DNA of 64,000 nucleotides, taken from NCBI GenBank assembly GCA_002269645.1, contig NIVC01003986.1, positions 2,341-66,340 of the forward strand, in the 5' to 3' direction. How positions within the stretch are numbered: the stretch's first letter is position 1; each line of letters starts with the position of its first letter. A program made the position numbers and the translations under genes. The notes beneath the pieces are model-generated. The model searched no databases, was not told the origin of the DNA, and was given only the letters and a program-made list of their open reading frames with translations. Origin of the DNA: Macrostomum lignano. Taxonomy: Eukaryota. This document shows positions 1-64,000 of this stretch, in pieces.

Positions 1-375
1 GTTACCCCTCCTCAGTGTTGCATGCTGGGGTTGTGGTCACGGATACTATAACCCTAGATAGTTCACTCTTGCTTAGATTTTTGCAACTACTCTTTGGTTA
101 GTAGCGTGAACGAACATGGATGCGTAAAACGATCTAAAAATACGTAGCAAAAGTGATGTATTGTCGTTTTCGTGTCAGCTTACGCTAAGCTTTCAAGCTT
201 AGGCTAAGCTTAGGCTAGCTTTCAAAACATCAAAGTTAAGTGCACTCCCATTTATGGTCAAAACGAAGGAACTTGAGGGCTTAAGAGTTGGAGCTTTAAT
301 AAGAGGTTGATAACTGTTTCATTTATAAGCAAAACACATGCATGACAACAGCTCCATACTCAGCATTCGACTGCT

Positions 376-887
376 GACAGCAGTTTCATGTATAAGCAAA
401 ATATGACAGCAGTTTCATGTATCAGCAAAATATGACAGCAGTTTCATGTATCAGCAAAATATGACAGCAGTTTCATGTATAAGCAAAATATGACAGCAGT
501 TTCATGTATAAGCAAAATATGACAACAGTTTCATGTATAAGCAAAATATGACAGCAGTTTCATGTATCAGCAAAATATAACAGCAGTTTCATGTATAAGC
601 AAAATATGACAGCAGTTTCATGTATAAGCAAAATATGACAGCAGTTTCATGTATAAGCAAAATATGACAGCAGTTTCATGTATAAGCAAAATATGACAAC
701 AGTTTCATGTATAAGCAAAATATGACAGCAGTTTCATGTATAAGCCAAATATGACAGCAGTTTCATGTATAAGCAAAATATGACAACAGTTTCATGTATA
801 AGCAAAATATGACAGCAGTTTCATGTATCAGCAAAATATGACAGCAGTTTCATGTATAAGCAAAATATGACAACAGTTTCATGTATT
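376..887. repeat. 29-bp minisatellite, ~17 copies
   Basis: Unit GACAGCAGTTTCATGTATAAGCAAAATAT, period 29 (376, 405...). Confidence 0.95.
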
Positions 888-1479
888 CGTCACTCGTAGG
901 CACGGCAGTGCCTTGCGTCAAATTTCATTTTTGGAGCAACTAGCAATTTATCTAGCCATGCGCACGCTGATGCTCACCCAAAGAGTAGACACTTTTTTGA
1001 GCCATAGACAATAACACAAAAATGGCTTAACTCAATGCAGAGTGAAATATCTAGTGTTTTATTATCTGTGCCTGTGATTGCATCAGAGAGACTTTGAATC
1101 AAATATATAAGTTATGGCAGGCGTCTCAGTGAAGGCTCATATAATTCTTATTTCAGATTTAATAGATCTGAAATTGACAGCCCTCAGCCTTATTCAATTT
1201 CTACATAAGCCATAGCCATAACAAGCAGGCATGGAATGAATAGTTCAAAATCATTTTGTTGTGTCCCTAGACTGACCAGCCGGCTTTGTCTCCTGTCTAT
1301 ACGAGAAGGGAGACTCAGCACCCAGCCCTGTTGCTTGCCAAGCCACTGTCGCGCTAATGCGCAGACAATAGGTCAGCAACCAGGGTCGCAGCAAACGCAC
1401 AGGCCCTGGTGACGATGTCCTAATGGCACTGAACACAAAGAAAGAAGGCAGGACGATACCTGTATCTATTATCTGTGGT

Positions 1480-2175
1480 ATTTGGGGTGGTGATTTTTCA
1501 TGCTGGCTCTCTAGGCGTCTCAGAGGCTGTATTTGGGGTGGGTGATTCTTCATGCTGGAGCTCTAGGCGTCTCAGAGGCTGTATTTGGGGTGGGGATTCT
1601 TCATGCTGGAGCTCTAAGCGTCTCAGAGGCTGTATTTGGGGTGGGGATTCTTCATGCTGGAGCTCTAGGCGTCTCAGAGGCTGTATTTGGGGTAGTGATT
1701 TTTCATGCTGGCCCTCTAGGCGTCTCAGAGAATGTATTTGGGGTGGGTGATTTTTCATGCTGGCCCTCTAGGCGTCTCAGAGAATGTATTTGGGGTAGTG
1801 ATTTTTCATGCTGGCCCTCTAGGCGTCTCAGAGAATGTATTTGGGGTGGGTGATTTTTCATGCTGGCCCTCTAGGCGTCTCAGAGAATGTATTTGGGGTG
1901 GGTGATTCTTCATGCTGGAGCTCTAGGCGTCTCAGAGGCTGTATTTGGGGTGGGGATTCTTCATGCTGGAGCTCTAGGCGTCTCAGAGGCTGTATTTGGG
2001 GTGGTGATTTTTCATGCTGGCTCTCTAGGCGTCTCAGAGGCTGTATTTGGGGTGGGTGATTCTTCATGCTGGAGCTCTAGGCGTCTCAGAGGCTGTATTT
2101 GGGGTGGGTGATTCTTCATGCTGGAGCTCTAGGCGTCTCAGAGGCTGTATTTGGGGTGGGTGATTCTTCACGCTG
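1480..2175. repeat. 51-52-bp minisatellite, ~13 copies
   Basis: Unit TATTTGGGGTGGGTGATTCTTCATGCTGGAGCTCTAGGCGTCTCAGAGGCTG; accounts for all the short ORFs here. Confidence 0.95.
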
Positions 2176-2799
2176 GTGGTCTAGGAATCGCTCTAAGCGA
2201 AAAGGGCAGCGGGAGACAGGAGGGCGGCGCGCACGCCAATAAATACAAGCCATTAAAGTTTATATTTTTCTACTGTCTTAATATAATTAGTCTTAATTAT
2301 ACATATTTGATGCTCTATTAAATGTAGAAATGTAAGGAACATACGTTTAGAAAGTACAAAACTAACATACCTTTTTGTGTTCTCGTGCGCCAAAACTGCG
2401 GTCTATTTTGCCAGCGGAAATATAGCGCTTAAACTTGGTGCTATGGAGATTGAAACGAAACCTGTGCCATACACAAGTTCACTACTGGATACAATTGCCT
2501 GCAAAATAATTTTGCTGCTGTTACCTTGCTGTTAATACAGCAAAGAAAAATCCATTGCACAGCTTAAAGAATGTGAGTTGCCATGCAGATTAAGGACCGG
2601 TGCAATTAAGTTGATAAGTATCGCTCATCGTCTGATGGTTCAAATTCAGACTGGTCGCTGCTTATGAACATTTTCTCCATGCAACTCGTCACTTGGACAC
2701 GTAAACTTGACTCAGATATGCTTTTGAACTTGATAAGCTGTCAGCAAGAATGCTCTTCCGCCTGCAGTTCTGGTTTGCAGAAAGGTCAATGGCTTGATG

Positions 2800-2925
2800 G
2801 TGACAGTGATGTCAGGGTGACAGTGAAGTCAGGGTGACAGTGAAGTCAGGGTGACAGTGAAGTCAGGGTGACAGTGAAGTCAGGGTGACAGTGAATTCAG
2901 GGTGGCAGTGAAGTCAGGGTGACAG
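2800..2925. repeat. 17-bp tandem repeat, ~7 copies, abutting an LTR
   Basis: Unit GGTGACAGTGAAGTCAG. Confidence 0.9.
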
Positions 2926-3135
2926 TGTTGTGTTTTGTGCGTAAATTTAGCGTTGAGCCGAAGGCTGTTAATAAAAGAGCATAGCTCAAGTTGAATGTAT
3001 ATTTTGTTTAACGATATAAGTCAAGGCAAGCCTTTATAGAGTCAGTCGGTAACTGTTTGGGACACAGACAAATAAATTAACGCTGAGGCAACGACTGAAA
3101 ATAAAAGTACGTTGGATTCGGACCGGTATACAACA
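2926..3135 (-). mobile_element. 3' LTR (210 bp) of the Ty3/Gypsy element
   Basis: Bounded by TGTTGT...ACAACA inverted termini. On the minus strand it is immediately preceded by a polypurine tract AGAGGGGGA (3138-3146) and contains TATAAA. Confidence 0.8.
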
Positions 3136-6100
3136 TGTCCCCCTCTAGGAAAAGAGAACTGCAACGGAAAGCGTTGGTGGTTATTGATTAGTGGGTTTGA
3201 GTATGAACGGGTGAGCTTAGAGAGCTTGGTGCTTAACAAAGTTAACGGCGAATTCGTTGAAAGTTTGGGATGAATCAGCGTCCATGCTGTTCAGCAATTA
3301 CGGCACAAATCGATCAGGGGCCCGACGATTTCGCGAGCTTCGGCGCGCCGGGTTGTCATTCGGTTGCTCTGGGGCATCCTGCTCATGGGTCGTTGGTGCC
3401 TGCTCTTCTCCGGCCGTCATTAACAGTGGGGGCTGTTGCACAGGCAGATTGTCAGACGCTTCCTCTTCGTCCGCTGTAAGGGCGTCCTGCTGTGGCATTG
3501 ATGGAGCCAACTGATTGGTGCTGGCCAGCTTCAGGCTCTCATCTTCTAGAATCCATGCCGTATTGTGCCCAGCATGCAGTCATTAGAAATGTAGCCTGGC
3601 CTCCCCTGAGTTGATTTTTGCGGCTGGTAGATGACGTTGTCTCCTTGCTCGAACTGTGAGACGACCGGCACACGAAGGCTTCTACCAAGCACCAACTCGG
3701 CTGGGCACTGACCGCGGCTTCTTGAGGAGCTTCGATGGTGCATGAGCACTTTTTGTAGGTAGAATGGGAATTCCATGTGTGTTATTCTTTCCGACGATGC
3801 GCGCAGCGCAGATTTAACGGTCTGCACTGCCTTCACTGCGAGGCCGTTTGCCTGAGGATAGTAGGCGGGTGACTCCATTTTCTTCACTCCATGTGCGCGC
3901 AGCCATGCGTTGAGGCTATCGGCTACAAATTCGGGTGCATTGTCTGACACAACTAGCTCTGCCATACCAAAGCGTGCAAAGACGGCGCAGAGGCACTGCT
4001 GGACAGTGCTGGCCACTCTGTTTTGGCAGGGAAACGCTTCTATCCAGCCAGAATGAGCGTCAGCGATAATAATTATGTCGCCAGCTCCTCTTACATGCGC
4101 CCAGTCCATGTGAATGCGTTGGAATGGATAGTCCGGGGTGGGCCATCGATCGCTGTCGTGGCCGACACGCGGTCGTAGGCGGCTGCAGACCGGGCAGCGT
4201 TGGACAAATTGTGACACACCCTGTTTGCATCCCAGGCCACCAGCAAGACGCTGAAAGCAGGTTGTATGAGGCCTAAATTCCAGAGTGGGTGTCATGGATT
4301 GCGTGAAAGGAGGCCCGGGCAACCGTGGGGGGATGTAAACCCTCCTCTGCATGTAAAGAAGTCCGTTTTCCAGCGTTAGCTTTTCGGAAACGGCTTTGAA
4401 GCTTGACTCTGCCTGCGAGCAACCTTGCCAGTTTCCATTGCGTACTCTCATTAGAATCTTCTGGGTGAACGGGTCTGCGTCCATTTCTGCCAAAATTCTT
4501 CCGGCCTCGATCACCGATGATTCGAATACCACGACGTTTATGGCATCAAACGTTTCCTTGTCATCTGCTGAAGGGTATCAAAGCGGAGCCGAGATAGAGC
4601 GTCAGCGTGTGGAATGTCGCGGCCTCGCACGTACTCGATGATGAAATCAAACTGCATGAGATGCATAGCCCAGCGCCCGATTCTCGCCGATGTGTTCAGA
4701 GGGATGCCACCGTGGAAAAGGCGAGTCAGTGGCTGATGATCTGTTTTGATTGTGAAGCTACGGCCATGAAGGAAGTGCTTCAGTCGAGCGACGGCCCAGA
4801 AGATGGCGAGGGCCTCGCGCTTAATATTTGAGTAATTCGATTCGGTGGATGACAGCGTCCTCGAAACAAATATTACGGGATGCCCTTCCTGAGTCACTAT
4901 TGAGCTCTTTGAGGCATCCGTTATTAGAGTCAGCTCCTTTGATAGGCTATAGGGCTGCACTATTGGCGCAGAGGCGATTTCAGCTTTGAGATTATTAAAA
5001 GCTCGAGAGCACTCGTCGGTCCAGTCAAAGTTGACGTTGGATTTTCGCCGATGGTTAAGAGGAGCGGTCTTTCGAGCGAAGTTCGGAATCAGTCTCCCAA
5101 AGAAGTTGACCAGTCCCAAAAAGCTCGCGAGCTCAGATTTGTTAGTCGGTGCAGAAACATGTCTGACTTTTTCAACAAGCCGTTCGTCTGGCTGGATTCC
5201 GGCGGCAGAGATCTTGAATCCAAGAAAAGAGATGGAATCGGTGTAGCTGAAGCACTTGGACTCGTTGATGGTGACGCGCTTTTCCTGTAGTCGGGTGCGC
5301 ACCGCGGCAAGACGCTTTTCTAGAGTAGCCGCATCTGGTGCGTGCACCAGGATGTCGTCTTGATAAATCAGCAGTCCTTTGATGTCTGACAAAATCGATT
5401 CCATAGTTCTCTGGAAGATGAACGAGGCGTTTTTCATCCCCATTTGCAGTCTGTTTACTCGGTACTGTCCACGCGACGTGTTGATGATGGAGAGATCTCT
5501 GGCCGCTTCATTCAGTTCAATTTGCCAGTAGGCCGAGCGGAGGTCGACGGTACACTGCAATCGGCACACGTTTGCAAAGTGCCGTCTTTCTTTTTCACCC
5601 AAACCACGGGCGACGCATTGCTCACGGGTCCCTCGATGGGTTCAATTACTCCTAGCTGTTGCAAGCGGTCGAGTTCGGCGTTAATCTGCCCCTCAATTGC
5701 AATAGGCACGGATCGAGCACGGCAGAATCTGGGTCTGTCACCGTCAACAACCTCCATGCGAGCTTTTACGCCTTTTATGGTAGGCAGTGGCTCAACTACG
5801 CGGGTGTTGTTCTGGGGCACACTTGTGGTGTGAAAGAGGTCCTCCGCGTCCAACAGATCGCGACCAAGCAAGCCATATGGTTTGTTCGAGTTGACCACAA
5901 TGAGCTCTGCAGGGTGCAGATGACCTCGTAGTTCAACCGTGGTTGCCAGCTTTCCGAGTGATTTCATCACGTGACCATCAAAGGCTTCTAGCCGCCGAAA
6001 ACACTTGTGCAGTGAGGGTTGACCCAGTCGTTCCCATTGCGAACTGGAGAGCACGGAGACGGAGGCGCCTGTATCGATCTGCATGTTGACGGTCTTGCCA

Positions 6101-6272
6101 TCGATAATAAGTGGCTCGGTGGCCACGTTGACAGCGTGGACGGTGCCCACGTCGCTGAGATGCATAAGGGAAGTCTTCTCATGTGGCTCATTGTCTATTT
6201 CATGAGCTGATGGGTCAGTGAATTGGTGCACAGGCCGTGCAGATGATGAGCGACATACGCTGGCAAAGTCTT
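2926..6272 (-). mobile_element. Ty3/Gypsy LTR retrotransposon, frameshifted and 5'-truncated
   Basis: Pol pieces in PR-RT-RH-INT order: protease IDTGASVS (5512-6231), RT DLRSAYWQI/YQDD and RNase H TDAS/TDHQPL (4538-5602), integrase HMDWA/SDNAPEF/PQANG (3546-4532), basic tail RRSSRNRRAPDRF (3298-3510). The end of the gag zinc knuckle (FASVCRS) is at ~6250-6270. The rest of gag and the 5' LTR are absent. Confidence 0.93.
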
Positions 6273-6595
6273 CTTCTTCTTCTTCTTAATTCTTTATCCC
6301 CTGCTTCTTCGAACATCTCCTCGTCGCTCATTCTTCTTATTTTCGTATCTACCTTTTCAAAAATGAACTCAGTGCGTCTGACATCGCACACCGGAGCTTC
6401 CGTCTGCTGGAAGCAAACTTCAGGAGAGGGCCCTCAGTTCTGAGAGGGGCGCGGTAGAAAGCCATGGGCTGTAGTATATTTGTAGCTTGAGACTGGAGTA
6501 TGTTAAAGATTGATACAGAATGCTAAAACGTTTTTCTGAATTTAAATATAGCTTTGTCGAAATAGAACTTGGGAAATTTGCATGCAGGAGCAAGT

Positions 6596-6699
6596 TTTGT
6601 CCATAGACAGAATGAGCGCCCTCACTATGGTATGAAATAGAATATCTAATTGCCGAAATAGAATGAGAGTTTTGTTAAAATTATGAACGGAAAGGTGTA
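6596..6699. mobile_element. Partial copy of the CCATAGAC-core palindromic element (related to 10378-10557)
   Basis: TTTGTCCATAGACAGAATGA-CGCCCTCA-TATGGTATGA-ATAGAATATC-AATTGCCGAAA...GGTGTA matches 10378-10557 in direct orientation. Confidence 0.75.
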
Positions 6700-7197
6700 C
6701 GAGTGTATTAAAAACTTCATCCAGTTTGTAAGCGAACAGTTTTATCAGTTTTATTCGGTTTATTAGTAATAAAAGGCTTTCAGGACCTGAATGTGGGTAA
6801 AATTGCATTACCCATTAATACGAGCGTAATAAGATGCTTAACAATCCGTTTATTCTCAAACACATAAAATCTTCAGATGTTGATCAAGAGCAAAAATGAG
6901 ATTGGCAGGGGATCCGATCGGGACTCTGATGGAGCGAACTGGCAGGAAAGTGCTGCGTCAAAATAAGCTTTTCAAAGAAACCGTTCAACAAATACTCAAG
7001 TATCACAGAGACGAAACTGAAAAAAAAAGATTTTCGGGCTGCCCCGAAAACACGTTTGAGTCTTACAAAACAATTCGCGCACATTAATCCATAGACAATT
7101 TTGCCCTCCAACACAGATTCGACCTGCGATAGCTGGTGTCAAAAACAGAAGGCATGTCCGCCAGAACCGCAGACCAGAGAGAATCGAACAAAGGAGC

Positions 7198-8616
7198 TCA
7201 GAAGAACCAAAAACGACGCGAGGGAGCCGGATTTGACTCCGGCTTCGGCTTCGGCTTCGGCTTCATCCGCGGTATGTAGATCTTTTTTTGAACAGGCAGC
7301 CTTTTATCCGGAACAATGAACACTCGGCTGCCGCGCACTGACACCATGGAGATGCTGAGGATCGAGGCCCGCGGAGCGCCAAACCACACCTCCGGGATGG
7401 CGCCGATGCTCAGCGCCAGCTCGATAAAGTCATTCACTGTTGCGTAGCGAAGGCGAACCGCCGGCGGTAACTCCTGGACCGGCATCGACAACAGCTGCGA
7501 CACGTTCATAGCTGGCAGACTTCGAGCAAACTTGTCCAGGTCGTGGTCAGCTGAGCGACCGATCACTTTGTCGATGGCGCTCTTGGTCAAAGTGACATTG
7601 AACGTGTTCAGCGCCATCCGGCTCAAGTAGTTGTGGTAGAATATGTCGCCGTACGCGTAGCTCTTTCCAGGCTCGCTGCTTCGGCCACCGTTCCGGCCGA
7701 TGTTGAACGTCCGGGACAGCTCGGGACGCACGCAGACGAGGCTGTTATTCATCATGTAGTGCCTCAGAAAGTCGTCGTATTGCGTCTTCGGCCAGAATTC
7801 CCTGATCTGCAGCCAGTGGCGCCGATTGATCATCCAGCCGAGTCCAGGGAAGAAGTCAGTCCGGTGCAGCAGCTGTGGGTCCTCGGTCACGAGGCCAATC
7901 TGGCCGTTGTCGTTCCAAGCGGACACGCAGAAGATGCTCTCGTCGGAGTCGAGCGCTCTTCGCAGTGAGCGAAAATACTGGTAGAAGTCCGGCGCAATCA
8001 ACATGTCATCCTCCATCAGTATGACATAGGAGAAGTTCAGCTTCAGTATCAGGTAGTCCAACACGCGCAGGTAATGCCGCGCAATCTTCACGTAGCTATC
8101 GCTTGACGCAGTAAAGTTGCGACTTTTGTCATCGGCTAAGCGTAACAGTTTGACCTCATTGGATTTTATCTGCTGCAGCACAGCAGTTGTTTGCTTTTCT
8201 GTACCATCCAGCGACATCAGGAGGCGGAATCCGCTCGCCGGCTTCTGAGCAAGCAGCTGGTTGACCACCTGATGCACTTCTGGTCTCCTCGCGGCCAGCA
8301 CCACCACAGCGATGTCTCTGCCTTGGTTTTGCTCGGGGGGTTCATCCGTTGCGTTCGTTGAATTCAGCCGAAATATTTCAGGCTCCTGAAACTCTGGCAA
8401 ATTATCGTCCGGTTCTTCAGTCTCTTTCGTCTTAGGAGTTTCTGTCTTTTTTATGTGGCTTTGCAGAGCCAGAAAAGGAACTAGAAATCCGAGGACAGTC
8501 AAGATGACAAACATCAAGACGAGGCCAAGTTTTTTTCCATTAGAAAGACGCCGTAGACCCTGGCGTAGCAGCAAACTGAATTTTGAAACTCGTCGACCGA
8601 ACCGTGTCGAGTCCAT
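7198..8616 (-). CDS. MGAT1: GT13 family alpha-1,3-mannosyl-glycoprotein N-acetylglucosaminyltransferase I-like protein, single exon, 472 aa
   Basis: Type II TM segment LGLVLMFVILTVLGFLVPFLAL; motifs MEDDMLIAPDFYQYF (EDD), CVSAWNDNG, RTDFFPGLGWM, CVRPELSRTFNIG. Could be a paralog rather than the true ortholog. Confidence 0.9.
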   Translation of the reverse strand: MDSTRFGRRVSKFSLLLRQGLRRLSNGKKLGLVLMFVILTVLGFLVPFLALQSHIKKTETPKTKETEEPDDNLPEFQEPEIFRLNSTNATDEPPEQNQGRDIAVVVLAARRPEVHQVVNQLLAQKPASGFRLLMSLDGTEKQTTAVLQQIKSNEVKLLRLADDKSRNFTASSDSYVKIARHYLRVLDYLILKLNFSYVILMEDDMLIAPDFYQYFRSLRRALDSDESIFCVSAWNDNGQIGLVTEDPQLLHRTDFFPGLGWMINRRHWLQIREFWPKTQYDDFLRHYMMNNSLVCVRPELSRTFNIGRNGGRSSEPGKSYAYGDIFYHNYLSRMALNTFNVTLTKSAIDKVIGRSADHDLDKFARSLPAMNVSQLLSMPVQELPPAVRLRYATVNDFIELALSIGAIPEVWFGAPRASILSISMVSVRGSRVFIVPDKRLPVQKKIYIPRMKPKPKPKPESNPAPSRRFWFF

Positions 8617-9555
8617 TGAGATTGCCGGGTCAATTGCTGCTCTACCCTGGCTGAAACCTGAGTGCGAAATGCAAAAATTCTATGCAGTGCCAATGCGCTG
8701 GTGGCGTTCTCGGCTCGGAGCGAAACTTTATTGCCTTCTCTCGCGCTCATTGCTGAGCGCATGCAGGGTCAGTATGCTTTGCCTTAAGACCGCCTGTGGT
8801 GCTGGGGCTCCTTGGCTCCTATTGTTAAGCGTATGCACAGTTTGGAGTAGGAGTGTTGCAACTGCAACCTTTGAGTCTCTTCCATAAAAATAGAAACCCT
8901 TTATAGACTGCAGTTTAACGGGGTTCGGAGAATGCAGTGGGGCTTTTTGCGACCTAAGAGTGGCGGCGAGAAGGTAGAGAGACATGCATGAGAGAGAAGA
9001 ATTAATAGTAAATTTCCATGGCAAATGAAAACAATTGACGGAAAGACACAAGAATAGATATTCAGTTTTGAGTGCGTAGTTGTCTTCGCTACGAGTGCTA
9101 AGACTGAAATTGTAAAATTGTTTAATTTCATTTCGTACAATAATCCAAAGAAAGATTCTTGGAACGGACTTCTAAGATTAGCTCGTAGGAACAGCCGACT
9201 ATTAAAAATGTAAAAAAAGACCCGGTCTAGCGTAAATCAGACACGATTTCGTGATGACCCAGCGATTATGACCCAGATGACATCCTCGACTGCATGCAGT
9301 GTTGAAGATCTTGGGACATCGACTAACGATCGATAGGAAATTGCTTTGATTGTCGGTTGTGGGGTTTACTGCACGCTATCTTTACTTGCCGCACAAGTGC
9401 TTTGATTGCCGGTTGCTGGGTTTACTGCACGCTATTTTTACTTGCCGCACAAGTTCTTCTCTTTTCGAGATAGGATTGCACTGTAGACAAAAATGGTTAA
9501 CAATACGCTTTAGTTAGTTTCTTCTTTCTCAGAAGAACAGCTTTTCTTCGAAAGT

Positions 9556-10557
9556 TACACCTTTTCCGTTCAATTTTAACGAAACTCGGATTCCATTTCG
9601 GCAAGCAGCATTCAATATCATTATTCTATATTTAGGTCGTAGCTATTTCAACCCTCATCCGAATTCGGCAAGCTGACATTCAATATCATTATTCTATATT
9701 TAGGTCGTAGCTATTTCAACCCTCATCCGAATTCGGCAAGCTGACATTCAATATCATTATTCTATATTTAGCTCGTAGCTATTTCAACCCTCATCCGAAT
9801 TCGGCAAGCTGACATTCAATATCATTATTCTATATTTAGCTCGTAGCTATTTCAACCCTCATCCGAATTCGGCAAGCTGACATTCAATATCATTATTCTA
9901 TATTTAGCTCGTAGCTATTTCAACCCTCATCCGAATTCGGCAAGCTGACATTCAATATCATTATTCTATATTTAGCTCGTAGCTATTTCAACCCTCATCC
10001 GAATTCGGCAAGCTGACATTCAATATCATTATTCTATATTTAGCTCGTAGCTATTTCAACCCTCATCCGAATTCGGCAAGCTGACATTCAATATCATTAT
10101 TCTATATTTAGCTCGTAGCTATTTCAACCCTCATCCGAATTCGGCAAGCTGACATTCAATATCATTATTCTATATTTAGCTCGTAGCTATTTCAACCCTC
10201 ATCCGAATTCGGCAAGCTGACATTCAATATCATTATTCTATATTTAGGTCGTAGCTATTTCAACCCTCATCCGAATTCGGCAAGCAGCATTCAATATCAT
10301 TATTCTATATTTAGGTCGTAGCTATTTCAACCCTCATCCGAATTCGGCAAGCAGCATTCAATTTCGGCAATTGGATAGTTTGTCCATAGACAGAATGAAC
10401 GCCCTCAATATGGTATGAGATAGAATATCCAATTGCCGAAACTGAATGCTGCTTGCTAGTTGGAATGACGGTTTTAGTAGCTAAATATACGTTAGAATGC
10501 TAGTTTAGCTTGCCGAAATAGAATGCGAGTTTTTTAAACTGAATAGAATAAGGTGTA
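9556..10557. mobile_element. MITE-like element with ~55-bp imperfect TIRs, an internal 68-bp satellite and a CCATAGAC core
   Basis: Left end TACACCTTTTCCGTTCAATTTTAACGAAACTCGGATTCCATTTCGGCAAGC is inverted to the right end GCTTGCCGAAATAGAATGCGAGTTTTTTAAACTGAATAGAATAAGGTGTA. An internal hairpin (~10327-10458) encloses CCATAGAC at 10384. Confidence 0.7.
9598..10350. repeat. 68-bp satellite, ~11 copies
   Basis: GAATTC recurs at 9661, 9729, 9797 (period 68). Confidence 0.95.
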
Positions 10558-10590
10558 AATAGTACATTAACGCCCGCAAAGCATGGGTAT

Positions 10591-10969
10591 TACTATAGCT
10601 TTTTGCAGCTTATCTGGGCTTACGCGCATTGAATTTAATCCAAGATAGGTTTGCCAACGCTGATGGATGCTGTAAACCATCTTTCTTCTATATTCAGCAA
10701 CCTTAAAATGTCCTTTGGGTGTTTACCTGTTGAGTGCTTTGATCACAATACGTTCGACAACCTAGCATGGTTCACAATTCTGGGACTGATCTTGCTCCTC
10801 CGCAACAGTTGCAAATAAAGCTATGGACCAAATTGATGCTTGTTTGACCAAATTAAATGCCGCTGTGGGAGCCTTGCTACCATAGACAAAAGCTCCGTTA
10901 CATTGGCAAACCTATCTTGGATTAAATTCAATGCGCGTAAGCCCAAATGGGCTGCAAAAAGCTATATTA
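10591..10969 (-). mobile_element. TIR element carrying a Tc1/IS630-like N-terminal HTH remnant
   Basis: ~65-bp inverted arms starting TACTATAGCTTTTTGC and ending GCAAAAAGCTATATTA. The internal minus strand reads like ARLSN..VIKALNR.KHPKDILRLLNIE.KMVYSIHQRWQ (HTH-like, frameshifted). CCATAGAC at 10880. Confidence 0.65.
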
Positions 10970-11396
10970 TTGTGCCATAGACATTTGTGTCCTTGAAAAA
11001 GTGGGACAGAATAATCGGGCGTTAAATGTCATTAACTGCCCGCTAATTTGCCTTAAAGTAAGTTTAAAGCAATAAAGTCCTGCAAGCGGGCTTAAATGTA
11101 GTCTATGGCATTAAAAGGCAAGAATAAGTGCCCAGCGGGCACAAAGGTCATGGTACAATGGGTGTTCACTGCATTGTCAAAAATCAGCCTTTAGGATAAT
11201 GCAATCGTCTATGGTTAAACCATGAGCACATTCCATTTCTTTTTTCACTTAAACTTCAGGATAATGATTTCGAACTCGGGATAATGGACGCCTATTTTTA
11301 GAACAAAACAACAAACACCAACAACAAAAGATTAGCGCTATGGAAAGTTAATAGTGCAGTATCAATATGGCGCAATTGTAATAGTGCCGAAGACCA

Positions 11397-12908
11397 TTAC
11401 AGATTGCAATTGTTGAAAGTGCAGTTGTTCATAATAAAGATATTCCGACCGTTCATCGGACGACCATCAGACACGCTCACTGCTTCTTGCACGATGGAAC
11501 TTTGGATGCTGATGTCAGCAGGCATTGTTTCTTGACCGTGGGTCGCGGCGCTTTGTCCAATGTTCAACGCACGCGACACTGCATCGCTGCATTGTTGCAG
11601 GGACTTGTCCCGTTTAACTGCCAGGTAGCGCCGGACCGTGCTCTCGGACTTTTGACCCGTGATAGCCATGATCTCGCTCATCGAATGCCCAGCCGATTCC
11701 AGGTCACACACTCTGCTAACTCTAGAACAATTGAGCAATTGAACTGTAAATTAGACTCAATCAGACACAAGTTGAAAACATCACATGCACTTCCCCGACC
11801 AACTGACTCACCGAATGCTATGATTGGTGTATTCCTTAGACAGCTTCGCTTTTTTGCTTCATGAAAGTCCTCAGGTAATTTATTCCTCGTTTCTGCTTTG
11901 AGCAAAATCGTCTGGTGCCTCCTGCATTCTTCAGTGGCTGGGAAACAATGAGTCGTTCTTCGTCTCCGTTGGTAATATAGCCATGTAGTCGTCCACAATT
12001 CCAACATCGTAGATTCTCGCCTGCTTTACGTCGATGTCACGCTTGGCTCGATTGGGATCGGCAGACTTGTTTTTGGAATTCAGTACAGGCAATGCGTAGT
12101 ACGGTCTTCCAACCGAGTCTTCGCGCTTCACCAACCACTTCTTGGATTTAATCGAGATGTTCCTTCCTCGTTCTCCTAGGCCGTACATAACGCGAAATAG
12201 AAACTCATCCTGAGTGGTCTCTGCACTTGATCTGTCGAAATACGTCCGTAGCTTCTCCATATCACCCTCCTCGATTGGCGGATATGATCGAACTTGACCG
12301 CCGGAGTTGTGCCATTCCCTGACTTTCATTCGGAGCATTCTATTCACTAGAACGAATTCCTCACCATCGATAATGTTGATCGTTAATCCAGCCACCATAG
12401 TCAGAAAGCGCTGTATCCCGGCGCGGATGCACACAAGACTTGCAGGCGAGTATGGACCGCCATCATGGCGACGCAATTGGTAGTAGTAATACCTAAGAAA
12501 CTCACACATCTCAACACGACTCAATTCATGAACAGCAGCTCCATGTTCCAATTGCACAAAAACGTTACCATGAGCAATCATCTGCTCTCGCGTCTTGGTT
12601 GGTAGGCTCACTATTTCATCTTTCGTCATTGCCTCTTGCATATCCAAAGGAACTCGTTTCGGCTCAGTTTCATTCTCTCCATCCTCTTCAGCTGGAGCAT
12701 CATCCTCGGTCGGTAGCAGAGGCAAATCATCGGCAGTATCACCGCTCTCAAGAAAGTGCAAGAAGTTCAAAAAGTCTTCGTTATCCTTCATGTCCTTCTG
12801 AGATGTGGAAAGTCTTGAGATCCAATTGAGTTCGCTGCTAGATACGTTGGCTAAACTTTCGACAGGCAGATTGCCCCAGTTGATCGGATATGACGTCTGG
12901 TTTTCCAT
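11397..12908 (-). pseudogene. Crypton-like (DUF3504-type) tyrosine recombinase with one intron and two compensating frameshifts
   Basis: N-terminal LRYYYYQLRRHDGGPYSPASLVCIRAGIQRFL; catalytic-type motifs GLGERGRN (R), SKNK (K), YTNHSIR (HxxR), ITGQKSESTVRRY (H-position Q, Y). GT-AG intron 11722-11811 splits the HSIR arginine codon. Confidence 0.85.
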
Positions 12909-13110
12909 GGCCAGGCAAATGTAGCTATTTACGTTTTATTCTCTCTTTCTCTCCACATCTCCTTCCTTTCCACCCTCTTAACCCCCGGCCTGTTTGCAAC
13001 TTCGTTGTCTATGGCCCAAACTCCAGTAAACCACCTCAGTCTTTATGTCTCTCTCTCCTCGGTAACCCCTCTCTCCTTTCGATGCCCTTTTTGTCTATGG
13101 CCCCACTGAA

Positions 13111-13384
13111 ATCCGACAATGAATGATTCCTGCACGGTCAGGAGTCACGAGTGCGGGAATGACATCTGCACGAGTGGGCTCCACATTGCAGATGTCATTC
13201 CCGCACTCGTGAACGTGAAGGAATCCCATTGTCGGATTATTCATCGTGCAGGAATGCGCAAAACCGTGCAGGAATGCATTTCTGCGCCTAATGCTTTTTC
13301 AGTGAGATTTTACCATAGACATCCATTCCTGCACACAAAAGAGTGCAAGAATGCCATTCCTGCATGGAAAATCAGCCGACAATG
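13111..13384. mobile_element. Non-coding hairpin plus inverted-repeat module (putative non-autonomous YR-element derivative)
   Basis: Perfect 26-bp stem (13145-13170/13187-13212), outer arms ATCCGACAATG/CATTGTCGGAT, overlapping second IR 13227-13256/13355-13384, and CCATAGAC at 13313. Confidence 0.7.
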
Positions 13385-13419
13385 CGGTTATTCGTAAGTG
13401 AGACTTTAGGATAATAGTT

Positions 13420-13720
13420 GGGCTTACGCGCAGCGCATTGAGTCCAAAATGTTTGCCAATGCAACGGAGCTTTTGTCTATGGTAGAAAGGCTGGCACAGC
13501 GGCATTTAATTTGGTCCAACAAGCATCAATTTGGTCCATAGCTTCATTTGCAACTGCTGCGGAGGAGCAAGATCAGCTCCATAATTGTGAACCATATGCT
13601 AGGTTGTCGAACGAATGCCACTGGCTTGTGATCGAAGCACTCGGCAGAGGTGAACACCCAAAGGACATTTCAAGATTGCTGAATATAGAAAAAAGATGGT
13701 TTACAGCATCCATCAGCGTG
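13420..13720 (+). mobile_element. Inverted partial copy of the 10591-10969 element
   Basis: Reverse-complement match to ~10655-10945; encodes YARLSNECHWLVIEALGRGEHPKDISRLLNIEKR; GTCTATGG at 13475. Confidence 0.85.
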
Positions 13721-14625
13721 GTCGAGGCTGCACTCCCTCATCTGTTCTGCATCTGCATCTGTTCGATTTATTCGATTTGGTTTACGTACAATTTTCTCTG
13801 CGCCTTCGTGGGTGTCACGTCATTGGATACGTAGTGGATGCTCCAATTTTGGCGATTATGGTTAAAAGCCTTTAATGGGAGCACCCGAATTTGTAGCCCG
13901 GCTCGTCCATATACAGTCTCCATCCAGAATTTTTGTTGAACCAAGTAATTCGTTGCATCCAAATTGTACACACATTTGTTGGGACAGTTGTGAATATTAT
14001 GTGACTGACAACTATGCACTTGAATCAAGTTTTTTTCGCCGCTTGCACATTGAGGACAGTTCATTGTCATTTTTGCTACCGTGTTGCTTCTACATTTTAG
14101 ACAAGTTCAGGAATCGCGCTACGAGCATATTAAGTATTATTTTTGTATTGAATGAGTGCAGTTCATATGTCATTCTATATTTTTATTCTTGTTGTTGCCA
14201 TCCTTGCTACTTCCTCGTTGCTTCCACACTTTAGAACGCATAGGAATCCCGTAATTTCTGGGTATTTCTTCGTTCCTTGTTAAACTTTCACACCTTGTTA
14301 ATCTTTTGGTTAAAATTAAAATTATTAGTAGAAACACATGTACATAAAAGGCTGTATTCACTAGACTTTAATTTCTATTCATGTATTATCCAGATTGCTT
14401 CAGAAGAAAAAGGCCACTAAAACCATAGACACGAATTCAAAGCGGCCTTTTAGAATTCTGCCAGTATTTGCAAGTGTAACATCCTGTGTTGTTAGGTAGT
14501 CCATGTATAGAATCTGTGCTCCCAGACGTGCTTCAGTGCCTCATTTTCATATGGTCTAGCGAACAAGTGAGATGAAATAATTAATTTTCTACCCTGGACA
14601 AAACAGTTATCACGCACGCTGACCA

Positions 14626-15122
14626 GGACACACGTTGGTGCCGTGACCAGGACACAATGTTGGTGCCGTGACCAGGACACACGTTGGTGCCGTGACCAGG
14701 ACACAATGTTGGTGCCGTGACCAGGACACAATGTTGGTGCCGTGACCAGGACACACTGTTGGTGACGTGACCAGGACACAATGTTGGTGCCGTGACCAGG
14801 ACACAATGTTGGTGCCGTGACCAGGACACAATGTTGGTGACGTGACCAGGACACACGTTGGTGCCGTGAACCAGGACACACTGTTGGTGCCGTGACCAGG
14901 ACACAATGTTGGTGCCGTGACCAGGACACACTGTTGGTGACATGACCAAGACACACGTTGGTGCCGTGACCAGGACACAATGTTGGTGCCGTGACCAGGA
15001 CACACTGTTGGTGACGTGACCAGGACACACGTTGGTGCCGTGACCAGGACACAATGTTGGTGCCGTGACCAGGACACACTGTTGGTGCCGTGACCAGGAC
15101 ACACTGTTGGTGCCGTGACCGG
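14626..15122. repeat. 24-25-bp minisatellite, ~20 copies
   Basis: Unit GACACAATGTTGGTGCCGTGACCAG. Confidence 0.95.
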
Positions 15123-15477
15123 ACACAGAAGAAGAGGCATCGGCTGCTTGGAGAACCCGATTATTGATAGGCAGGCAAATGGCAGGAGTTTAAAAAAGCC
15201 ATTAATGAGGATTTATTTTTTCAGCATATCTTCAATTTTGAAACATTTTGTTACAGAACCCGAGCGCAACGTCAAGATATTGACTACTCGGACATTGAAC
15301 CAATAGTCAGTGTGAATTGCTGGTGTAAATTATTTAAGTTTTCCTCAGCTCGGATGGCTGACGGCAGATCAGTCGGGACTGTGAGAGGTGGCATCAGAGG
15401 CAGCATCGATAGGAGCAGCAGACACGCAAATACATTAAATAGTTCTGAGTTGTTGCCCCCCCCCCCAGAGCAGCCAG

Positions 15478-17882
15478 TCAGAAGTTCTTGTACGCCCAGA
15501 TGAAGTTCTCCGTTGTCCAGTTCAGGCGCCGCAGCCTAGTAATGGGGCTGATTCGCAGCGACAGGATCCGGCCATACACGTAGCAACAGAGGCACATGAG
15601 GCAGAGCAGCGCGCAGCTCTGGAACCGGTAGAGCTTCAGGTGCTCCCAGGCCAGGTGCTGCCCCCGATTGGGGCTCCGCTTGCCGCAGCCAGTGTTGGGC
15701 AGACCCTGCACCCAGTGGTAGGGGTGGCTCTTCCCCGGAGGCTTGGTGAGGCGGCAGAACTCGCGCATGTCCGCGGACTGAGCAAAGACGCCGATCGCTT
15801 CGGGCGGTGAGCTATTCCGCGCCAGCAGCTCGTTGAGGCTGCAGATGTCCTCCCCGAACCGCATGAGGCGGGTCGCCACTCGCAGCGTCATCGCCCGGGA
15901 TTCCAGAAGGTCCTTCAAAGAGATCGCCTTGCCCGATTTGGTGCAGAAGTCCGCGGGAAAGTCCTTGCCGCCTATTTTTAGTGAGAACGGCTCGCTCTGC
16001 TGGAAGCTAAGAGGGTGATCGATGACAGGTAAGACAACAGTTGAGACAGCTGAGACAACAGTTGAGACAGCTGAGACAACAGTTGAGACAGCTGAGACAA
16101 CAGTTGAGACAGCTGAGACAACAGTTGAGACAGCTGAGACAACAGTTGAGACAGCTGAGACAACAGTTGAGACAGCTGAGACAACAGTTGAGACAGCTGA
16201 GACAACAGTTGAGACAGCTGAGACAACAGTTGAGACAGCTGAGACAACAGTTGAGACAGCTGAGACAACAGTTGAGACAGCTGAGACAACAGTTGAGACA
16301 GCTGAGACAACAGTTGAGACAGCTGAGACAACAGTTGAGACAGCTGAGACAACAGTTGAGACAGCTGAGACAACAGTTGAGACAGCTGAGACAACAGTTG
16401 AGACAGCTGAGACAACAGTTGAGACAGCTGAGACAACAGTTGAGACAGCTGAGACAACAGTTGAGACAGCTGAGACAACAGTTGAGACAGCTGAGACAAC
16501 AGTTGAGACAGCTGAGACAACAGTTGAGACAGCTGAGACAACAGTTGAGACAGCTGAGACAACAGTTGAGACAGCTGAGACAACAGTTGAGACAGCTGAG
16601 ACAACAGTTGAGACAGCTGAGACAACAGTTGAGACAGCTGAGACAACAGTTGAGACAGCTGAGACAAAAGTTGAGACAGCTGAGACGACAGTTGAGACAA
16701 CAACTGAGACAATACGAAGAGACCGACCATGCCATTTAAAACAAAAAATGCCCATATTATTACTTACAAGTAGTGAATTACTAGCAATCTTGTGCCCCCC
16801 TTCGGAGCGGCCAAGAAGCAAGGGAAATAATTATTTGTGTAATCGTACTCGTATTTGCCTCAATATTTCAGCAAACCCCTCAAGCCTCGATATCTCAGCA
16901 CATCCCCCAGTAAGCCCTGACATATTAGCAATTTTCCCGTAAGCCGTGACAATCGTCCCAGGTCAAGTCAATTTCGACTCTGTAAATCCCCACATAAAAT
17001 CAGGGGTGGCATGTGCTGTCCAGCGAACGTGGCGGCAAGGCCATGTTCGGTGAACCATTACCGCACCGAGCCTTGTGACAACTGGAGGTTTTTTGCAATA
17101 AATCCTGGATAGGATCAACCCTAGGTGGTTTCACTTCAATTTATTGCTGGGGACAAAGTTTTATTACACTTGAACATCTGGCGCCTTACTTGCGACACCC
17201 TGTGTAAATACGCTGGGGCGTCCTCATGGATTTTATGGTAGGGGGGACAAAGCCAAGAATTCAACATGTACATGACTAAATTTTGGCACTTATTTTGGCG
17301 CCGCAGGCATTCCTTTTAGCGTCGTAGGCATTCCTTTTAGCGCCGCAGGCACTCATTTCAGCGCCGCAGGCACTCGCTTTAGCGCCGCAGGCACTCATTT
17401 TAGCGCCGCAGGCACTCGCTTTAGCGCCGCAGGCACTCATTTCAGCGCCGAAGGCGCTATATTTTGGCGCCCTGAAGAAAAATTATTGATTACCACAACG
17501 ACTCACAAGGTGGGGTGGTGGGGGGGGACAAAGCATTGGCATGTCCCCCCCAGAGCTTTTACTAGGGGGGGGGGGCACATGTCCCCCTGTCCCCCCCCCC
17601 GGTGGCGACGCGCCTGTAAATACGGTATCTTACTCGAACCCCAAAATCAAGTTCTATTCACCTGTCAATCAATCAGAACAATGACATCTCATTATCAATC
17701 ATGTAACCGAAGGTATATTGATTGCCAGAAAATTACAGCTTTGAGTTTTCTAACTTGGCCTCGCGAAACGCTTAAATGACAAATCCATCAACTTGACCAA
17801 CAACTCACCCTTGCGCTACAAGCACTGCTGTCAGGCTGACTGCTGCAATGAAGACAAATTTGAAGGCTGTTTCTAAAGGCAT
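15478..17882 (-). CDS. Unrecognised ~200-aa secreted Cys-containing protein, 2 exons (17882-17809, 16006-15478)
   Basis: Exon 1 MPLETAFKFVFIAAVSLTAVLVAQG is signal-peptide-like and ends GG|GTGAGT (phase 2). Exon 2 starts CTCTTAG|C TTC CAG (matching phase), is strongly GC3-biased and ends ...AYKNF*. Confidence 0.7.
16033..16710. repeat. 21-bp intronic minisatellite, ~32 copies
   Basis: Unit ACAGTTGAGACAGCTGAGACA. Confidence 0.97.
17213..17616. mobile_element. hAT-type MITE (404 bp)
   Basis: Termini CTGGGGCGTC...GACGCGCCTG; 8-bp target site duplication TAAATACG at 17205-17212 and 17617-17624; internal ~21-bp repeats. Confidence 0.85.
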
Positions 17883-17940
17883 GCTGAGGGGAGACAAACA
17901 GCGATGAGACGGCTTGCCTGAGGAATGCTGTGGGCTGTGG

Positions 17941-18988
17941 CAATGTAAGATTACTACTAGGTTTACTCGTACGATAATAGTCTTGGCTCGAGTGCGCGAA
18001 GCGCACGAGTGCCATAGACTATTATCGCACTCGAAAGCCTAGTAGTAATCTTACATTGTCCCATGACTGAGCGTGCGTTGAAAAAATTCTTCGTCACAGC
18101 ACTGTACTTTATTATCTGCACGCTTTTTGTTCCCGCAGCTAGGAGTTCCTACCATAGACATTTTCTTAGTGACCATAGACAATTTCTTGCTATGCACAAG
18201 CTTCTGCTCGTGAGTTTGGCCCCATATGGATTCATTATTTCCTAACGGCATGAGAAGCGGCATGACGGCCGGTGAGATCTCCCACCATTTAGAGTGGGCC
18301 GACGTTGAGAAGCTTGTGGACGAGCAGTTACGTCTCCAAGCAACTAGTGTGGACGACAACGAGGAGCTGAACCGCCTATTCGACTCCATCCCTGATTTGA
18401 ACGACGACTTGGCCTCGATCGACCTTGACGCATCAATCCGGGCGCTGGAGCAGGAGACCGATGTAAAATCGTCTAAGAAGCATGAGGCTCAATACGTCGC
18501 GAAATTTCGCGATTTCTTGGCCAAGTATCCACACCTGCGCGTCGATTTGGACACCTCGCAACCTGAGGAGCTGAGCGTTGGCCTGCGCTACTTTTACGGC
18601 ACTCTTCGCAAGACTGATGGCCAGCCGTATGCTCCTAGCAGCCTCGTGTGCATTCGCGCTGCCTTGTTCCGCTACCTGATGAAGAACCGGGGCATCAACA
18701 TCATTTTCGATGGTCGATTCTACTCTGCAAATCAAATGCTGAAGGCCGGTGGGCGTCTTTTCTTTGCCCGCGGTGGCCGCGTGGACCACTTCCAGGCAAT
18801 GGAGCCATCGGACCTACAGAAACTGGGTGACTCGCTGTACGCTATTATCTGCACGCTTTTTCATTATCTGCACGCTTTTTTCATTATCTGCACGCTTTTT
18901 TGGCTACGCCGCATAGGGTTGGGCCATAGACTGTAAGATTAATGCACGCTTTTTGGACAAAAAACGCACGCTCAGTCATGGGACAATG
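17941..18988 (+). mobile_element. Internally deleted Crypton-like element: terminal hairpin, 26-bp IRs and truncated YR ORF
   Basis: Hairpin 17941-18058; perfect IR CATTGTCCCATGACTGAGCGTGCGTT (18054-18079) and its complement (18963-18988); CCATAGAC at 18012, 18152, 18173 and 18924. Confidence 0.75.
18226..18936 (+). pseudogene. N-terminal half of a second Crypton-like tyrosine recombinase
   Basis: LRYFYGTLRKTDGQPYAPSSLVCIRAALFRYL...INII aligns by eye with the 11931-12908 ORF. It is truncated after MEPSDLQKLG, before any catalytic residue. Confidence 0.8.
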
Positions 18989-19119
18989 AAGTGAAGCCGG
19001 TTTTCAGAATTCAGCTACTCTCCGGTAAGCAAGCTTTAGTCTATGGCCCAAACTGCAGCTGGATCGAAAATTCTTTCTAGCAGTCAGTCAGTGGCTTTGA
19101 ACAGCATCGTAGCTGAGCT

Positions 19120-19400
19120 GGCGCCCCTTGGTGCTGGCGCCCCTTGGTGCTGGCGTCCCTTGGTGCTGGCGCCCCTTGGTGCTGGCGCCCCTTGGTGCTG
19201 GCGCCCCTTGGTTCTGGCGCCCCTTGGTGCTGGCGCCCCTTGGTGCTGGCGCCCCTTGGTGCTGGCGCCCCTTGGTGCTGGCGCCCCTTGGTGCTGGCGC
19301 CCCTTGGTGCTGGCGCCCCTTGGTGCTGGCGCCCCTTGGTGCTGGCGCCCCTTGGTGCTGGCGCCCCTTGGTGCTGGCGCCCCTTGGTGCTGGCGCCCCT
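19120..19400. repeat. 16-bp GC-rich minisatellite, ~17 copies
   Basis: Unit GCTGGCGCCCCTTGGT. Confidence 0.95.
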
Positions 19401-19954
19401 CAAGATAGCGCCCCACAATGGCGCCCCTCAAAGACGCGGCCCCCCAACTGGAAATCCTCGCGAGCGAGCACACGGGCGCGCGCTTATTGAGGCACCAAAG
19501 CGTTAATTTGTGGGAAAGAGCGTAAAGACAGAAAGTAGCAAAATGCAGCAAATTTTTTAAATCAATCCTGAATGACCCTTGGACACCAAAAAGTTCCCAT
19601 TGTCGGTGCGCTCTCGCACTTTATTGTATAATAAAAATCATTTTGTCTTAGAAAAACTTCTAGAATAAAAGGTATGGAGAAAAGCTTAGAACTCAGAAAA
19701 TCGAGGCCAAAATGTGGGAGAGCCGAATGTCATAAAACTGAAACGACAGGACGGCACGGTCGGTTCTGGAAGAAATTCAACATTTGCTGTCTGTTTAGCT
19801 GGAAGAACAAAGCACACTCTGGTTCCTTGGCAACCGCCCGTTGCTAAGGTAAACCGTAACGCATAAAAGTATATGGTAGCACACAATAGGGGAAATCATG
19901 GATTGGTCATTTACAAAGGCTGGCCCAGTTGCTAAGGACTCAGCTCAGCTCAGC

Positions 19955-20886
19955 TCAGGCCAGGCGGTGCTGCTTGGCGGCGAGCTCGGCCAGACGGGCA
20001 TTCAAATTCTGCGCCAGCGACAGCGCCTTGCCGGACACCAGCGACGTGTCCGACTCGGCCATCTTGCTGGCCACGAAGTCGCGAATCACGAAGTTGTTCT
20101 GCTCCTGGTGCTGCCACCTGCGCTCCAGGTTGGCTAGCTGGGCGTGCGTCTCGTTGTCCGACAGCTCCCGGCGGCGGGCGTCGCACTCGCGCTCGAGGCT
20201 GCGGATGAGCCGCTTCATCCGGTCCCGGCGGCTGGACAGGGCGTGGCGCTGCCGGCCCAGCTGCGGTGGGGTAGCCGGGGTGGGACAGATGCAGGCAGTG
20301 TGGGACAGATGCAGACAGGGTGGGACAGATGCAGACAAGGTGGGACAGATGCAGGCCGGGTGGGACAGATGCAGGCAGGGTGGGACAGATGCAGGCCGGG
20401 TGGGACAGATGCAGGCAGGGTGGGACAGATGCAGACAGGGTGGGACAGATGCAGGCAGGGTGGGACAGATACAGACAGGGTGGGACAGATGCAGGCCGGG
20501 TGGGACAGATGCAGGCAGTGTGGGACAGATGCAGACAGGGTGGGACAGATGCAGGCAGGGTGGGACAGATGCAGACAGGGTGGGACAGATGCAGGCCGGG
20601 TGGGACAGATGCAGACAGGGTGGGACAGATGCAGGCCGGGTGGGACAGATGCAGGCAGGGTGGGACAGATGCAGACAGGGTGGGACAGATGCAGGCAGGG
20701 TGGGACAGATGCAGACAGGGTGGGACAGATGCAGGCAGGGTGGGACAGATGCAGACAGGGTGGGACAGATGCAGGCCGGGTGGGACAGATGCAGGCAGGG
20801 TGGGACAGATGCAGACAGGGTGGGACAGACACGGAAGCGACTTGACTGCCAAAAATGTAGGTGTGGGTTAGGTTTTCGACCTCGAA

Positions 20887-20947
<61 letters not shown>

Positions 20948-20950
20948 CTC

Positions 20951-21043
<93 letters not shown>

Positions 21044-24000
21044 GGCAGGCAGACAGGCAGACAGACAGACAGACAGACAGACAGGCAGGCAGGCAGACAG
21101 ACAGGCAGATACTCACCTCTTCCCGCTTCTCTTCGCCCTCCTCCATCATCTTGGCGACGTTCTCAAACTTTTCGAGCTCCTGCCGCATGGTGTCGATCTT
21201 CGCCCGCTGGGTTTCGATCTCATCGGCCGTCTTCCTCTCCAGCTGGTCGATCTTGGCGGCGTCTCGCACGAGCTTCTCGTGACTCTCCGCCAGCGCCAAC
21301 ACCGTGGCGTCCGCTCGGTCCCGCTCGCCGGCTTTGAAGCTCAGCTGCTCGCGCATCGCCTTCAGCTCCGCCTCCGTCGGCAGGCCAGCCGCCCCCACCG
21401 TGGTCACCATGGCAACGCTGCGCGACAAGCCATCCAGCAGGTCGACTACCTGGCGCTCCCGCTCGGCCAGGACGGCCTTCTCGGCAGCCGCAGAGCGCTC
21501 GAAGTCGCCCAGGAAGCTGTCCATTTGCTCCTCGCGCTTGCGCAGCTCGCGGTACTGCTGCGAACGCTGCCCGGAGGTCGCCTCGATCTCCTCCTCGGTG
21601 GCGCGGATCTCCGCCTGCACCTCCGACAGTCGCGCTTGCGCCTCTTGGCTCTGCCGCTCCATTGTACCGATCTCAGCGTTGTCCTCGCGCACCTGCGGCC
21701 GCGGGAGGCGGGACTCTGCGTGACTCTCTGCTTTCCTGACTCTCATCTCATACACACCCATAGACTTTGCCATCTCATCCCACTTGGAATGCCATCTCAA
21801 CCCACTTGAATCCGATCTCATCCCACTTGAATCCCATCTCATCTGTCAGATTTATCCACATAAACTGACAAAAACCGTATCAATTCCTATTTATTCTATG
21901 TACTTTTGCGTTTAGTTGCCCCCAAATCGGGCCGTTTTACTTTCCTGTTGTGTGCACGATCTAGTTAGAACGTATAATAATTGTACGATCGATAATTTAG
22001 GTCTCGGTGTGCGTGGCGCACGAAGAGGTCCAGTTTATTACTTAAATATATAGTCGGGCCCTCGCCCCGGTTTTTTACTTTTGATTCACTTTCTCTCTAC
22101 CGCCTACTTTTACGACCGCGTGTTTCTATGAGCTAAATATGGCTTCAAGTGCTGTTCATTCCTTAGTTAATTATTTGTCCCACCAGCAATTGGACATCAT
22201 CCCATTTTGAAAGCAATCATATCCTATTTGGATTCCCACCTTATCCCACTTAGATTCCCATCTCAATCCGTTCGGCCATCCGAGCATCTCACGAGCCTCA
22301 GAGGCCGAGACTCACCTGGTTGAGCAGCCGCTCCCGCTCCTGGTTGGGGTCCCCGGCCGCCCGCTCGTCCTCAAGCAGGGCGTCCCGACGATCCGCCAGC
22401 TCGCGAAGCTGTTCGCACAGGCGCACAGCCTCCTGCTTGATGAGGTTGCCGCTCAGCTCGTCCTCCAGGCGGGCCCGCTGCCTCCGCAGGTTGTCGAGCT
22501 CGCGCTGGCTGGCCTCGAGCTCCCGGCTGGTGCGCTCCGCCTCCTCTCGGAGCTGCCGGTGCTGCCGCTGCTGCTCCGGGCGCATCCGAGCCACGATCGA
22601 GTCCGCCATGCGGCGCTCCTGCGGGATATTCGGGTGTGTCTGTCACTCTGGCTTGACTGTCACTCTGGCTTGACTGTCACTCTGGCTTGACTGTCACTCT
22701 GGCTTGACTGTCACTCTGGCTTGACTGTCACTCTGGCTTGACTGTCACTCTGGCTTGACTGTCACTCTGGCTTGACTGTCACTCTGGCTTGACTGTCACT
22801 CTGGCTTGACTGTCACTCTGGCTTGACTGTCACTCTGGCTTGACTGTCACTCTGGCTTGACTGTCACTCTGGCTTGACTGTCACTCTGGCTTGACTGTCA
22901 CTCTGGCTTGACTGTCACTCTGGATTGACTGTCACTCTGGCTTGTTTGTCACTCTGGCTTGACTGTCACTCTGGCTTGACTGTCACTCTGGCTTGACTGT
23001 CACTCTGGCTTGACTGTCACTCTGGCTTGACTGTCACTCTGGCTTGACTGTCACTCTGGCTTGACTGTCACTCTGGCTTGACTGTCACTCTGGCTTGACT
23101 GTCACTCTGGCTTGACTGTCACTCTGGATTGACTGTCACTCTGGCTTGACTGTCACTCTGGATTGACTGTCACTCTGGCTTGTTTGTCACTCTGGCTTGA
23201 CTGTCACTCTGGCTTGACTGTCACTCTGGCTTGACTGTCACTCTGGCTTGACTGTCACTTTGGCTTGACTGTCACTCTGGCTTGACTGTCACTCAGAATC
23301 CAATCTGTCACCCCAGCACCCAGCGGCTGCCCACCTGGTCCAGCTCCCGCTCAGCCGTGGCCACATCCGCTTCGGCCCGCTTCCGCTCCTCAAAGGTGGC
23401 CTCCAGGGCGGCCTCCTGGGCCTCGTTGCGGTCGCGCAGCTCGTCGCACTCGAGCTGCACCTCGGCGGAGTCCTGCTCCGTGTTCAGCCGGTCCAGCAGT
23501 GTGTTGGCATCGGCCAGCTGGCCCTGCAGGTCCTGGAGGGATTTTGGGGGGGGTGTCGAATGGCGGGTCTGTAGTCACGTGACTGAGCTAGGATCCGTGG
23601 TGCCAAGGTGCCAAGCGGACACAAATGGGGGACGAGATCGCTAAAGGCGTTGCGCCACTCGGTCACATAATCCACCGATTGGCTCTTGCTAAAATGAAAG
23701 ACTCAGAAGTCTCTCGCAGAGCTGGTGATCGACCAGGATTGCTGAAAACTGAAGAATGCAAGCCATAGATGTGGCCCGTAGTTGCTTGGGGAGTTGCGTA
23801 GCGCTGTGGGTAACGCCTCGGAGAGACACCAGACTCTGGTGCCGGCCGAACTCAGGCAGCTGGCTCACCTGGATGTCCTTGGCCAGGCTCTCGGCCATTG
23901 CCTCGTACTGGGCGAAGCTGCCGCTGTCCCGCTGCAGCTCTTCGTGGCTGGCCCTCAGCTTGGTGGTCTCGGCGTCCAGCTCAGCGATGCGAGTGCGCAG

Positions 24001-25866
24001 CAGGCCCAGGTAGAAGCTCTTGTCCTCCACCTGGCGCTTCGTGCCGCGGCCGCCGACCTTCATGCCGCCCAGGCCCTGCTGGGTGATCGGCCGGTCCTCG
24101 AACTAGGGATGAGTGGGGAGTTGAGGGGATGAGTGGGGAGTTGAGCTGTAGATGAGTGGGAAGTTGAACTGGGGATGAGTGAGGAGTTGAACTGTGGATG
24201 AGTGGGGAGTTGAACTGGGGATGAGTGGGGAGTTGAACTGTGGATGAGTGGGGAGTTGAACTGGGGATGAGTGGGGAGTTGAACTGTGGATGAGTGGGGA
24301 GTTGAACTGGGGATGAGTGAGGAGTTGAACTGGGGATGAGTGGGGAGTTGAACTGTGGATGAGTGGGGAGTTGAACTGGGGATGAGTGAGGAGTTGAACT
24401 GGGGATGAGTGGGGAGTTGAACTGTGGATGAGTGGGGAGTTGAACTGGGGATGAGTGGGGAGTTGAACTGTGGATGAGTGGGGAGTTGAACTGGGGATGA
24501 GTGGGGAGTTGAACTGGGATGAGTGGGGAGTTGAACTGGGGATGAGTGAGGAGTTGAACTGGGGATGAGTGGGGAGTTGAACTGTGGATGAGTGGGGAGT
24601 TGAACTGGGGATGAGTGAGGAGTTGAACTGGGGATGAGTGGGGAGTTGAACTGTGGATGAGTGGGGAGTTGAGCTGGGGATGAGTGGGGAGTTGAGCTGG
24701 GGATGAGTGGGGAGTTGAACTGGGGATGAGTGGGGAGTTGAACTGGGGATGAGTGGGGAGTTGAACTGGGGATGAGTGAGGAGTTGAACTGGGGATGAGT
24801 GGGGAGTTGAACTGGGGATGAGTGGGGAGTTGAACTGGGGATGAGTGGGGAGTTGAACTGGGGATGAGTGGGGAGTTGAACTGGGGATGAGTGGGGAGTT
24901 GAACTGTGGATGAGTGGGGAGTTGAACTGGGGATGAGTGGGGAGTTGAACTGGGGATGAGTGGGGAGTTGAACTGGGGATGAGTGGGGAGTTGAGCTGGG
25001 GATGAGTGGGGAGTTGAGCTGGGGATGAGTGAGGAGTTGAACTGGGGATGAGTGGGGAGTTGAACTGGGGATGAGTGGGGAGTTGAACTGGGGATGAGTG
25101 GGGAGTTGAACTGTGGATGAGTGGGGAGTTGAACTGGGGATGAGTGGGGAGTTGAACTGGGGATGAGTGGGGAGTTGAACTGGGGATGAGTGGGGAGTTG
25201 AGCTGGGGATGAGTGGGGAGTTGAATGCCTCCGACTGAGGGTGGCTGCGGTCTTCCAGGGCTGCGAGACTGAGTGTCAGAGAGGGTAGTAAAGTATCAGC
25301 GAGGGGAATCGAACTGTCAGAGAGGGTAGTGAACTGCCAGAGAGGGTAGTGAACTGCCAGAGAGGGTAGTGAACTGCCAGAGAGGGTTAGTGAACTGTCA
25401 GAGAGGGTTAGTGAACTGTCAGAGAGGATTAGGGAACTGTCAGAGAGGATTAGGGAACTGTCAGAGAGGATTAGGGAACTGTCAGAGTGGGTAGCGAAAT
25501 TTCAGAGAGGGTTAGTGAACTGTTAGAGAGTGAAAGTGTCAAGTATGGTAATGAAAGTTTCAGAGAAGGTAGTGAAGAGGCAAAGAAGGTAAGCAGGTGT
25601 CAGAAGAAGACATTTGGTGTCGGGGAAATCTTAGGGGGAGACAAGCGTGTCCACTAGGACTAAGAAGCTAACGGATGTCGCAGATGCAGTGAAAATCACG
25701 CATCCTCATGCCGGGCTCGAGAGCAGCTGAGAAGTGAAAACTCCAAGTTGCCAACCTGAACGGCGGCTCCGATTGTCAGACTTGACGGCCGGCCGTCGCC
25801 GCGACTGGCGCCGGCTTTCAGCCTGCTGGCAGTGCCCGGGCGGAGGGCGGTGCTGCGGCCGCTCAT
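19955..25866 (-). CDS. IFT74: Intraflagellar transport protein 74, 6 exons (25866-25756, 24102-23869, 23532-23335, 22618-22316, 21692-21117, 20260-19955), ~575 aa
   Basis: DRPITQQGLGGMK, VEDKSFYLGLLR, DLQGQLAD, IKQEAVRL, YRELRKREEQMDSF and NETHAQLANLERRWQHQEQNNF match IFT74 from memory. All junctions are GT-AG and phase 0. Confidence 0.93.
20275..20830. repeat. 20-bp intronic minisatellite, ~28 copies
   Basis: Unit GGGTGGGACAGATGCAG(A/G)C(A/C). Confidence 0.95.
20885..21110. repeat. (GACA)n microsatellite in an IFT74 intron
   Basis: Directly visible. Confidence 0.95.
22638..23293. repeat. 17-bp intronic minisatellite, ~38 copies
   Basis: Unit CTGTCACTCTGGCTTGA. Confidence 0.95.
24107..25225. 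repeat. 23-bp G-rich intronic minisatellite, ~48 copies
   Basis: Unit GGGATGAGTGGGGAGTTGAACTG; starts at the exon-2 acceptor of IFT74. Confidence 0.95.
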
Positions 25867-27449
25867 TGCTGCAGGGCGAACAGGGAGCAGCTTTGACTTT
25901 TGAATTCTACATTAGAATCTTTAGTGTAAAATGCTTTGTTTGCATAAAACTCAAATATACATTTACACATACTAAAACTAAACATTCAAAGCAAACACAC
26001 TGCGTCTATCTTTTTGTTAAAGATAGAAAAATCTCAGCTATTTCTCCTTTTTTATACAAAACCACCTGATTGAAAGCGATACACAAAATCCTGATTATAT
26101 TATAAATATGAGTTATATGTATAAATAAATTATAACTATTATTTAATACTTAGAAAATTCCAGTTATAATATCTTTTGATGATAAGCAATACTTGTATAA
26201 AATAAGGGATATACATTAGTTTTGGTGTATTTTGTGAAAAAACCTAACAAATATGTATTAATAAGAATAATAATATATGTGTGATTTAGGTATAAAATCA
26301 TTTTAACAACTTCATTCATACAGAATATTAGCCAGAACTAACCAGAAACAAAATACAAATCATATTTAGACAAGACAAATGGTATATGATATATTATATA
26401 GTAGGCCTGGCCCTAAACTTGTAAAACACAGTATCCACATTAAGAAACAGAATTGTTGCTTGTTTATTTTATTTTATTCTTTTTTAGGTAATAATGCTAT
26501 TTTATTATTTATTTTTGTCTCAAATTTAAGGGTGCAGCTTAAGTTTTAAGATAAAGTCTGAAAATTAATAAGTATGACACTGACAGAATAAGAACTAAAG
26601 AAATCGCGATCTTTACTTTTCACGTTTCATTATTTTCTTGGAAAATTTACCTTTTCTGTTCAGGTAAATTATTTAGTAATAATTTAGTTTCAGCGGATGT
26701 GTCAACTATCAACAAGTGAAACTGGTGAAACTGGTGAAGAAGGAAACATTCGGATTGAGCAGGTCACCAACTGGTAGTTTTAGGTGCAGGTGGGCGGCCG
26801 CCGGCCAGCCAGCCATGATTTCGGTGGTGCACTAAGATAAAATTGAGTATTTAAGTTGCGTGACTGCTGAGTTGAGTCTACTGCATCTTGCCCATACTGA
26901 CTGAGTCTACCCACCCGACTGAAAGTTAGAGACTTTGTGCCAGAGAAAAATCTTTCAAGGCACGTCATTCTATACCTATTGAAATTGCAACTTATCAAAG
27001 AAAATAATTAAACGCGCGAAAGTAAAAGAAGCCAAAAACCCTTGCTAACACACAGCTAACACTAAATAAAATATTATTCTATCGATTACTGCTGCTATTT
27101 CAAAAAAACTTTTGCTGGCAGATATTGTTGTAATACACAATCGCAATTTTTTGAAGGTCTGATTTCTGAACTACACCTCACAAATACAATCTACATTTTT
27201 TACGAATTTCATTATCATGAAAGAATGTATAGAATATCAAACTGAATCACTTAACTATAAACTAACTTTATGTAAGAAAATAAGTCTTATGTGTAGTACT
27301 ACTTTCTAGTTTATTATTTTTTTCATTTTGATGGTCAAAAAATTACAAGTTATGGTTCTAATCGAGACGATGTGTTAGGTTTTGTTTACAGTGGTTAAAC
27401 CGGAAAAAATATACGCACAGTCTACAACTTTAGATAGCTTAATTATAAC

Positions 27450-27930
27450 AGAAAATGAGAACACAATGTTTTCGCAATCTCAAAAATGCTTTCAGTCGCG
27501 ATTTTCTGCTCTCTGAAAGAGTTACCAAGCAAATTTAATTGAAGCTTGCATGGTCACTTGTAATTGTACATGTATTTAGAGTCAGAGAGCGCAGTGCGGT
27601 AACACTTGTGGTGCTTTCTTATTTACGGCGCCGAAACTTTATGTTCGACAGTTCTAAAACAGGCATTAGCTGTCTTGCTGAATATGATTCTTTAGCTGCT
27701 CCAAGCCCAGGATGAAGCTGAAGCTTGTAGGCGTACAAGATGCGCTCCTTATAAGGGCATAAGGGCCCTTATCGCTCCTCCGATAAAGGCAAAGTTCTGA
27801 GCCGTGTCATCCTACTTGCTCAGTTTGGAAACTGCTTCGAAGCGTTGAAACCAGCGTTCGATTTCCGCTGGGGCTTCTGTCTCCAGTGGTTCGATAAGAC
27901 CAGCCGTCGTCGCCGGTGTTGGTTTTCTTA
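27450..27930 (-). pseudogene. Degenerate LTR-retrotransposon gag N-terminal remnant
   Basis: Manual translation EIERWFQRFEAVSKL ... KFRRRK*ESTTSVTALRSL resembles Gypsy gag; contains multiple stops. Confidence 0.4.
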
Positions 27931-27994
27931 AGGATTGATTTCAAGTCCTTTAATTATTTTGAGTAGCAGCCTTTAGCTCATCTCAACAGCCAGT

Positions 27995-28910
27995 TATTCC
28001 TTTTTGCGGCCTAGTTGGTACTGCAAGCTTTCAGTTTAATCATAGATACGGAAATCAGGCTTGCGAGACTGAAAATTTTCTGTCTATGGTCGACACTCGT
28101 TGGCATAGCGGATTTCAATTTAATCCTGGGGGCATCAATTTGATCATTCTAATCATATAACGTTAGATATCCAGTGCTATAACACAAATCGTTTACTTAT
28201 CATTGAGAAAATCTAAAACAGAACAATACAATAAACAAATAAAAGCTTTAGCGTCGAATGTCGTCGAGTCAGGCTGGAATGAACCTCAGCATCTGCCGGT
28301 ACCAGCCTCCCCATTTTGCAAAGGTCACTTCACGGTCCTCTGCAACCCTCTGTAGGACAAGGATTCGCCACTCTCGTAGCGAATGACCATCAGGCGGAGT
28401 GTCGAGCTCTTCTTGCAGTTGTGGTTGAGCCAGCTGGCGTTTGATGGCTGCCTTCAGGCAGGCGTGCGCGTTTTTCACAGGATTGAGGAATGGCGAGTAT
28501 GGAGGCAATGTCACCAGGCGCCAAGCGGGCTGAAATTGATCTGGGATTGTCACTCCATGATGAAAACGGGCGTAATCCATGATCACACAGACTCCTCGCC
28601 ATCAGGTACATCACCACGAATCGTCACGCTTTGCACCAGATCATTGATGAACGTCTGGAACCTGACTGCCGTCATACTCTCTCCGAAGATCATATGATGT
28701 AAAAACAAGTTAAAGACAGGTTTCGCTGACAGTAAAAATGTGCATTGAATGCATAGAATGATCAAATTGATGCCCCCAGGATTAAATTGAACTCCGCTAT
28801 GCCAGCGAGTGTCGACCATAGACAGAAAATTTTCAGTCTCGCAAGCCTGATTTCCGTCTCTATGATTAAACTGAGAGCTTGCAGCACCAAGTAGGCCGCA
28901 AAAAGGAATA
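27995..28910 (-). mobile_element. Tc1/IS630-like transposon derivative with ~155-bp TIRs
   Basis: Arms 27995-28150 and 28749-28910 are inverted, with GTCTATGG at 28082 and CCATAGAC at 28816. The internal DDE_3-like fragment reads FQTFINDL...IMDYARFHH...LPPYSPFLNPVK (28269-28745). Confidence 0.85.
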
Positions 28911-30020
28911 TTACTCTTTCATGATATTTCGCGGCTCTTTTAGTTAGTGAGCATAGCTCGTACTGTACGAAATGTCCATAGACATTTGCGGCTCAGCAGC
29001 CATGAACGGCTTGTAAATAAAATGCATTTGTTAACTAAATAAAAGTTCATCACTATGCTAACACATGTATACATGTACTCAGCTATATTTCTGTCGATCT
29101 AAGGCCAGCGAAGTCGCCCAGATCCTGTTAAAAATACATATGTAGATCCCGCCAATAAATTAAAGCCTAGACTAAAGAGAATAAATTAAGAGAGCTCATG
29201 TAGACGTCAGCATTATTACATGTAAGTACGATAGGGATAAACGGTATACAGGTGCGATCGCGTATACTCTGGTGCACACATACGCTCGTATTGAAACAAC
29301 TTTCGGCCTTGAATATAATACATGTACATGCGATTCAATCAAGAAATGATTATGTTCAAGGTAGCTCATATTCAGGAATTCATGTCAGCAGCTGCCTTTC
29401 AGGGTTCCCTTTTCTTCCCTTTTCTTCTATTTACACAGACAATTATATATAATTGCCCAGCAGGATATCAAAGCTGCAATCAAGCCTTACTGTGTAGCCA
29501 AAGATGACCATTGGTCTAGCTAACTCAGTGACTACGAGTATGGCCTATCCTTGTGAAACTTTCTGGTCTTTCTGGTAACAACCCACCCCGACCTTTCACC
29601 CAATTATTAAAGCCATTCGCGTATCTCGGTATGTTCATGACCAATCTTTTGTGGTATTTCTCCCTTAATTATTACGTGATAAACGATAAATCTCTGGGTC
29701 CGATGGGGGTATAAAGGCGACGAAACGAGGTTTTCATGCCGGGGTTGCTGTTGCACAGTGCATACATATGTATGCAAGCGGCCGCCTCGCCCCGAATGAA
29801 ACTGGGACACTGAAATTCTGGCTAATTCAAACACATTCAGTGGCTCCGCGATTGCTCCAAAAAGTTTGCGAAGACAAATTCAATGCGCCTCGGAGGACCG
29901 GCCCGCAGTGCGCTTCTGCCAGCAAACATCGGCCTGGCGCTGACTGCCCAGGAGTCCTGTCCCTAATGCATCGGTCAACATTGCGACCAGCATATACCAG
30001 AAGCATTGAGCCTAGAATGT

Positions 30021-30034
30021 GTTGCCATGGCAAC
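30021..30034. promoter_or_regulatory. X-box (RFX-binding) motif
   Basis: Perfect palindrome GTTGCCATGGCAAC ending 89 bp upstream of the DEG/ENaC ATG. Confidence 0.65.
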
Positions 30035-30122
30035 GCAAATACAACTTTCCTGCTACATTTAGGCCACATCTAGCTACATCAGGCAGCTGCTTTTTGCGAG
30101 AAACTCAGCCTGAGCTCAAGCA

Positions 30123-31973
30123 ATGTCAACTGCTGCAATGGACGAGACCCCCAGCACCGGAGCGCTGCTGACGCAGGTCCTGGCCGCGGCTACCAGCGAG
30201 ACCACAGCCCACGGGCTCAGCAGGCTGGCGGGCCAGAGGCCGCTCTACATCAAGCTCTGCTGGCTGCTGGCCTTCCTGGGCCTGCTCGCTGTGTTCACCT
30301 TCAGCATGCACGGCTTCACAAGCAAGCTCGTCAGAGGCGAGGTCAGCACTTCCTACGAGGCCGAGGCTGTGGACTTCCAGTTTCCCGACGTGTACTTCTG
30401 CAACAATGTCCAGGTTTCGGGCACCTACTCCGTCACGCTCGCCAGCGAGGTCGTCACCGACATCAACGCCAGGATGACCGCCTCGCTCGCCACCTTCGAC
30501 TCGGCGCTGCAGCGGCTGCTCAACTCGTCGCTAGCGAACGCCACCGAGTCTCAGATCGGGCAGATGAAGCTGTACAGACTGAAGTCCGCCATCCAGTCAA
30601 TGCCGTACAGCTTGCTGGTGGACCATCTCGCTCACAAGGAGCAGCAGACGGTACTGAAGAACGACAGCAAGTCGGGCGTCTCCCTCAGACCCTTCTACCA
30701 CCCGAATCACCTCAAGTGTCTCAAGGTTGAGCTGACCGAGCAGAGACTCGCTGAGCTGAGCAAGGTCAACTCGGAGATCAGCTTCCAGTTCATTCTGGAT
30801 CCACACTTTACCGACTTTGATGACACATTGAATGTCAGCGCGTATTCGCAGATAATGCGCGTAACCGTCCCGCTGTACAACAAAATACAAATACTCGTGT
30901 ACGACTGGGACCTGGACTCGCCCTACGAGATCGACAGGCCGATGGGAATGAGGCTGTACCTGGCTCCTCGAGGCGAGTACCCGAGCAGGTTCGTGACCAA
31001 CTTCCTGCTCGCTCCCGGCAGGTCCTACAGCATCGGGCTCAGCATGCAGAGCATCAAGAAGGAGCCCGAGGCGTACGGCGGACGCTGCCTGACGGAGACT
31101 CCCGACGTGCAGTTCGTCAATCCGTACGACGGCTCGGCGTACGCGTTCGGCTACAGCAACAGCTTCTGCTACTTCTCAGAGTTTGCTCGGCAGCTGTCTG
31201 TGAACGGTGGCTGCAGTCCGTACGTGAACCCGCTGCCGTGGCAGTTCAGGCACCTGCGCTTCTGCCTGAATGCGAGCGGCCTGAACGAGTCTCAGATCGA
31301 GTCGAACCTCCTGCAGGCGTTCACAGCTGACACGGCCGCGCTGAGCGACTTCCAGCAGCTGTGCCAGAGCAGGCAGCTGTGCGTGTCACGGAAGTACGAG
31401 ACCAGCACCTCCAGCGCGAACTGGCCCAACGAGAACGGGCAGATCCGGCTTGTTTTGAACATCATGAAGACTATTCTGGACAAATCTCCAAGCACATATC
31501 GGCCTGCCTGGAGGGCGTTAATTCACTCCGTGAGGCAGCACTTTTCTGCGGAAGATGGGGAGGAGGACATTTCTGATGCAGAATTTATGACCAACAAGTT
31601 CTTCTCCCGCTCGGGCCTGAAGGTGACGCTGCGCAGCCAGCAGTCGCGCAGCTCGCAGATCCGGCTGTCGCCCGGCTACTCTCTGCAGACGTTCATCGCC
31701 GACATTGGCGGTACTGCGGGCATCTACCTTGGCTGCAGCCTGCTGAGCCTGTGCGAGCTCGTCGAGCTGCTGTACAACCTGATCGCCAAGACCCGGGGGC
31801 AGCGAAGCTCCACCAACATCGTCCGCGTGAGGCCCGCGCCACCGACGGCCAGCAGCTCGGGCACGCCGGACTGCAGCGAGGTGGAGCTGGGCGACAAGAA
31901 GCTCAGCTCAGGAATCTCAGGAGTAGAAAATTGTTGTTCAATTAAAGCTTGTGATGGTGTGATGCTTGCTTAA
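30123..31973 (+). CDS. DEG/ENaC/ASIC-family sodium channel subunit, intronless, 616 aa
   Basis: N-terminal HG motif (TTAHGLSRL), TM1 LCWLLAFLGLLAVF, FPDVYFCN, Cys-rich thumb region, pre-TM2 FIADIGG and TM2 GIYLGCSLLSLCE (GxS filter). Confidence 0.93.
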   Translation: MSTAAMDETPSTGALLTQVLAAATSETTAHGLSRLAGQRPLYIKLCWLLAFLGLLAVFTFSMHGFTSKLVRGEVSTSYEAEAVDFQFPDVYFCNNVQVSGTYSVTLASEVVTDINARMTASLATFDSALQRLLNSSLANATESQIGQMKLYRLKSAIQSMPYSLLVDHLAHKEQQTVLKNDSKSGVSLRPFYHPNHLKCLKVELTEQRLAELSKVNSEISFQFILDPHFTDFDDTLNVSAYSQIMRVTVPLYNKIQILVYDWDLDSPYEIDRPMGMRLYLAPRGEYPSRFVTNFLLAPGRSYSIGLSMQSIKKEPEAYGGRCLTETPDVQFVNPYDGSAYAFGYSNSFCYFSEFARQLSVNGGCSPYVNPLPWQFRHLRFCLNASGLNESQIESNLLQAFTADTAALSDFQQLCQSRQLCVSRKYETSTSSANWPNENGQIRLVLNIMKTILDKSPSTYRPAWRALIHSVRQHFSAEDGEEDISDAEFMTNKFFSRSGLKVTLRSQQSRSSQIRLSPGYSLQTFIADIGGTAGIYLGCSLLSLCELVELLYNLIAKTRGQRSSTNIVRVRPAPPTASSSGTPDCSEVELGDKKLSSGISGVENCCSIKACDGVMLA

Positions 31974-32361
31974 GCAGCCTCAGCTCGTCTCGATATTTTT
32001 GTTGGCTTGCAGAGGATGAGTCAAAGTTCAGCCTGAGTGCATAGTTTTCAATTTACCTGATAAACGGTTGAAGAGTGCAAGTTCAATTAAAGTGACACAA
32101 ATGAGCCTAACTACGAGTATTCCTGTCTCGGCTTTGTACCTGTGCTTTTGCCCTCTAAGCTGGAAGATTAATTTGTTATATATATTTTCTTCATAACTTT
32201 TTTATCCCCGATTTGCCCGTTAGTTACTATTTGAATCTATTACATCGCAAACAGTCGTATATTTTCATCAGTATAAAATGTAACTCTCCGCACTGCTCAG
32301 TGTGCCAGAGTCAGCCCCCATTCATTTGTTCATTCTTCCTACCGAGCCGACGGGCTGTCCG

Positions 32362-33490
32362 GGAGGAGTTTAGAGAGGATTTTAGGGTGGAGTTTAGGGA
32401 GGATTTTAGGGTGGAGTTTAGGGAGGAGTTTAGGGAGGAGTTTAGGGAGGAGTTTAGGGAGGATTTTAGGGTGGAGTTTAGGGAGGATTTTAGGGTGGAG
32501 TTTAGGGAGGATTTTAGGGTGGAGTTTAGGGAGGATTTTAGGGTGGAGTTTAGGGAGGATTTTAGGGTGGAGTTTAGGGAGGAGTTTAGGGAGGAGTTTA
32601 GGGAGGAGTTTAGGAAGGAGTTTAGGGAGGAGTTTAGGGAGGAGTTTAGGGTGGAGTTTAGGGAGGAGTTTAGAGAGGAGTTTAGGGTGGAGTTTAGGGA
32701 GGATTTTAGAGTGGAGTTTAGGAAGGAGTTTAGGGAGGAGTTTAGGGAGGAGTTTAGGGAGGAGTTTAGGGAGGATTTTAGGGTGGAGTTTAGGGAGGAG
32801 TTTAGGGAGGATTTTAGGGTGGAGTTTAGGGAGGATTTTAGGGTGAAGTTTAGGGAGGAGTTTAGAGAGGATTTTAGGGTGGAGTTTAGGGTGGAGTTTA
32901 GGGAGGAGTTTAGGGAGGAGTTTAGGGTGGAGTTTAGGGAGGATTTTAGGGTGGAGTTTAGGGAGGAGTTTAGAGAGGATTTTAGGGTGGAGTTTAGGGT
33001 GGAGTTTAGGGAGGAATTTAGGGAGTTTAGGGTGGAGTTTAGGGAGGAGTTTAGGGAGGATTTTAGGGTGGAGTTTAGGGAGGAGTTTAGGGAGGATTTT
33101 AGGGTGGAGTTTAGGGAGGATTTTAGGGTGGAGTTTAGGGAGGAGTTTAGAGAGGATTTTAGGGTGGAGTTTAGGGTGGAGTTTAGGGAGGAGTTTAGGG
33201 AGGAGTTTAGGGAGGAGTTTAGGGAGGATTTTAGGGTGGAGTTTAGGGAGGAGTTTAGAGAGGATTTTAGGGTGGAGTTTAGGGTGGAGTTTAGGGAGGA
33301 ATTTAGGGAGGAGTTTAGGGTGGAGTTTAGGGAGGAGTTTAGGGAGGATTTTAGGGTGGAGTTTAGAGTGGAGTTTAGGGAGGAGTTTAGGGAGGAGTTT
33401 AGGGTGGAGTTTAGGGAGGAGTTTAGGGAGGATTTTAGCGTGGAGTTTAGGGAGGAGTTTAGGGAGGAGTTTAGGGAGGAGTTTAGAGAG
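32362..33490. repeat. 12-bp telomere-like satellite
   Basis: Units GAGTTTAGGGAG, GATTTTAGGGTG and GAGTTTAGGGTG; nearly all contain TTTAGGG. Confidence 0.95.
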
Positions 33491-33744
33491 AATTCTTGTC
33501 ATGGGCAGCACCGAATACCGGCACTTCTCAGTGGCCTCCCATCCCGACGTTACCGACGGTTAGCCTCTAAATTTGCAAAGGAATTTCATTGCTTAATTGC
33601 AGAAAATTTTAACTATTTTCAATATTACGGGGCGTCTCTACATTCAGTTTACTTTTTTAATCTACTACTCATGTGATAGACTATTTTTCTGCCGCTGTAT
33701 CAAACTGTTCCCACCGGCCACCGAAGCGTCCTGCCGCCCTAGCC

Positions 33745-34750
33745 GGAGGCTCATCTGTGCTAGCTACCCTATAGCTGGAGACTCATCTGTGCTAGCTACC
33801 CTATAGCTGGAGATTAATCTGTGCTAGCTACCCTATAGCTGGAGACTCATCTGTGCTAGCTACCCTATAGCTGGAGATTCATCTGTGCTAGCTACCCTAT
33901 AGCTGGAGACTCATCTGTGCTAGCTACCCTATAGCTGGAGATTCATCCGTGCTAGCTACCCTATAGCTGGAGACTCATCTGTGCTAGCTACCCTATAGCT
34001 GGAGACTCATCTGTGCTAGCTACCCTATAGCTGGAGATTCATCTGTGCTAGCTACCCTATAGCTGGAGACTCATCTGTGCTAGCTACCCTATAGCTGGAG
34101 ATTCATCTGTGCTAGCTACCCTATAGCTGGAGACTCATCTGTGCCAGCTACCCTATAGCTGGAGACTCATCTGTGCTAGCTACCCTATAGCTGGAGATTC
34201 ATCTGTGCTAGCTACCCTACAGCTGGAGACTCATCTGTGCTAGCTACCCTATAGCTGGAGACTCATCTGTGCTAGCTACCCTATAGCTGGAGACTCATCT
34301 GTGCTAGCTACCCTATAGCTGGAGACTCATCCGTGCTAGCTACCCTATAGCTGGAGACTCATCTGTGCTAGCTACCCTATAGCTGGAGACTCATCTGTGC
34401 CAGCTACCCTATAGCTGGAGACTCATCTGTGCTAGCTACCCTATAGCTGGAGACTCATCTGTGCTAGCTACCCTATAGCTGGAGACTCATCTGTGCTAGC
34501 TACCCTAGCTGGGAGGGTCATGTTTGCCAGCTACCCTAGCTGGGAGGGTCATGTTTGCCAGCTACCCTAGCTGGGAGGGTCATGTTTGCCAGCTACCCTA
34601 GCTGGGAGGGTCATGTTTGCCAGCTACCCTAGCTGGGAGGGTCATGTTTGCCAGCTACCCTAGCTGGGAAGGTCATGTTTGCCAGCTACCCTAGCTGGGA
34701 GGGTCATGTTTGCCAGCTACCCTAGCTGGGAGGGTCATGTTTGCCAGCTA
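33745..34750. repeat. 32-bp satellite grading into a related 31-bp satellite
   Basis: CATCTGTGCTAGCTACCCTATAGCTGGAGACT changes to AGCTACCCTAGCTGGGAGGGTCATGTTTGCC at ~34500. Confidence 0.93.
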
Positions 34751-34989
34751 CTGTAGCAGTTGACAGTTCAAAGAAATCAAACTTGAGTTTGAATATTCCC
34801 TGAAGTTGAAAATGATTCCATGCAGAAACTTTGTTACATGTCTTCTCAGCTTTGCTTAACTCATTCAGAAGTGCCATGATACGGCTGCAGTTAACAATCT
34901 CACCACTGTACTTCCATTGCACTTGGAGATCTTGCAACAGTTTAACTGGCCAACGGATGCGCACAAAATGCGCAGAAAAAAAGTTCAGC

Positions 34990-36045
34990 ATGGACAGGAC
35001 AGCAGGTGATATGACAGCAACTGGTGGACAGGACAGCAGGTGATATGACAGCAACTGGTGGACAGGACAACAGGTGATGTGACAGCAACTGGTGGACAGG
35101 ACAGCAGGTGATATGACAGCAACTGGTGGACAGGACAACAGGTGATATGACAGCAACTGGTGGACAGGACAGCAGGTGATATGACAGCAACTGGTGGACA
35201 GGACAGCAGGTGATGTGACAGCAACTGGTGGACAGGACAGCAGGTGATGTGACAGTAACTGGTGGACAGGACAGCAGGTGATGTGACAGCAACTGGTGGA
35301 CAGGACAGCAGGTGATGTGACAGCAACTGGTGGACAGGACAGCAGGTGATGTGACAGCAACTGGTGGACAGGACAGCAGGTGATGTGACAGCAACTGGTG
35401 GACAGGACAACAGGTGATGTGACAGTAACTGGTGGACAGGACAGCAGGTGATATGACAGCAACTGGTGGACAGGACAGCAGGTGATGTGACAGCAACTGG
35501 TGGACAGGACAGCAGGTGATGTGACAGCAACTGGTGAACAGGACAGCAGGTGATGTGACAGCAACTGGTGGACAGGACAGCAGGTGATGTGACAGTAACT
35601 GGTGGACAGGACAGCAGGTGATATGACAGCAACTGGTGGACAGGACAGCAGGTGATGTGACAGCAACTGGTGGACAGGACAGCAGGTGATATGACAGCAA
35701 CTGGTGGACAGGACAGCAGGTGATGTGATAGAAACTGGTGGACAGGACAGCAGGTGATGTGACAGTAACTGGTGGACAGGACAGCAGGTGATGTGACAGC
35801 AACTGGTGGACAGGACAGCAGGTGATGTGACAGCAACTGGTGGACAGGACAGCAGGTGATGTGACAGCAACTGGTGGACAGGACAGCAGGTGATGTGACA
35901 GCAACTGGTGGACAGGACAGCAGGTGATGTGACAGTAACTGGTGGACAGGACAGCAGGTGATGTGACAGCAACTGGTGGACAGGACAGCAGGTGATGTGA
36001 CAGTAACTGGTGGACAGGACAGCAGGTGATGTGACAGTAACTGGA
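34990..36045. repeat. 34-bp minisatellite, ~31 copies
   Basis: Unit GGACAGGACAGCAGGTGATGTGACAGCAACTGGT. Confidence 0.95.
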
Positions 36046-36599
36046 CAGCTGATAAGTTGGGCAGGAAAGCATACGGTGTCCTCACGGGATTGTGACGGCG
36101 CTCATTAGGGATTCACCAGGTGTGACAGGCTGACAGTTTCGAGTTTTACGCGCATGCATAAATTGGTACAGAGTTAAAACTCCAGTTCATGATATTATCG
36201 TCCAAATGGAGTTCTCGATCGCTGCATTCATATTTCAGCATCAATATACGAGTATAACCAATATTGGAGTTACTGACGCCGCGTGTGGCTGATCAGAAAA
36301 CACTCTACTTGCTACTGGCATGAGCGCTTAGGCAGTAGTGAGGTGCGGATCTGACTGCTGCTTTATTGAGACAGCGACGCCAGCACCGCCGCCAGCTCGT
36401 CGGCCACGGCTGAGAACACGAACTCCAGCTGCTCCTGAGGGTGGAGGTGCAGTTATAAGCGTTTTATCTGATAGCGACCGTCGGGTCTGGCGCAGTCCAA
36501 GTGGCTGTGCGAGAGACGGTAAGCAGTGACAATGTGCGCCTGCGAGCCTGAATCATGAGCTCATGCAGACACGCCAGCATAGGAAGTACAGCAGCCCTC

Positions 36600-37200
36600 T
36601 CTCTGATGTATCTTAAGATGTGTCTCTGCTGTGCCTTTGATGCCTCAGTTGTATCCCTGATGTGTCTCTGGTGTATCTCTGCTGTGTCTCTGATGTTTCT
36701 TTGATGTATCTCTGATGTGTCTCTGATGTGTCTCTGGTGTGTGTCTGATGTATCTATGATGTATCTCTGGTGTATCTCTGATGTATCTCTGATGTATCTC
36801 TGATGTATCTCTGGTGTATCTCTGATGTATCTCTGATGTATCTCTGATGTATCTCTGATGTATCTCTGATGTATCTCTGATGTATCTCTGATGTATCTCT
36901 GATGTATCTCTGGTGTATCTCTGATGTATCTCTGATGTATCTCTGGTGTATCTCTGATGTATCTCTGATGTATCTCTGATGTATCTCTGGTGTATCTCTG
37001 ATGTATCTCTGATGTATCTCTGATGTATCTCTGATGTATCTCTGATGTATCTCTGATGTATCTCTGATGTATCTCTGGTGTATCTCTGATGTATCTCTGA
37101 TGTATCTCTGGTGTATCTCTGATGTATCTCTGGTGTATCTCTGATGTATCTCTAGTGTATCTCTGATGTATCTCTGATGTATCTCTGGTGTATCTCTGGT
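36600..37200. repeat. 11-bp minisatellite
   Basis: Unit TGATGTATCTC. Confidence 0.93.
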
Positions 37201-37631
37201 GCGTATCTAATGTGTTTTCGATGTGTCTCGGATATGGCGTGACTCTACATCTATCAAACAAATGCAAGTCCTCGAATTTCAGCTGTCCGCCTGCCCCTCC
37301 CACCTTTTCTCGCCCAGTTATCCTGCACTCCACCTCTGGCCCAGAAGCCCCGCCGCAGATCCCGTCGGCCGGAAACTCGGCAATCCGAGCACGCAGACTC
37401 GGCTTCATCAAGCAGCTCAGTCAGCGCTCGGTCCCGACGGAACTTTCTGGGGCTTCAAAAAATGGCGACCATTCTGGATCTGGGGCCGCCCCCTGTCGCA
37501 GACGCGTACATGAGTGTGGAATTGCAGAGGGCTCGGGTCCCTCCCGGCTGTTGGAGACTTCAAAGCGGAAGATCTTTCTCGAGTAAAAATAGCTTGAAAG
37601 CTGCGATAGACAAGAATTTCTCTGTGAACTG

Positions 37632-37802
37632 TCAGGGGGTTTCATATTTAATATCCCCGACACCTTATATCTTCAACAGGGTTTGGGTTAGGGTTGGGGT
37701 TAGGGTTAGGGTTAGGGTTAGGGTTGGATCCGAAGTTATGAAGTTTCGGAAATATGAAAGAGGTGCTGTCAGAGGTGTGAAATTATGGAGGCACCCCCCT
37801 GA
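37632..37802. mobile_element. Small palindromic element containing a (TTAGGG)n tract
   Basis: Ends TCAGGGGGT...ACCCCCCTGA; inner IR TTTCATATTT/AAATATGAAA; TTAGGG repeats at 37681-37725. Confidence 0.55.
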
Positions 37803-38134
37803 AATAGTTATTAGATTCAATCACCAATATAAATTACAATAAAGAACAATACTAATAATAAAGATAATTATGTAACACTTAAAGGACGACTGCGGCCCCT
37901 GGCGATCGCTTCACAACCAGCGCTGAGGCGATTCTGCCCATTCCGCTGGCTCCTGAGCACATGCAAGCCAACACTGTACGCAGGCACTCATGCACACGCT
38001 CGCACAGCAGGGTGAACAGCGGCCCCGTCTTCTAACCATCAGACAGGTGCACTCTCGGTGCCTTGGGGGATACCCTCATGTATATGAATTGCACGACAAC
38101 CTCCCGGCCAAAAGTCTGGCAAACTGTCACCCAC

Positions 38135-41100
38135 CGCGGTGTCCACCAGTCCTGGCCGTTGGTCTCGCAGGTGCTCCAGCGAGGCCGCCAGCGAGACCTC
38201 CTTGAGGCAGCCGATGCCGCTGCACAGGCGGGCGAGCACCGAGTCCAGCAGGCAAAATGCTCCGGACCGCCCGGCACCGTCGCTGCAGCGGAGGCGAGGC
38301 TGAGCTTTCAGCAACAGAATTTCAATTCAAATGCAGCAGCCATTCTGGCTGAGCAATGCTCACCTGCAGTGTACAATCAGCGGCGAGCTCCGGCTTCTGT
38401 ACGATTTGTTCACCTTCCTATGGGTGAAAGGGTTAAGTGAACTGAATGAACTGAGAAGCAGAACAAGCATTGGTATCAGATCCAAGCCCCCCAAGCTGAG
38501 CAGAGTGTGGCACCCCGGCTGAGCAGAGTGTGACACCCCAGCTGAGCAGAGTGTGGCACCCCGGCTGAGCAGAGTGTGACACCCCAGCTGAGCAGAGTGT
38601 GACACCCCGGCTGAGCAGAGTGTGGCACCCCAGCTGAGCAGAGTGTGACACCCCGGCTGAGCAGAGTGTGGCACCCCGGCTAAGCAGAGTGTGACACCCC
38701 AGCTGAGCAGAGTGTGGCACCCCGGCTAAGCAGAGTGTGGCACCCCGGCTAAGCAGAGTGTGGCACCCCAGCTGAGCAGAGTGTGACACCCCGGCTGAGC
38801 AGAGTGTGGCACCCCAGATGAGCAGAGTGTGACACCCCGGCTAAGCAGAGTGTGGCACCCCGGCTAAGCAGAGTGTGACACCCCAGCTGAGTAGAGTGTG
38901 ACACCCCGGCTGAGCAGAGTGTGACACCCCGGCTGAGCAGAGTGTGACACCCCGGCTGAGCAGAGCAGAGTGCCGGTCTCACCTCCTGAACTCCAGCAAG
39001 CTGCTGGTGCTGGGCGGCACGCCGGCCTCCTCCCAGCTCAGGTAGTGGAACTGCGTCACCGTCCTGGCCGGGCCCAGCCTTCGCCGCTCGGCCCCGGCAG
39101 CTGCCAGCGGTCGGACGCGCAGACTGCGTATCACAAAATGGTCGCTGCAGACATGCTCGGAGACCAGGTGTACCTGAGGTAATCGGATGAGCTGTTACGA
39201 CCTGCCTGACTGTCGGTCCCAATTTATCTCAATCATTCAAACATAATTAATGACTCCTAACGTCAATCAAGGACACCCGACATCAATCAAGGACACCCGA
39301 CATCAATCAAGGACACCCGACATCAATCAAGGACACCCGACATCAATCAAGGACACCCGACATCAATCAAGGACACCCGACATCAATCAAGGACACCCAA
39401 CATCAATCAAGGACACCCAATATCAATCAAGGACACCCAACATCAATCAAGGACACCCAACATCAATCAAGGACACCCAACATCAATCAAGGACACCCAA
39501 CATCAATCAAGGACACCCAACATCAATCAAGGACACCCAACATCAATCAAGGACACCCAATATCAATCAAGGACACCCAACATCAATCAAGGACACCCAA
39601 CATCAATCAAGGACACCCAACATCAACCAAGGACACCCAACATCAACCAAGGACACCCAACATCAATCAAAGACACCCAACATCAATCAAGGACACCCAA
39701 CATCAATCGGACACCCAACATCAACCAAGGACACCCAACATCAACCAAGGACACCGAATACTCGTACCAGCCAAAGGCCGTCGGAATCAGCAGCCCCAGC
39801 CAAGGGTTTCCAACCCAGGTGTCGGCGGTCTCACCTGGAAGCCGCCGAACTGGGCGCAGCCGCGGTCCGGCCAGTAGTCGGGCAGGCCGGGCTCGCCGGG
39901 CCGGGCCAGGTTGACCAGCCCGGTGGCGCCCGTCTGCCACACCAGACGCCAGAACTCGCCGATGGTGGCGGTCAGCGGGCTCTGCGTGAGGATGTGGCCG
40001 CCGCCGCCGCCGCCGCCGTCCCCGCGGAGATGCCGCGGCAGGCGGCTGTCCTGGACGAGGCTAGCGTTGATGTAGTCGGAGGCGCCGGGCGTGTCTGGGA
40101 GCAGTCGGACTCGGGTTCTGTCGTCTGCGAGTTTTTTTTGGAGATTTCTCGATGACTGAGTCGCAGTTTAAATATGGGCCCAACTGCGGTGCTTTGAGCT
40201 CAGAAATGATTGAGTTTGGGAAGGGTTGAGATTGGGAAGGGTTGAGATTGGGAAGGGTTGAGATTGGGAAGGTTGAGATTGGAAGGTTGAGATTGGAAGG
40301 TTGAGATTGGAAGGTTGAGATTGGGAAGGGTTCAGATTGGGAAGGGTTCAATTGGGAAGGGTTGAGATTAGGAAGGGTTGAGATTGGGAAGGGTTCAGAT
40401 TGGGAAGGGTTGAGATTGGGAAGGGTTCAGATTGGGAAGGGTTCAATTGGGAAGGGTTGAGATTGGGAAGGGTTGAGATTGGGAAGGGTTGAGATTGGGA
40501 AGGGTTGAGATTGGGAAGGGTTGAGATTGGGAAGGGTTGAGATTGGGAAGGGTTGAGATTGGGAAGGTTGGGAAGCGGCTAGATGAGTTTGTTCAATCCG
40601 CAGAAACCGAGGGATTCCTTTAATTCGGTTTGGACACAGCCGTTCCCTGGGGAAAAGCTTAAAACAGCTGTCAGGCAGGAGACGGAGGGCAGACAGAGAG
40701 ATGGGGAATGAAGCTGGACTCACACGGCAGGCGGTCCGGCCGCCGGTTTTTGTCGGCGTTTTCTGGCCGGGTGGCTGCGCTGAACAACCGGCCGTCCTGC
40801 TGGTGCGGCTGCCGCGCCGCTTCCTGCAGCTCCTCCCATTCCTCGCGGAGCTTCTGCTTGTCCGACAGGTGCATCTCCATGTAGTCCTGGGAGCCACGGT
40901 TGCGGGTGGGATTTCTTTCTTAGCTTCTGGTTGGCTGGCTGGGTTCCCAGAGTCATCCAGACTTAGAATACTCCCTTCTTATTATGACGGTTGCTCCAAT
41001 CTAGAAATAATAACTGATCAGATCCGGGGATTCCCTGAAGTCTAACAATAGTCAAGTAGATTGGATTTGGGGATTCCCTGTGATCTAAAAATAGGCAAGT

Positions 41101-43355
41101 TGATTAGTTTGGGATTCCCTGTGATCCAAAAATAGGCAAGTTGATTAGTTTGGGATTCCCTGTGATCCAAAATAGGCAAGTTGATTAGTTTGGGATTCCC
41201 TGTGATAAAAAATAGACATAACTAATTTTGGGGATTCCCGTGATCTAAAATGCATGAATCTCCGGGTTTCAAAGTAAATATGTTGCAAATAGCAGTTAGT
41301 TGTCCTGAATTCTGGGGATTTCTTGATGATCTGTAAAAATCGTTGGTTGCTGCCACGACGAAATGCACCATGAGATTTCCTTCTAAAACAGCAATCCAGA
41401 CTCAGAGACAGCTTTTTTCATAATCAAAACCGGCGAACAGACGAAACTGAAATGCTCACCAGGATGATGTGAGCAGTGCGGATGTCCAGCTCTGCTCGCA
41501 GAGGTTCCTGGCACCTGTGGATAATTAACATCACCAGGATGGCTCATTAACAACTGACAGGACATCCGCAATAAACTCTAGTTTTGTGCAAACAGGCCAG
41601 CTCTGCACAGCAAAAAGTTCGTCTGTCACGAGCAGCGAAGAGAAGCGGTGCCCTGCTACTCTATTTTTAGCATTCGGAAGGGACGAATTAGGCCGGTTTG
41701 ATGGAGTTGCCAGGGGAAAGGAGGCCAGTATTTGACAGGGACAGGGAGCATGGAACAGGAAGGGAGGGCGATGGGGAGGGTGAACAAGGGTGGCTGGCTG
41801 GGGAAGGTCTCAGCGTCTCAGCGAGAGCTTCTCATCAATGCAGCCCCGATGGCAGGGGGATAAGCAAAGTAGGGGATCTCTTTACAGTGCGAGTTTGAGA
41901 GCAGCTGCAGCAGATTACGCTTACAATACCGGCTCACTGCAGCTCGAAATTCTTGCTCACAGCTCTTCTCTTGCACCCTGAAACCTCTCCTCTTGCACCC
42001 TGAAACCTCTCCTCTTGCACCCTGAAACCTCTCCTCTTGCACCCTGAAACCTCTCCTCTTGCACCCTGAAACCTCTCCTCTTGCACCCTGAAACCTCTCC
42101 TCTTGCACCCTGAAACCTCTCCTCTTGCACCCTGAAACCTCTCCTCTTGCACCCTGAAACCTCTCCTCTTGCACCCTGAAACCTCTCCTCTTGCACCCTG
42201 AAACCTCTCCTCTTGCACCCTGAAACCTCTCCTCTTGCACCCTGAAACCTCTCCTCTTGCACCCTGAAACCTCTCCTCTTGCACCCTGAAACCTCTCCTC
42301 TTGCACCCTGAAACCTCTCCTCTTGCACCCTGAAACCTCTCCTCTTGCACCCTGAAACCTCTCCTCTTGCACCCTGAAACCTCTCCTCTTGCACCCTGAA
42401 ACCTCTCCTCTTGCACCCTGAAACCTCTCCTCTTGCACCCTGAAACCTCTCCTCTTGCACCCTGAAACCTCTCCTCTTGCACCCTGAAACCTCTCCTCTT
42501 GCACCCTGAAACCTCTCCTCTTGCACCCTGAAACCTCTCCTCTTGCACCCTGAAACCTCTCCTCTTGCACCCTGAAACCTCTCCTCTTGCACCCTGAAAC
42601 CTCTCCTCTTGCACCCTGAAACCTCTCCTCTTGCACCCTGAAACCTCTCCTCTTGCACCCTGAAACCTCTCCTCTTGCACCCTGAAACCTCTCCTCTTGC
42701 ACCCTGAAACCTCTCCTCTTGCACCCTGAAACCTCTCCTCTTGCACCCTGAAACCTCTCCTCTTGCACCCTGAAACCTCTCCTCTTGCACCCTGAAACCT
42801 CTCCTCTTGCACCCTGAAACCTCTCCTCTTGCACCCTGAAACCTCTCCTCTTGCACCCTGAAACCTCTCCTCTTGCACCCTGAAACCTCTCCTATTGCAC
42901 CTACCTGGCGTTGAGGATGACCAGGTCGGAGCTGCGGCCCCAGTCGCAGACAGTCGCAGGGTTGTCGCGCACGATGACTCTGAGTTCGAGTTGCTGCTGC
43001 TGCTGCTGCTGCTGGAGACTCCGCAGACTCTGCAGGCTCATGAGCTGTTGCTGCGGCTGCCGCAGCTGCTGCGAAGGCGGCGGCGACGGCTGGCGCTGTG
43101 GCGTCGCGTCGGCGGCTGAGCTGTCGGCCAGCAGCAGCGAAGATTCGTCCGTCTCGTCCTGCGGCAGGCCGGAGTCGCTGGACTTGCAGTCTCCGGTGGC
43201 GGCCGCTGCCGACACGCCACCGGCTGCTGTGACGGCGCCCTCACCGCCGGCGTTGGTGGCCGACGAAGCGGTGGCAGCGGCCGCGGGGAGCCGAAGCTCA
43301 GCAGCCGGTCCAGGTCGAAGTCCGTGGAGAAAATCGACTGCAGCATTGCTGGGGC
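38135..43355 (-). CDS. PTPRN: IA-2/phogrin (PTPRN/PTPRN2)-type receptor tyrosine pseudophosphatase, cytoplasmic exons (43355-42905, 41514-41460, 40886-40724, 40124-39835, 39173-38983, 38417-38364, 38282-38135); 5' exons and last exon not resolved
   Basis: [76 protein letters not shown] (IA-2-type Asp), [12 protein letters not shown]. Splice phases are consistent. Confidence 0.9.
38495..38965. repeat. 23-bp intronic minisatellite
   Basis: Unit GCTGAGCAGAGTGTG(A/G)CACCCC(A/G). Confidence 0.95.
39262..39755. repeat. 20-bp intronic minisatellite
   Basis: Unit CATCAATCAAGGACACCC(G/A)A. Confidence 0.95.
40215..40572. repeat. 16-bp G-rich intronic minisatellite
   Basis: Unit GGGAAGGGTTGAGATT. Confidence 0.93.
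41971..42897. repeat. 22-bp near-perfect intronic minisatellite, ~42 copies
   Basis: Unit TTGCACCCTGAAACCTCTCCTC. Confidence 0.97.
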
Positions 43356-43409
43356 CTGGCGAGTTAGAGAGGGGCTCAGCTGCTCGTCAGCCTCGTAGCT
43401 GTGTACAAC

Positions 43410-43850
43410 CGAATGGTTGCTGAGTGCACCCAATAGTTTCTGAGCACACCCTCTGGTTGCTGTGTGTATCCAACAGTCGCTGAGCACACCCTCTGGTTGC
43501 TGTGTGCACCCAACAGTCGCTGAGCACACCCTCTGGTTGCTGAGCACACCCTCTGGTCGCTGAGCACACCCTCTGGTTGCTGAGCACACCCGCTGGTTGC
43601 TGTGTGCACCCAATAGTCGCTGAGCACACCCTCTGGTCGCTGAGCACACCCTCTGGTCGCTGAGCACACCCTCTGGTTGCTGTGTGCACCCAATAGTCGC
43701 TGAGCACACCCTCTGGTTGCTGAGTACACCCACTGGTTGCTGAGCACACCCACTGGTTGCTGAGCACACCCACTGGTTGCTGTGTGCACCCAGTAGTCGC
43801 TGAGCACACCCTCTGGTTGCTGAGTACACCCGATGGTTGCTGAGTAAACC
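43410..43850. repeat. ~20-bp variant minisatellite
   Basis: Unit GCTGAGCACACCCTCTGGT(T/C) with interspersed variants. Confidence 0.9.
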
Positions 43851-44544
43851 TAATGGTTGCTGCTGAGTACACCCTAATCCATTGAGTAACACCTGAAGAT
43901 AGGGTGTACTCCAACCCCCAACCCCCAATGTGAATCTGAGCTATCAATCTCAAGATTGAATAAGCCCCTGAGGGCAAAAGTGCAAAGCTGAGAACTGATG
44001 AGGCATGAAAGCAGCTGACGCCGTCCCGCCATTCGCCACGGAGCCAAGCGTGGAGTCGCTGATTTAATCTCAGCTGCCGCGCAGGCGGATCGATCTGCCT
44101 CCCTCCCAGCTCGGGGCTGCTGCTCTCAGCTTCTCCATTTTCTCAGCGGGGTGGCTATTTTTAAACCTCTGTCCCTCTCCGGTCTGCTCTCAACCTGCTG
44201 CACCGCGGCGCCCAACTCATTCATCTCTGGCCTCGCAGCTCTTGTATAGCTGCTATAGTGCTAAAGTGCAATGCAGATTAGCATGCTCTCGGCGTTCATC
44301 AGCGAGAGCAGCTGACTTTTATATTCATGACTTCTGATTGCAGGCAGCCTTTCAGCATAGCCCAGTCACCGAGTTGAAGGCACTTGAAATTCCTTTGAAT
44401 GGCACATAATTTGCTTGGATTGATTGTTTACTTTGAGAAATCAGTGACAAAATACCCTCCCATGCCATGAGAGCTAGATGAATGCTTGAGTACTATTTAC
44501 ATTAGCGGAGTGCCTAAGCGCCAAAGTGTGGGTTAAGTTAAGCG

Positions 44545-44990
44545 CCAAAATGAGTGTCTAAGCACCAGAGTGAGTGTCTAAGCACCAGAGTGAGAGTCTA
44601 AGCACCAGAGTGAGTGTCTAAGCACCAGAGTGAGAGTCTAAGCACCAGAGTGAGAGTCTAAGCACCAGAGTGAGAGTCTAAGCACCAGAGTGAGAGTCAA
44701 AGCACCAGAGTGAGAGTCTAAGCCCTAAAGTGAGGGTATAAGCCCTTAAGTGAGGGTATAAGCCCCTAAGTGAGGGTATAAGCCCTACAGTGAGGGTATA
44801 AGCCCCTAAGTGGGGGTATAAGCCTAAAGTGAGGGTATAAGCCCTAAAATGAGGGTCTAAGCCCTAAAGTGAGGGTATAAGCCCTAAAGTGAGGGTATAA
44901 GTCCTAAAGTGAGGGTCTAAGCCCTGAAGTGAGGGTCAAAGCGCCCAAGTGAGGGTTTAAGCCCTAAACTGAGGGTATAAGCGCCAAACT
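44545..44990. repeat. 20-bp satellite with progressive unit drift
   Basis: CTAAGCACCAGAGTGAGAGT drifts to TAAGCCCTAAAGTGAGGGTA. Confidence 0.9.
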
Positions 44991-46834
44991 TGAGCCGCCA
45001 CTTACAGCAAAAGCGCGCCGCCGGATCGCCGAGTTTATTAGCTGAGCAGAAGCTGCGCCGAGGCCAAGGCTGAGCAGTGAGTAGGCAAGCAACTCCAACT
45101 TTTGCTATTCTGTCCGCGGACAGCCGCTGCAGGATTTGTAAGCAGGGGAGGCGGAGGTGGGGAGGCGGGGGATTAGGGGCAGGGGGCGACCACCTCCCTA
45201 GCCCGCCAGTTCTTTCTCACCCGTCGACTTTTCTCACCCCGGCAGGGGGGGGGGCGCGTCTGAATGAACCCTCTCTGGGGAGGGAGGGACCTGGGCTAAA
45301 AATAGCCCGCGGGTTGGGGTGGTGGGGCGGGGATCAGCAGCGGCAGGGAGTACAGCGGGGCGGCCAGAAACTTCATGCCCGCGCTTTCAATTCTCCGGAA
45401 AGTCAGGCGAAGGCTGGGGGGAACACTGCAGGGATGCGGACAGCTACAAGCTTATGCACTGGCACAGGAGACAGGCTGAGCAGCCCTGCCGAATGGAGGG
45501 TCAGCTTAAAGCCAAAGCAAACAGATTGACGGCGGAACCCCCGCCGCCCTCGCTTCGCCCGGGCTTTTGCACTCTTGTCTGCCCCCTCGAGCGCCTTAAT
45601 CCCCCAGCCCCACCCACTAATCCTTCTCGAACCACTTGGAGTCGCCCATGGGAGACACTTAGCAGAAGACTCGCTCGCAGGCACTCAGCGCTGTGTTTTA
45701 CTGGAGCGAGCCGCACTCCCGGCCTGCCCGACTCGTTTTGGCCTGCAGTCAGCCGCGAACCCCCGCGGGGATCGCGCGGTTTCTTCCGGCCGAATTGAAG
45801 CGGCAGGCATGGGAGAGCACGCGTGCGGCCCCGCCCTGATGCTCCGCTGTCTGCTTTAATGCTGCGAGTCCGGATTGCTGAACTGCAAAGCAATGGCCAG
45901 GAGAGTCTGATCCAGCTAAATGAGTCATTCACTTGGTGTGGCACCGCTGCGGAAGGCAACTTCCTGCGTGAGGTGCTTTGCAGCTCCCATGATGGGCGAA
46001 GGTTGGGCCCGCCACTCTCTGTGTGCTTGAGGGCACCATAATGCGCTGGGGCGCCACTCTTTGTGCGTTGGCGGTGCCAAAATGTGTGTTGGGGGCGCTA
46101 CTCTGTGTTGGGGGCGCTACTGTGTTGGGGCGCTACTCTGTGTTGGGGGCGCTACTCTGTGTGTTGAGGCTGCAAATCTTTGTGTTGGGGCGCCTCCTTC
46201 TGTGAGTTGGCGGCGCCAAAATGTGCGAGTATGTTAGGAGCGCCATGTGTTGGGATGGCCATGTGTGTGGGGGGGCCATGATGTCAGGGGGCGACACAAG
46301 CCGCCAGTGTTACATGTACATGTGGGGCATCACAAAACGCAGCTCAAGCAACCGTTAATTTTTCTTGACAGTCGCTCTTGCTTTGCCGCAGGTCCAGTGC
46401 AGCCCTGCGGGGGGCACAGCAGGGGGCCACAGCTGAGCATTTAAACGAGCTGAGCAGCCAAAGCTGATCCTGCATGATGAAGCGCAGGGCTGCTGGCACT
46501 GCCTAAGAGTCACGCAAAAGAAGCTTGACTTTCCCCTGCCACATCTCCGATCCCAAAATCCTTTGTCTCGCCCCGTCGCTACATGAGCTCGTAATTGGGA
46601 TTTTTATCCGCTCGGCACGGGATCGGGTTGCACGCGAGTCGCGCTGAAAACATGGGGACTGCAGCTCCCGCGGCTCTCAGGTTTCCATGCATTGATTTCC
46701 ATGCAGTCTCATTTCTGTTGCCTCACTGAGCCCCGGGGCCAGAGATGGGGCGGGAAGGCGGAGCAGAAAGATCATCATGAGATTCTGCAAACATTATAGA
46801 GTACCTTATAGTTGGCAGCAGTTTCCTCAAAAGA

Positions 46835-47590
46835 TTCAGAACTCCATGAACAGTCGTTTGAGCATGGATATAAGATACCTTTACAGATTCAGAACTCCAT
46901 GAACAGTCGTTTGAGCATGGATATAAGATACCTTTACATTCAGAACTCCATGAACAGTCATTTGAGCATGGATATAAGATACCTTTACAGATTCAGAACT
47001 CCATGAAGTCATTTGAGCATGGATATAAGATACCTTTACAGATTCAGAACTCCATGAACAGTCATTTGAGCATAGATATAAGATACCTTTACATTCAGAA
47101 CTCCATGAACAGTCGTTTGAGCATAGATAAAAGATATCGCTCCAGATCTTAGATCTAGAAATCCATGAACAGATGAGCATTCATTCCACTAGCAGCTGAT
47201 CGCTCCAATCTTAGATCTAGAAATCCATGAACAGATGAGCATTCATTCCACTAGCAGCTGATCGCTCCAGATCTTAGATCTAGAACTCCATGAACAGATG
47301 AGCATTCATTCCACTAGCAGCTGATCGCTCCAGATCTTAGATCTAGAACTCCATGAACAGATGAGCATTCATTCCACTAGCAGCTGATCGCTCCAGATCT
47401 TAGATCTAGAACTCCATGAACAGATGAGCATTCATTCCACTAGCAGCTGATCGCTCCAGATCTTAGATCTAGAACTCCATGAACAGATGAGCATTCATTC
47501 CACTAGCAGTTGATCGCTCCAGATCTTAGATCTAGAACTCCATGAACAGATGAGCATTCATTCCACTAGCAGTTGATCGCTCCAGATCTA
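46835..47590. repeat. 53-bp satellite followed by a related 63-bp satellite
   Basis: Both units share the core AGAACTCCATGAACAG. Confidence 0.92.
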
Positions 47591-47624
47591 CGGCCCCTGC
47601 TTCGATCCCATGCGCTGGGATATC

Positions 47625-47825
47625 ATCCCAGGCACTCATTTTTGCGCCGCAGGCTCGCATTTTAGCGCCCCAGGCACTGTACATGTATTTAGTCACCCTG
47701 AAGCAAAATTATTGATTTCCATAACGGGTCACAAGGTTGGGCGAAGGGAACAAAGCATTGGCATGCCCCCAACAGCTTTTGAGGGGACATGTCCCCCCTG
47801 TTCCCCCCCCCCTTGGGTTGCGTGT
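47625..47825 (+). mobile_element. Partial relative of the 17213-17616 hAT MITE
   Basis: Shared blocks GGCACTCATTT..GCGCCGCAGGC, CCCTGAAG-AAAATTATTGATT, CAAAGCATTGGCATG and ACATGTCCCCCTGT. Confidence 0.7.
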
Positions 47826-49249
47826 TGTGTGCTCAGGAGCCAGAAGATTGGGCAGAAACGCCTCAGTTCTGGCTCCGAGACGATGCCGCAACAATGCCCG
47901 CAGCGCTCCTGAAAATATAACTTTGATCTTGGAGCAGCCGTTCAGATTGCATAGGCCAGCTCCTCAGGTGTGAAGCAGGAAGACGGAATGCGAAGCTGTG
48001 TCGAATTTCAGCTACAAGCAAAAAGAGCCAATTTCGGTCTAGAAACTTGATTGGGTTACATTTATGCTAATCATATTTATTGAATCGGCCACAACAATCA
48101 GGGCAACAGAAAAGCATCAAACAAGCCGCCAGTACAACCGAGCCCCGAGCTGGGGAGCCGGGCAGAAAAAGCTGCAGAAGCGAATCAAACGAATCAAGTC
48201 CTGCCCACGATTAACCGCAAAGCCACACCCGAGATTAGCCGGCAGCCAAAAATACAGTGGCTATGAGAACAAAAATTGAAGCGCAGGAATAGACAAACAG
48301 AATACAAGAGAGAGTAAATATTTGCTGAATAACATCAACAATTAAATAAGATGCTTAGGCGATAAAAATGGCAAAATTGCAGACACTGGGCATTGCACTA
48401 CTCGCTACAAACAATTGCAAGCAAATTGCTTTATAATGTCTATTTTAATTAGAAAATAATAAGCTAGATGCGCTACTATATTTGCCAGCTAAGTAGTAGC
48501 GAGCGAACCTATATTCAACAGCAAAGTCTAAAATTGGATTGCATTGGTAAAATTCTAAAAAAATCGAATACAAAAAGCACTGATGAGCTGCAGACTGAGC
48601 CCAAGCCTCGGTAACTGCGGCCCGGGGGTGAGACTCAGAGAGCGAAACAGCAGACCCGCAGAGACAGCAGCTGCCAGCGGCGATTCGCGGCAGAGAGCCC
48701 TGGCAGACCTGCTGGCTGGCACTGAGGACAGTTTTGCAATGGGCAGGTGAGGGACGGCTTGCATCCAGTCTGGGGATCTGGGAAACTCACCAAGCAACTG
48801 ATGATCTGGCAGACACCCATCAACTGGGGTCTGGGAGGCTGGCCCAGCAACTGGGGATCTGGGAGGCTGGCCCAGCAACTGGGGATCTGGGAGGCTTACG
48901 GTCTCAGTGAGCAGCACAGAGCAAGACAGAGTTCAGCTATGCTCAGCAGACTGCCGGGCGGGCATCTCAGGCCGCAAAGGCGACCCAAACGCAAGTTCAG
49001 CAACAGCAAGCAACAAAAATAAATTGCATACAATGGAAAACGCGGAAGCAGTGGAGCGCGGGTTCTCGAACACAGAACAGCTAAAAGGGTTGTCTGAGGC
49101 AATGCGCGCAGAGCAGTATTATGCTAAGGTTGCAGTTAACCCATGTGGCAAGGCGGGTCGGGCCTGGAGTCTGTGAAGAATTTCGCTACGCAAAAACATT
49201 TTTGGATCGCCCTCGTGCCGGGCCTGCGCACTGAGAGATGGAGGGCGTG

Positions 49250-49760
49250 AGGAACGGAGAGAGATCGTGAGAAATGGAGAGAGATCATGAGAAATGGAGA
49301 GATCATGGGAAATGGAGAGATCATGAGAAACGGAGAGATCATGAGATATGGAGAGATCATGGGAAATGGAGAGATCATGAGAAACGGAAAGATCATGAGA
49401 TATGGAGAGATCATGAGAAACGGAGAGATCATGAGAAACGGAGAGATCATGAGAAACGGAGAGATCATGAGAAACGGAGAGATCATGAGATATGGAGAGA
49501 TCATGAGAAACGGAGAGATCATGAGAAACGGAGAGATCATGAGAAACGGAGAGATCATGAGAAACGGAGAGATCATGAGATATGGAGAGATCATGAGATA
49601 TGGAGAGAGATCGTGAGAACGGAGAGAGATCATGAGAAATAGAGTGAGATCATGAGAAACGGAGAGAGATCATGAGAAATGGAGTGAGATCATGAGAAAC
49701 GGAGAGAGATCATGAGAAATGGAGTGAGATCATGAGAAACGGAGAGAGATCATGAGAAAT
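49250..49760. repeat. 18-bp minisatellite
   Basis: Unit GAGATCATGAGAAACGGA. Confidence 0.95.
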
Positions 49761-50135
49761 GGACAGACAGAGCATGGGGCAGAGGTAGTAGGCAGTGTGC
49801 AGTAGTAAACGTGCTGAAACAAACGCAGCAGCACCCCACTGCGCAGCAAAAGCAGCGGCGCGGCAAGACGACAGAGCCCGGGGGGACAGGAGTAAAATAT
49901 AGGCTCGTATTTATAATAATCCACTAAAGCCTTGCAGGCTAATCAATCATCAAGAAGTTGGTGCGCCAGTGAATAATAATAAGTGTGCCGGCTTATAAAG
50001 ACAGCGAGCCGCACTTGTAGACTCGTACAGCAGCAGGCAGGCAGACAAGCAGGAATCGAATGCGGCGACAAACAGTCTGAGGATTCGCGAGATCGTTAAA
50101 AAATAGTCTGTAAGCCGAGTCCCAATCAGCCCGTC

Positions 50136-53100
50136 TCAGACCCGGTGAGCGTTGAAGGCCTCCCGCTTCTTGGGGTCCGTCGTGTAGCCGCCGATGAAGG
50201 AGCCGTCCTCGGCGAAGCGACCTGCAGAAGTGGGCGGGGAGGGGCGGAGCTGGCAGTGGGGAACCGGGGATCTGCGGAGCTGGCAGTGGGGAACCGGGGA
50301 TCTGCGGAGCTGGCAGTGGGGAACCGGGGATCTGCGGAGCTGGCAGTGGGGAACCGGGGATCTGCGGAGCTGGCAGTGGGGAACCGGGGATCTGCGGAGC
50401 TGGCAGTGGGGAACCGCGGATCTGCGGAGCTGGCAATGGGGAACCGGGGATCTGCGGAGCTGGCAGTGGGGAACCGGGGATCTGCGGAGCTGGCAGTGGG
50501 GAACCGCGGATCTGCGGAGCTGGCAATGGGGAACCGGGGATCGGTCTCTGCGGAGCTGGCAATGGGGAACCGGGGACCTGCGGAGCTGGCAATGGGGAAC
50601 CGGGGATCGGTCTCTGCGGAGCTGGCAATGGGGAACCGGGGATCGGTCTCTGCGGAGCTGGCAATGGGGAACCGGGGATCGGTCTCTGCGGAGCTGGCAA
50701 TGGGGAACCGGGGACCTGCGGAGCTGGCAATGGGGAACCGGGGACCTGCGGAGCTGGCAATGGGGAACCGGGGACCGGTCTCTTGCGGAGCTGCACTCAG
50801 CCAGATTGGCAGGCCTTGCCCAGCACTCCCCGGGGACTGCGAGCCTCCCTTCTACGAGTATACAAGTAGCCGGCCTTTGCCTGCTTAGAAGATTTCCAAA
50901 ACAGAACCGAGCACATTGCATGGATTACTTAGACTGCTCAACTTCAAAAACGGCTCTTCAATCAAAGTAACAACCGAGATTATCCAAATCGCAGAGCTCA
51001 CACAGAGCTGCGTTAGAAATATTTCAAGTGCGGGATCAGAATTCCTCAATTCTCGTTTCGGGATCTGAACTTGAGCGGTGCGGAATCTGAACTACTCATT
51101 AGTGTGGAATGCGACACGCAGATTTGGGCAAAGGTTTGACACTCCTAACTCCATGGAGATCACTCCATAACGTGAAACGAGTAAAACGAGTAATGAGCAC
51201 GCTTGTATCTTGATAGAAAAGCCACGTAAACAGTACAATGTCAGGGGCACTAGCCAGACAAAGAGCCTCTGGCTCAAGAAGAGAGCTAAGATGCTAAATA
51301 GAGCAGCCAGTCATGGATTAATAAATTATGCTAGCTAGCAGGCAGCACGAACGGGCTGGGAGGCAACCAGTTCACACACGGAGACCGCAGAGCCAGCCAA
51401 CTATTAACAGCCAGTCGAATTATTACAATAATAGTCAGACAGGCCATGCAAGCGCGCAATTTAGAGCGATTCTTCAGCCATATTTAGCGATAAAGTCGGA
51501 AATGTTGCAGAGCGGCATCAGAGTTTCTCAGCAGTGCACTTGGCGCAGCAAAGCAAACCCGAATTCTTTCCGTTTTCCTCTGCAATGTTGCAGCAGCGCA
51601 AGATGTGTCGCGGGAAATTAATGCAGGTGCATGATTTTTAGGCAGACGAAGTTGCTGAGCCTTTTTTAGAAATCAAACCTTTGCCCGTATCTGCATATCG
51701 CATTGCATTTCGAACGCTTTATATAATACAAGGCCGAAATTCCACATATTTGTGAGCAGGATTCTTTCACAAGACCGAAATACTTGTGAGCAGGATTCTT
51801 TCACAAGACCGAAATACTTGTGAGCAGGATTCTTTCACAAGACCGAAATACTTGTGAGCAGGATTCTTTCACAAGACCGAAATACTTGTGAGCAGGATTC
51901 TTTCACAAGACCGAAATACTTGTGAGCAGGATTCTTTCACAAGACCGAAATACTTGTGAGCAGGATTCTTTTGCAAGACCGAGATTTCACATAGTTGTGA
52001 GCAGGATTCTTTCACCAGACCGAAATTTTACATATCTGTGAACAAGAATATTTTCCAACACTGTACAAGATTCAAGCAATGTGCAATCATCAGACTTGGG
52101 AAACTACAAAACTTTATTTGGAAGCACACTATTCGGAAATAATTTAGGCATATGATGAGACTCGGGACATCTAAAACTGCAGCCCCATCCGGGTGGGCAA
52201 TAAAGAACTTCGGCGGGCCAGTTTCTCCTTCCAATGCTGCATCTGCAGCTCCACCCGCAGCCAAATAAAATGCGCTGCCATCTCCGCCCCCAGAGCCAAG
52301 CGAAACACGTCAGCCTGGAAGAGTCGCAGAGCCCGCCACCCCAGTGGGAACATATTTTTAATTTATGACCGACAGACGCGCAGCGGCTGACTGACCGGGA
52401 TGAAGGACAAAAGCAGCCACTGCAGTTTAGCAGCCGCGAAGCCCGGGGACACCCGAGCCACTCACTCCCTCTTGCAGGCCGAGGCCCGCCGGCCGCATGC
52501 GTCACCACCGAGCGGCCGCCACCCCCGGCCCGCAGCCAGCGCTAACAGGATCAGTCAGGCGAGCGCAGACAGGCGTGACGGATGGATAAATCATATTTAC
52601 TACTCGCGAGCGCAGCGCCATGACTGGGTGCGGCCCAACTATAGCTCGTATATGCATGCAATACAGCAGATTCTTTTCTTTGAATTTCGCATTGAAAGAC
52701 GGCGACCTTAACAAAACAGTTTGACCTTGGAGCAGTGGTGCCGCTATGAGTGAGGCCCTATTGTATTCACTGGCCCGTTGAACTAGCAAGGGAACCTCTA
52801 GCCATAGGAGCTGGCTTTCATATTTCATATCTTTCAGTGCAAAACAATTATTGATTTCCTGCAACAATTCAACAGGCCAATAGCTCAGCAATAGACAAGG
52901 CCCGGCCCCCAATCACTCACCGACATCAGTGCCGACAACCCAATCACTCACCGACATCAGTGCCGGCAACCCAATCACTCACCGACATCAGTGCCGGCAA
53001 CCCAATCACTCACCGACATCAGTGCCGGCAACCCAATCACTCACCGACATCAGCGCCGGCAACCCAATCACTTACCGACATCAGCGCCGGCAACCCAATC

Positions 53101-53873
53101 ACTCACCGACATCAGCGCCGGCAACCCAATCACTCACCGACATCAGCGCCGGCAACCCAATCACTCACCGACATCAGCGCCGGCAACCCAATCACTTACC
53201 GACATCAGCGCCGGCAACCCAATCACTCACCGACATCAGCGCCGGCAACCCAATCACTCACCGACATCAGCGCCGGCAACCCAATCACTCACCGACATCA
53301 GCGCCGGCAACCGAATCACTCACCGACATCAGCGCCGGCAACCCAATCAGTCACCGACATCAATGTCGTCATCGTTGCCGTACTCGTCCAGCTCCTGGTC
53401 GTCTTTGCTGGCAGCCGAGATGCTGGAGCTCAGGGACAGCCGAGAGGCTTTCAGGCCGCCTTCCTCGGGCCGCTGGTACTCCTTGAACTGCTCCTCCTTG
53501 GCCTCCAAGTCCGGGTGGTTGCCTTGCTGTCGCTCCTTCTCGTCCAGCATGTACGTCTGGCCGGAGTCGCGGCGCAGCAGGAAGACCAGAAGGGCGGCGA
53601 TCAGCAGCAGCAGCAGGAAGGCGATCAGGATGGCCACCAGGATGCCCGGCCCGGCCGAGGCCACCTCCAGCACCGGCTTGCCCTGCGGGACCGAGCGGGT
53701 GGTGTCGGCTTGGGGAGGCAGTTTCAGACACACACAGAGACAGACAGACAGAGAGACAGACAGACAGACAAAGATACAGACAGACAGACACAGACAGACA
53801 GAGAGCCAAACAGACAGACAGACAGACAAAGATACAGACAGACAGACAGACAGACAGAGAGCCAAACAGACAA

Positions 53874-53912
<39 letters not shown>

Positions 53913-56857
53913 GAACCAAACAGACGGAGACAGACAGAGAGACAGACAGACGGACAGACAGACAAGCCTCACCTGAAAGTCTATACCCATTACGATGGGC
54001 CGGAGGCTGGAAGCCACATCAAAGTCCGTAGAGTAGAAGCACATGCGGTCGGCGCGGCAGTCTTTGTCGCCGGCGGCCACATCGCGCGAGCCGTGTCGGT
54101 CTTTATGCAGCTGAAGGTTAACCAGGCTGACCCGGCTGGGGTAGCGGAAGTTGAACACCGGCGTGAGGGTCTTGCGCTTCTGAAGCTCGACCAGCACCTT
54201 GTCGTCGGTGATGGGGTGCACCTACAGGCAGCGGGATGGGAGTTCGAACTCGACTGAGGGCAGAGTTTTGGCGACATCAACCTACAGGCCGAGGTGAGGC
54301 TAGCAGGCGGAGTGCACAGCAGCCAGCGTTCTTTGGGCTCTCGAACATGGTGGGTGTCAGCACTGGGGAGCCACTGCAGGAACCAATCCAGGGCCCACAC
54401 CAGGAATCACTTCATGGGTCTTTGCGTGGAACACAATACATGTAGAAACTACTCTAGTGACCACAACAGGGTCACTCCAGTAGTCATAACAAGGGTTACT
54501 CCAGTGGCCACAAGGGTCACTCCAGTGTCCACAAGGGTCACTCCAGTACGTGGTCACAGCACAGCAGGGTCACTCCAGTAGTTACAACAAGGGTTACTCC
54601 AGTGGCCACAAGGGTCGCTCCAGTGGCCAAAACAGGGTCACTCCAGTGGCCACAGCAGGGATCACTCCAGTCACCACAGCAGGGATCACTCCAGTCACCA
54701 CAGCAGGGATCACTCCAGTCACCACAGCAGGGATCTAGGGCCCACTCCAGAAGAGGACGGTGCGATACCGGTCTAGCTGGTTGAAACCGGCTACCTTGAA
54801 CCTGACAAGACCAGTTGGAACCAGCAGCTCACCTTGAACGTCAGCCTGTTAGTATCGCGTTCGAAGGTAATTTCGGACACGCCCTTCTGGTTGATGATGT
54901 TCAGGTCCTTCAGATAGACATCGTCAATCTTAAACATGGCCATCACCTCCACGCCGATGGCTTTGAGCTTAGCGGTGACCTCGGGCTTGAGAGCCACGGA
55001 GAACTCGGCCCCGGACGCGGTGGAGCAGCGCTGCTCCGAGCAGTTCCTGGCCCTGCTCAGGTCAAAGCTGGCAGGAGTTGGCCGATGTAGGAAGAACACG
55101 CTGCTGCCGGACTCCACGACGTATTTCGGCATGCCGATCTTCTCAGCGTCCGCTTTGCCGACGGTGGCCCGGCAGATAACGCGGTGGGTGAAGTCCCTGC
55201 CGGTCGAGGAGTCACCGGGCGGCACCCTGCTCACCGTGATGTTGATGGTCCGCCTGTCCGTCAGGGAGGTCAGCGTGTCCACCGACACCGTCCGCGAGCC
55301 AAACAGCGAGTTGAACTCGCTCATCCGCAGCTCCTTCCAGTCCGCGCTTTCGCGAACGGCCGGCGAATAGAACACGGGCTCGGCGGTCACTTGAGCGACG
55401 TTGTTGAAATAAGTGGAGCAGTTGTAGGACATGGACTCGCCCTCCATGGCGTAGATGACGGCTGGCAGGCTGCCGGACACTTCGCTGGGGCCATCGGACG
55501 GCTTGTAGCTGAATTGCGGCATGCTGACTACGTCCGCGTTAAATGTGAACTTCTTGTTGCCCGCCTCGCACATGTACTGGCCGGCGTGACGGTTCTGCGC
55601 CGTCGGCGGGAACTCGATGATGTTGCCTGTCTTGGAAACCCGGATGCCGTCAACCTCGGTCCAGTCCTTGGTGCTCATGGGGGTCAGAGCCTTCCTCCTG
55701 TGGTCCTTGCTGGTGTGCGTGAACTTGTAGACAGTGAGCGGGTCCGAGCAGATGATGGGGCACACCAGCGGCGTGTGGTCCATGCCGGAGAATATGGAGA
55801 TCGGCTCCTCATTCACGTTGTCGGGCAGAGAGCAGTCAGGCGCGTTGACTCCCTGCTTGGTGTACATCACCTTGTCTCTGGGGATCTTCTGCTCAACGGA
55901 GAAGGTCCGGTCGTATGGTTGGCCCTGGCCGGAAAAAGACAGCGTGGCGCAGATGCCGACCTGCGTCGGCGAGCGCCCCTCGAAGGAATTGAAAATGCTG
56001 GCGCTGAGGCCGTAGGCGGCGTAGTGCAGCCTGCCGGTGGCCAGGTTCAGGTGGATGTGCTTGAGCAGGTTCTGCGCCTTGTCGTCAAGCTTTGAATGAT
56101 AATTCACGAACAGGGCCGCCCGGGACACCTGGTAGTTCTCGCAGGACCCGGCATCGAAGTTGAGCACGGCTCCCATGTTGATCTTGGCCCTGAGAAACGG
56201 CGGGGCATTTCTTAGCGCGTTGACCACGGAGGGGTCGAGAAATTCCTTAAAGCCGAAGTTGGACTCCATCTTCAGGTTCTTGAGAAACGACACGGCATCC
56301 GGCGTCAGAAAGCGAGTAGAGATGGACGAGCCGCTGGACGTCTTGCTTCTGTATTTGCCCAGGGGTTCCAGACTCCACACGAACAGGCTGTTGGACACCA
56401 GCTTCACCTCCGGCTGTCCGGCCACAAGCACTTCCACCAACAGCTCCAGCTTGCTGTTGAACACGTCGTAGGAGCCCAGCGGCGTATCCAGCAGCTTGAA
56501 CTCGTAGGAGCCCTCCTTGGCATCGATGATGCGCACCGAGAACGGGATCTGCGTGCTCTCGCACCGCTCCTGGTGGCGGGTCACCGATGACAGGTCGATG
56601 GTGTTGAAGGTGGCGCTATTGGCGCACTTGTACTTGAGAACGGCCGAGTGGCCGATGTCCGCCCTGCCCTCCAGGGCGATCTTGATCTTCAGGCTCTTGT
56701 CGGGCATTAGGAAGGCCATCATGTTCGGGCTGCCGACCTCCCAGACTTCGTCCCAAGAAAGGAGAATCTTGCCAGTCTGGGAGAAGTTAAAGCGCACCTT
56801 GTCCTCTGCAGCCGCGGCTGCCAGGCACAGCACCAGGACACAGCCCAGAGACAGCAT
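50136..56857 (-). CDS. Type I Ig-domain membrane protein with an L1CAM/neuroglian-like cytoplasmic tail, 4 coding exons (56857-54833, 54221-53973, 53682-53355, 50221-50136), ~895 aa
   Basis: Signal peptide [17 protein letters not shown]; Ig-like [10 protein letters not shown] and EGESMSYNC...VICRA; [26 protein letters not shown]; tail RRDSGQTY...FKEYQRP...LDEYG...[13 protein letters not shown]. Splice phases are consistent. Confidence 0.85.
50245..50785. repeat. 30-bp (38-bp variants) intronic minisatellite
   Basis: Unit GGCAGTGGGGAACCGGGGATCTGCGGAGCT. Confidence 0.95.
51750..52030. repeat. 34-bp intronic minisatellite
   Basis: Unit TTGTGAGCAGGATTCTTTCACAAGACCGAAATAC. Confidence 0.93.
52910..53360. 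repeat. 31-bp minisatellite made of the exon-3 donor junction
   Basis: Sense unit GATGTCG|GTGAGTGATTGGGTTGCCGGCGCT. Confidence 0.93.
53725..53965. repeat. (GACA)n-type intronic microsatellite
   Basis: Directly visible. Confidence 0.93.
54455..54735. repeat. ~21-23-bp degenerate intronic minisatellite
   Basis: Core CAGGG(T/A)TCACTCCAGT. Confidence 0.85.
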
Positions 56858-59793
56858 CCTGCTGAGGAAATAGTTTCAATGAGGCCTATTTTAGACACAA
56901 ATGAATGCAAAAAGCAAGGCAAAAATAAAACTTGTGTTTATTTTATATTGGGGCCTAGGTCTAGGGTAAGATTTTATTAAATGTTTTTTGAATTTAAAAT
57001 ATTTAATAAATCTTAATGGCTTAAGTATAAAGACCCCTTACTTTTCAAAGTTTTTCAAGTAATAAAAAGGTTTAAATTTTTTTGTATTTGGAATCTGTAA
57101 CATTTTTCATAATGCATTTTGCCTAATTAAGTATGATGATCATTTTGGCTAGAAATTCCTTTTACATTATAAATATGTTCTTTTTGTACTTAACAAATCT
57201 CTATGCACATGTATTTTATGCTTTATTCTATATTATCTATACATAATGAATAAATATTTTATAACCAAAATAGCGGCCTAAACATTTGCAACAACATCTT
57301 TAGAGAGTTAGCCTAGGCTAAAAATGTATAAAGTAGGGAATTTAGAGAGATTTTAAAAGTTAACATTGTAGACATATGCTGGAATGAAAATACTAGTTTT
57401 TTCAAGTCTATATTCATTAATAAAATTGATATAAATTAAATTTTGTTATATCAAGCAATCAAGCATAAAGTTGTTTACAATACATGGCATATTCAAACTT
57501 TTTAGAGAATATATATTTTTAGAAATAAGAGTTTTACTAAAATTTTTGTGTCTTTTTTGATAGAATTTTTTTTTGTTTTACCTTTGTTTCTTTGAAAATT
57601 CTATATGCTAAGTATATGCCAAGTTTTTCAACAAGGGCAAAAATATGTCAGAATTTTCTAGTAAAAAGGCCACCCTCTAGATTATGGTCATGACCCTTTA
57701 ATCCCAGTATCTACTAGGACTAAAAAATCCCCAATAGGAGCAAATGTATAGATTGAATTTAGTATTGGATTAGAGAATATATAAAAACAGTAGTATAGTG
57801 CAAGAAGACCACTTAGGCCCAGAATACATAATACACTATTGACTATATAATCTAATATACTATAAATGGTCTGTTGGTATCTAGGTAGGTAGGTAGGTAT
57901 ATGATCAATTTTAGCAAATATGGTTCAACTGATTTTCTTTGAACTTGTACTGTTCAATCAAAAATATGCTACTAATTTTGCATGACTTGCTACTAATACA
58001 TAGTATAGTATATTGAGATATATTAGCTGGTTTTTTGTGCGAATGGGTGCGAATAGCATCCTGGTCTTAAAAATTGCACCCTGAAATTTGACTCAGGGTA
58101 CAAAAAGCGCACCCAAATTTTTGCAAGGATGTGATGTGGGTTTCACAATTTAGTGTTTTACTGTTATGGGCATCTTAAGTCCATAACTTCATATTCTTAG
58201 AATTAGCCAGTAATTTTTTTAATCTTTAAGTTTAATTAATGTAAAGCAATTGTCAACTATCAATTAGATTTTGGTATTGGTAAGCACCTGGGGTTTTTTT
58301 GTGCAAATGGGTACGAATAGCATCCTGGTCTTAAAAATTGCACCCTGAAATCTAGCACAGGGTACAAAATCGCACCCAAGTTATGGACGAAAAAAACCCC
58401 AGTTTATTAGTAAGATTATCTTAAGCAAGCTAAAAGAGCTAGCAACAACATTGGTGACATTAATAAGATTGTAAAGGGAGAATAAAAAGCAGTAAGCATT
58501 ATAACAACTTTATAACCTCATAGTGAGATATTAAGAGATTAAAAATATAGAGGTGACCCTTGGAACAACTTTGGTGCTAGCATTAAGCTAGAATCTAGAT
58601 GTTATAATTATATATATATATACATTAGTCATTAGAAAATTCTAATATACAGAAAGACCTAAAGTATATCATTGGCATTGATATATAAATTGGCCTTCTT
58701 GGTATAACAGGTAAGACCAAGTTATGAGTCCCAACCAATGTATATAGTTAGCATATAAAAAATGACCCAGTTTAAGTTTAATAATAGGCCTAGTCTATAT
58801 GTATCTAGTTAGAATAGTTATTATAAGCTTAAAATATAGATTGTCTTATTTGCTTTTGTTTTTATACATATATACAAATATTTTATTTATAGGACCTATC
58901 TAACCCTAATTAAAAGGCAAACTAGAAACTTTGAACCAGGCCTAAATAAACAATAAAGTAGACAAATGAATACCTAAAATGTTAAAAAGTTATGTTAAAA
59001 TATTACAAATGAAATAATTATTATTAAAACTAAGTTTTTGGGCAAAATTAGAAAGGATTACAATGCCAAATAGACATTACAAAAACATGGAAAATTTAAG
59101 ATATAAAAAGTTTGGAGGCTGAGTCAAGGCCTAACTTTTTTACTTGACCAATTTTCAAAAGCAAGGTGTCTTTTATTTTAGGCTTAGGCAAATGAGAGTT
59201 TTCAAATGGAATATAAAAAAATACTAAATTAACTTTTGAAATCTCACTTGAGTCCCTACCAACAAAAATGTGTTATTCAATCTTATGTTATGTCACAAGC
59301 TTAGGCCTAGGCGCCTAGACCATCGGATCGGATCATTGAATTTAACAAATGGTTTATTTGGCCGTTATTTTGACCCTATTCCATGTCCTATGCCAAAACT
59401 TTTAAAATCTTGTGTGCCATAGCATAGCCGAGCAACATAAGTATTGTTGATAACCTATACCTATTGATAACATGACACAAGGCCGCATGACCATATTAAG
59501 TAGGTCGAGTCGAGTCGAGCCCTTGTTAAGATAGCGCAAATGATATTATAACAAACGGAACGATAAACACCAATTCAAAGTGGTCGAATTAATATATTAA
59601 ACACTTTTAGTAGGAGATAAGAAAGCGATATTTATTTTATTTACAATGTAAAGGCACAATGCATTTACTAAAGCATTTCAACTTAAAATTGAGTGTTAAA
59701 ATCTAGTCCACTTAAAGAACTAAGTTGCACTCGGAGTGGACACTAAAAGTTCAAATTGTTCCGATCATTAAATGGGTGCCAATCCTATTTTAG

Positions 59794-59924
59794 CAGTGGC
59801 GCAACCAGAAATTTTTTGGCGGGGTGGCCCTGTTGGCAGTAAGGTCAAAATGCGCTTGGTTAATCCCCTTTGTTTTTTTGGTGCTCCGCTCCGTGGGTGG
59901 CGACCGCCCCCTGTTGCGCCAGTG
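59794..59924. mobile_element. hAT-type MITE (131 bp)
   Basis: TIR CAGTGGCGCAAC...GTTGCGCCAGTG; 8-bp TSD TATTTTAG at 59786-59793 and 59925-59932. Confidence 0.85.
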
Positions 59925-60032
59925 TATTTTAGGTCTGTAAATATTTAGATGTAAAATACAATATTTATCAAGCCAAAACGTCGTTTATTGCCTCTACAAA
60001 AGAAATAGCAAGTACTTTTATGACTCATAGTT

Positions 60033-60465
60033 TACTATACCTTTCTGCAATCAATCTCGTCGTTTTTGCGTTCAATTTCGGCGCGAGCGCTAGTGTGCAG
60101 TCCAAACAACTGAGCCATAGACACTGGGCAACTTTTGCGTTCAAATTCGGCCTTTTTGCGTCCTATTTCGGCAGCGCAATCACATGGGCCGCACTGTGGG
60201 CACAGTTCGAATGTTTTTGCCAGACACTTTCTCACTCGATCGCATTCAGTGAGGGTGGGACGAAAAATTTGTCTCCTAAAGCAGGCCTATAGTCGTCTCC
60301 GCAAGTATGTTTGATGCCGTAAGCTGCCGAAATAGGACGCAAAAAGGCCGAATTTGAACGCAAAAGTTGCCCAGTGTCTATGGCTCAGTTGTTTAGACTG
60401 CACACTAGCGCTCGTGCCTAAATTGAACGCAAAAACGACGAAATTGATTGCAAAAAGGTATAGTA
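60033..60465. mobile_element. Foldback/MITE with ~145-bp TIRs and CCATAGAC in each arm
   Basis: TACTATACCTTT..GC...GCAAAAAGGTATAGTA; CCATAGAC at 60115 and GTCTATGG at 60376; ~145-bp spacer. Confidence 0.85.
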
Positions 60466-61319
60466 TTTGCAACTTGAGTACCGTACTGCTTACGAGTTAT
60501 TTATGGACCGCCCAGTTTATTAGTTCATCATATACATACACAAGTAGTCGTACTAATGCTGTTAAGCTACATGTGCAAATAATGGCAAAGCAACAAGCAG
60601 TATCAAGGCTTCTGCAGATGGAAATGTAAAATTTTGTTTAAGACAGTAGATTGCATAACTTACATGATTAAAAAAACTATTTTTGTAATTGTAGTTTTAC
60701 AAAAATTCGAAACGTAATATTTATTTTATAAGGTCAAAACCTTAATATATCAAAGCACCTTTAATAAAAGAAGAAAATTAATGATTTTAGGGCAGTCAAA
60801 ACCGGCAGTCAAATTGACTGGCGCACAAGCACTTTGGTCAATGGAAAACAAACCAACACAGCAGGCAAATCATCTAGAACTTTGAAGATACAGAGGCGCT
60901 GCAATTGAAAAACTAGCAAAAAATATAATCAACGGTACATTGCTACTCAAAACAATAAGCGCTAAGGAAAAGGCAGTTTTGAGTAAAATAAATGATTGGA
61001 AATTGCAAGATCGACACAAAAAATCGAAGGGACCGCACTCTGAGAAAAACTGGACACCGATTGATATTGCAAAAGTGAAAAAAGCCACCAGTGCATGTCA
61101 TGTTTGGAGAAAAGTTTACTTGAAACTTCTCACAAATTAGATTTAAAAAATCTTCATCGGCCAGTGCCAGGGCTGATGAACTCTGGAAATTGGTGCGGCA
61201 TCTGTGTGAGATTGCAGGGTGAGGCGTCGGGGGCATGCGGTTGTATTTAAAAATAAAATATGGAAAGAAAAAGTTCACCATAGAACAGAATTTATTGGCA
61301 AAATTTGTTTTATGAAAAC

Positions 61320-61642
61320 TTCACTCTCAGAAACTCGCGGATTCACTCACAGAAACTCCCGGATTCACTCACAGAAACTCCCGGATTCACTCACAGAAAC
61401 TCGCGGATTCACTCACAGAAACTCCCGGATTCACTCACAGAAACTCCCGGATTCACTCACAGAAACTCGCGGATTCACTCACAGAAACTCCCGGATTCAC
61501 TCACAGAAACTCCCGGATTCACTCACAGAAACTCCCGGATTCACTCACAGAAACTCCCGGATTCACTCACAGAAACTCCCGGATTCACTCACAGAAACTC
61601 CCGGATTCACTCACAGAAACTCCCGGATTCACTCACAGAAAG
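61320..61642. repeat. 22-bp minisatellite
   Basis: Unit CACTCACAGAAACTCCCGGATT. Confidence 0.95.
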
Positions 61643-61744
61643 TCGATTTCACCCCGGAATCTCACAGACGCAGATTCACCCACACTTGCAGATTCACCCA
61701 AGCTCAGTACTCAAAGGAGTCCCCACACGCCAAAGCGAGGCCGC

Positions 61745-64000
61745 TCAATCGATGAGCTCCGGGTAGCAGGTGGCGAGGCAGCCGGGCCCGATGGTGTGGC
61801 AGAAGACCCGCACCCGGTGCGGCCCGATCCGAGCCTGCGGCCGTTGGCCCCCGCAACACAGAAAGGCAACGGTGTACAAGGCGAGTTCGAACTCCGGACT
61901 GACGCCGACAAAGCCGCCGCCGCGCGGTTTGACGGGCCCGTCATCCAGGCTGAACTTCAGCGCGGCCAGGCCTGGCTGCCCGTCCACGCCCGGCGCGGCG
62001 GTGCCTCGCCTGTAGTAGCCGAAGTAGTTGAGGCGGCCCGCCCGCTCCAGCAGGTACAGCTGCAGCCAGTTGTGCGCGCCCGTCACCGAGGCCGCCTCCG
62101 AGTCCGAGCCGTCCTCGGAGCGGGTCTCGCCGACAAACACGTGCTCGAATGCGCTGGAGTCCTGGCGGCGGGGCGACAGATAATGCAATGCTGCCTTCTG
62201 ATTGGCTGCTCTGCTCTCAGGCTTCATTAAGTCCCCGAAGCTGGTCACTGATTGGCTGCTCTGCTCTCAGGCTTCATTCAGTCCCCCAAGCTGGTCACTG
62301 ATTGGCTGCTCTGCTCTCAGGCTTCGATCAGTCCCCCAAGCTGGTCACTGATTGGCTGCTCTGCTCTCAGGCTTCATTCAGTCGCCCCAGCTGGTCACTG
62401 ATTGGCTGCTCTGCTCTCAGGCTTCATTCAGTCGCCCCAGCTGGTCACTGATTGGCTGCTCTGCTCTCAGGCTTCATTCAGTCGCCCCAGCTGGTCACTG
62501 ATTGGCTGCTCTGCTCTCAGGCTTCATTCAGTCGCCCCAGCTGGTCACTGATTGGCTGCTCTGCTCTCAGGCTTCATTCAGTCGCCCCAGCTGGTCACTG
62601 ATTGGCTGCTCTGCTCTCAGGCTTCATTCAGTCGCCCCAGCTGGTCACTGATTGGCTGCTCTGCTCTCAGGCTTCATTCAGTCGCCCCAGCTGGTCACTG
62701 ATTGGCTGCTCTGCTCTCAGGCTTCATTAAGTCGCCCTGCAGCTGGTCACTGCTTGGCTGCTTTGCTCTCAGGCTTCATTATTACGTCTGAGATCATTTT
62801 CACTTGTCTGAGATCACCTGCGCTTGTCTGAGTCTCTGAGATCACCTGCGCTTGTCTGAGATCACCTGCCCTTGTCTGAGATCATCTTCACTTGTCTGAG
62901 ATCATCTTTACTTGTCTGAGATCATCTTCACTTGTCTGAGATCATCTTCACTTGTCTGAGATCATCTTTACTTGCCTGAGATACCTGCGCTTGCCTGAGA
63001 TCACCTGCACTTGTCTGAGATCATCTTCACTTGTCTGAGATCATATTCACTTGCCTGAGATCACCTGCGCTAGCCTGAGATCACCTGCACTTGTCTGAGA
63101 TCATCTTCACTTGTCTTGAGATCATATTCACTTGCCTGAGATCACCTGCACTTGTCTGAGATCATCTTCACTTGTCTGAGATCATATTCACTTGCCTGAG
63201 ATCACCTGCGCTAGCCTGAGATCACCTGCACTTGTCTGAGATCCAGAGTGGGACTAAACACCAACTGAACCCAGCCTGCTCCTACCGGGCCATCAGCCGC
63301 TTACTCGTACCTGGAGGTTCCTGGGCCGCCGCGCACCCGCTTGTACATGCGGAACCAGATCTGGTCCAGCTCCGCGGCGAAACCTCGAACGCTCTGGCTG
63401 GCGAGGCCACGCCCGGCCAGGAACCGGTGAGCCGCCCGCATCGGCCGCGTGTCCAGACAGGCCTGGATGAAGGCGGCGTTCTCGCTCAGCTCCTCCGCTG
63501 TCACCGACTCCGGGACGCCCACCGCCAGCTCGTAGTTGTCCAGCAGGGCGGCGAATGCTGCGGCGGGATGGGGGTGGCACACCGGTTGAGAGACACCGGC
63601 TGGTAATGTAAGACACCTATTTGGTAGGAAACCTGGGACACCAGTTGGTAATGTAAGACACCGGTTATTACTCTAATTACTGGCTAATGTAAAGACACTG
63701 GCTAGGGATATGAGACACTGGGTGATGATATGAGACACTGGGTGATGATATGAGACACTGGGTGATGATATGAGACACTGGGTGATGATATGAGACACTG
63801 GGTGATGATATGAGACACTGGGTGATGATATGAGACACTGGGTGATGATATGAGACACTGGGTGACGATATGAGACACTGGCTAAGTAAGTACTGAGCTA
63901 CTGAGTAAGCACAGATCCGCACAGTTACAAGATTAACAGGACAGCAAGAGTTCGAGCTCGGCGCAGGCACAGAGCTGGCCCAGACTCACCCCGGTAGTGG
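61745..64000 (-). CDS. ENDOU: EndoU/XendoU poly(U)-specific endoribonuclease, 3' exons (>64000-63990, 63557-~63311, 62161-61745); 5' part lies outside the window
   Basis: AFAALLDNYE, IWFRMYKR, DSSAFEHVFVGE, TGAHNWLQLY, K, VSPEFELALYT; catalytic His/His/Lys-type motifs are present. Confidence 0.9.
62195..62780. repeat. 50-bp intronic minisatellite
   Basis: Unit ATTGGCTGCTCTGCTCTCAGGCTTCATTCAGTCGCCCCAGCTGGTCACTG. Confidence 0.95.
62790..63242. repeat. 20-bp intronic minisatellite
   Basis: Unit TGAGATCATCTTCACTTGTC and variants. Confidence 0.93.
63705..63880. repeat. 20-bp intronic minisatellite
   Basis: Unit ATGAGACACTGGGTGATGAT. Confidence 0.95.

Follow-up and report, generated by a model that had tools for sequence, protein, structure and literature searches.

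An exact 8-mer common to unrelated class II transposons of Macrostomum lignano is a putative promoter-proximal binding site

Results

Features of the locus

We analysed a 64,000-nt stretch of Macrostomum lignano DNA (contig NIVC01003986.1, positions 2,341 to 66,340), referred to here as the window. It carries 24 exact copies of the 8-mer CCATAGAC, 17 of which fall within 6596-19046, around two Crypton-like tyrosine recombinase (YR) genes. A preliminary description of this DNA had reported these copies, and its coordinates, strands and regional count agree exactly with our own. The features of the window are as follows.

1002-1009, plus strand: motif copy between minisatellite arrays
6601-6608, plus strand: motif copy at the beginning of the repeat 6596-6665, which is 91% identical to 10379-10448
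7089-7096, plus strand: motif copy flanking the GnT-I gene on its 3' side; the homeolog has CCATAGAA
9218-14170, unstranded: nested-repeat block of ~5 kb, window-specific and missing from the homeologous contig, with 9 motif copies and YR1
10347-10456, unstranded: hairpin with 38-nt arms; motif 10384-10391 at the stem/loop boundary
10591-10969, unstranded: MITE B, TA-flanked, with 67-nt TIRs that start with TATAGCTTTTTGCAGC
10975-10982, plus strand: motif copy 6 nt beyond the right end of MITE B
11101-11108, minus strand: motif copy in the YR1 3' flank, oriented as those at 11207, 13007 and 13093
11207-11214, minus strand: motif copy 183 bp beyond the YR1 stop codon
11397-12908, minus strand: YR1, Crypton-like tyrosine-recombinase pseudogene of two exons, ATG at 12908
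13007-13014, minus strand: sense motif copy 99 bp before the YR1 ATG, in the extended form TTTGGGCCATAGACAA
13093-13100, minus strand: sense motif copy 185 bp before the YR1 ATG
13313-13320, plus strand: motif copy inside a nest of short inverted repeats (13105-13390) upstream of YR1
13418-13834, plus strand: truncated 5' part of a B-type long-TIR element, an inverted copy of 10657-10946
14423-14430, plus strand: motif copy ~250 bp past the 5-kb block
17936-18063, unstranded: hairpin with 48-nt arms; motif 18012-18019 at the loop/arm boundary
18054-18988, unstranded: fragment of the YR2 element, bounded by a perfect 26-nt inverted repeat on either side (18054-18079, 18963-18988)
18152-18180, plus strand: motif copies at 18152 and 18173 (21 bp apart), which precede the YR2 ATG by 67 and 46 bp in sense orientation
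18226-18936, plus strand: YR2, truncated Crypton-like ORF with a QRICH1-type N-terminal domain only, lacking the catalytic domain
18924-18931, plus strand: motif copy 57 nt inside the right inverted repeat of the YR2 element
19039-19046, minus strand: motif copy 51 nt outside the right inverted repeat of the YR2 element, in the TTTGGGCCATAGAC form
21758-21765, plus strand: motif copy at the 5' edge of the minus-strand coiled-coil ORF 20949-21842, antisense to the ORF
27995-28910, unstranded: element C, TA-flanked, with 162-nt TIRs (95%) and a DDE_3 remnant at 28269-28580 on the minus strand
28976-28983, plus strand: motif copy 66 nt beyond the right end of element C
60033-60465, unstranded: MITE D, TA-flanked, with 143-nt TIRs (97%)

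Both recombinase genes are Crypton-like and both are defective. In YR1, which is ~95% identical to an M. lignano 'Tyr recombinase domain-containing protein', the part ahead of the HSIR motif includes a frameshifted stretch that contains 4 in-frame stops; YR2 is truncated. The reported pair of sense copies upstream of each ATG was confirmed, as was the presence of GTCTATGGCCCAAACT at both 13007 and 19039. Motif 18012-18019 lies 35 nt outside the left inverted repeat of the YR2 element, and motif 13475-13482 lies 29 bp ahead of an HTH-like ORF (13511-13834). A location in stems or inverted-repeat arms, previously said to hold for most copies of the region, is clear there for those at 10384, 10880, 13475 and 18012, and outside it for 28082/28816 and 60115/60376, so that 'mostly' overstates it. 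The copy at 7089 is probably incidental, given that the homeolog reads CCATAGAA. Separately, the copy at 6601-6608 adjoins the point at which an LTR-retroelement pol fragment (3549-6231, minus strand) is truncated.

The nest at 6.6-19 kb is probably a pile-up of elements and fragments missing from the homeologous contig, and would comprise two dead Crypton-like copies, Tc1-like long-TIR elements with MITEs, and hairpin repeats. Such a pile-up would account for a local motif density ten times the genome background.

The 8-mer is enriched and sharply defined

The enrichment of CCATAGAC is large: 1.39 copies are expected from 100 dinucleotide-preserving shuffles of the window, none of which reached 24 and the highest of which gave 5. 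Unrelated flanks surround 20 of the 24 copies, and the word ranks first among all 8-mers of the window when ranked by copies with unrelated flanks. Each one-mismatch variant occurs only 0-4 times in the window; because the variants stay at background, the word is very sharp. The same holds across our total sample of 240 kb, drawn from an M. lignano assembly of ~760 Mb, which has 52 exact copies against a median of ~4 for the one-mismatch variants, the sole outlier among these being satellite-derived. Among 41 independent copies, information in the flanks is confined to positions -6 to +10, and the consensus around the 8-mer is TTTKKG-CCATAGAC-AAT.

Enrichment beyond the window, which the preliminary description had proposed as a check, was found in 154 kb of M. 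lignano DNA from unrelated loci picked via DEG/ENaC paralogs, blind to YR genes and motif. These loci contain 21 copies, ~14 of them independent, where 3.7 are expected (a 4-6-fold over-representation). An 87-bp tandem array in L011 (15986-16428) has the motif in every unit. We found no description of the motif in the searchable literature and, to our knowledge, the 8-mer matches no binding site.

The 8-mer lies upstream of genes from several transposon superfamilies

Copies of CCATAGAC are found 29-320 bp upstream of the ORF starts of 4/4 Crypton-like YR genes (tblastn hits projected to starts), 2/2 mariners, 3/3 Tc1-like ORFs and the one THAP ORF, in mixed orientation relative to the ORF. 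The expected proximity to YR genes was thus observed, but without specificity, since other class II transposon genes are equally close. The four YR genes are themselves only 20-50% identical in pairwise comparison. Of ~12 host genes checked, a single one carries the motif in the 500 bp upstream (transposon genes 10/11 versus host genes 1/12, Fisher's test, p = 1e-4). Several of the transposon genes were first spotted through adjoining motif copies, so this comparison carries an ascertainment bias. The bias was reduced, though not removed, by a Pfam survey of every other ORF of 110 aa or longer in the sample, which found no additional class II genes. A general test for the motif upstream of any ORF start gave a modest result (12 versus 6.7 +/- 2.4 expected, p = 0.03). 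The 5' regions of LTR-retroelement and Polinton-like sequences in the sample lack CCATAGAC. Motif-to-ATG distances vary widely, the shortest of them leaving too little room for a classical upstream element plus a 5' UTR. The scarce use of the motif by host genes is unusual for a general transcription-factor site.

The 8-mer keeps its distance from the ends of long-TIR elements

Five TA-flanked long-TIR Tc1-like/MITE families that have diverged from one another (the window's B, C and D, together with L003 4348-4768 and L011 6569-7355) have the common terminus TA|(CTA)TAGCtTTTTGC and arms that are otherwise unalignable. In 5/5 of these families, the exact 8-mer is found 83-110 nt from the ends: at 10880-10887 in MITE B, 83-90 nt from the right end; at 28082 and 28816 in element C, each 88-95 nt from its own end; and at 60115 and 60376 in MITE D, each 83-90 nt from its own end and flipped in orientation relative to MITE B and element C. 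The L011 element, which has a paired-type HTH ORF, carries the motif at both ends within otherwise unalignable sequence, an arrangement that a 5' promoter role alone does not explain.

Insertion junctions do not coincide with the 8-mer

Empty sites in the homeolog delimit three insertions: a Crypton (L012 1658-3528) and two mariners (L010 17990-18935 and L012 11831-13178). Each has one motif, 44-149 bp upstream of its ATG, and none elsewhere inside. The L012 Crypton, compared with the L010 empty site, is the one case in which the junction of a YR element could be resolved. This intact element is inserted between two direct motif copies 101 bp apart; its junction, at T(T)ATA, is separated from the closest external motifs by 37 and 57 bp, and both of these motifs are already in the empty site. 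The junctions of the window-specific 5-kb block (9218-14170) likewise contain no motif.

Discussion

A shared promoter-proximal site

The 8-mer recurs in the 5' regions and the inverted-repeat arms of many unrelated DNA transposons, which makes a shared host-factor site its most likely meaning. We suggest, with somewhat better than even confidence, that CCATAGAC is a cis-element of many unrelated class II families, a promoter-proximal site that one highly sequence-specific DNA-binding protein would bind. That protein is probably a host factor, although a domesticated transposon protein is also possible. Judged by position alone, promoter function is the most likely role: the putative site would act near the promoter, in either orientation, and drive transcription of the transposase or recombinase, whereas MITEs and deleted copies would inherit it together with the element ends. 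A host-factor site common to autonomous and non-autonomous modules was one of the options in the preliminary description, and it fits all the data.

We reasoned that the 8-mer might instead be an architectural or accessory site for transposition, at which a host bending or tethering factor assists complex assembly or guides integration with no part in transcription. The near-fixed subterminal distance (83-110 nt) at both ends in five long-TIR families is consistent with this, as are the position of the motif between family-specific direct repeats that resemble transposase binding sites, its retention at both ends of the L011 element despite unalignable sequence, and its retention in MITEs, which need only cis-acting transposition signals. 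Moreover, copies are found within 75 nt outside 6/10 well-bounded insertions (naive p = 8e-8, computed for 6/9), although this statistic is confounded by general transposon clustering. However, a synapsis cofactor would be expected at both ends, whereas both empty-site mariners have the motif at the 5' end only and the Crypton has one internal copy; in addition, the transposition chemistries of YR and DDE elements are unrelated. We therefore regard an accessory role as unlikely, though the most serious of the alternatives.

Still less probable is binding by a transposon-encoded or transposon-derived protein, for example one with a THAP domain, as activator or repressor of many families. A THAP-domain ORF (Pfam E = 8e-15) lies directly downstream of a 6-copy motif cluster in L003, and the extended TTTGGGCCATAGAC subclass has a TxxGGGC-like core, which we take to be similar to THAP1-type sites; the GGGC flank, however, occurs in only a minority of copies. 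A Caenorhabditis elegans THAP protein, HIM-17, does bind MITE-borne motifs (PMC9757741). Against this, the single THAP ORF of the sample looks like another motif-bearing transposon gene.

The preliminary description had favoured a recognition or crossover core of Crypton tyrosine recombinases, with excision, inversion or cassette exchange between copies. All four Crypton-like genes have copies within 300 bp upstream, YR1 is flanked by two plus two copies in the same orientation (11101, 11207; 13007, 13093), the L012 Crypton lies between direct copies, and the termini of stramenopile CryptonS elements, TATGG, equal the final 5 nt of GTCTATGG (PMC3212892). The empty-site comparison, however, places the sole resolved Crypton joint off the motif and shows the outside copies in the empty site too, and the block junctions are motif-free. 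The exact word also occupies equivalent positions in mariner, Tc1-like/MITE and THAP elements; one exact common site would be unexpected for recombinases as diverged as these; two more distant relatives (L004, L005) lack the motif; and both YR genes of the window are defective. A core site would require inverted copies separated by 6-8 bp, an arrangement that no CCATAGAC pair shows; the tightest pairs are direct, with spacings of 19-21 bp. We conclude that a recombinase core with cassette-like excision or inversion is unsupported and improbable in general, and that it is largely refuted for the L012 family.

Equally improbable is that CCATAGAC has no function, being either a passenger in a small sequence module that elements exchange or a word that survived by chance in a genome biased towards a few words. 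The majority of copies are in repeats, the sole clearly non-repeat alignable copy (7089) is not conserved in the homeolog, and arm-to-arm conservation within elements is no better than neutral (p ~0.1, an estimate from arm identities). However, at least 41 independent contexts have the exact word amid unalignable flanks, its subterminal position is the same across five diverged families, YR genes with as little as 20% identity retain it in their 5' regions, and its one-mismatch variants are not enriched. Least probable of all is that the motif marks piRNA-type small-RNA or chromatin-boundary units, like the nematode Ruby motif, with the 12-kb nest as an RNA-producing cluster of transposon fragments: dense clustering in two orientations within a transposon graveyard, the L011 array and the near-absence from host protein-coding promoters would agree with it, but no conserved signal was found to follow the motif at a fixed spacing, there is no Rfam or tRNA hit near the motif, and consistent placement upstream of transposase and recombinase ORFs in intact elements suggests mRNA promoters.

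Comparison with known systems

The YR genes have the QRICH1/DUF3504/Phage_integrase architecture of CryptonA-type (DUF3504) transposons, and the L012 element is Crypton-like in having a single ORF, neither reverse transcriptase nor TIRs, and a 4-5 bp direct repeat as flank (PMC3212892, PMC13465315). The Crypton host phyla listed in 2011 do not include Platyhelminthes (PMC3212892). In the Crypton-like elements described here, CCATAGAC is not a terminal repeat, and the perfect 26-nt inverted repeats of the YR2 element are atypical for a Crypton.

Tc1/mariner transposons of the IR/DR type, such as Sleeping Beauty with HMGB1, combine subterminal transposase binding sites with a host cofactor. Our long-TIR elements resemble them in having long TIRs with repeated family-specific sites and an extra element between these at a fixed distance from the end. 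Unlike in IR/DR elements, one and the same 8-mer occurs in families with different presumed transposase sites, both mariners lack it at their 3' ends, and YR and THAP elements contain it too.

In the same organism, LTR retrotransposons are reported to exploit the heat-shock response (bioRxiv 10.1101/2024.12.18.629116; published as PMC12801592), a further case of transposons using a host transcriptional pathway. That pathway is well known and serves LTR retroelements, which in our sample lack CCATAGAC in their 5' regions.

A further parallel is with the m1/m2 motifs of the CERP2 and CELE2 MITEs, which are bound by HIM-17 at Caenorhabditis germline promoters and serve there as promoter elements; these are short, lineage-specific and without a match to a known regulatory motif, and lie in MITE inverted repeats as thousands of mostly silent copies (PMC9757741). 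CCATAGAC is likewise a short transposon-borne motif in MITE inverted repeats, with a putative single binding factor and a putative promoter role. It differs in being a single exact 8-mer rather than a pair at fixed spacing, in being common to Crypton-like YR, mariner, Tc1-like and THAP elements rather than to two related MITE families, and in its scarcity at host gene promoters in the sample. Transposon-borne promoter motifs bound by one factor thus have a known precedent (PMC9757741).

An exact 8-mer is over-represented across M. lignano loci

The 8-mer CCATAGAC, counted together with its complement GTCTATGG, has 24 copies in the window, all of them matching the coordinates given in the preliminary description, and 17 of these copies lie inside 6596-19046, as stated there. 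Dinucleotide-preserving shuffles of the window contained 1.39 copies on average and never more than 5. After clustering by flanks, 20 of the 24 copies are independent, and by that count the word is the top 8-mer of the window. It is also unusually sharp, since each of its 24 possible one-mismatch variants occurs only zero to four times in the window. Shortly before the window, which spans positions 2341-66340 of contig NIVC01003986.1 (Mlig_3_7 genome, assembly GCA_002269645.1), two more exact copies occur at positions 1020 and 1119 of that record; they are 99 bp apart and oppositely oriented.

As a background sample, we used seven further M. lignano loci (154 kb) that were reached via DEG/ENaC paralogs, with contigs found through a representative search and cluster members; these loci were therefore picked independently of the motif and of tyrosine-recombinase (YR) genes. 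They contain 21 copies, compared with 3.7 expected under a second-order Markov model, or about 14 once an 87-bp tandem array and homeolog duplicates are collapsed. The background loci and the part of the window outside 6.6-19 kb have the same motif density, 0.14 per kb; in the nest it is 1.36 per kb. In total, the 240 kb of M. lignano DNA surveyed holds 52 exact copies, and 41 independent copies give the consensus TTTKKG-CCATAGAC-AAT. Flank information in these 41 copies is confined to positions -6 to +10; a start signal at fixed distance downstream, as in Ruby-type small-RNA promoters, was sought, and no positional information was found past +10.

Some of the copies are tandemly repeated. The 87-bp array, at 15986-16428 of the M. 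lignano locus L011, carries TTTTGGCCATAGACAG in every unit, and its period is close to the 86-106 bp spacing of motif pairs elsewhere. The only abundant variant, the one-mismatch word CCACAGAC, is explained by a 21-bp satellite, GGCACTCATTTTAGCGCCGCA, that carries it on three contigs (window 17285-17471; L007, another M. lignano locus, ~5200-5760; L011 ~14590-15260).

The motif lies upstream of class II transposon genes

A tblastn census with all transposon proteins found placed the motif 29-320 bp upstream of four of four YR genes, including one found in Logan run SRR28338156, a relative of 45% identity with copies at -94 and -184. The same interval holds the motif, in mixed orientation, at both mariners, all three Tc1-like ORFs and a THAP ORF; a decayed Harbinger-like ORF in the census has no motif at the upstream position. 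Scanning every other ORF of 110 aa or longer against Pfam revealed no more class II genes, just LTR integrases and a Polinton-like block. Among about 12 host genes checked, only one has the motif within 500 bp upstream; the co-option at host promoters expected of an m1m2/HIM-17-type motif was not seen among them. Comparing transposon genes (10/11) with host genes (1/12) gives p = 1e-4, with an ascertainment bias that the census lowers and does not remove. Two metagenome YRs that are more distantly related have no motif copy; a YR-profile scan of metagenomes yielded one locus, which lacks the motif.

The motif also lies within 75 nt outside six of ten well-bounded insertions, a count whose null model is confounded by transposon clustering. 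This proximity could reflect nested insertion into the 5′ regions of other elements, or targeted integration. Other content of the window includes the pol fragment of an LTR retroelement, an XendoU exon and a DEG/ENaC ORF. It is rich in minisatellites (58 TRF rows, periods 4-155 bp), and many of its long six-frame ORFs are spurious because they are translations of these arrays.

Filled and empty sites show a single 5′ copy in three insertions

Three clean filled/empty cases came from a pair of homeologous contigs, L010 and L012. The first is a Crypton-like element at L012 1658-3528 (1871 bp), flanked by TTCTA and TTATA, whose empty site in L010 (~3807-3811) reads TTATA; the filled and empty sites are evidence of its mobility. 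Its single intact ORF encodes 475 aa (QRICH1 + DUF3504 + Phage_integrase), 20-22% identical to other YRs. The open frame retains ...SLR... and GHS...RY, with Q in the place of the box II His. One motif lies inside the element, 44 bp upstream of the ATG. Two motifs flank the element at distances of 57 and 37 bp, and both pre-exist in the empty site. The target site is inside a decayed ORF (L010 3436-4002; L012 1293-1716 / 3527-3722), into whose region both outside copies fall and whose N-terminus presumably resembles a PIF/Harbinger nuclease.

The second case is a full-length mariner at L012 11831-13178 (empty site L010 11824/11825), with 30-bp terminal inverted repeats (TIRs), a TA duplication proven against the empty site, and a 349-aa ORF with HTH_48, HTH_32 and DDE_3 domains. 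Its single motif is 96 nt from the 5′ end and 121 bp upstream of the ATG. The third, a deleted mariner at L010 17990-18935 (HTH_48 + DDE_3), carries its one motif at nt 39-46, and the ATG follows 149 bp downstream of it. No other motif copy is present inside any of the three elements. Absence of the L012 Crypton and the L012 mariner from the 95-98% identical homeologous contig suggests recent mobility.

Cryptons lack TIRs and have 4-6 bp terminal direct repeats that reflect target microhomology (PMC3212892). The L012 element, with a T(T)ATA terminus and no TIR, fits the definition of a Crypton in having a YR, of the DUF3504/QRICH1 type known from animals, as its sole ORF and no reverse transcriptase (PMC3212892, PMC13465315). 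Its junction may be the first filled/empty site described at base level for a flatworm Crypton-like element.

Long-TIR Tc1-like elements and MITEs carry the motif near their ends

Four palindromic elements share the TA-flanked terminus TA|(CTA)TAGCtTTTTGCagC, their arms being otherwise unalignable, and a fifth member was found in L011:

Long-TIR elements with the motif
Window 10591-10969: palindromic element B
Window 27995-28910: palindromic element C, containing a DDE_3 remnant
Window 60033-60465: palindromic element D, motif flipped
L003 (homeologous contig of the window) 4348-4768: palindromic element
L011 6569-7355: fifth member, with a paired-type HTH ORF (HTH_32)

The 8-mer is 83-95 nt from the ends in the first four, in flipped orientation in D, and 110 and 108 nt from the ends in the L011 element, where the sequence is no longer alignable end-to-end. 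Consistent with a Tc1/mariner origin, TA stands beside both ends of all the long-TIR elements, the TIRs are 67-162 nt long, and parts of a DDE/D transposase with an N-terminal paired-type HTH are present in C (DDE_3 remnant) and in the L011 element (HTH_32), alongside the domains of the two mariners. B, D and the L003 element are non-coding MITEs.

The YR genes of the window are dead Crypton-like copies

The preliminary description recognized two tyrosine recombinase genes in the nest. Both are Crypton-like, with QRICH1 matches and homology to the M. lignano ‘Tyr recombinase domain-containing protein’, and both are defective. YR1 (11397-12908, minus strand), ~95% identical to entries of that name, is disrupted immediately before the HSIR motif by a frameshifted stretch containing four in-frame stops, and YR2 (18226-18936, plus strand) retains the N-terminal QRICH1-type domain alone and lacks the catalytic domain. 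Neither has intact catalytic residues (R-H-R-H/W-Y), and we conclude from the frameshift, stops and truncation that both are dead copies. Two YR paralogs (P0001, P0002) exist as UniRef entries only, with no contig on record.

The inverted arms flanking YR1 (10657-10946, 13418-13719) are B-family copies rather than termini of a YR element. Upstream of YR1, at 12909-13420, short repeats are densely packed in both orientations; this stretch includes five copies of CGTGCAGGAATG, as well as CATTGTCGGATT and a 26-nt perfect hairpin (13145-13212). YR2 is enclosed by perfect 26-nt inverted repeats (18054-18079 / 18963-18988), in place of the TIR-less end seen in the L012 element. These are atypical for a Crypton, and a TIR element may have taken up the fragment or may enclose it. 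Repeats of ATCTGCACGCTTTTT are subterminal at both ends of the fragment.

An intronless GnT-I ORF of 472 aa (7198-8616, minus strand) has a 95.5% identical homeolog on NIVC01000986.1 (L003 10001-11419); this contig also has a third, decayed copy resembling GnT-I at L003 69-2319, 8 kb away from the homeolog. The alignment to L003 runs at 93% over window 6638-9217 and next resumes at 14179, so that window 9218-14170, with YR1 and nine motif copies, is absent from L003, which carries 45 bp of unrelated filler in its place. The motif copy at 7089, the sole one in alignable non-repeat sequence, reads CCATAGAA in L003. L003 has a cluster of its own, six motif copies in 600 bp, divided between the palindromic MITE and the upstream region of the THAP-domain ORF (-101 and -316); no YR gene was found across 21 kb of L003. 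The same contig contains a Polinton/Maverick-like block (L003 13045-21419):

Features of the Polinton/Maverick-like block
L003 14614-15123, minus strand: PLA2-like ORF
L003 15154-16146: rve integrase
L003 16749-19250: protein-primed type B DNA polymerase ORF

The motif is not specific to recombinases

Two sense copies of the motif lie 50-190 bp upstream of the ATG of YR1 and of YR2, as correctly noted at the outset. One proposal made there was that the motif is a recombination core that might permit a cassette-like system. A YR core site consists of two inverted 11-13 bp binding sites with a 6-8 bp spacer (PMC3212892). The nearest motif copies are 19-21 bp apart and direct, and no two oppositely oriented copies come closer than 115 bp. 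Neither the L012 Crypton junctions nor those of the 5-kb block at 9218-14170 carry the motif. The motif is also found in mariner, Tc1-like/MITE and THAP elements. We conclude that it is not recombinase-specific, because elements of unrelated chemistry, as well as YRs only 20-50% identical to each other, carry it, and because the one resolvable YR junction is elsewhere. The recombination-core reading is thus unsupported; a cassette or shufflon-like system would have been more surprising.

Several other explanations were rejected. The motif is neither one TIR family nor an insertion target, because the flanks are unrelated on either side of the word. Rfam and tRNA scans gave no match near motif copies, so that neither an snRNA/SL-RNA PSE nor a SINE explains them. 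A start-codon context is rejected because the ATG within GTCTATGG opens no consistent ORF, and an assembly artefact because motif copies are conserved between homeologous contigs. The co-occurring k-mers CATTGTC and GGATTAA were discarded as confounded by overlapping contexts and a shared TIR family, and a scan for bacterial-type promoters and terminators gave chance-level results, as expected for an animal genome. We know of no match between the 8-mer and YY1 (CCATnTT) or SMAD (GTCT/AGAC) sites beyond 4 bases.

A proposed shared host-factor site

The alternative raised in the preliminary description, a host-factor site shared among elements, is supported by the presence of the motif, amid unrelated flanks, in elements with unrelated chemistries. 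Like transposon-borne motifs of the m1m2/HIM-17 type, the word is commoner than base composition predicts and sits in the inverted repeats or 5′ regions of transposons. The simplest reading of these sequence patterns is that one very specific DNA-binding factor recognizes a putative site kept in element 5′ regions; the motif would fall in TIRs where the 5′ region lies within the TIR. A promoter-proximal role is suggested because all three proven insertions have one copy only, at the 5′ side. Its presence at both ends of L011 6569-7355, the variable distance to the ATG, and its near absence at host promoters fit such a role less well.

A bolder, rather improbable version of the host-factor reading is that one factor acting on the extended consensus switches many unrelated superfamilies, and that bound sites attract insertions, making nests self-reinforcing. 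Elements would then land beside each other's 5′ regions, building nests like that at 6.6-19 kb, and several superfamilies would have converged on one host factor for expression and targeting.

The flatworm M. lignano is used as a transgenic model in regeneration research, and most of its genome is repeats. An exact word common to Crypton-like, mariner, Tc1-like and THAP elements would offer a handle on how its DNA transposons are switched on, probably in germline or stem cells; it points to a DNA-binding protein of high specificity, and transgenes could use it as a compact promoter module. The analysis also yields an intact mariner and an intact Crypton, both apparently mobile until recently, and the role of the motif is directly testable with existing transgenesis and genomics resources.

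The searchable literature contained nothing resembling the motif: raw 8-mer text searches gave PCR primers only, and no such motif is mentioned in the M. lignano genome paper, in a preprint on flatworm chromatin motifs, or in what a search for ‘Macrostomum’ with ‘Crypton’ brought up. We conclude that the class II transposons of M. lignano carry a real cis-element here, one that is apparently undescribed. M. lignano LTR retrotransposons are reported to hijack the heat-shock response (bioRxiv 10.1101/2024.12.18.629116); compared with that case, the motif differs in being an exact 8-mer, in spanning several superfamilies and in its little use at host genes. Among described systems, m1m2/HIM-17 of Caenorhabditis MITEs (PMC9757741) comes closest; the motif is set apart from it as a single exact 8-mer that is shared by several superfamilies and hardly occurs at host genes.

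Follow-up and report, generated by a model that had tools for sequence, protein, structure and literature searches.

A multigene family of probable surface receptors in Macrostomum lignano that carries an L1-type cytoplasmic tail on a non-L1 ectodomain

The DNA analyzed here (the window) was a stretch of 64,000 nucleotides of the Macrostomum lignano contig NIVC01003986.1 (positions 2,341 to 66,340 of the forward strand, assembly GCA_002269645.1). A gene with four coding exons was found on its minus strand at positions 50136-56857, exactly the limits given in an earlier note made from the sequence alone. The start ATG is located at 56857, the TGA stop ends at 50136, and the product is a type I membrane protein of 895 aa. 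The exons, the ectodomain domains (D1 to D5) and the minisatellites of the gene were the following:

54833-56857, minus strand: coding exon 1, 2025 nt, aa 1-675 (ORF and peptide mapping; donor AAG/GT at 54832-54831), encoding the signal peptide (aa 1-17), D1, D2, D3, D4 and the first half of D5
Within exon 1, limits from DSSP on the structural model: D1, beta-sandwich, about aa 21-164; D2, alpha/beta, about aa 179-334
55511-55813, minus strand: D3, Ig domain, about aa 349-449, the only Ig domain recognizable by sequence
55076-55468, minus strand: D4, Ig-like beta-sandwich with helical insertions, about aa 464-594 (cysteines of alignment A1, secondary structure and Foldseek)
53973-54221, minus strand: coding exon 2, 249 nt, aa 676-758 (acceptor AG at 54223-54222; donor CAG/GTGAGG), encoding the second half of D5, a membrane-proximal domain modeled as alpha/beta and split across exons 1 and 2, with an invariant motif of 15 residues (alignment A1)
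53355-53682, minus strand: coding exon 3, 328 nt, encoding a stalk, the transmembrane (TM) helix (aa 772-794, window 53575-53643), an L1-type juxtamembrane segment of 33 residues, a Ser-rich linker and QELDEYG; the Pfam Bravo_FIGEY match begins in this exon
52908-53362, minus strand: minisatellite of intron 3, 31-nt unit, 14.7 copies (Tandem Repeats Finder and sequence)
50244-50774, minus strand: minisatellite, 30-nt unit, 16.9 copies, ending about 20 nt before the acceptor of exon 4 (Tandem Repeats Finder and sequence)
50136-50221, minus strand: coding exon 4 (acceptor CAG/GT at 50223-50221), encoding (G) and 27 further residues followed by the stop, the predicted ankyrin-binding core

The three introns were all canonical GT-AG, and the reading frames and splice sites fitted exactly. 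The translation was the same as that of GenBank PAA49069.1, a model derived from RNA-seq, except for a leading in-frame R in the GenBank entry, and the exon joins proposed in the earlier note thus agree with an annotation based on transcripts. As the ATG is immediately preceded by a pyrimidine tract and an AG, and the GenBank CDS begins only one codon before this ATG, no upstream coding exon would be expected. The same protein was encoded by three near-identical genomic copies. A hydrophobic N-terminus of 17 residues and one hydrophobic helix of 23 residues (aa 772-794) followed by RR, both identified by inspection of the sequence and the model, define a single-pass type I topology.

The tail of the protein matched the Pfam profile PF13882 (Bravo_FIGEY) with an E-value of 1.5e-16 and 61.7 bits (gathering cut-off 23.8), over profile positions 1-84 of 86. 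All of the L1-family motifs pointed out in the earlier note were present, in stretches of 17 and 11 residues, and the PF13882 score places them far beyond chance. The sequence thus identifies it as a bona fide cytoplasmic domain of the L1 family. The syndecan profile (PF01034) was also considered and rejected: the window protein reached 18.3 bits against a cut-off of 25.2, with a match that spans only the TM and juxtamembrane region, while one paralogue, P0007, scored slightly above the cut-off (28.4 bits). This score was interpreted as a likeness of the TM helix plus basic juxtamembrane segment.

The exon 4 peptide was then aligned with the neurofascin peptide that was crystallized with ankyrin-G (PDB 7xce). 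The contact or critical residues of neurofascin for ankyrin-G are F1202, E1204, D1205, S1207, F1208, I1209, Y1212 and T1213 (PMC9396398), and each of these eight is kept in the window protein; the sole differences from neurofascin in this alignment are N1203>A and Q1211>G. The earlier note had pointed to a change of Q to G in the FIGQY motif, but Q>G was discarded as a functional change. The position is occupied by G, E or D among the M. lignano paralogues and by A in CHL1 (PMC12681835), and it does not figure in the list of neurofascin residues in contact with ankyrin-G (PMC9396398). The conservation of this peptide points to a putative coupling of the window protein to ankyrin.

By contrast with the tail, the ectodomain gave few matches by sequence. 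Exon 1 had no Pfam match, neither Ig nor fn3, at E<=1, and in three paralogues the segments covering D1, D2 and D5 gave no Pfam match, with only noise at E<=10. No fn3 match was obtained in any paralogue, nor were internal repeats detected by profile self-comparison of the ectodomain family. The sole Ig signal at the sequence level was located at about residues 360-450 and corresponds to D3, which contains C366/C370...C430 and an AGQYMC motif (CDS numbering). HMMER matched giant Ig proteins at query residues 417-487, down to 4.8e-15, the family profile matched an obscurin Ig with an E-value of 0.087, and Pfam Ig_2 matched paralogue P0008 weakly (E=6e-4), the only Pfam Ig match among the paralogues. 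D3 thus has the features of the Ig superfamily (Ig fold, B-F disulphide and x-G-x-Y-x-C), with scores below the gathering threshold of every Pfam Ig model. In D4, an Ig-like Cys pair (C480-C562, CDS numbering) was invariant in alignment A1, as were 14 cysteines of the ectodomain in total. When PDB sequences were searched with a profile, the Ig matches were marginal and the remainder was noise from the TM region (such as neurexin and DAP12).

An AlphaFold model was built on the paralogue alignment A1, which contains only 10 sequences (Neff about 2.5), and reached a pLDDT of 72.4 and a pTM of 0.63, with most blocks of the ectodomain at 75-90; a single-sequence model of the window protein was useless (pLDDT 33). 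The ectodomain, of about 750 aa, was modeled as about five domains with limits taken from DSSP. The strands of D3 were all beta, with a pLDDT of 85-92, and D2 and D5 were predicted as alpha/beta with long helices and, therefore, as neither Ig nor FN3. The top Foldseek matches in the PDB were titin Ig81-83 (2.5e-10), Dscam1 Ig1-4 (TM-score 0.48 on the target), PTP-delta Ig1-Fn2 and IL-18R; structures with two to four tandem Ig domains were matched at 1e-9 to 1e-10, and the matches in the viral library were likewise Ig-fold proteins. Since Foldseek was run on the whole chain and gives no query ranges, secondary structure is the only basis for the folds assigned to D1, D2 and D5 and for the exact number of Ig-like domains. 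On this model, D1, D2 and D5, which have no family assignment, may represent new extracellular folds. In D5, the motif C-x5-C-F-Y-S-T-D-F bears a loose resemblance to a GPS/autoproteolysis motif, and the beta-alpha-beta pattern is reminiscent of SEA-like juxtamembrane domains; both are without Pfam support and no claim is made for either.

These results bear out the description of a non-L1 ectodomain in the earlier note, with about two recognizable Ig-like domains and no obvious FN3: D3 is visible by sequence, D4 by its Cys pair, two domains are modeled as alpha/beta, no Ig or fn3 match reached the Pfam thresholds and the Foldseek matches were those of generic tandem-Ig proteins. The structure prediction and Foldseek search, a check set beforehand, revealed no Ig6-FN3 array.

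The search for paralogues that the note had suggested revealed that M. lignano has at least six groups of paralogues sharing this ectodomain, several of them as tandem pairs and each with near-identical extra copies. The note was right about an L1 tail on a non-L1 ectodomain, but its single exon-shuffled or diverged receptor is in fact one member of a multigene family. An exhaustive HMMER search against 1.84 billion representative proteins detected full-length relatives in M. lignano alone, of which five were 36-44% identical and two were distant. A word-indexed homologue search with exon 1 returned its own protein cluster only, and one with the family alignment returned four entries, all from M. 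lignano; the lack of homologues outside this species in the databases searched may partly reflect the thin sampling of macrostomorphan flatworms. No published description of the family was found in the literature.

The tails of P0006 and P0007 also exceeded the PF13882 cut-off. Between the window protein and its closest paralogues the juxtamembrane segment was 80-89% identical, compared with 38-58% for the ectodomain domains. For P0008/P0033, P0036 and P0010/P0040, about half of the groups, no FIGxY exon was annotated or detected within 10 kb downstream, and these groups retain the juxtamembrane part. Additionally, D1-D4 alone were found in more distant relatives, namely P0011, P0013 and a tandem neighbour of P0013 (hhalign probability of 99.8% and 99.1%). 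These relatives end in a short hydrophobic C-terminus, possibly of the GPI type, and at L004, the sole genomic locus examined for them, no L1-tail motif was present within 10 kb.

Taken together, the window gene probably encodes a type I surface receptor or adhesion protein with an ectodomain of about five domains, one TM helix and a tail of the L1/neurofascin/neuroglian type, belonging to a multigene family found, among the databases searched, only in M. lignano. The protein would be located at the cell surface with a role in adhesion, its ectodomain binding a ligand or a neighbouring cell, and the tail, through F-x-E-D-G-S-F-I-G-x-Y, would couple it to the spectrin-actin membrane skeleton via ankyrin. 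Phosphorylation of the motif tyrosine could probably switch this link off, as in L1 proteins. The juxtamembrane segment may have a second function independent of ankyrin, which would explain its retention in the paralogues lacking FIGxY. As for the origin of the family, an L1-type TM/tail cassette may have been joined to a lineage-specific ectodomain module (D1-D4), followed by tandem duplications after which about half of the paralogue groups would have come to lack the terminal FIGxY exon.

The main alternative is that the gene is a flatworm orthologue or duplicate of L1CAM/neuroglian, whose Ig6-FN3 ectodomain has shrunk and diverged past recognition without any shuffling. The topology and the tail are those of L1CAM, the central part of the ectodomain has at least two Ig-type domains, the Foldseek matches include the neural multi-Ig adhesion molecules Dscam1, DIP and PTP-delta, and strong divergence is common in flatworm proteins. 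Against this, the ectodomain measures about 750 aa, compared with roughly 1100 aa for 11 domains, two of its domains are predicted as alpha/beta, and neither internal repeats nor an fn3 signal emerged across the paralogues. Moreover, old paralogues have retained a well-conserved ectodomain, and the invariance of 14 of its cysteines argues for a stable fold rather than a decaying one. The existence of genes carrying D1-D4 without D5, TM or tail favours a modular origin over the decay of an L1 ectodomain and tilts the choice left in the earlier note, between shuffled and rapidly diverged, towards the former. Divergence from L1CAM is thus considered unlikely, though it is the most plausible of the alternatives.

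A second and somewhat less probable alternative is that the tail is a relic: the surface receptor would have lost its binding to ankyrin, the motifs being kept for sorting, endocytosis or another partner. The tail of L1 proteins also binds partners other than ankyrin, the paralogue groups without FIGxY keep their juxtamembrane part, and N1203>A and Q1211>G depart from neurofascin. Nevertheless, the residues whose mutation weakens ankyrin-G binding (F, E, D, F and I; PMC9396398) are all kept, as is the motif tyrosine, and the FIGxY exon, 50-71% identical across the groups that retain it, is no less conserved than the ectodomain (30-58%), which argues for continued selection.

Finally, a chimeric transcript or annotation fusing the 2-kb exon to tail exons that belong to an unrelated, L1-like gene next to it, as the minisatellite-filled introns, the donor inside a repeat in intron 3 and the polycistronic precursors of M. 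lignano (PMC5730564) might suggest, is highly improbable and was rejected, since the exact frames and GT-AG sites, the three genomic copies encoding the same protein and an architecture common to five paralogue groups all speak against it, and since ectodomain, TM and L1-type juxtamembrane segment form one uninterrupted ORF in two tandem paralogues at locus L001 (895 and 889 aa, with the FIGxY exon alone separate) and in the fully intronless P0033 gene at locus L002. The contiguous ORFs of these paralogues likewise uphold the join of the large exon to the tail exons.

The receptor reading, that of an L1-type tail on a lineage-specific ectodomain, can be compared with known systems. The L1CAM family (L1, neurofascin, NrCAM and CHL1; Drosophila neuroglian; C. 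elegans SAX-7/LAD-1) shares with the window protein the type I topology, a homologous PF13882 tail in which the basic/Tyr juxtamembrane segment, FKEY, LDEYG and F-x-EDGSFIG-x-Y follow in the same order, the conserved ankyrin-G contact residues and the presence of Ig-type domains. It differs in its six Ig and three to five FN3 domains, compared with the roughly five domains found here, and in its FIGQY, which reads FIGGY in the window protein, and the latter is one of many paralogues in a family that has expanded within a single species. C. elegans LAD-2 is a non-canonical L1CAM with a canonical Ig/FN3 ectodomain and a short tail lacking the ankyrin motif. It offers a precedent for L1-type receptors without the ankyrin-binding segment, as in the FIGxY-less paralogues; however, the unconventional part of the flatworm family is the ectodomain, and the window gene keeps the ankyrin motif. 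The best structural matches of the model (titin/obscurin Ig, Dscam1, DIP/Dpr and IL-1R/IL-18R) resemble it only in the Ig fold, at 8-13% identity and with D3 as the sole similarity at the sequence level, and unlike the window protein they have no D1, D2, D5 or L1 tail.

In the usual view the L1 tail, with its FIGQY-ankyrin link, goes inseparably with an Ig6-FN3 ectodomain. Were a family to combine this tail with another ectodomain, the ankyrin-coupling module would prove reusable by itself, and the sister genes without FIGxY and the tail-less D1-D4 genes would show the same. The chances are about even that the L1 tail is a portable cassette which, in the Macrostomum lineage, was grafted onto a lineage-specific ectodomain superfamily that also exists tail-less with a hydrophobic C-terminus, giving an expanded repertoire of receptors wired to ankyrin and spectrin beside their FIGxY-less sisters. 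If so, this would be, as far as the literature was found, the first ankyrin-coupling L1 tail described outside an Ig6-FN3 protein, and a natural experiment separating the function of the tail from that of the ectodomain. The practical impact is modest, as this is the gene family of one species and its tail domain had already been flagged by the automatic annotation of UniProt. Within the family, the paralogues offer natural variants for dissecting the contributions of the juxtamembrane segment and FIGxY, and M. lignano is a transgenic model amenable to RNAi, which makes the family experimentally tractable.

Additionally, introns 1-3 of the window gene were observed to be rich in minisatellites, and the donor of intron 3 (3.1 kb) lies within a repeat. 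The 31-nt minisatellite of this intron starts in exon 3, inside its last 8 nt, and repeats the 5' splice site; a role of this array in splicing may be speculated.

The coding sequence of the minus-strand gene begins with an ATG at 56857 and ends with a TGA at 50136, exactly the limits proposed in the earlier note, and encodes 895 aa. Four coding exons were placed by peptide mapping and junction reading:

56857-54833, minus strand, coding exon 1 (2025 nt, aa 1-675)
54221-53973, minus strand, coding exon 2 (aa 676-758)
53682-53355, minus strand, coding exon 3
50221-50136, minus strand, coding exon 4

Each of the three introns has GT-AG ends, and the translation of exon 1 is 100% identical to GenBank PAA49069.1 (BOX15_Mlig021638g1). 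The models deposited in GenBank with this assembly were built on RNA-seq, by a transcriptome assembly both genome-guided and de novo (PMC5730564), so the exon joins have transcript support; the proposed joining of exon 1 to the tail exons is carried by the RNA-seq-derived model. The N-terminus appears complete, since a pyrimidine tract plus AG lies directly 5' of the ATG, the GenBank CDS starts one codon 5' of it, and a signal peptide is found at the same N-terminal place in all paralogues of a 10-sequence alignment (A1). The DV1 assembly is known to be redundant, and the three or four recorded copies of the protein at 99-100% identity fit this redundancy.

The transmembrane (TM) and cytoplasmic part matched PF13882 (Bravo_FIGEY) with E=1.5e-16 and 61.7 bits (cut-off 23.8 bits), over profile positions 1-84 of 86. 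In a search of PDB sequences, a 30-residue tail segment aligned to a 27-residue neurofascin peptide, the one co-crystallised with ankyrin-G (PDB 7xce). Mutation of neurofascin F1202, E1204, D1205, F1208 and I1209 lowers ankyrin-G binding, polar contacts are made by N1203, S1207, Y1212 and T1213, and F1202, E1204 and Y1212 are described as essential (PMC9396398). Among these residues only N1203 is changed in the flatworm protein, to Ala. The Q-to-G change singled out earlier lost its significance, because Q1211 is outside the contact list of PMC9396398, is Ala in CHL1 (PMC12681835), and varies in the flatworm paralogues between G, E and D (A1); FIGGY is thus an ordinary, unremarkable variant of the motif. 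Since all the neurofascin residues named above but N1203 are kept, and Q1211 is not on the contact list, the L1-type ankyrin-binding tail is, judged by its sequence, intact. Closer to the membrane, the segment R-x5-Y-x3-EKE-x2-G-x2-P-x2-E-x3-E-x-FK-x-Y is invariant in all family members (A1); its identity to the nearest paralogues is 80-89%, versus 38-58% for the ectodomain domains.

No Pfam match was obtained for exon 1 at E<=1, nor for the D1, D2 and D5 segments (domains listed below) of several paralogues at E<=10. The sole sequence-level signal in the ectodomain came from residues ~360-450, an Ig domain. The Ig region matched Ig repeats of giant Ig proteins (HMMER), the family profile matched obscurin Ig (E=0.087), and one paralogue matched Pfam Ig_2 (6e-4). 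AlphaFold gave a pLDDT of 33 from the single sequence, and a pLDDT of 72.4 and pTM of 0.63 with the 10 paralogues of A1, a shallow alignment (Neff about 2.5), most ectodomain blocks reaching 75-90. The secondary structure of this model, the sole source of the D1, D2 and D5 folds, suggests about five domains (numbering of P0001, the window protein's handle, which is CDS numbering plus 1):

~22-165, D1, predicted all-beta
~180-335, D2, predicted alpha/beta
~350-450, D3, predicted Ig (C367/C371-C431)
~465-595, D4, predicted Ig-like with helical inserts (C481-C563)
~600-760, D5, predicted alpha/beta with two helices of 9-10 residues (invariant 15-residue motif)

In Foldseek, with the whole chain as query and matches given without query ranges, the best PDB matches were tandem-Ig structures, titin Ig81-83 (2.5e-10) and Dscam1 Ig1-4 (TM-score 0.48 on target), with PTP-delta Ig1-Fn2, IL-18R and DIP-alpha also near the top; the viral library again gave Ig-fold proteins. 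No fn3 signal was detected anywhere in the ectodomain, and 11 Ig/FN3 domains cannot fit in about 750 aa. The proposal of a non-L1 ectodomain was thus upheld, as neither structure prediction nor Foldseek gave a canonical Ig6-FN3 array.

An exhaustive HMMER search with the ectodomain over 1.84 billion representative proteins returned 15 hits: the query, five full-length relatives (36-44% identity), two distant relatives (23-24%) and seven Ig-only matches. The paralogue search suggested in the earlier note therefore found a family, whose full-length and distant relatives all come from M. lignano; Ig-only matches aside, no ectodomain homologue from other organisms was present among these proteins. 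In A1, 14 cysteines of the ectodomain never vary, nor do numerous motifs, which marks the fold as old and constrained rather than decaying. The terminal F-x-E-x-GSFIG-x-Y segment was observed in three groups of family proteins, P0001 (FIGGY), P0006/P0020 (FIGEY/FIGDY) and P0007 (FIGGY), and is missing in P0008/P0033, P0036 and P0010/P0040. Scanning all six frames for the motif over the 10 kb downstream of the genes for P0033, P0009 and P0040 gave no FIGxY exon. Tandem pairs are frequent among the paralogues, at three other genomic loci (L001, L002 and L004):

L001 3042-6689 and 9998-12800, family paralogues, head-to-tail tandem pair
L002 3264-6009 and 9950-12622, family paralogues, head-to-tail tandem pair
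L004 3441-5558 and 10001-12031, second-subfamily genes with D1-D4 only, intronless, tandem

The second M. lignano subfamily (the L004 genes and P0011) is without D5, TM and L1 tail, and no L1-tail motif was found within 10 kb of the two L004 genes. For P0011, P0013 and the tandem neighbour of P0013, which is unannotated in Pfam, the alignments (hhalign probability 99.8% and 99.1%) cover no more than D1-D4. The C-terminus of the D1-D4-only proteins is short and hydrophobic, and in P0013 its hydrophobic stretch is directly preceded by small residues, so that it looks like a GPI signal. Since D1-D4 thus occurs as a module of its own, with neither D5 nor TM nor tail, a modular origin, in which an L1 cassette was attached to an ectodomain specific to the lineage, is favoured over an L1 ectodomain that gradually decayed. 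Between exon shuffling and rapid divergence, both offered previously, the balance is thus tilted towards modular joining, although this is not proof.

A gene-model artefact, with the ectodomain wrongly joined to the tail, was excluded, since each of the two L001 paralogues has a single ORF (895 and 889 aa) that runs from the ectodomain through the TM into most of the tail, with the FIGxY exon as the sole separate part, and the P0033 gene has no introns at all; the junction is therefore contiguous in DNA. The L001 and L002 genes have few or no introns, compared with which the window copy has two extra, one inside D5 and the other directly ahead of the stalk and TM segment. Its introns 1 and 2 are missing in the L001 genes examined and in P0033, and the intron just before the FIGxY segment is the only one common to all FIGxY-bearing members examined.

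The window protein is of the secretory-pathway type, single-pass, with an Ig-containing ectodomain and an intact L1-type tail, and may be a cell-surface recognition or adhesion receptor. The FIGGY segment would anchor it to the ankyrin-spectrin skeleton. Tyrosine phosphorylation can probably reverse this anchoring, in the way known from L1 proteins, and the juxtamembrane segment could serve a second function common to all paralogues, including the FIGxY-less ones. The likeness to the L1CAM family lies in the tail, whereas the family-defining ectodomain architecture is lacking; the protein is not filed as an L1CAM member but as a receptor of the Ig superfamily that has an L1-type tail. The tail domain itself is not new, since UniProt automatically labels the family proteins 'Bravo_FIGEY domain-containing'. 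A literature search found no published papers mentioning the family genes. The pairing of an L1-type tail with a non-L1 ectodomain appears to be previously undescribed, as do the expansion of the family and its relatives that lack the tail or have D1-D4 only.

Micro- or minisatellites fill most of every intron of the gene, including a 24-nt repeat (54451-54735) and a CAGA repeat (53725-53964). A 31-nt minisatellite (52908-53362; 14.7 copies, 97% matches) spans the boundary between exon 3 and intron 3; it begins within the final 8 nt of the exon, so that the 5' splice site is repeated. The donor is G|GTGACT in the annotated copy and a stronger G|GTGAGT in the repeat consensus and at least the next downstream copy. 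Translation that continues past the annotated donor runs into ...DIDVGD and a stop codon (TGA, 53349-53347). A transcript that retains intron 3, or that is spliced from any donor farther downstream, would therefore yield a tail without FIGGY, like those of the tail-less paralogues. A 30-nt minisatellite (50244-50774; 16.9 copies, 93% matches), each unit of which holds an acceptor-like CCGCAG, ends about 20 nt 5' of the exon 4 acceptor.

Elsewhere in the window, an LTR-retrotransposon pol region (3546-6231, minus strand; three adjoining ORFs) and four neighbours with no relation to the L1-type-tail gene were detected:

3546-4532, minus strand, integrase core ORF
4538-5602, minus strand, RVT_1 plus RNase H ORF
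5512-6231, minus strand, further ORF, putatively of the pol region
7198-8616, minus strand, GNT-I family N-acetylglucosaminyltransferase (E=1e-69)
18226-18936, plus strand, QRICH1-domain ORF (E=8e-8)
30123-31973, plus strand, DEG/ENaC (ASC) channel, one 616-aa ORF (E=2e-36)
61745-62248, minus strand, XendoU endoribonuclease fragment (E=6e-33)

Long minisatellite arrays are very dense across the window (for example 14492-16942, 19929-21400, 32213-33676, 34722-36085, 36464-37411, 39250-40155, 41818-42878 and 43038-43977), a density that could be a general trait of the M. lignano genome. On both strands these arrays create repetitive ORFs of 150-490 aa that are spurious, a pitfall for ORF-based reading.
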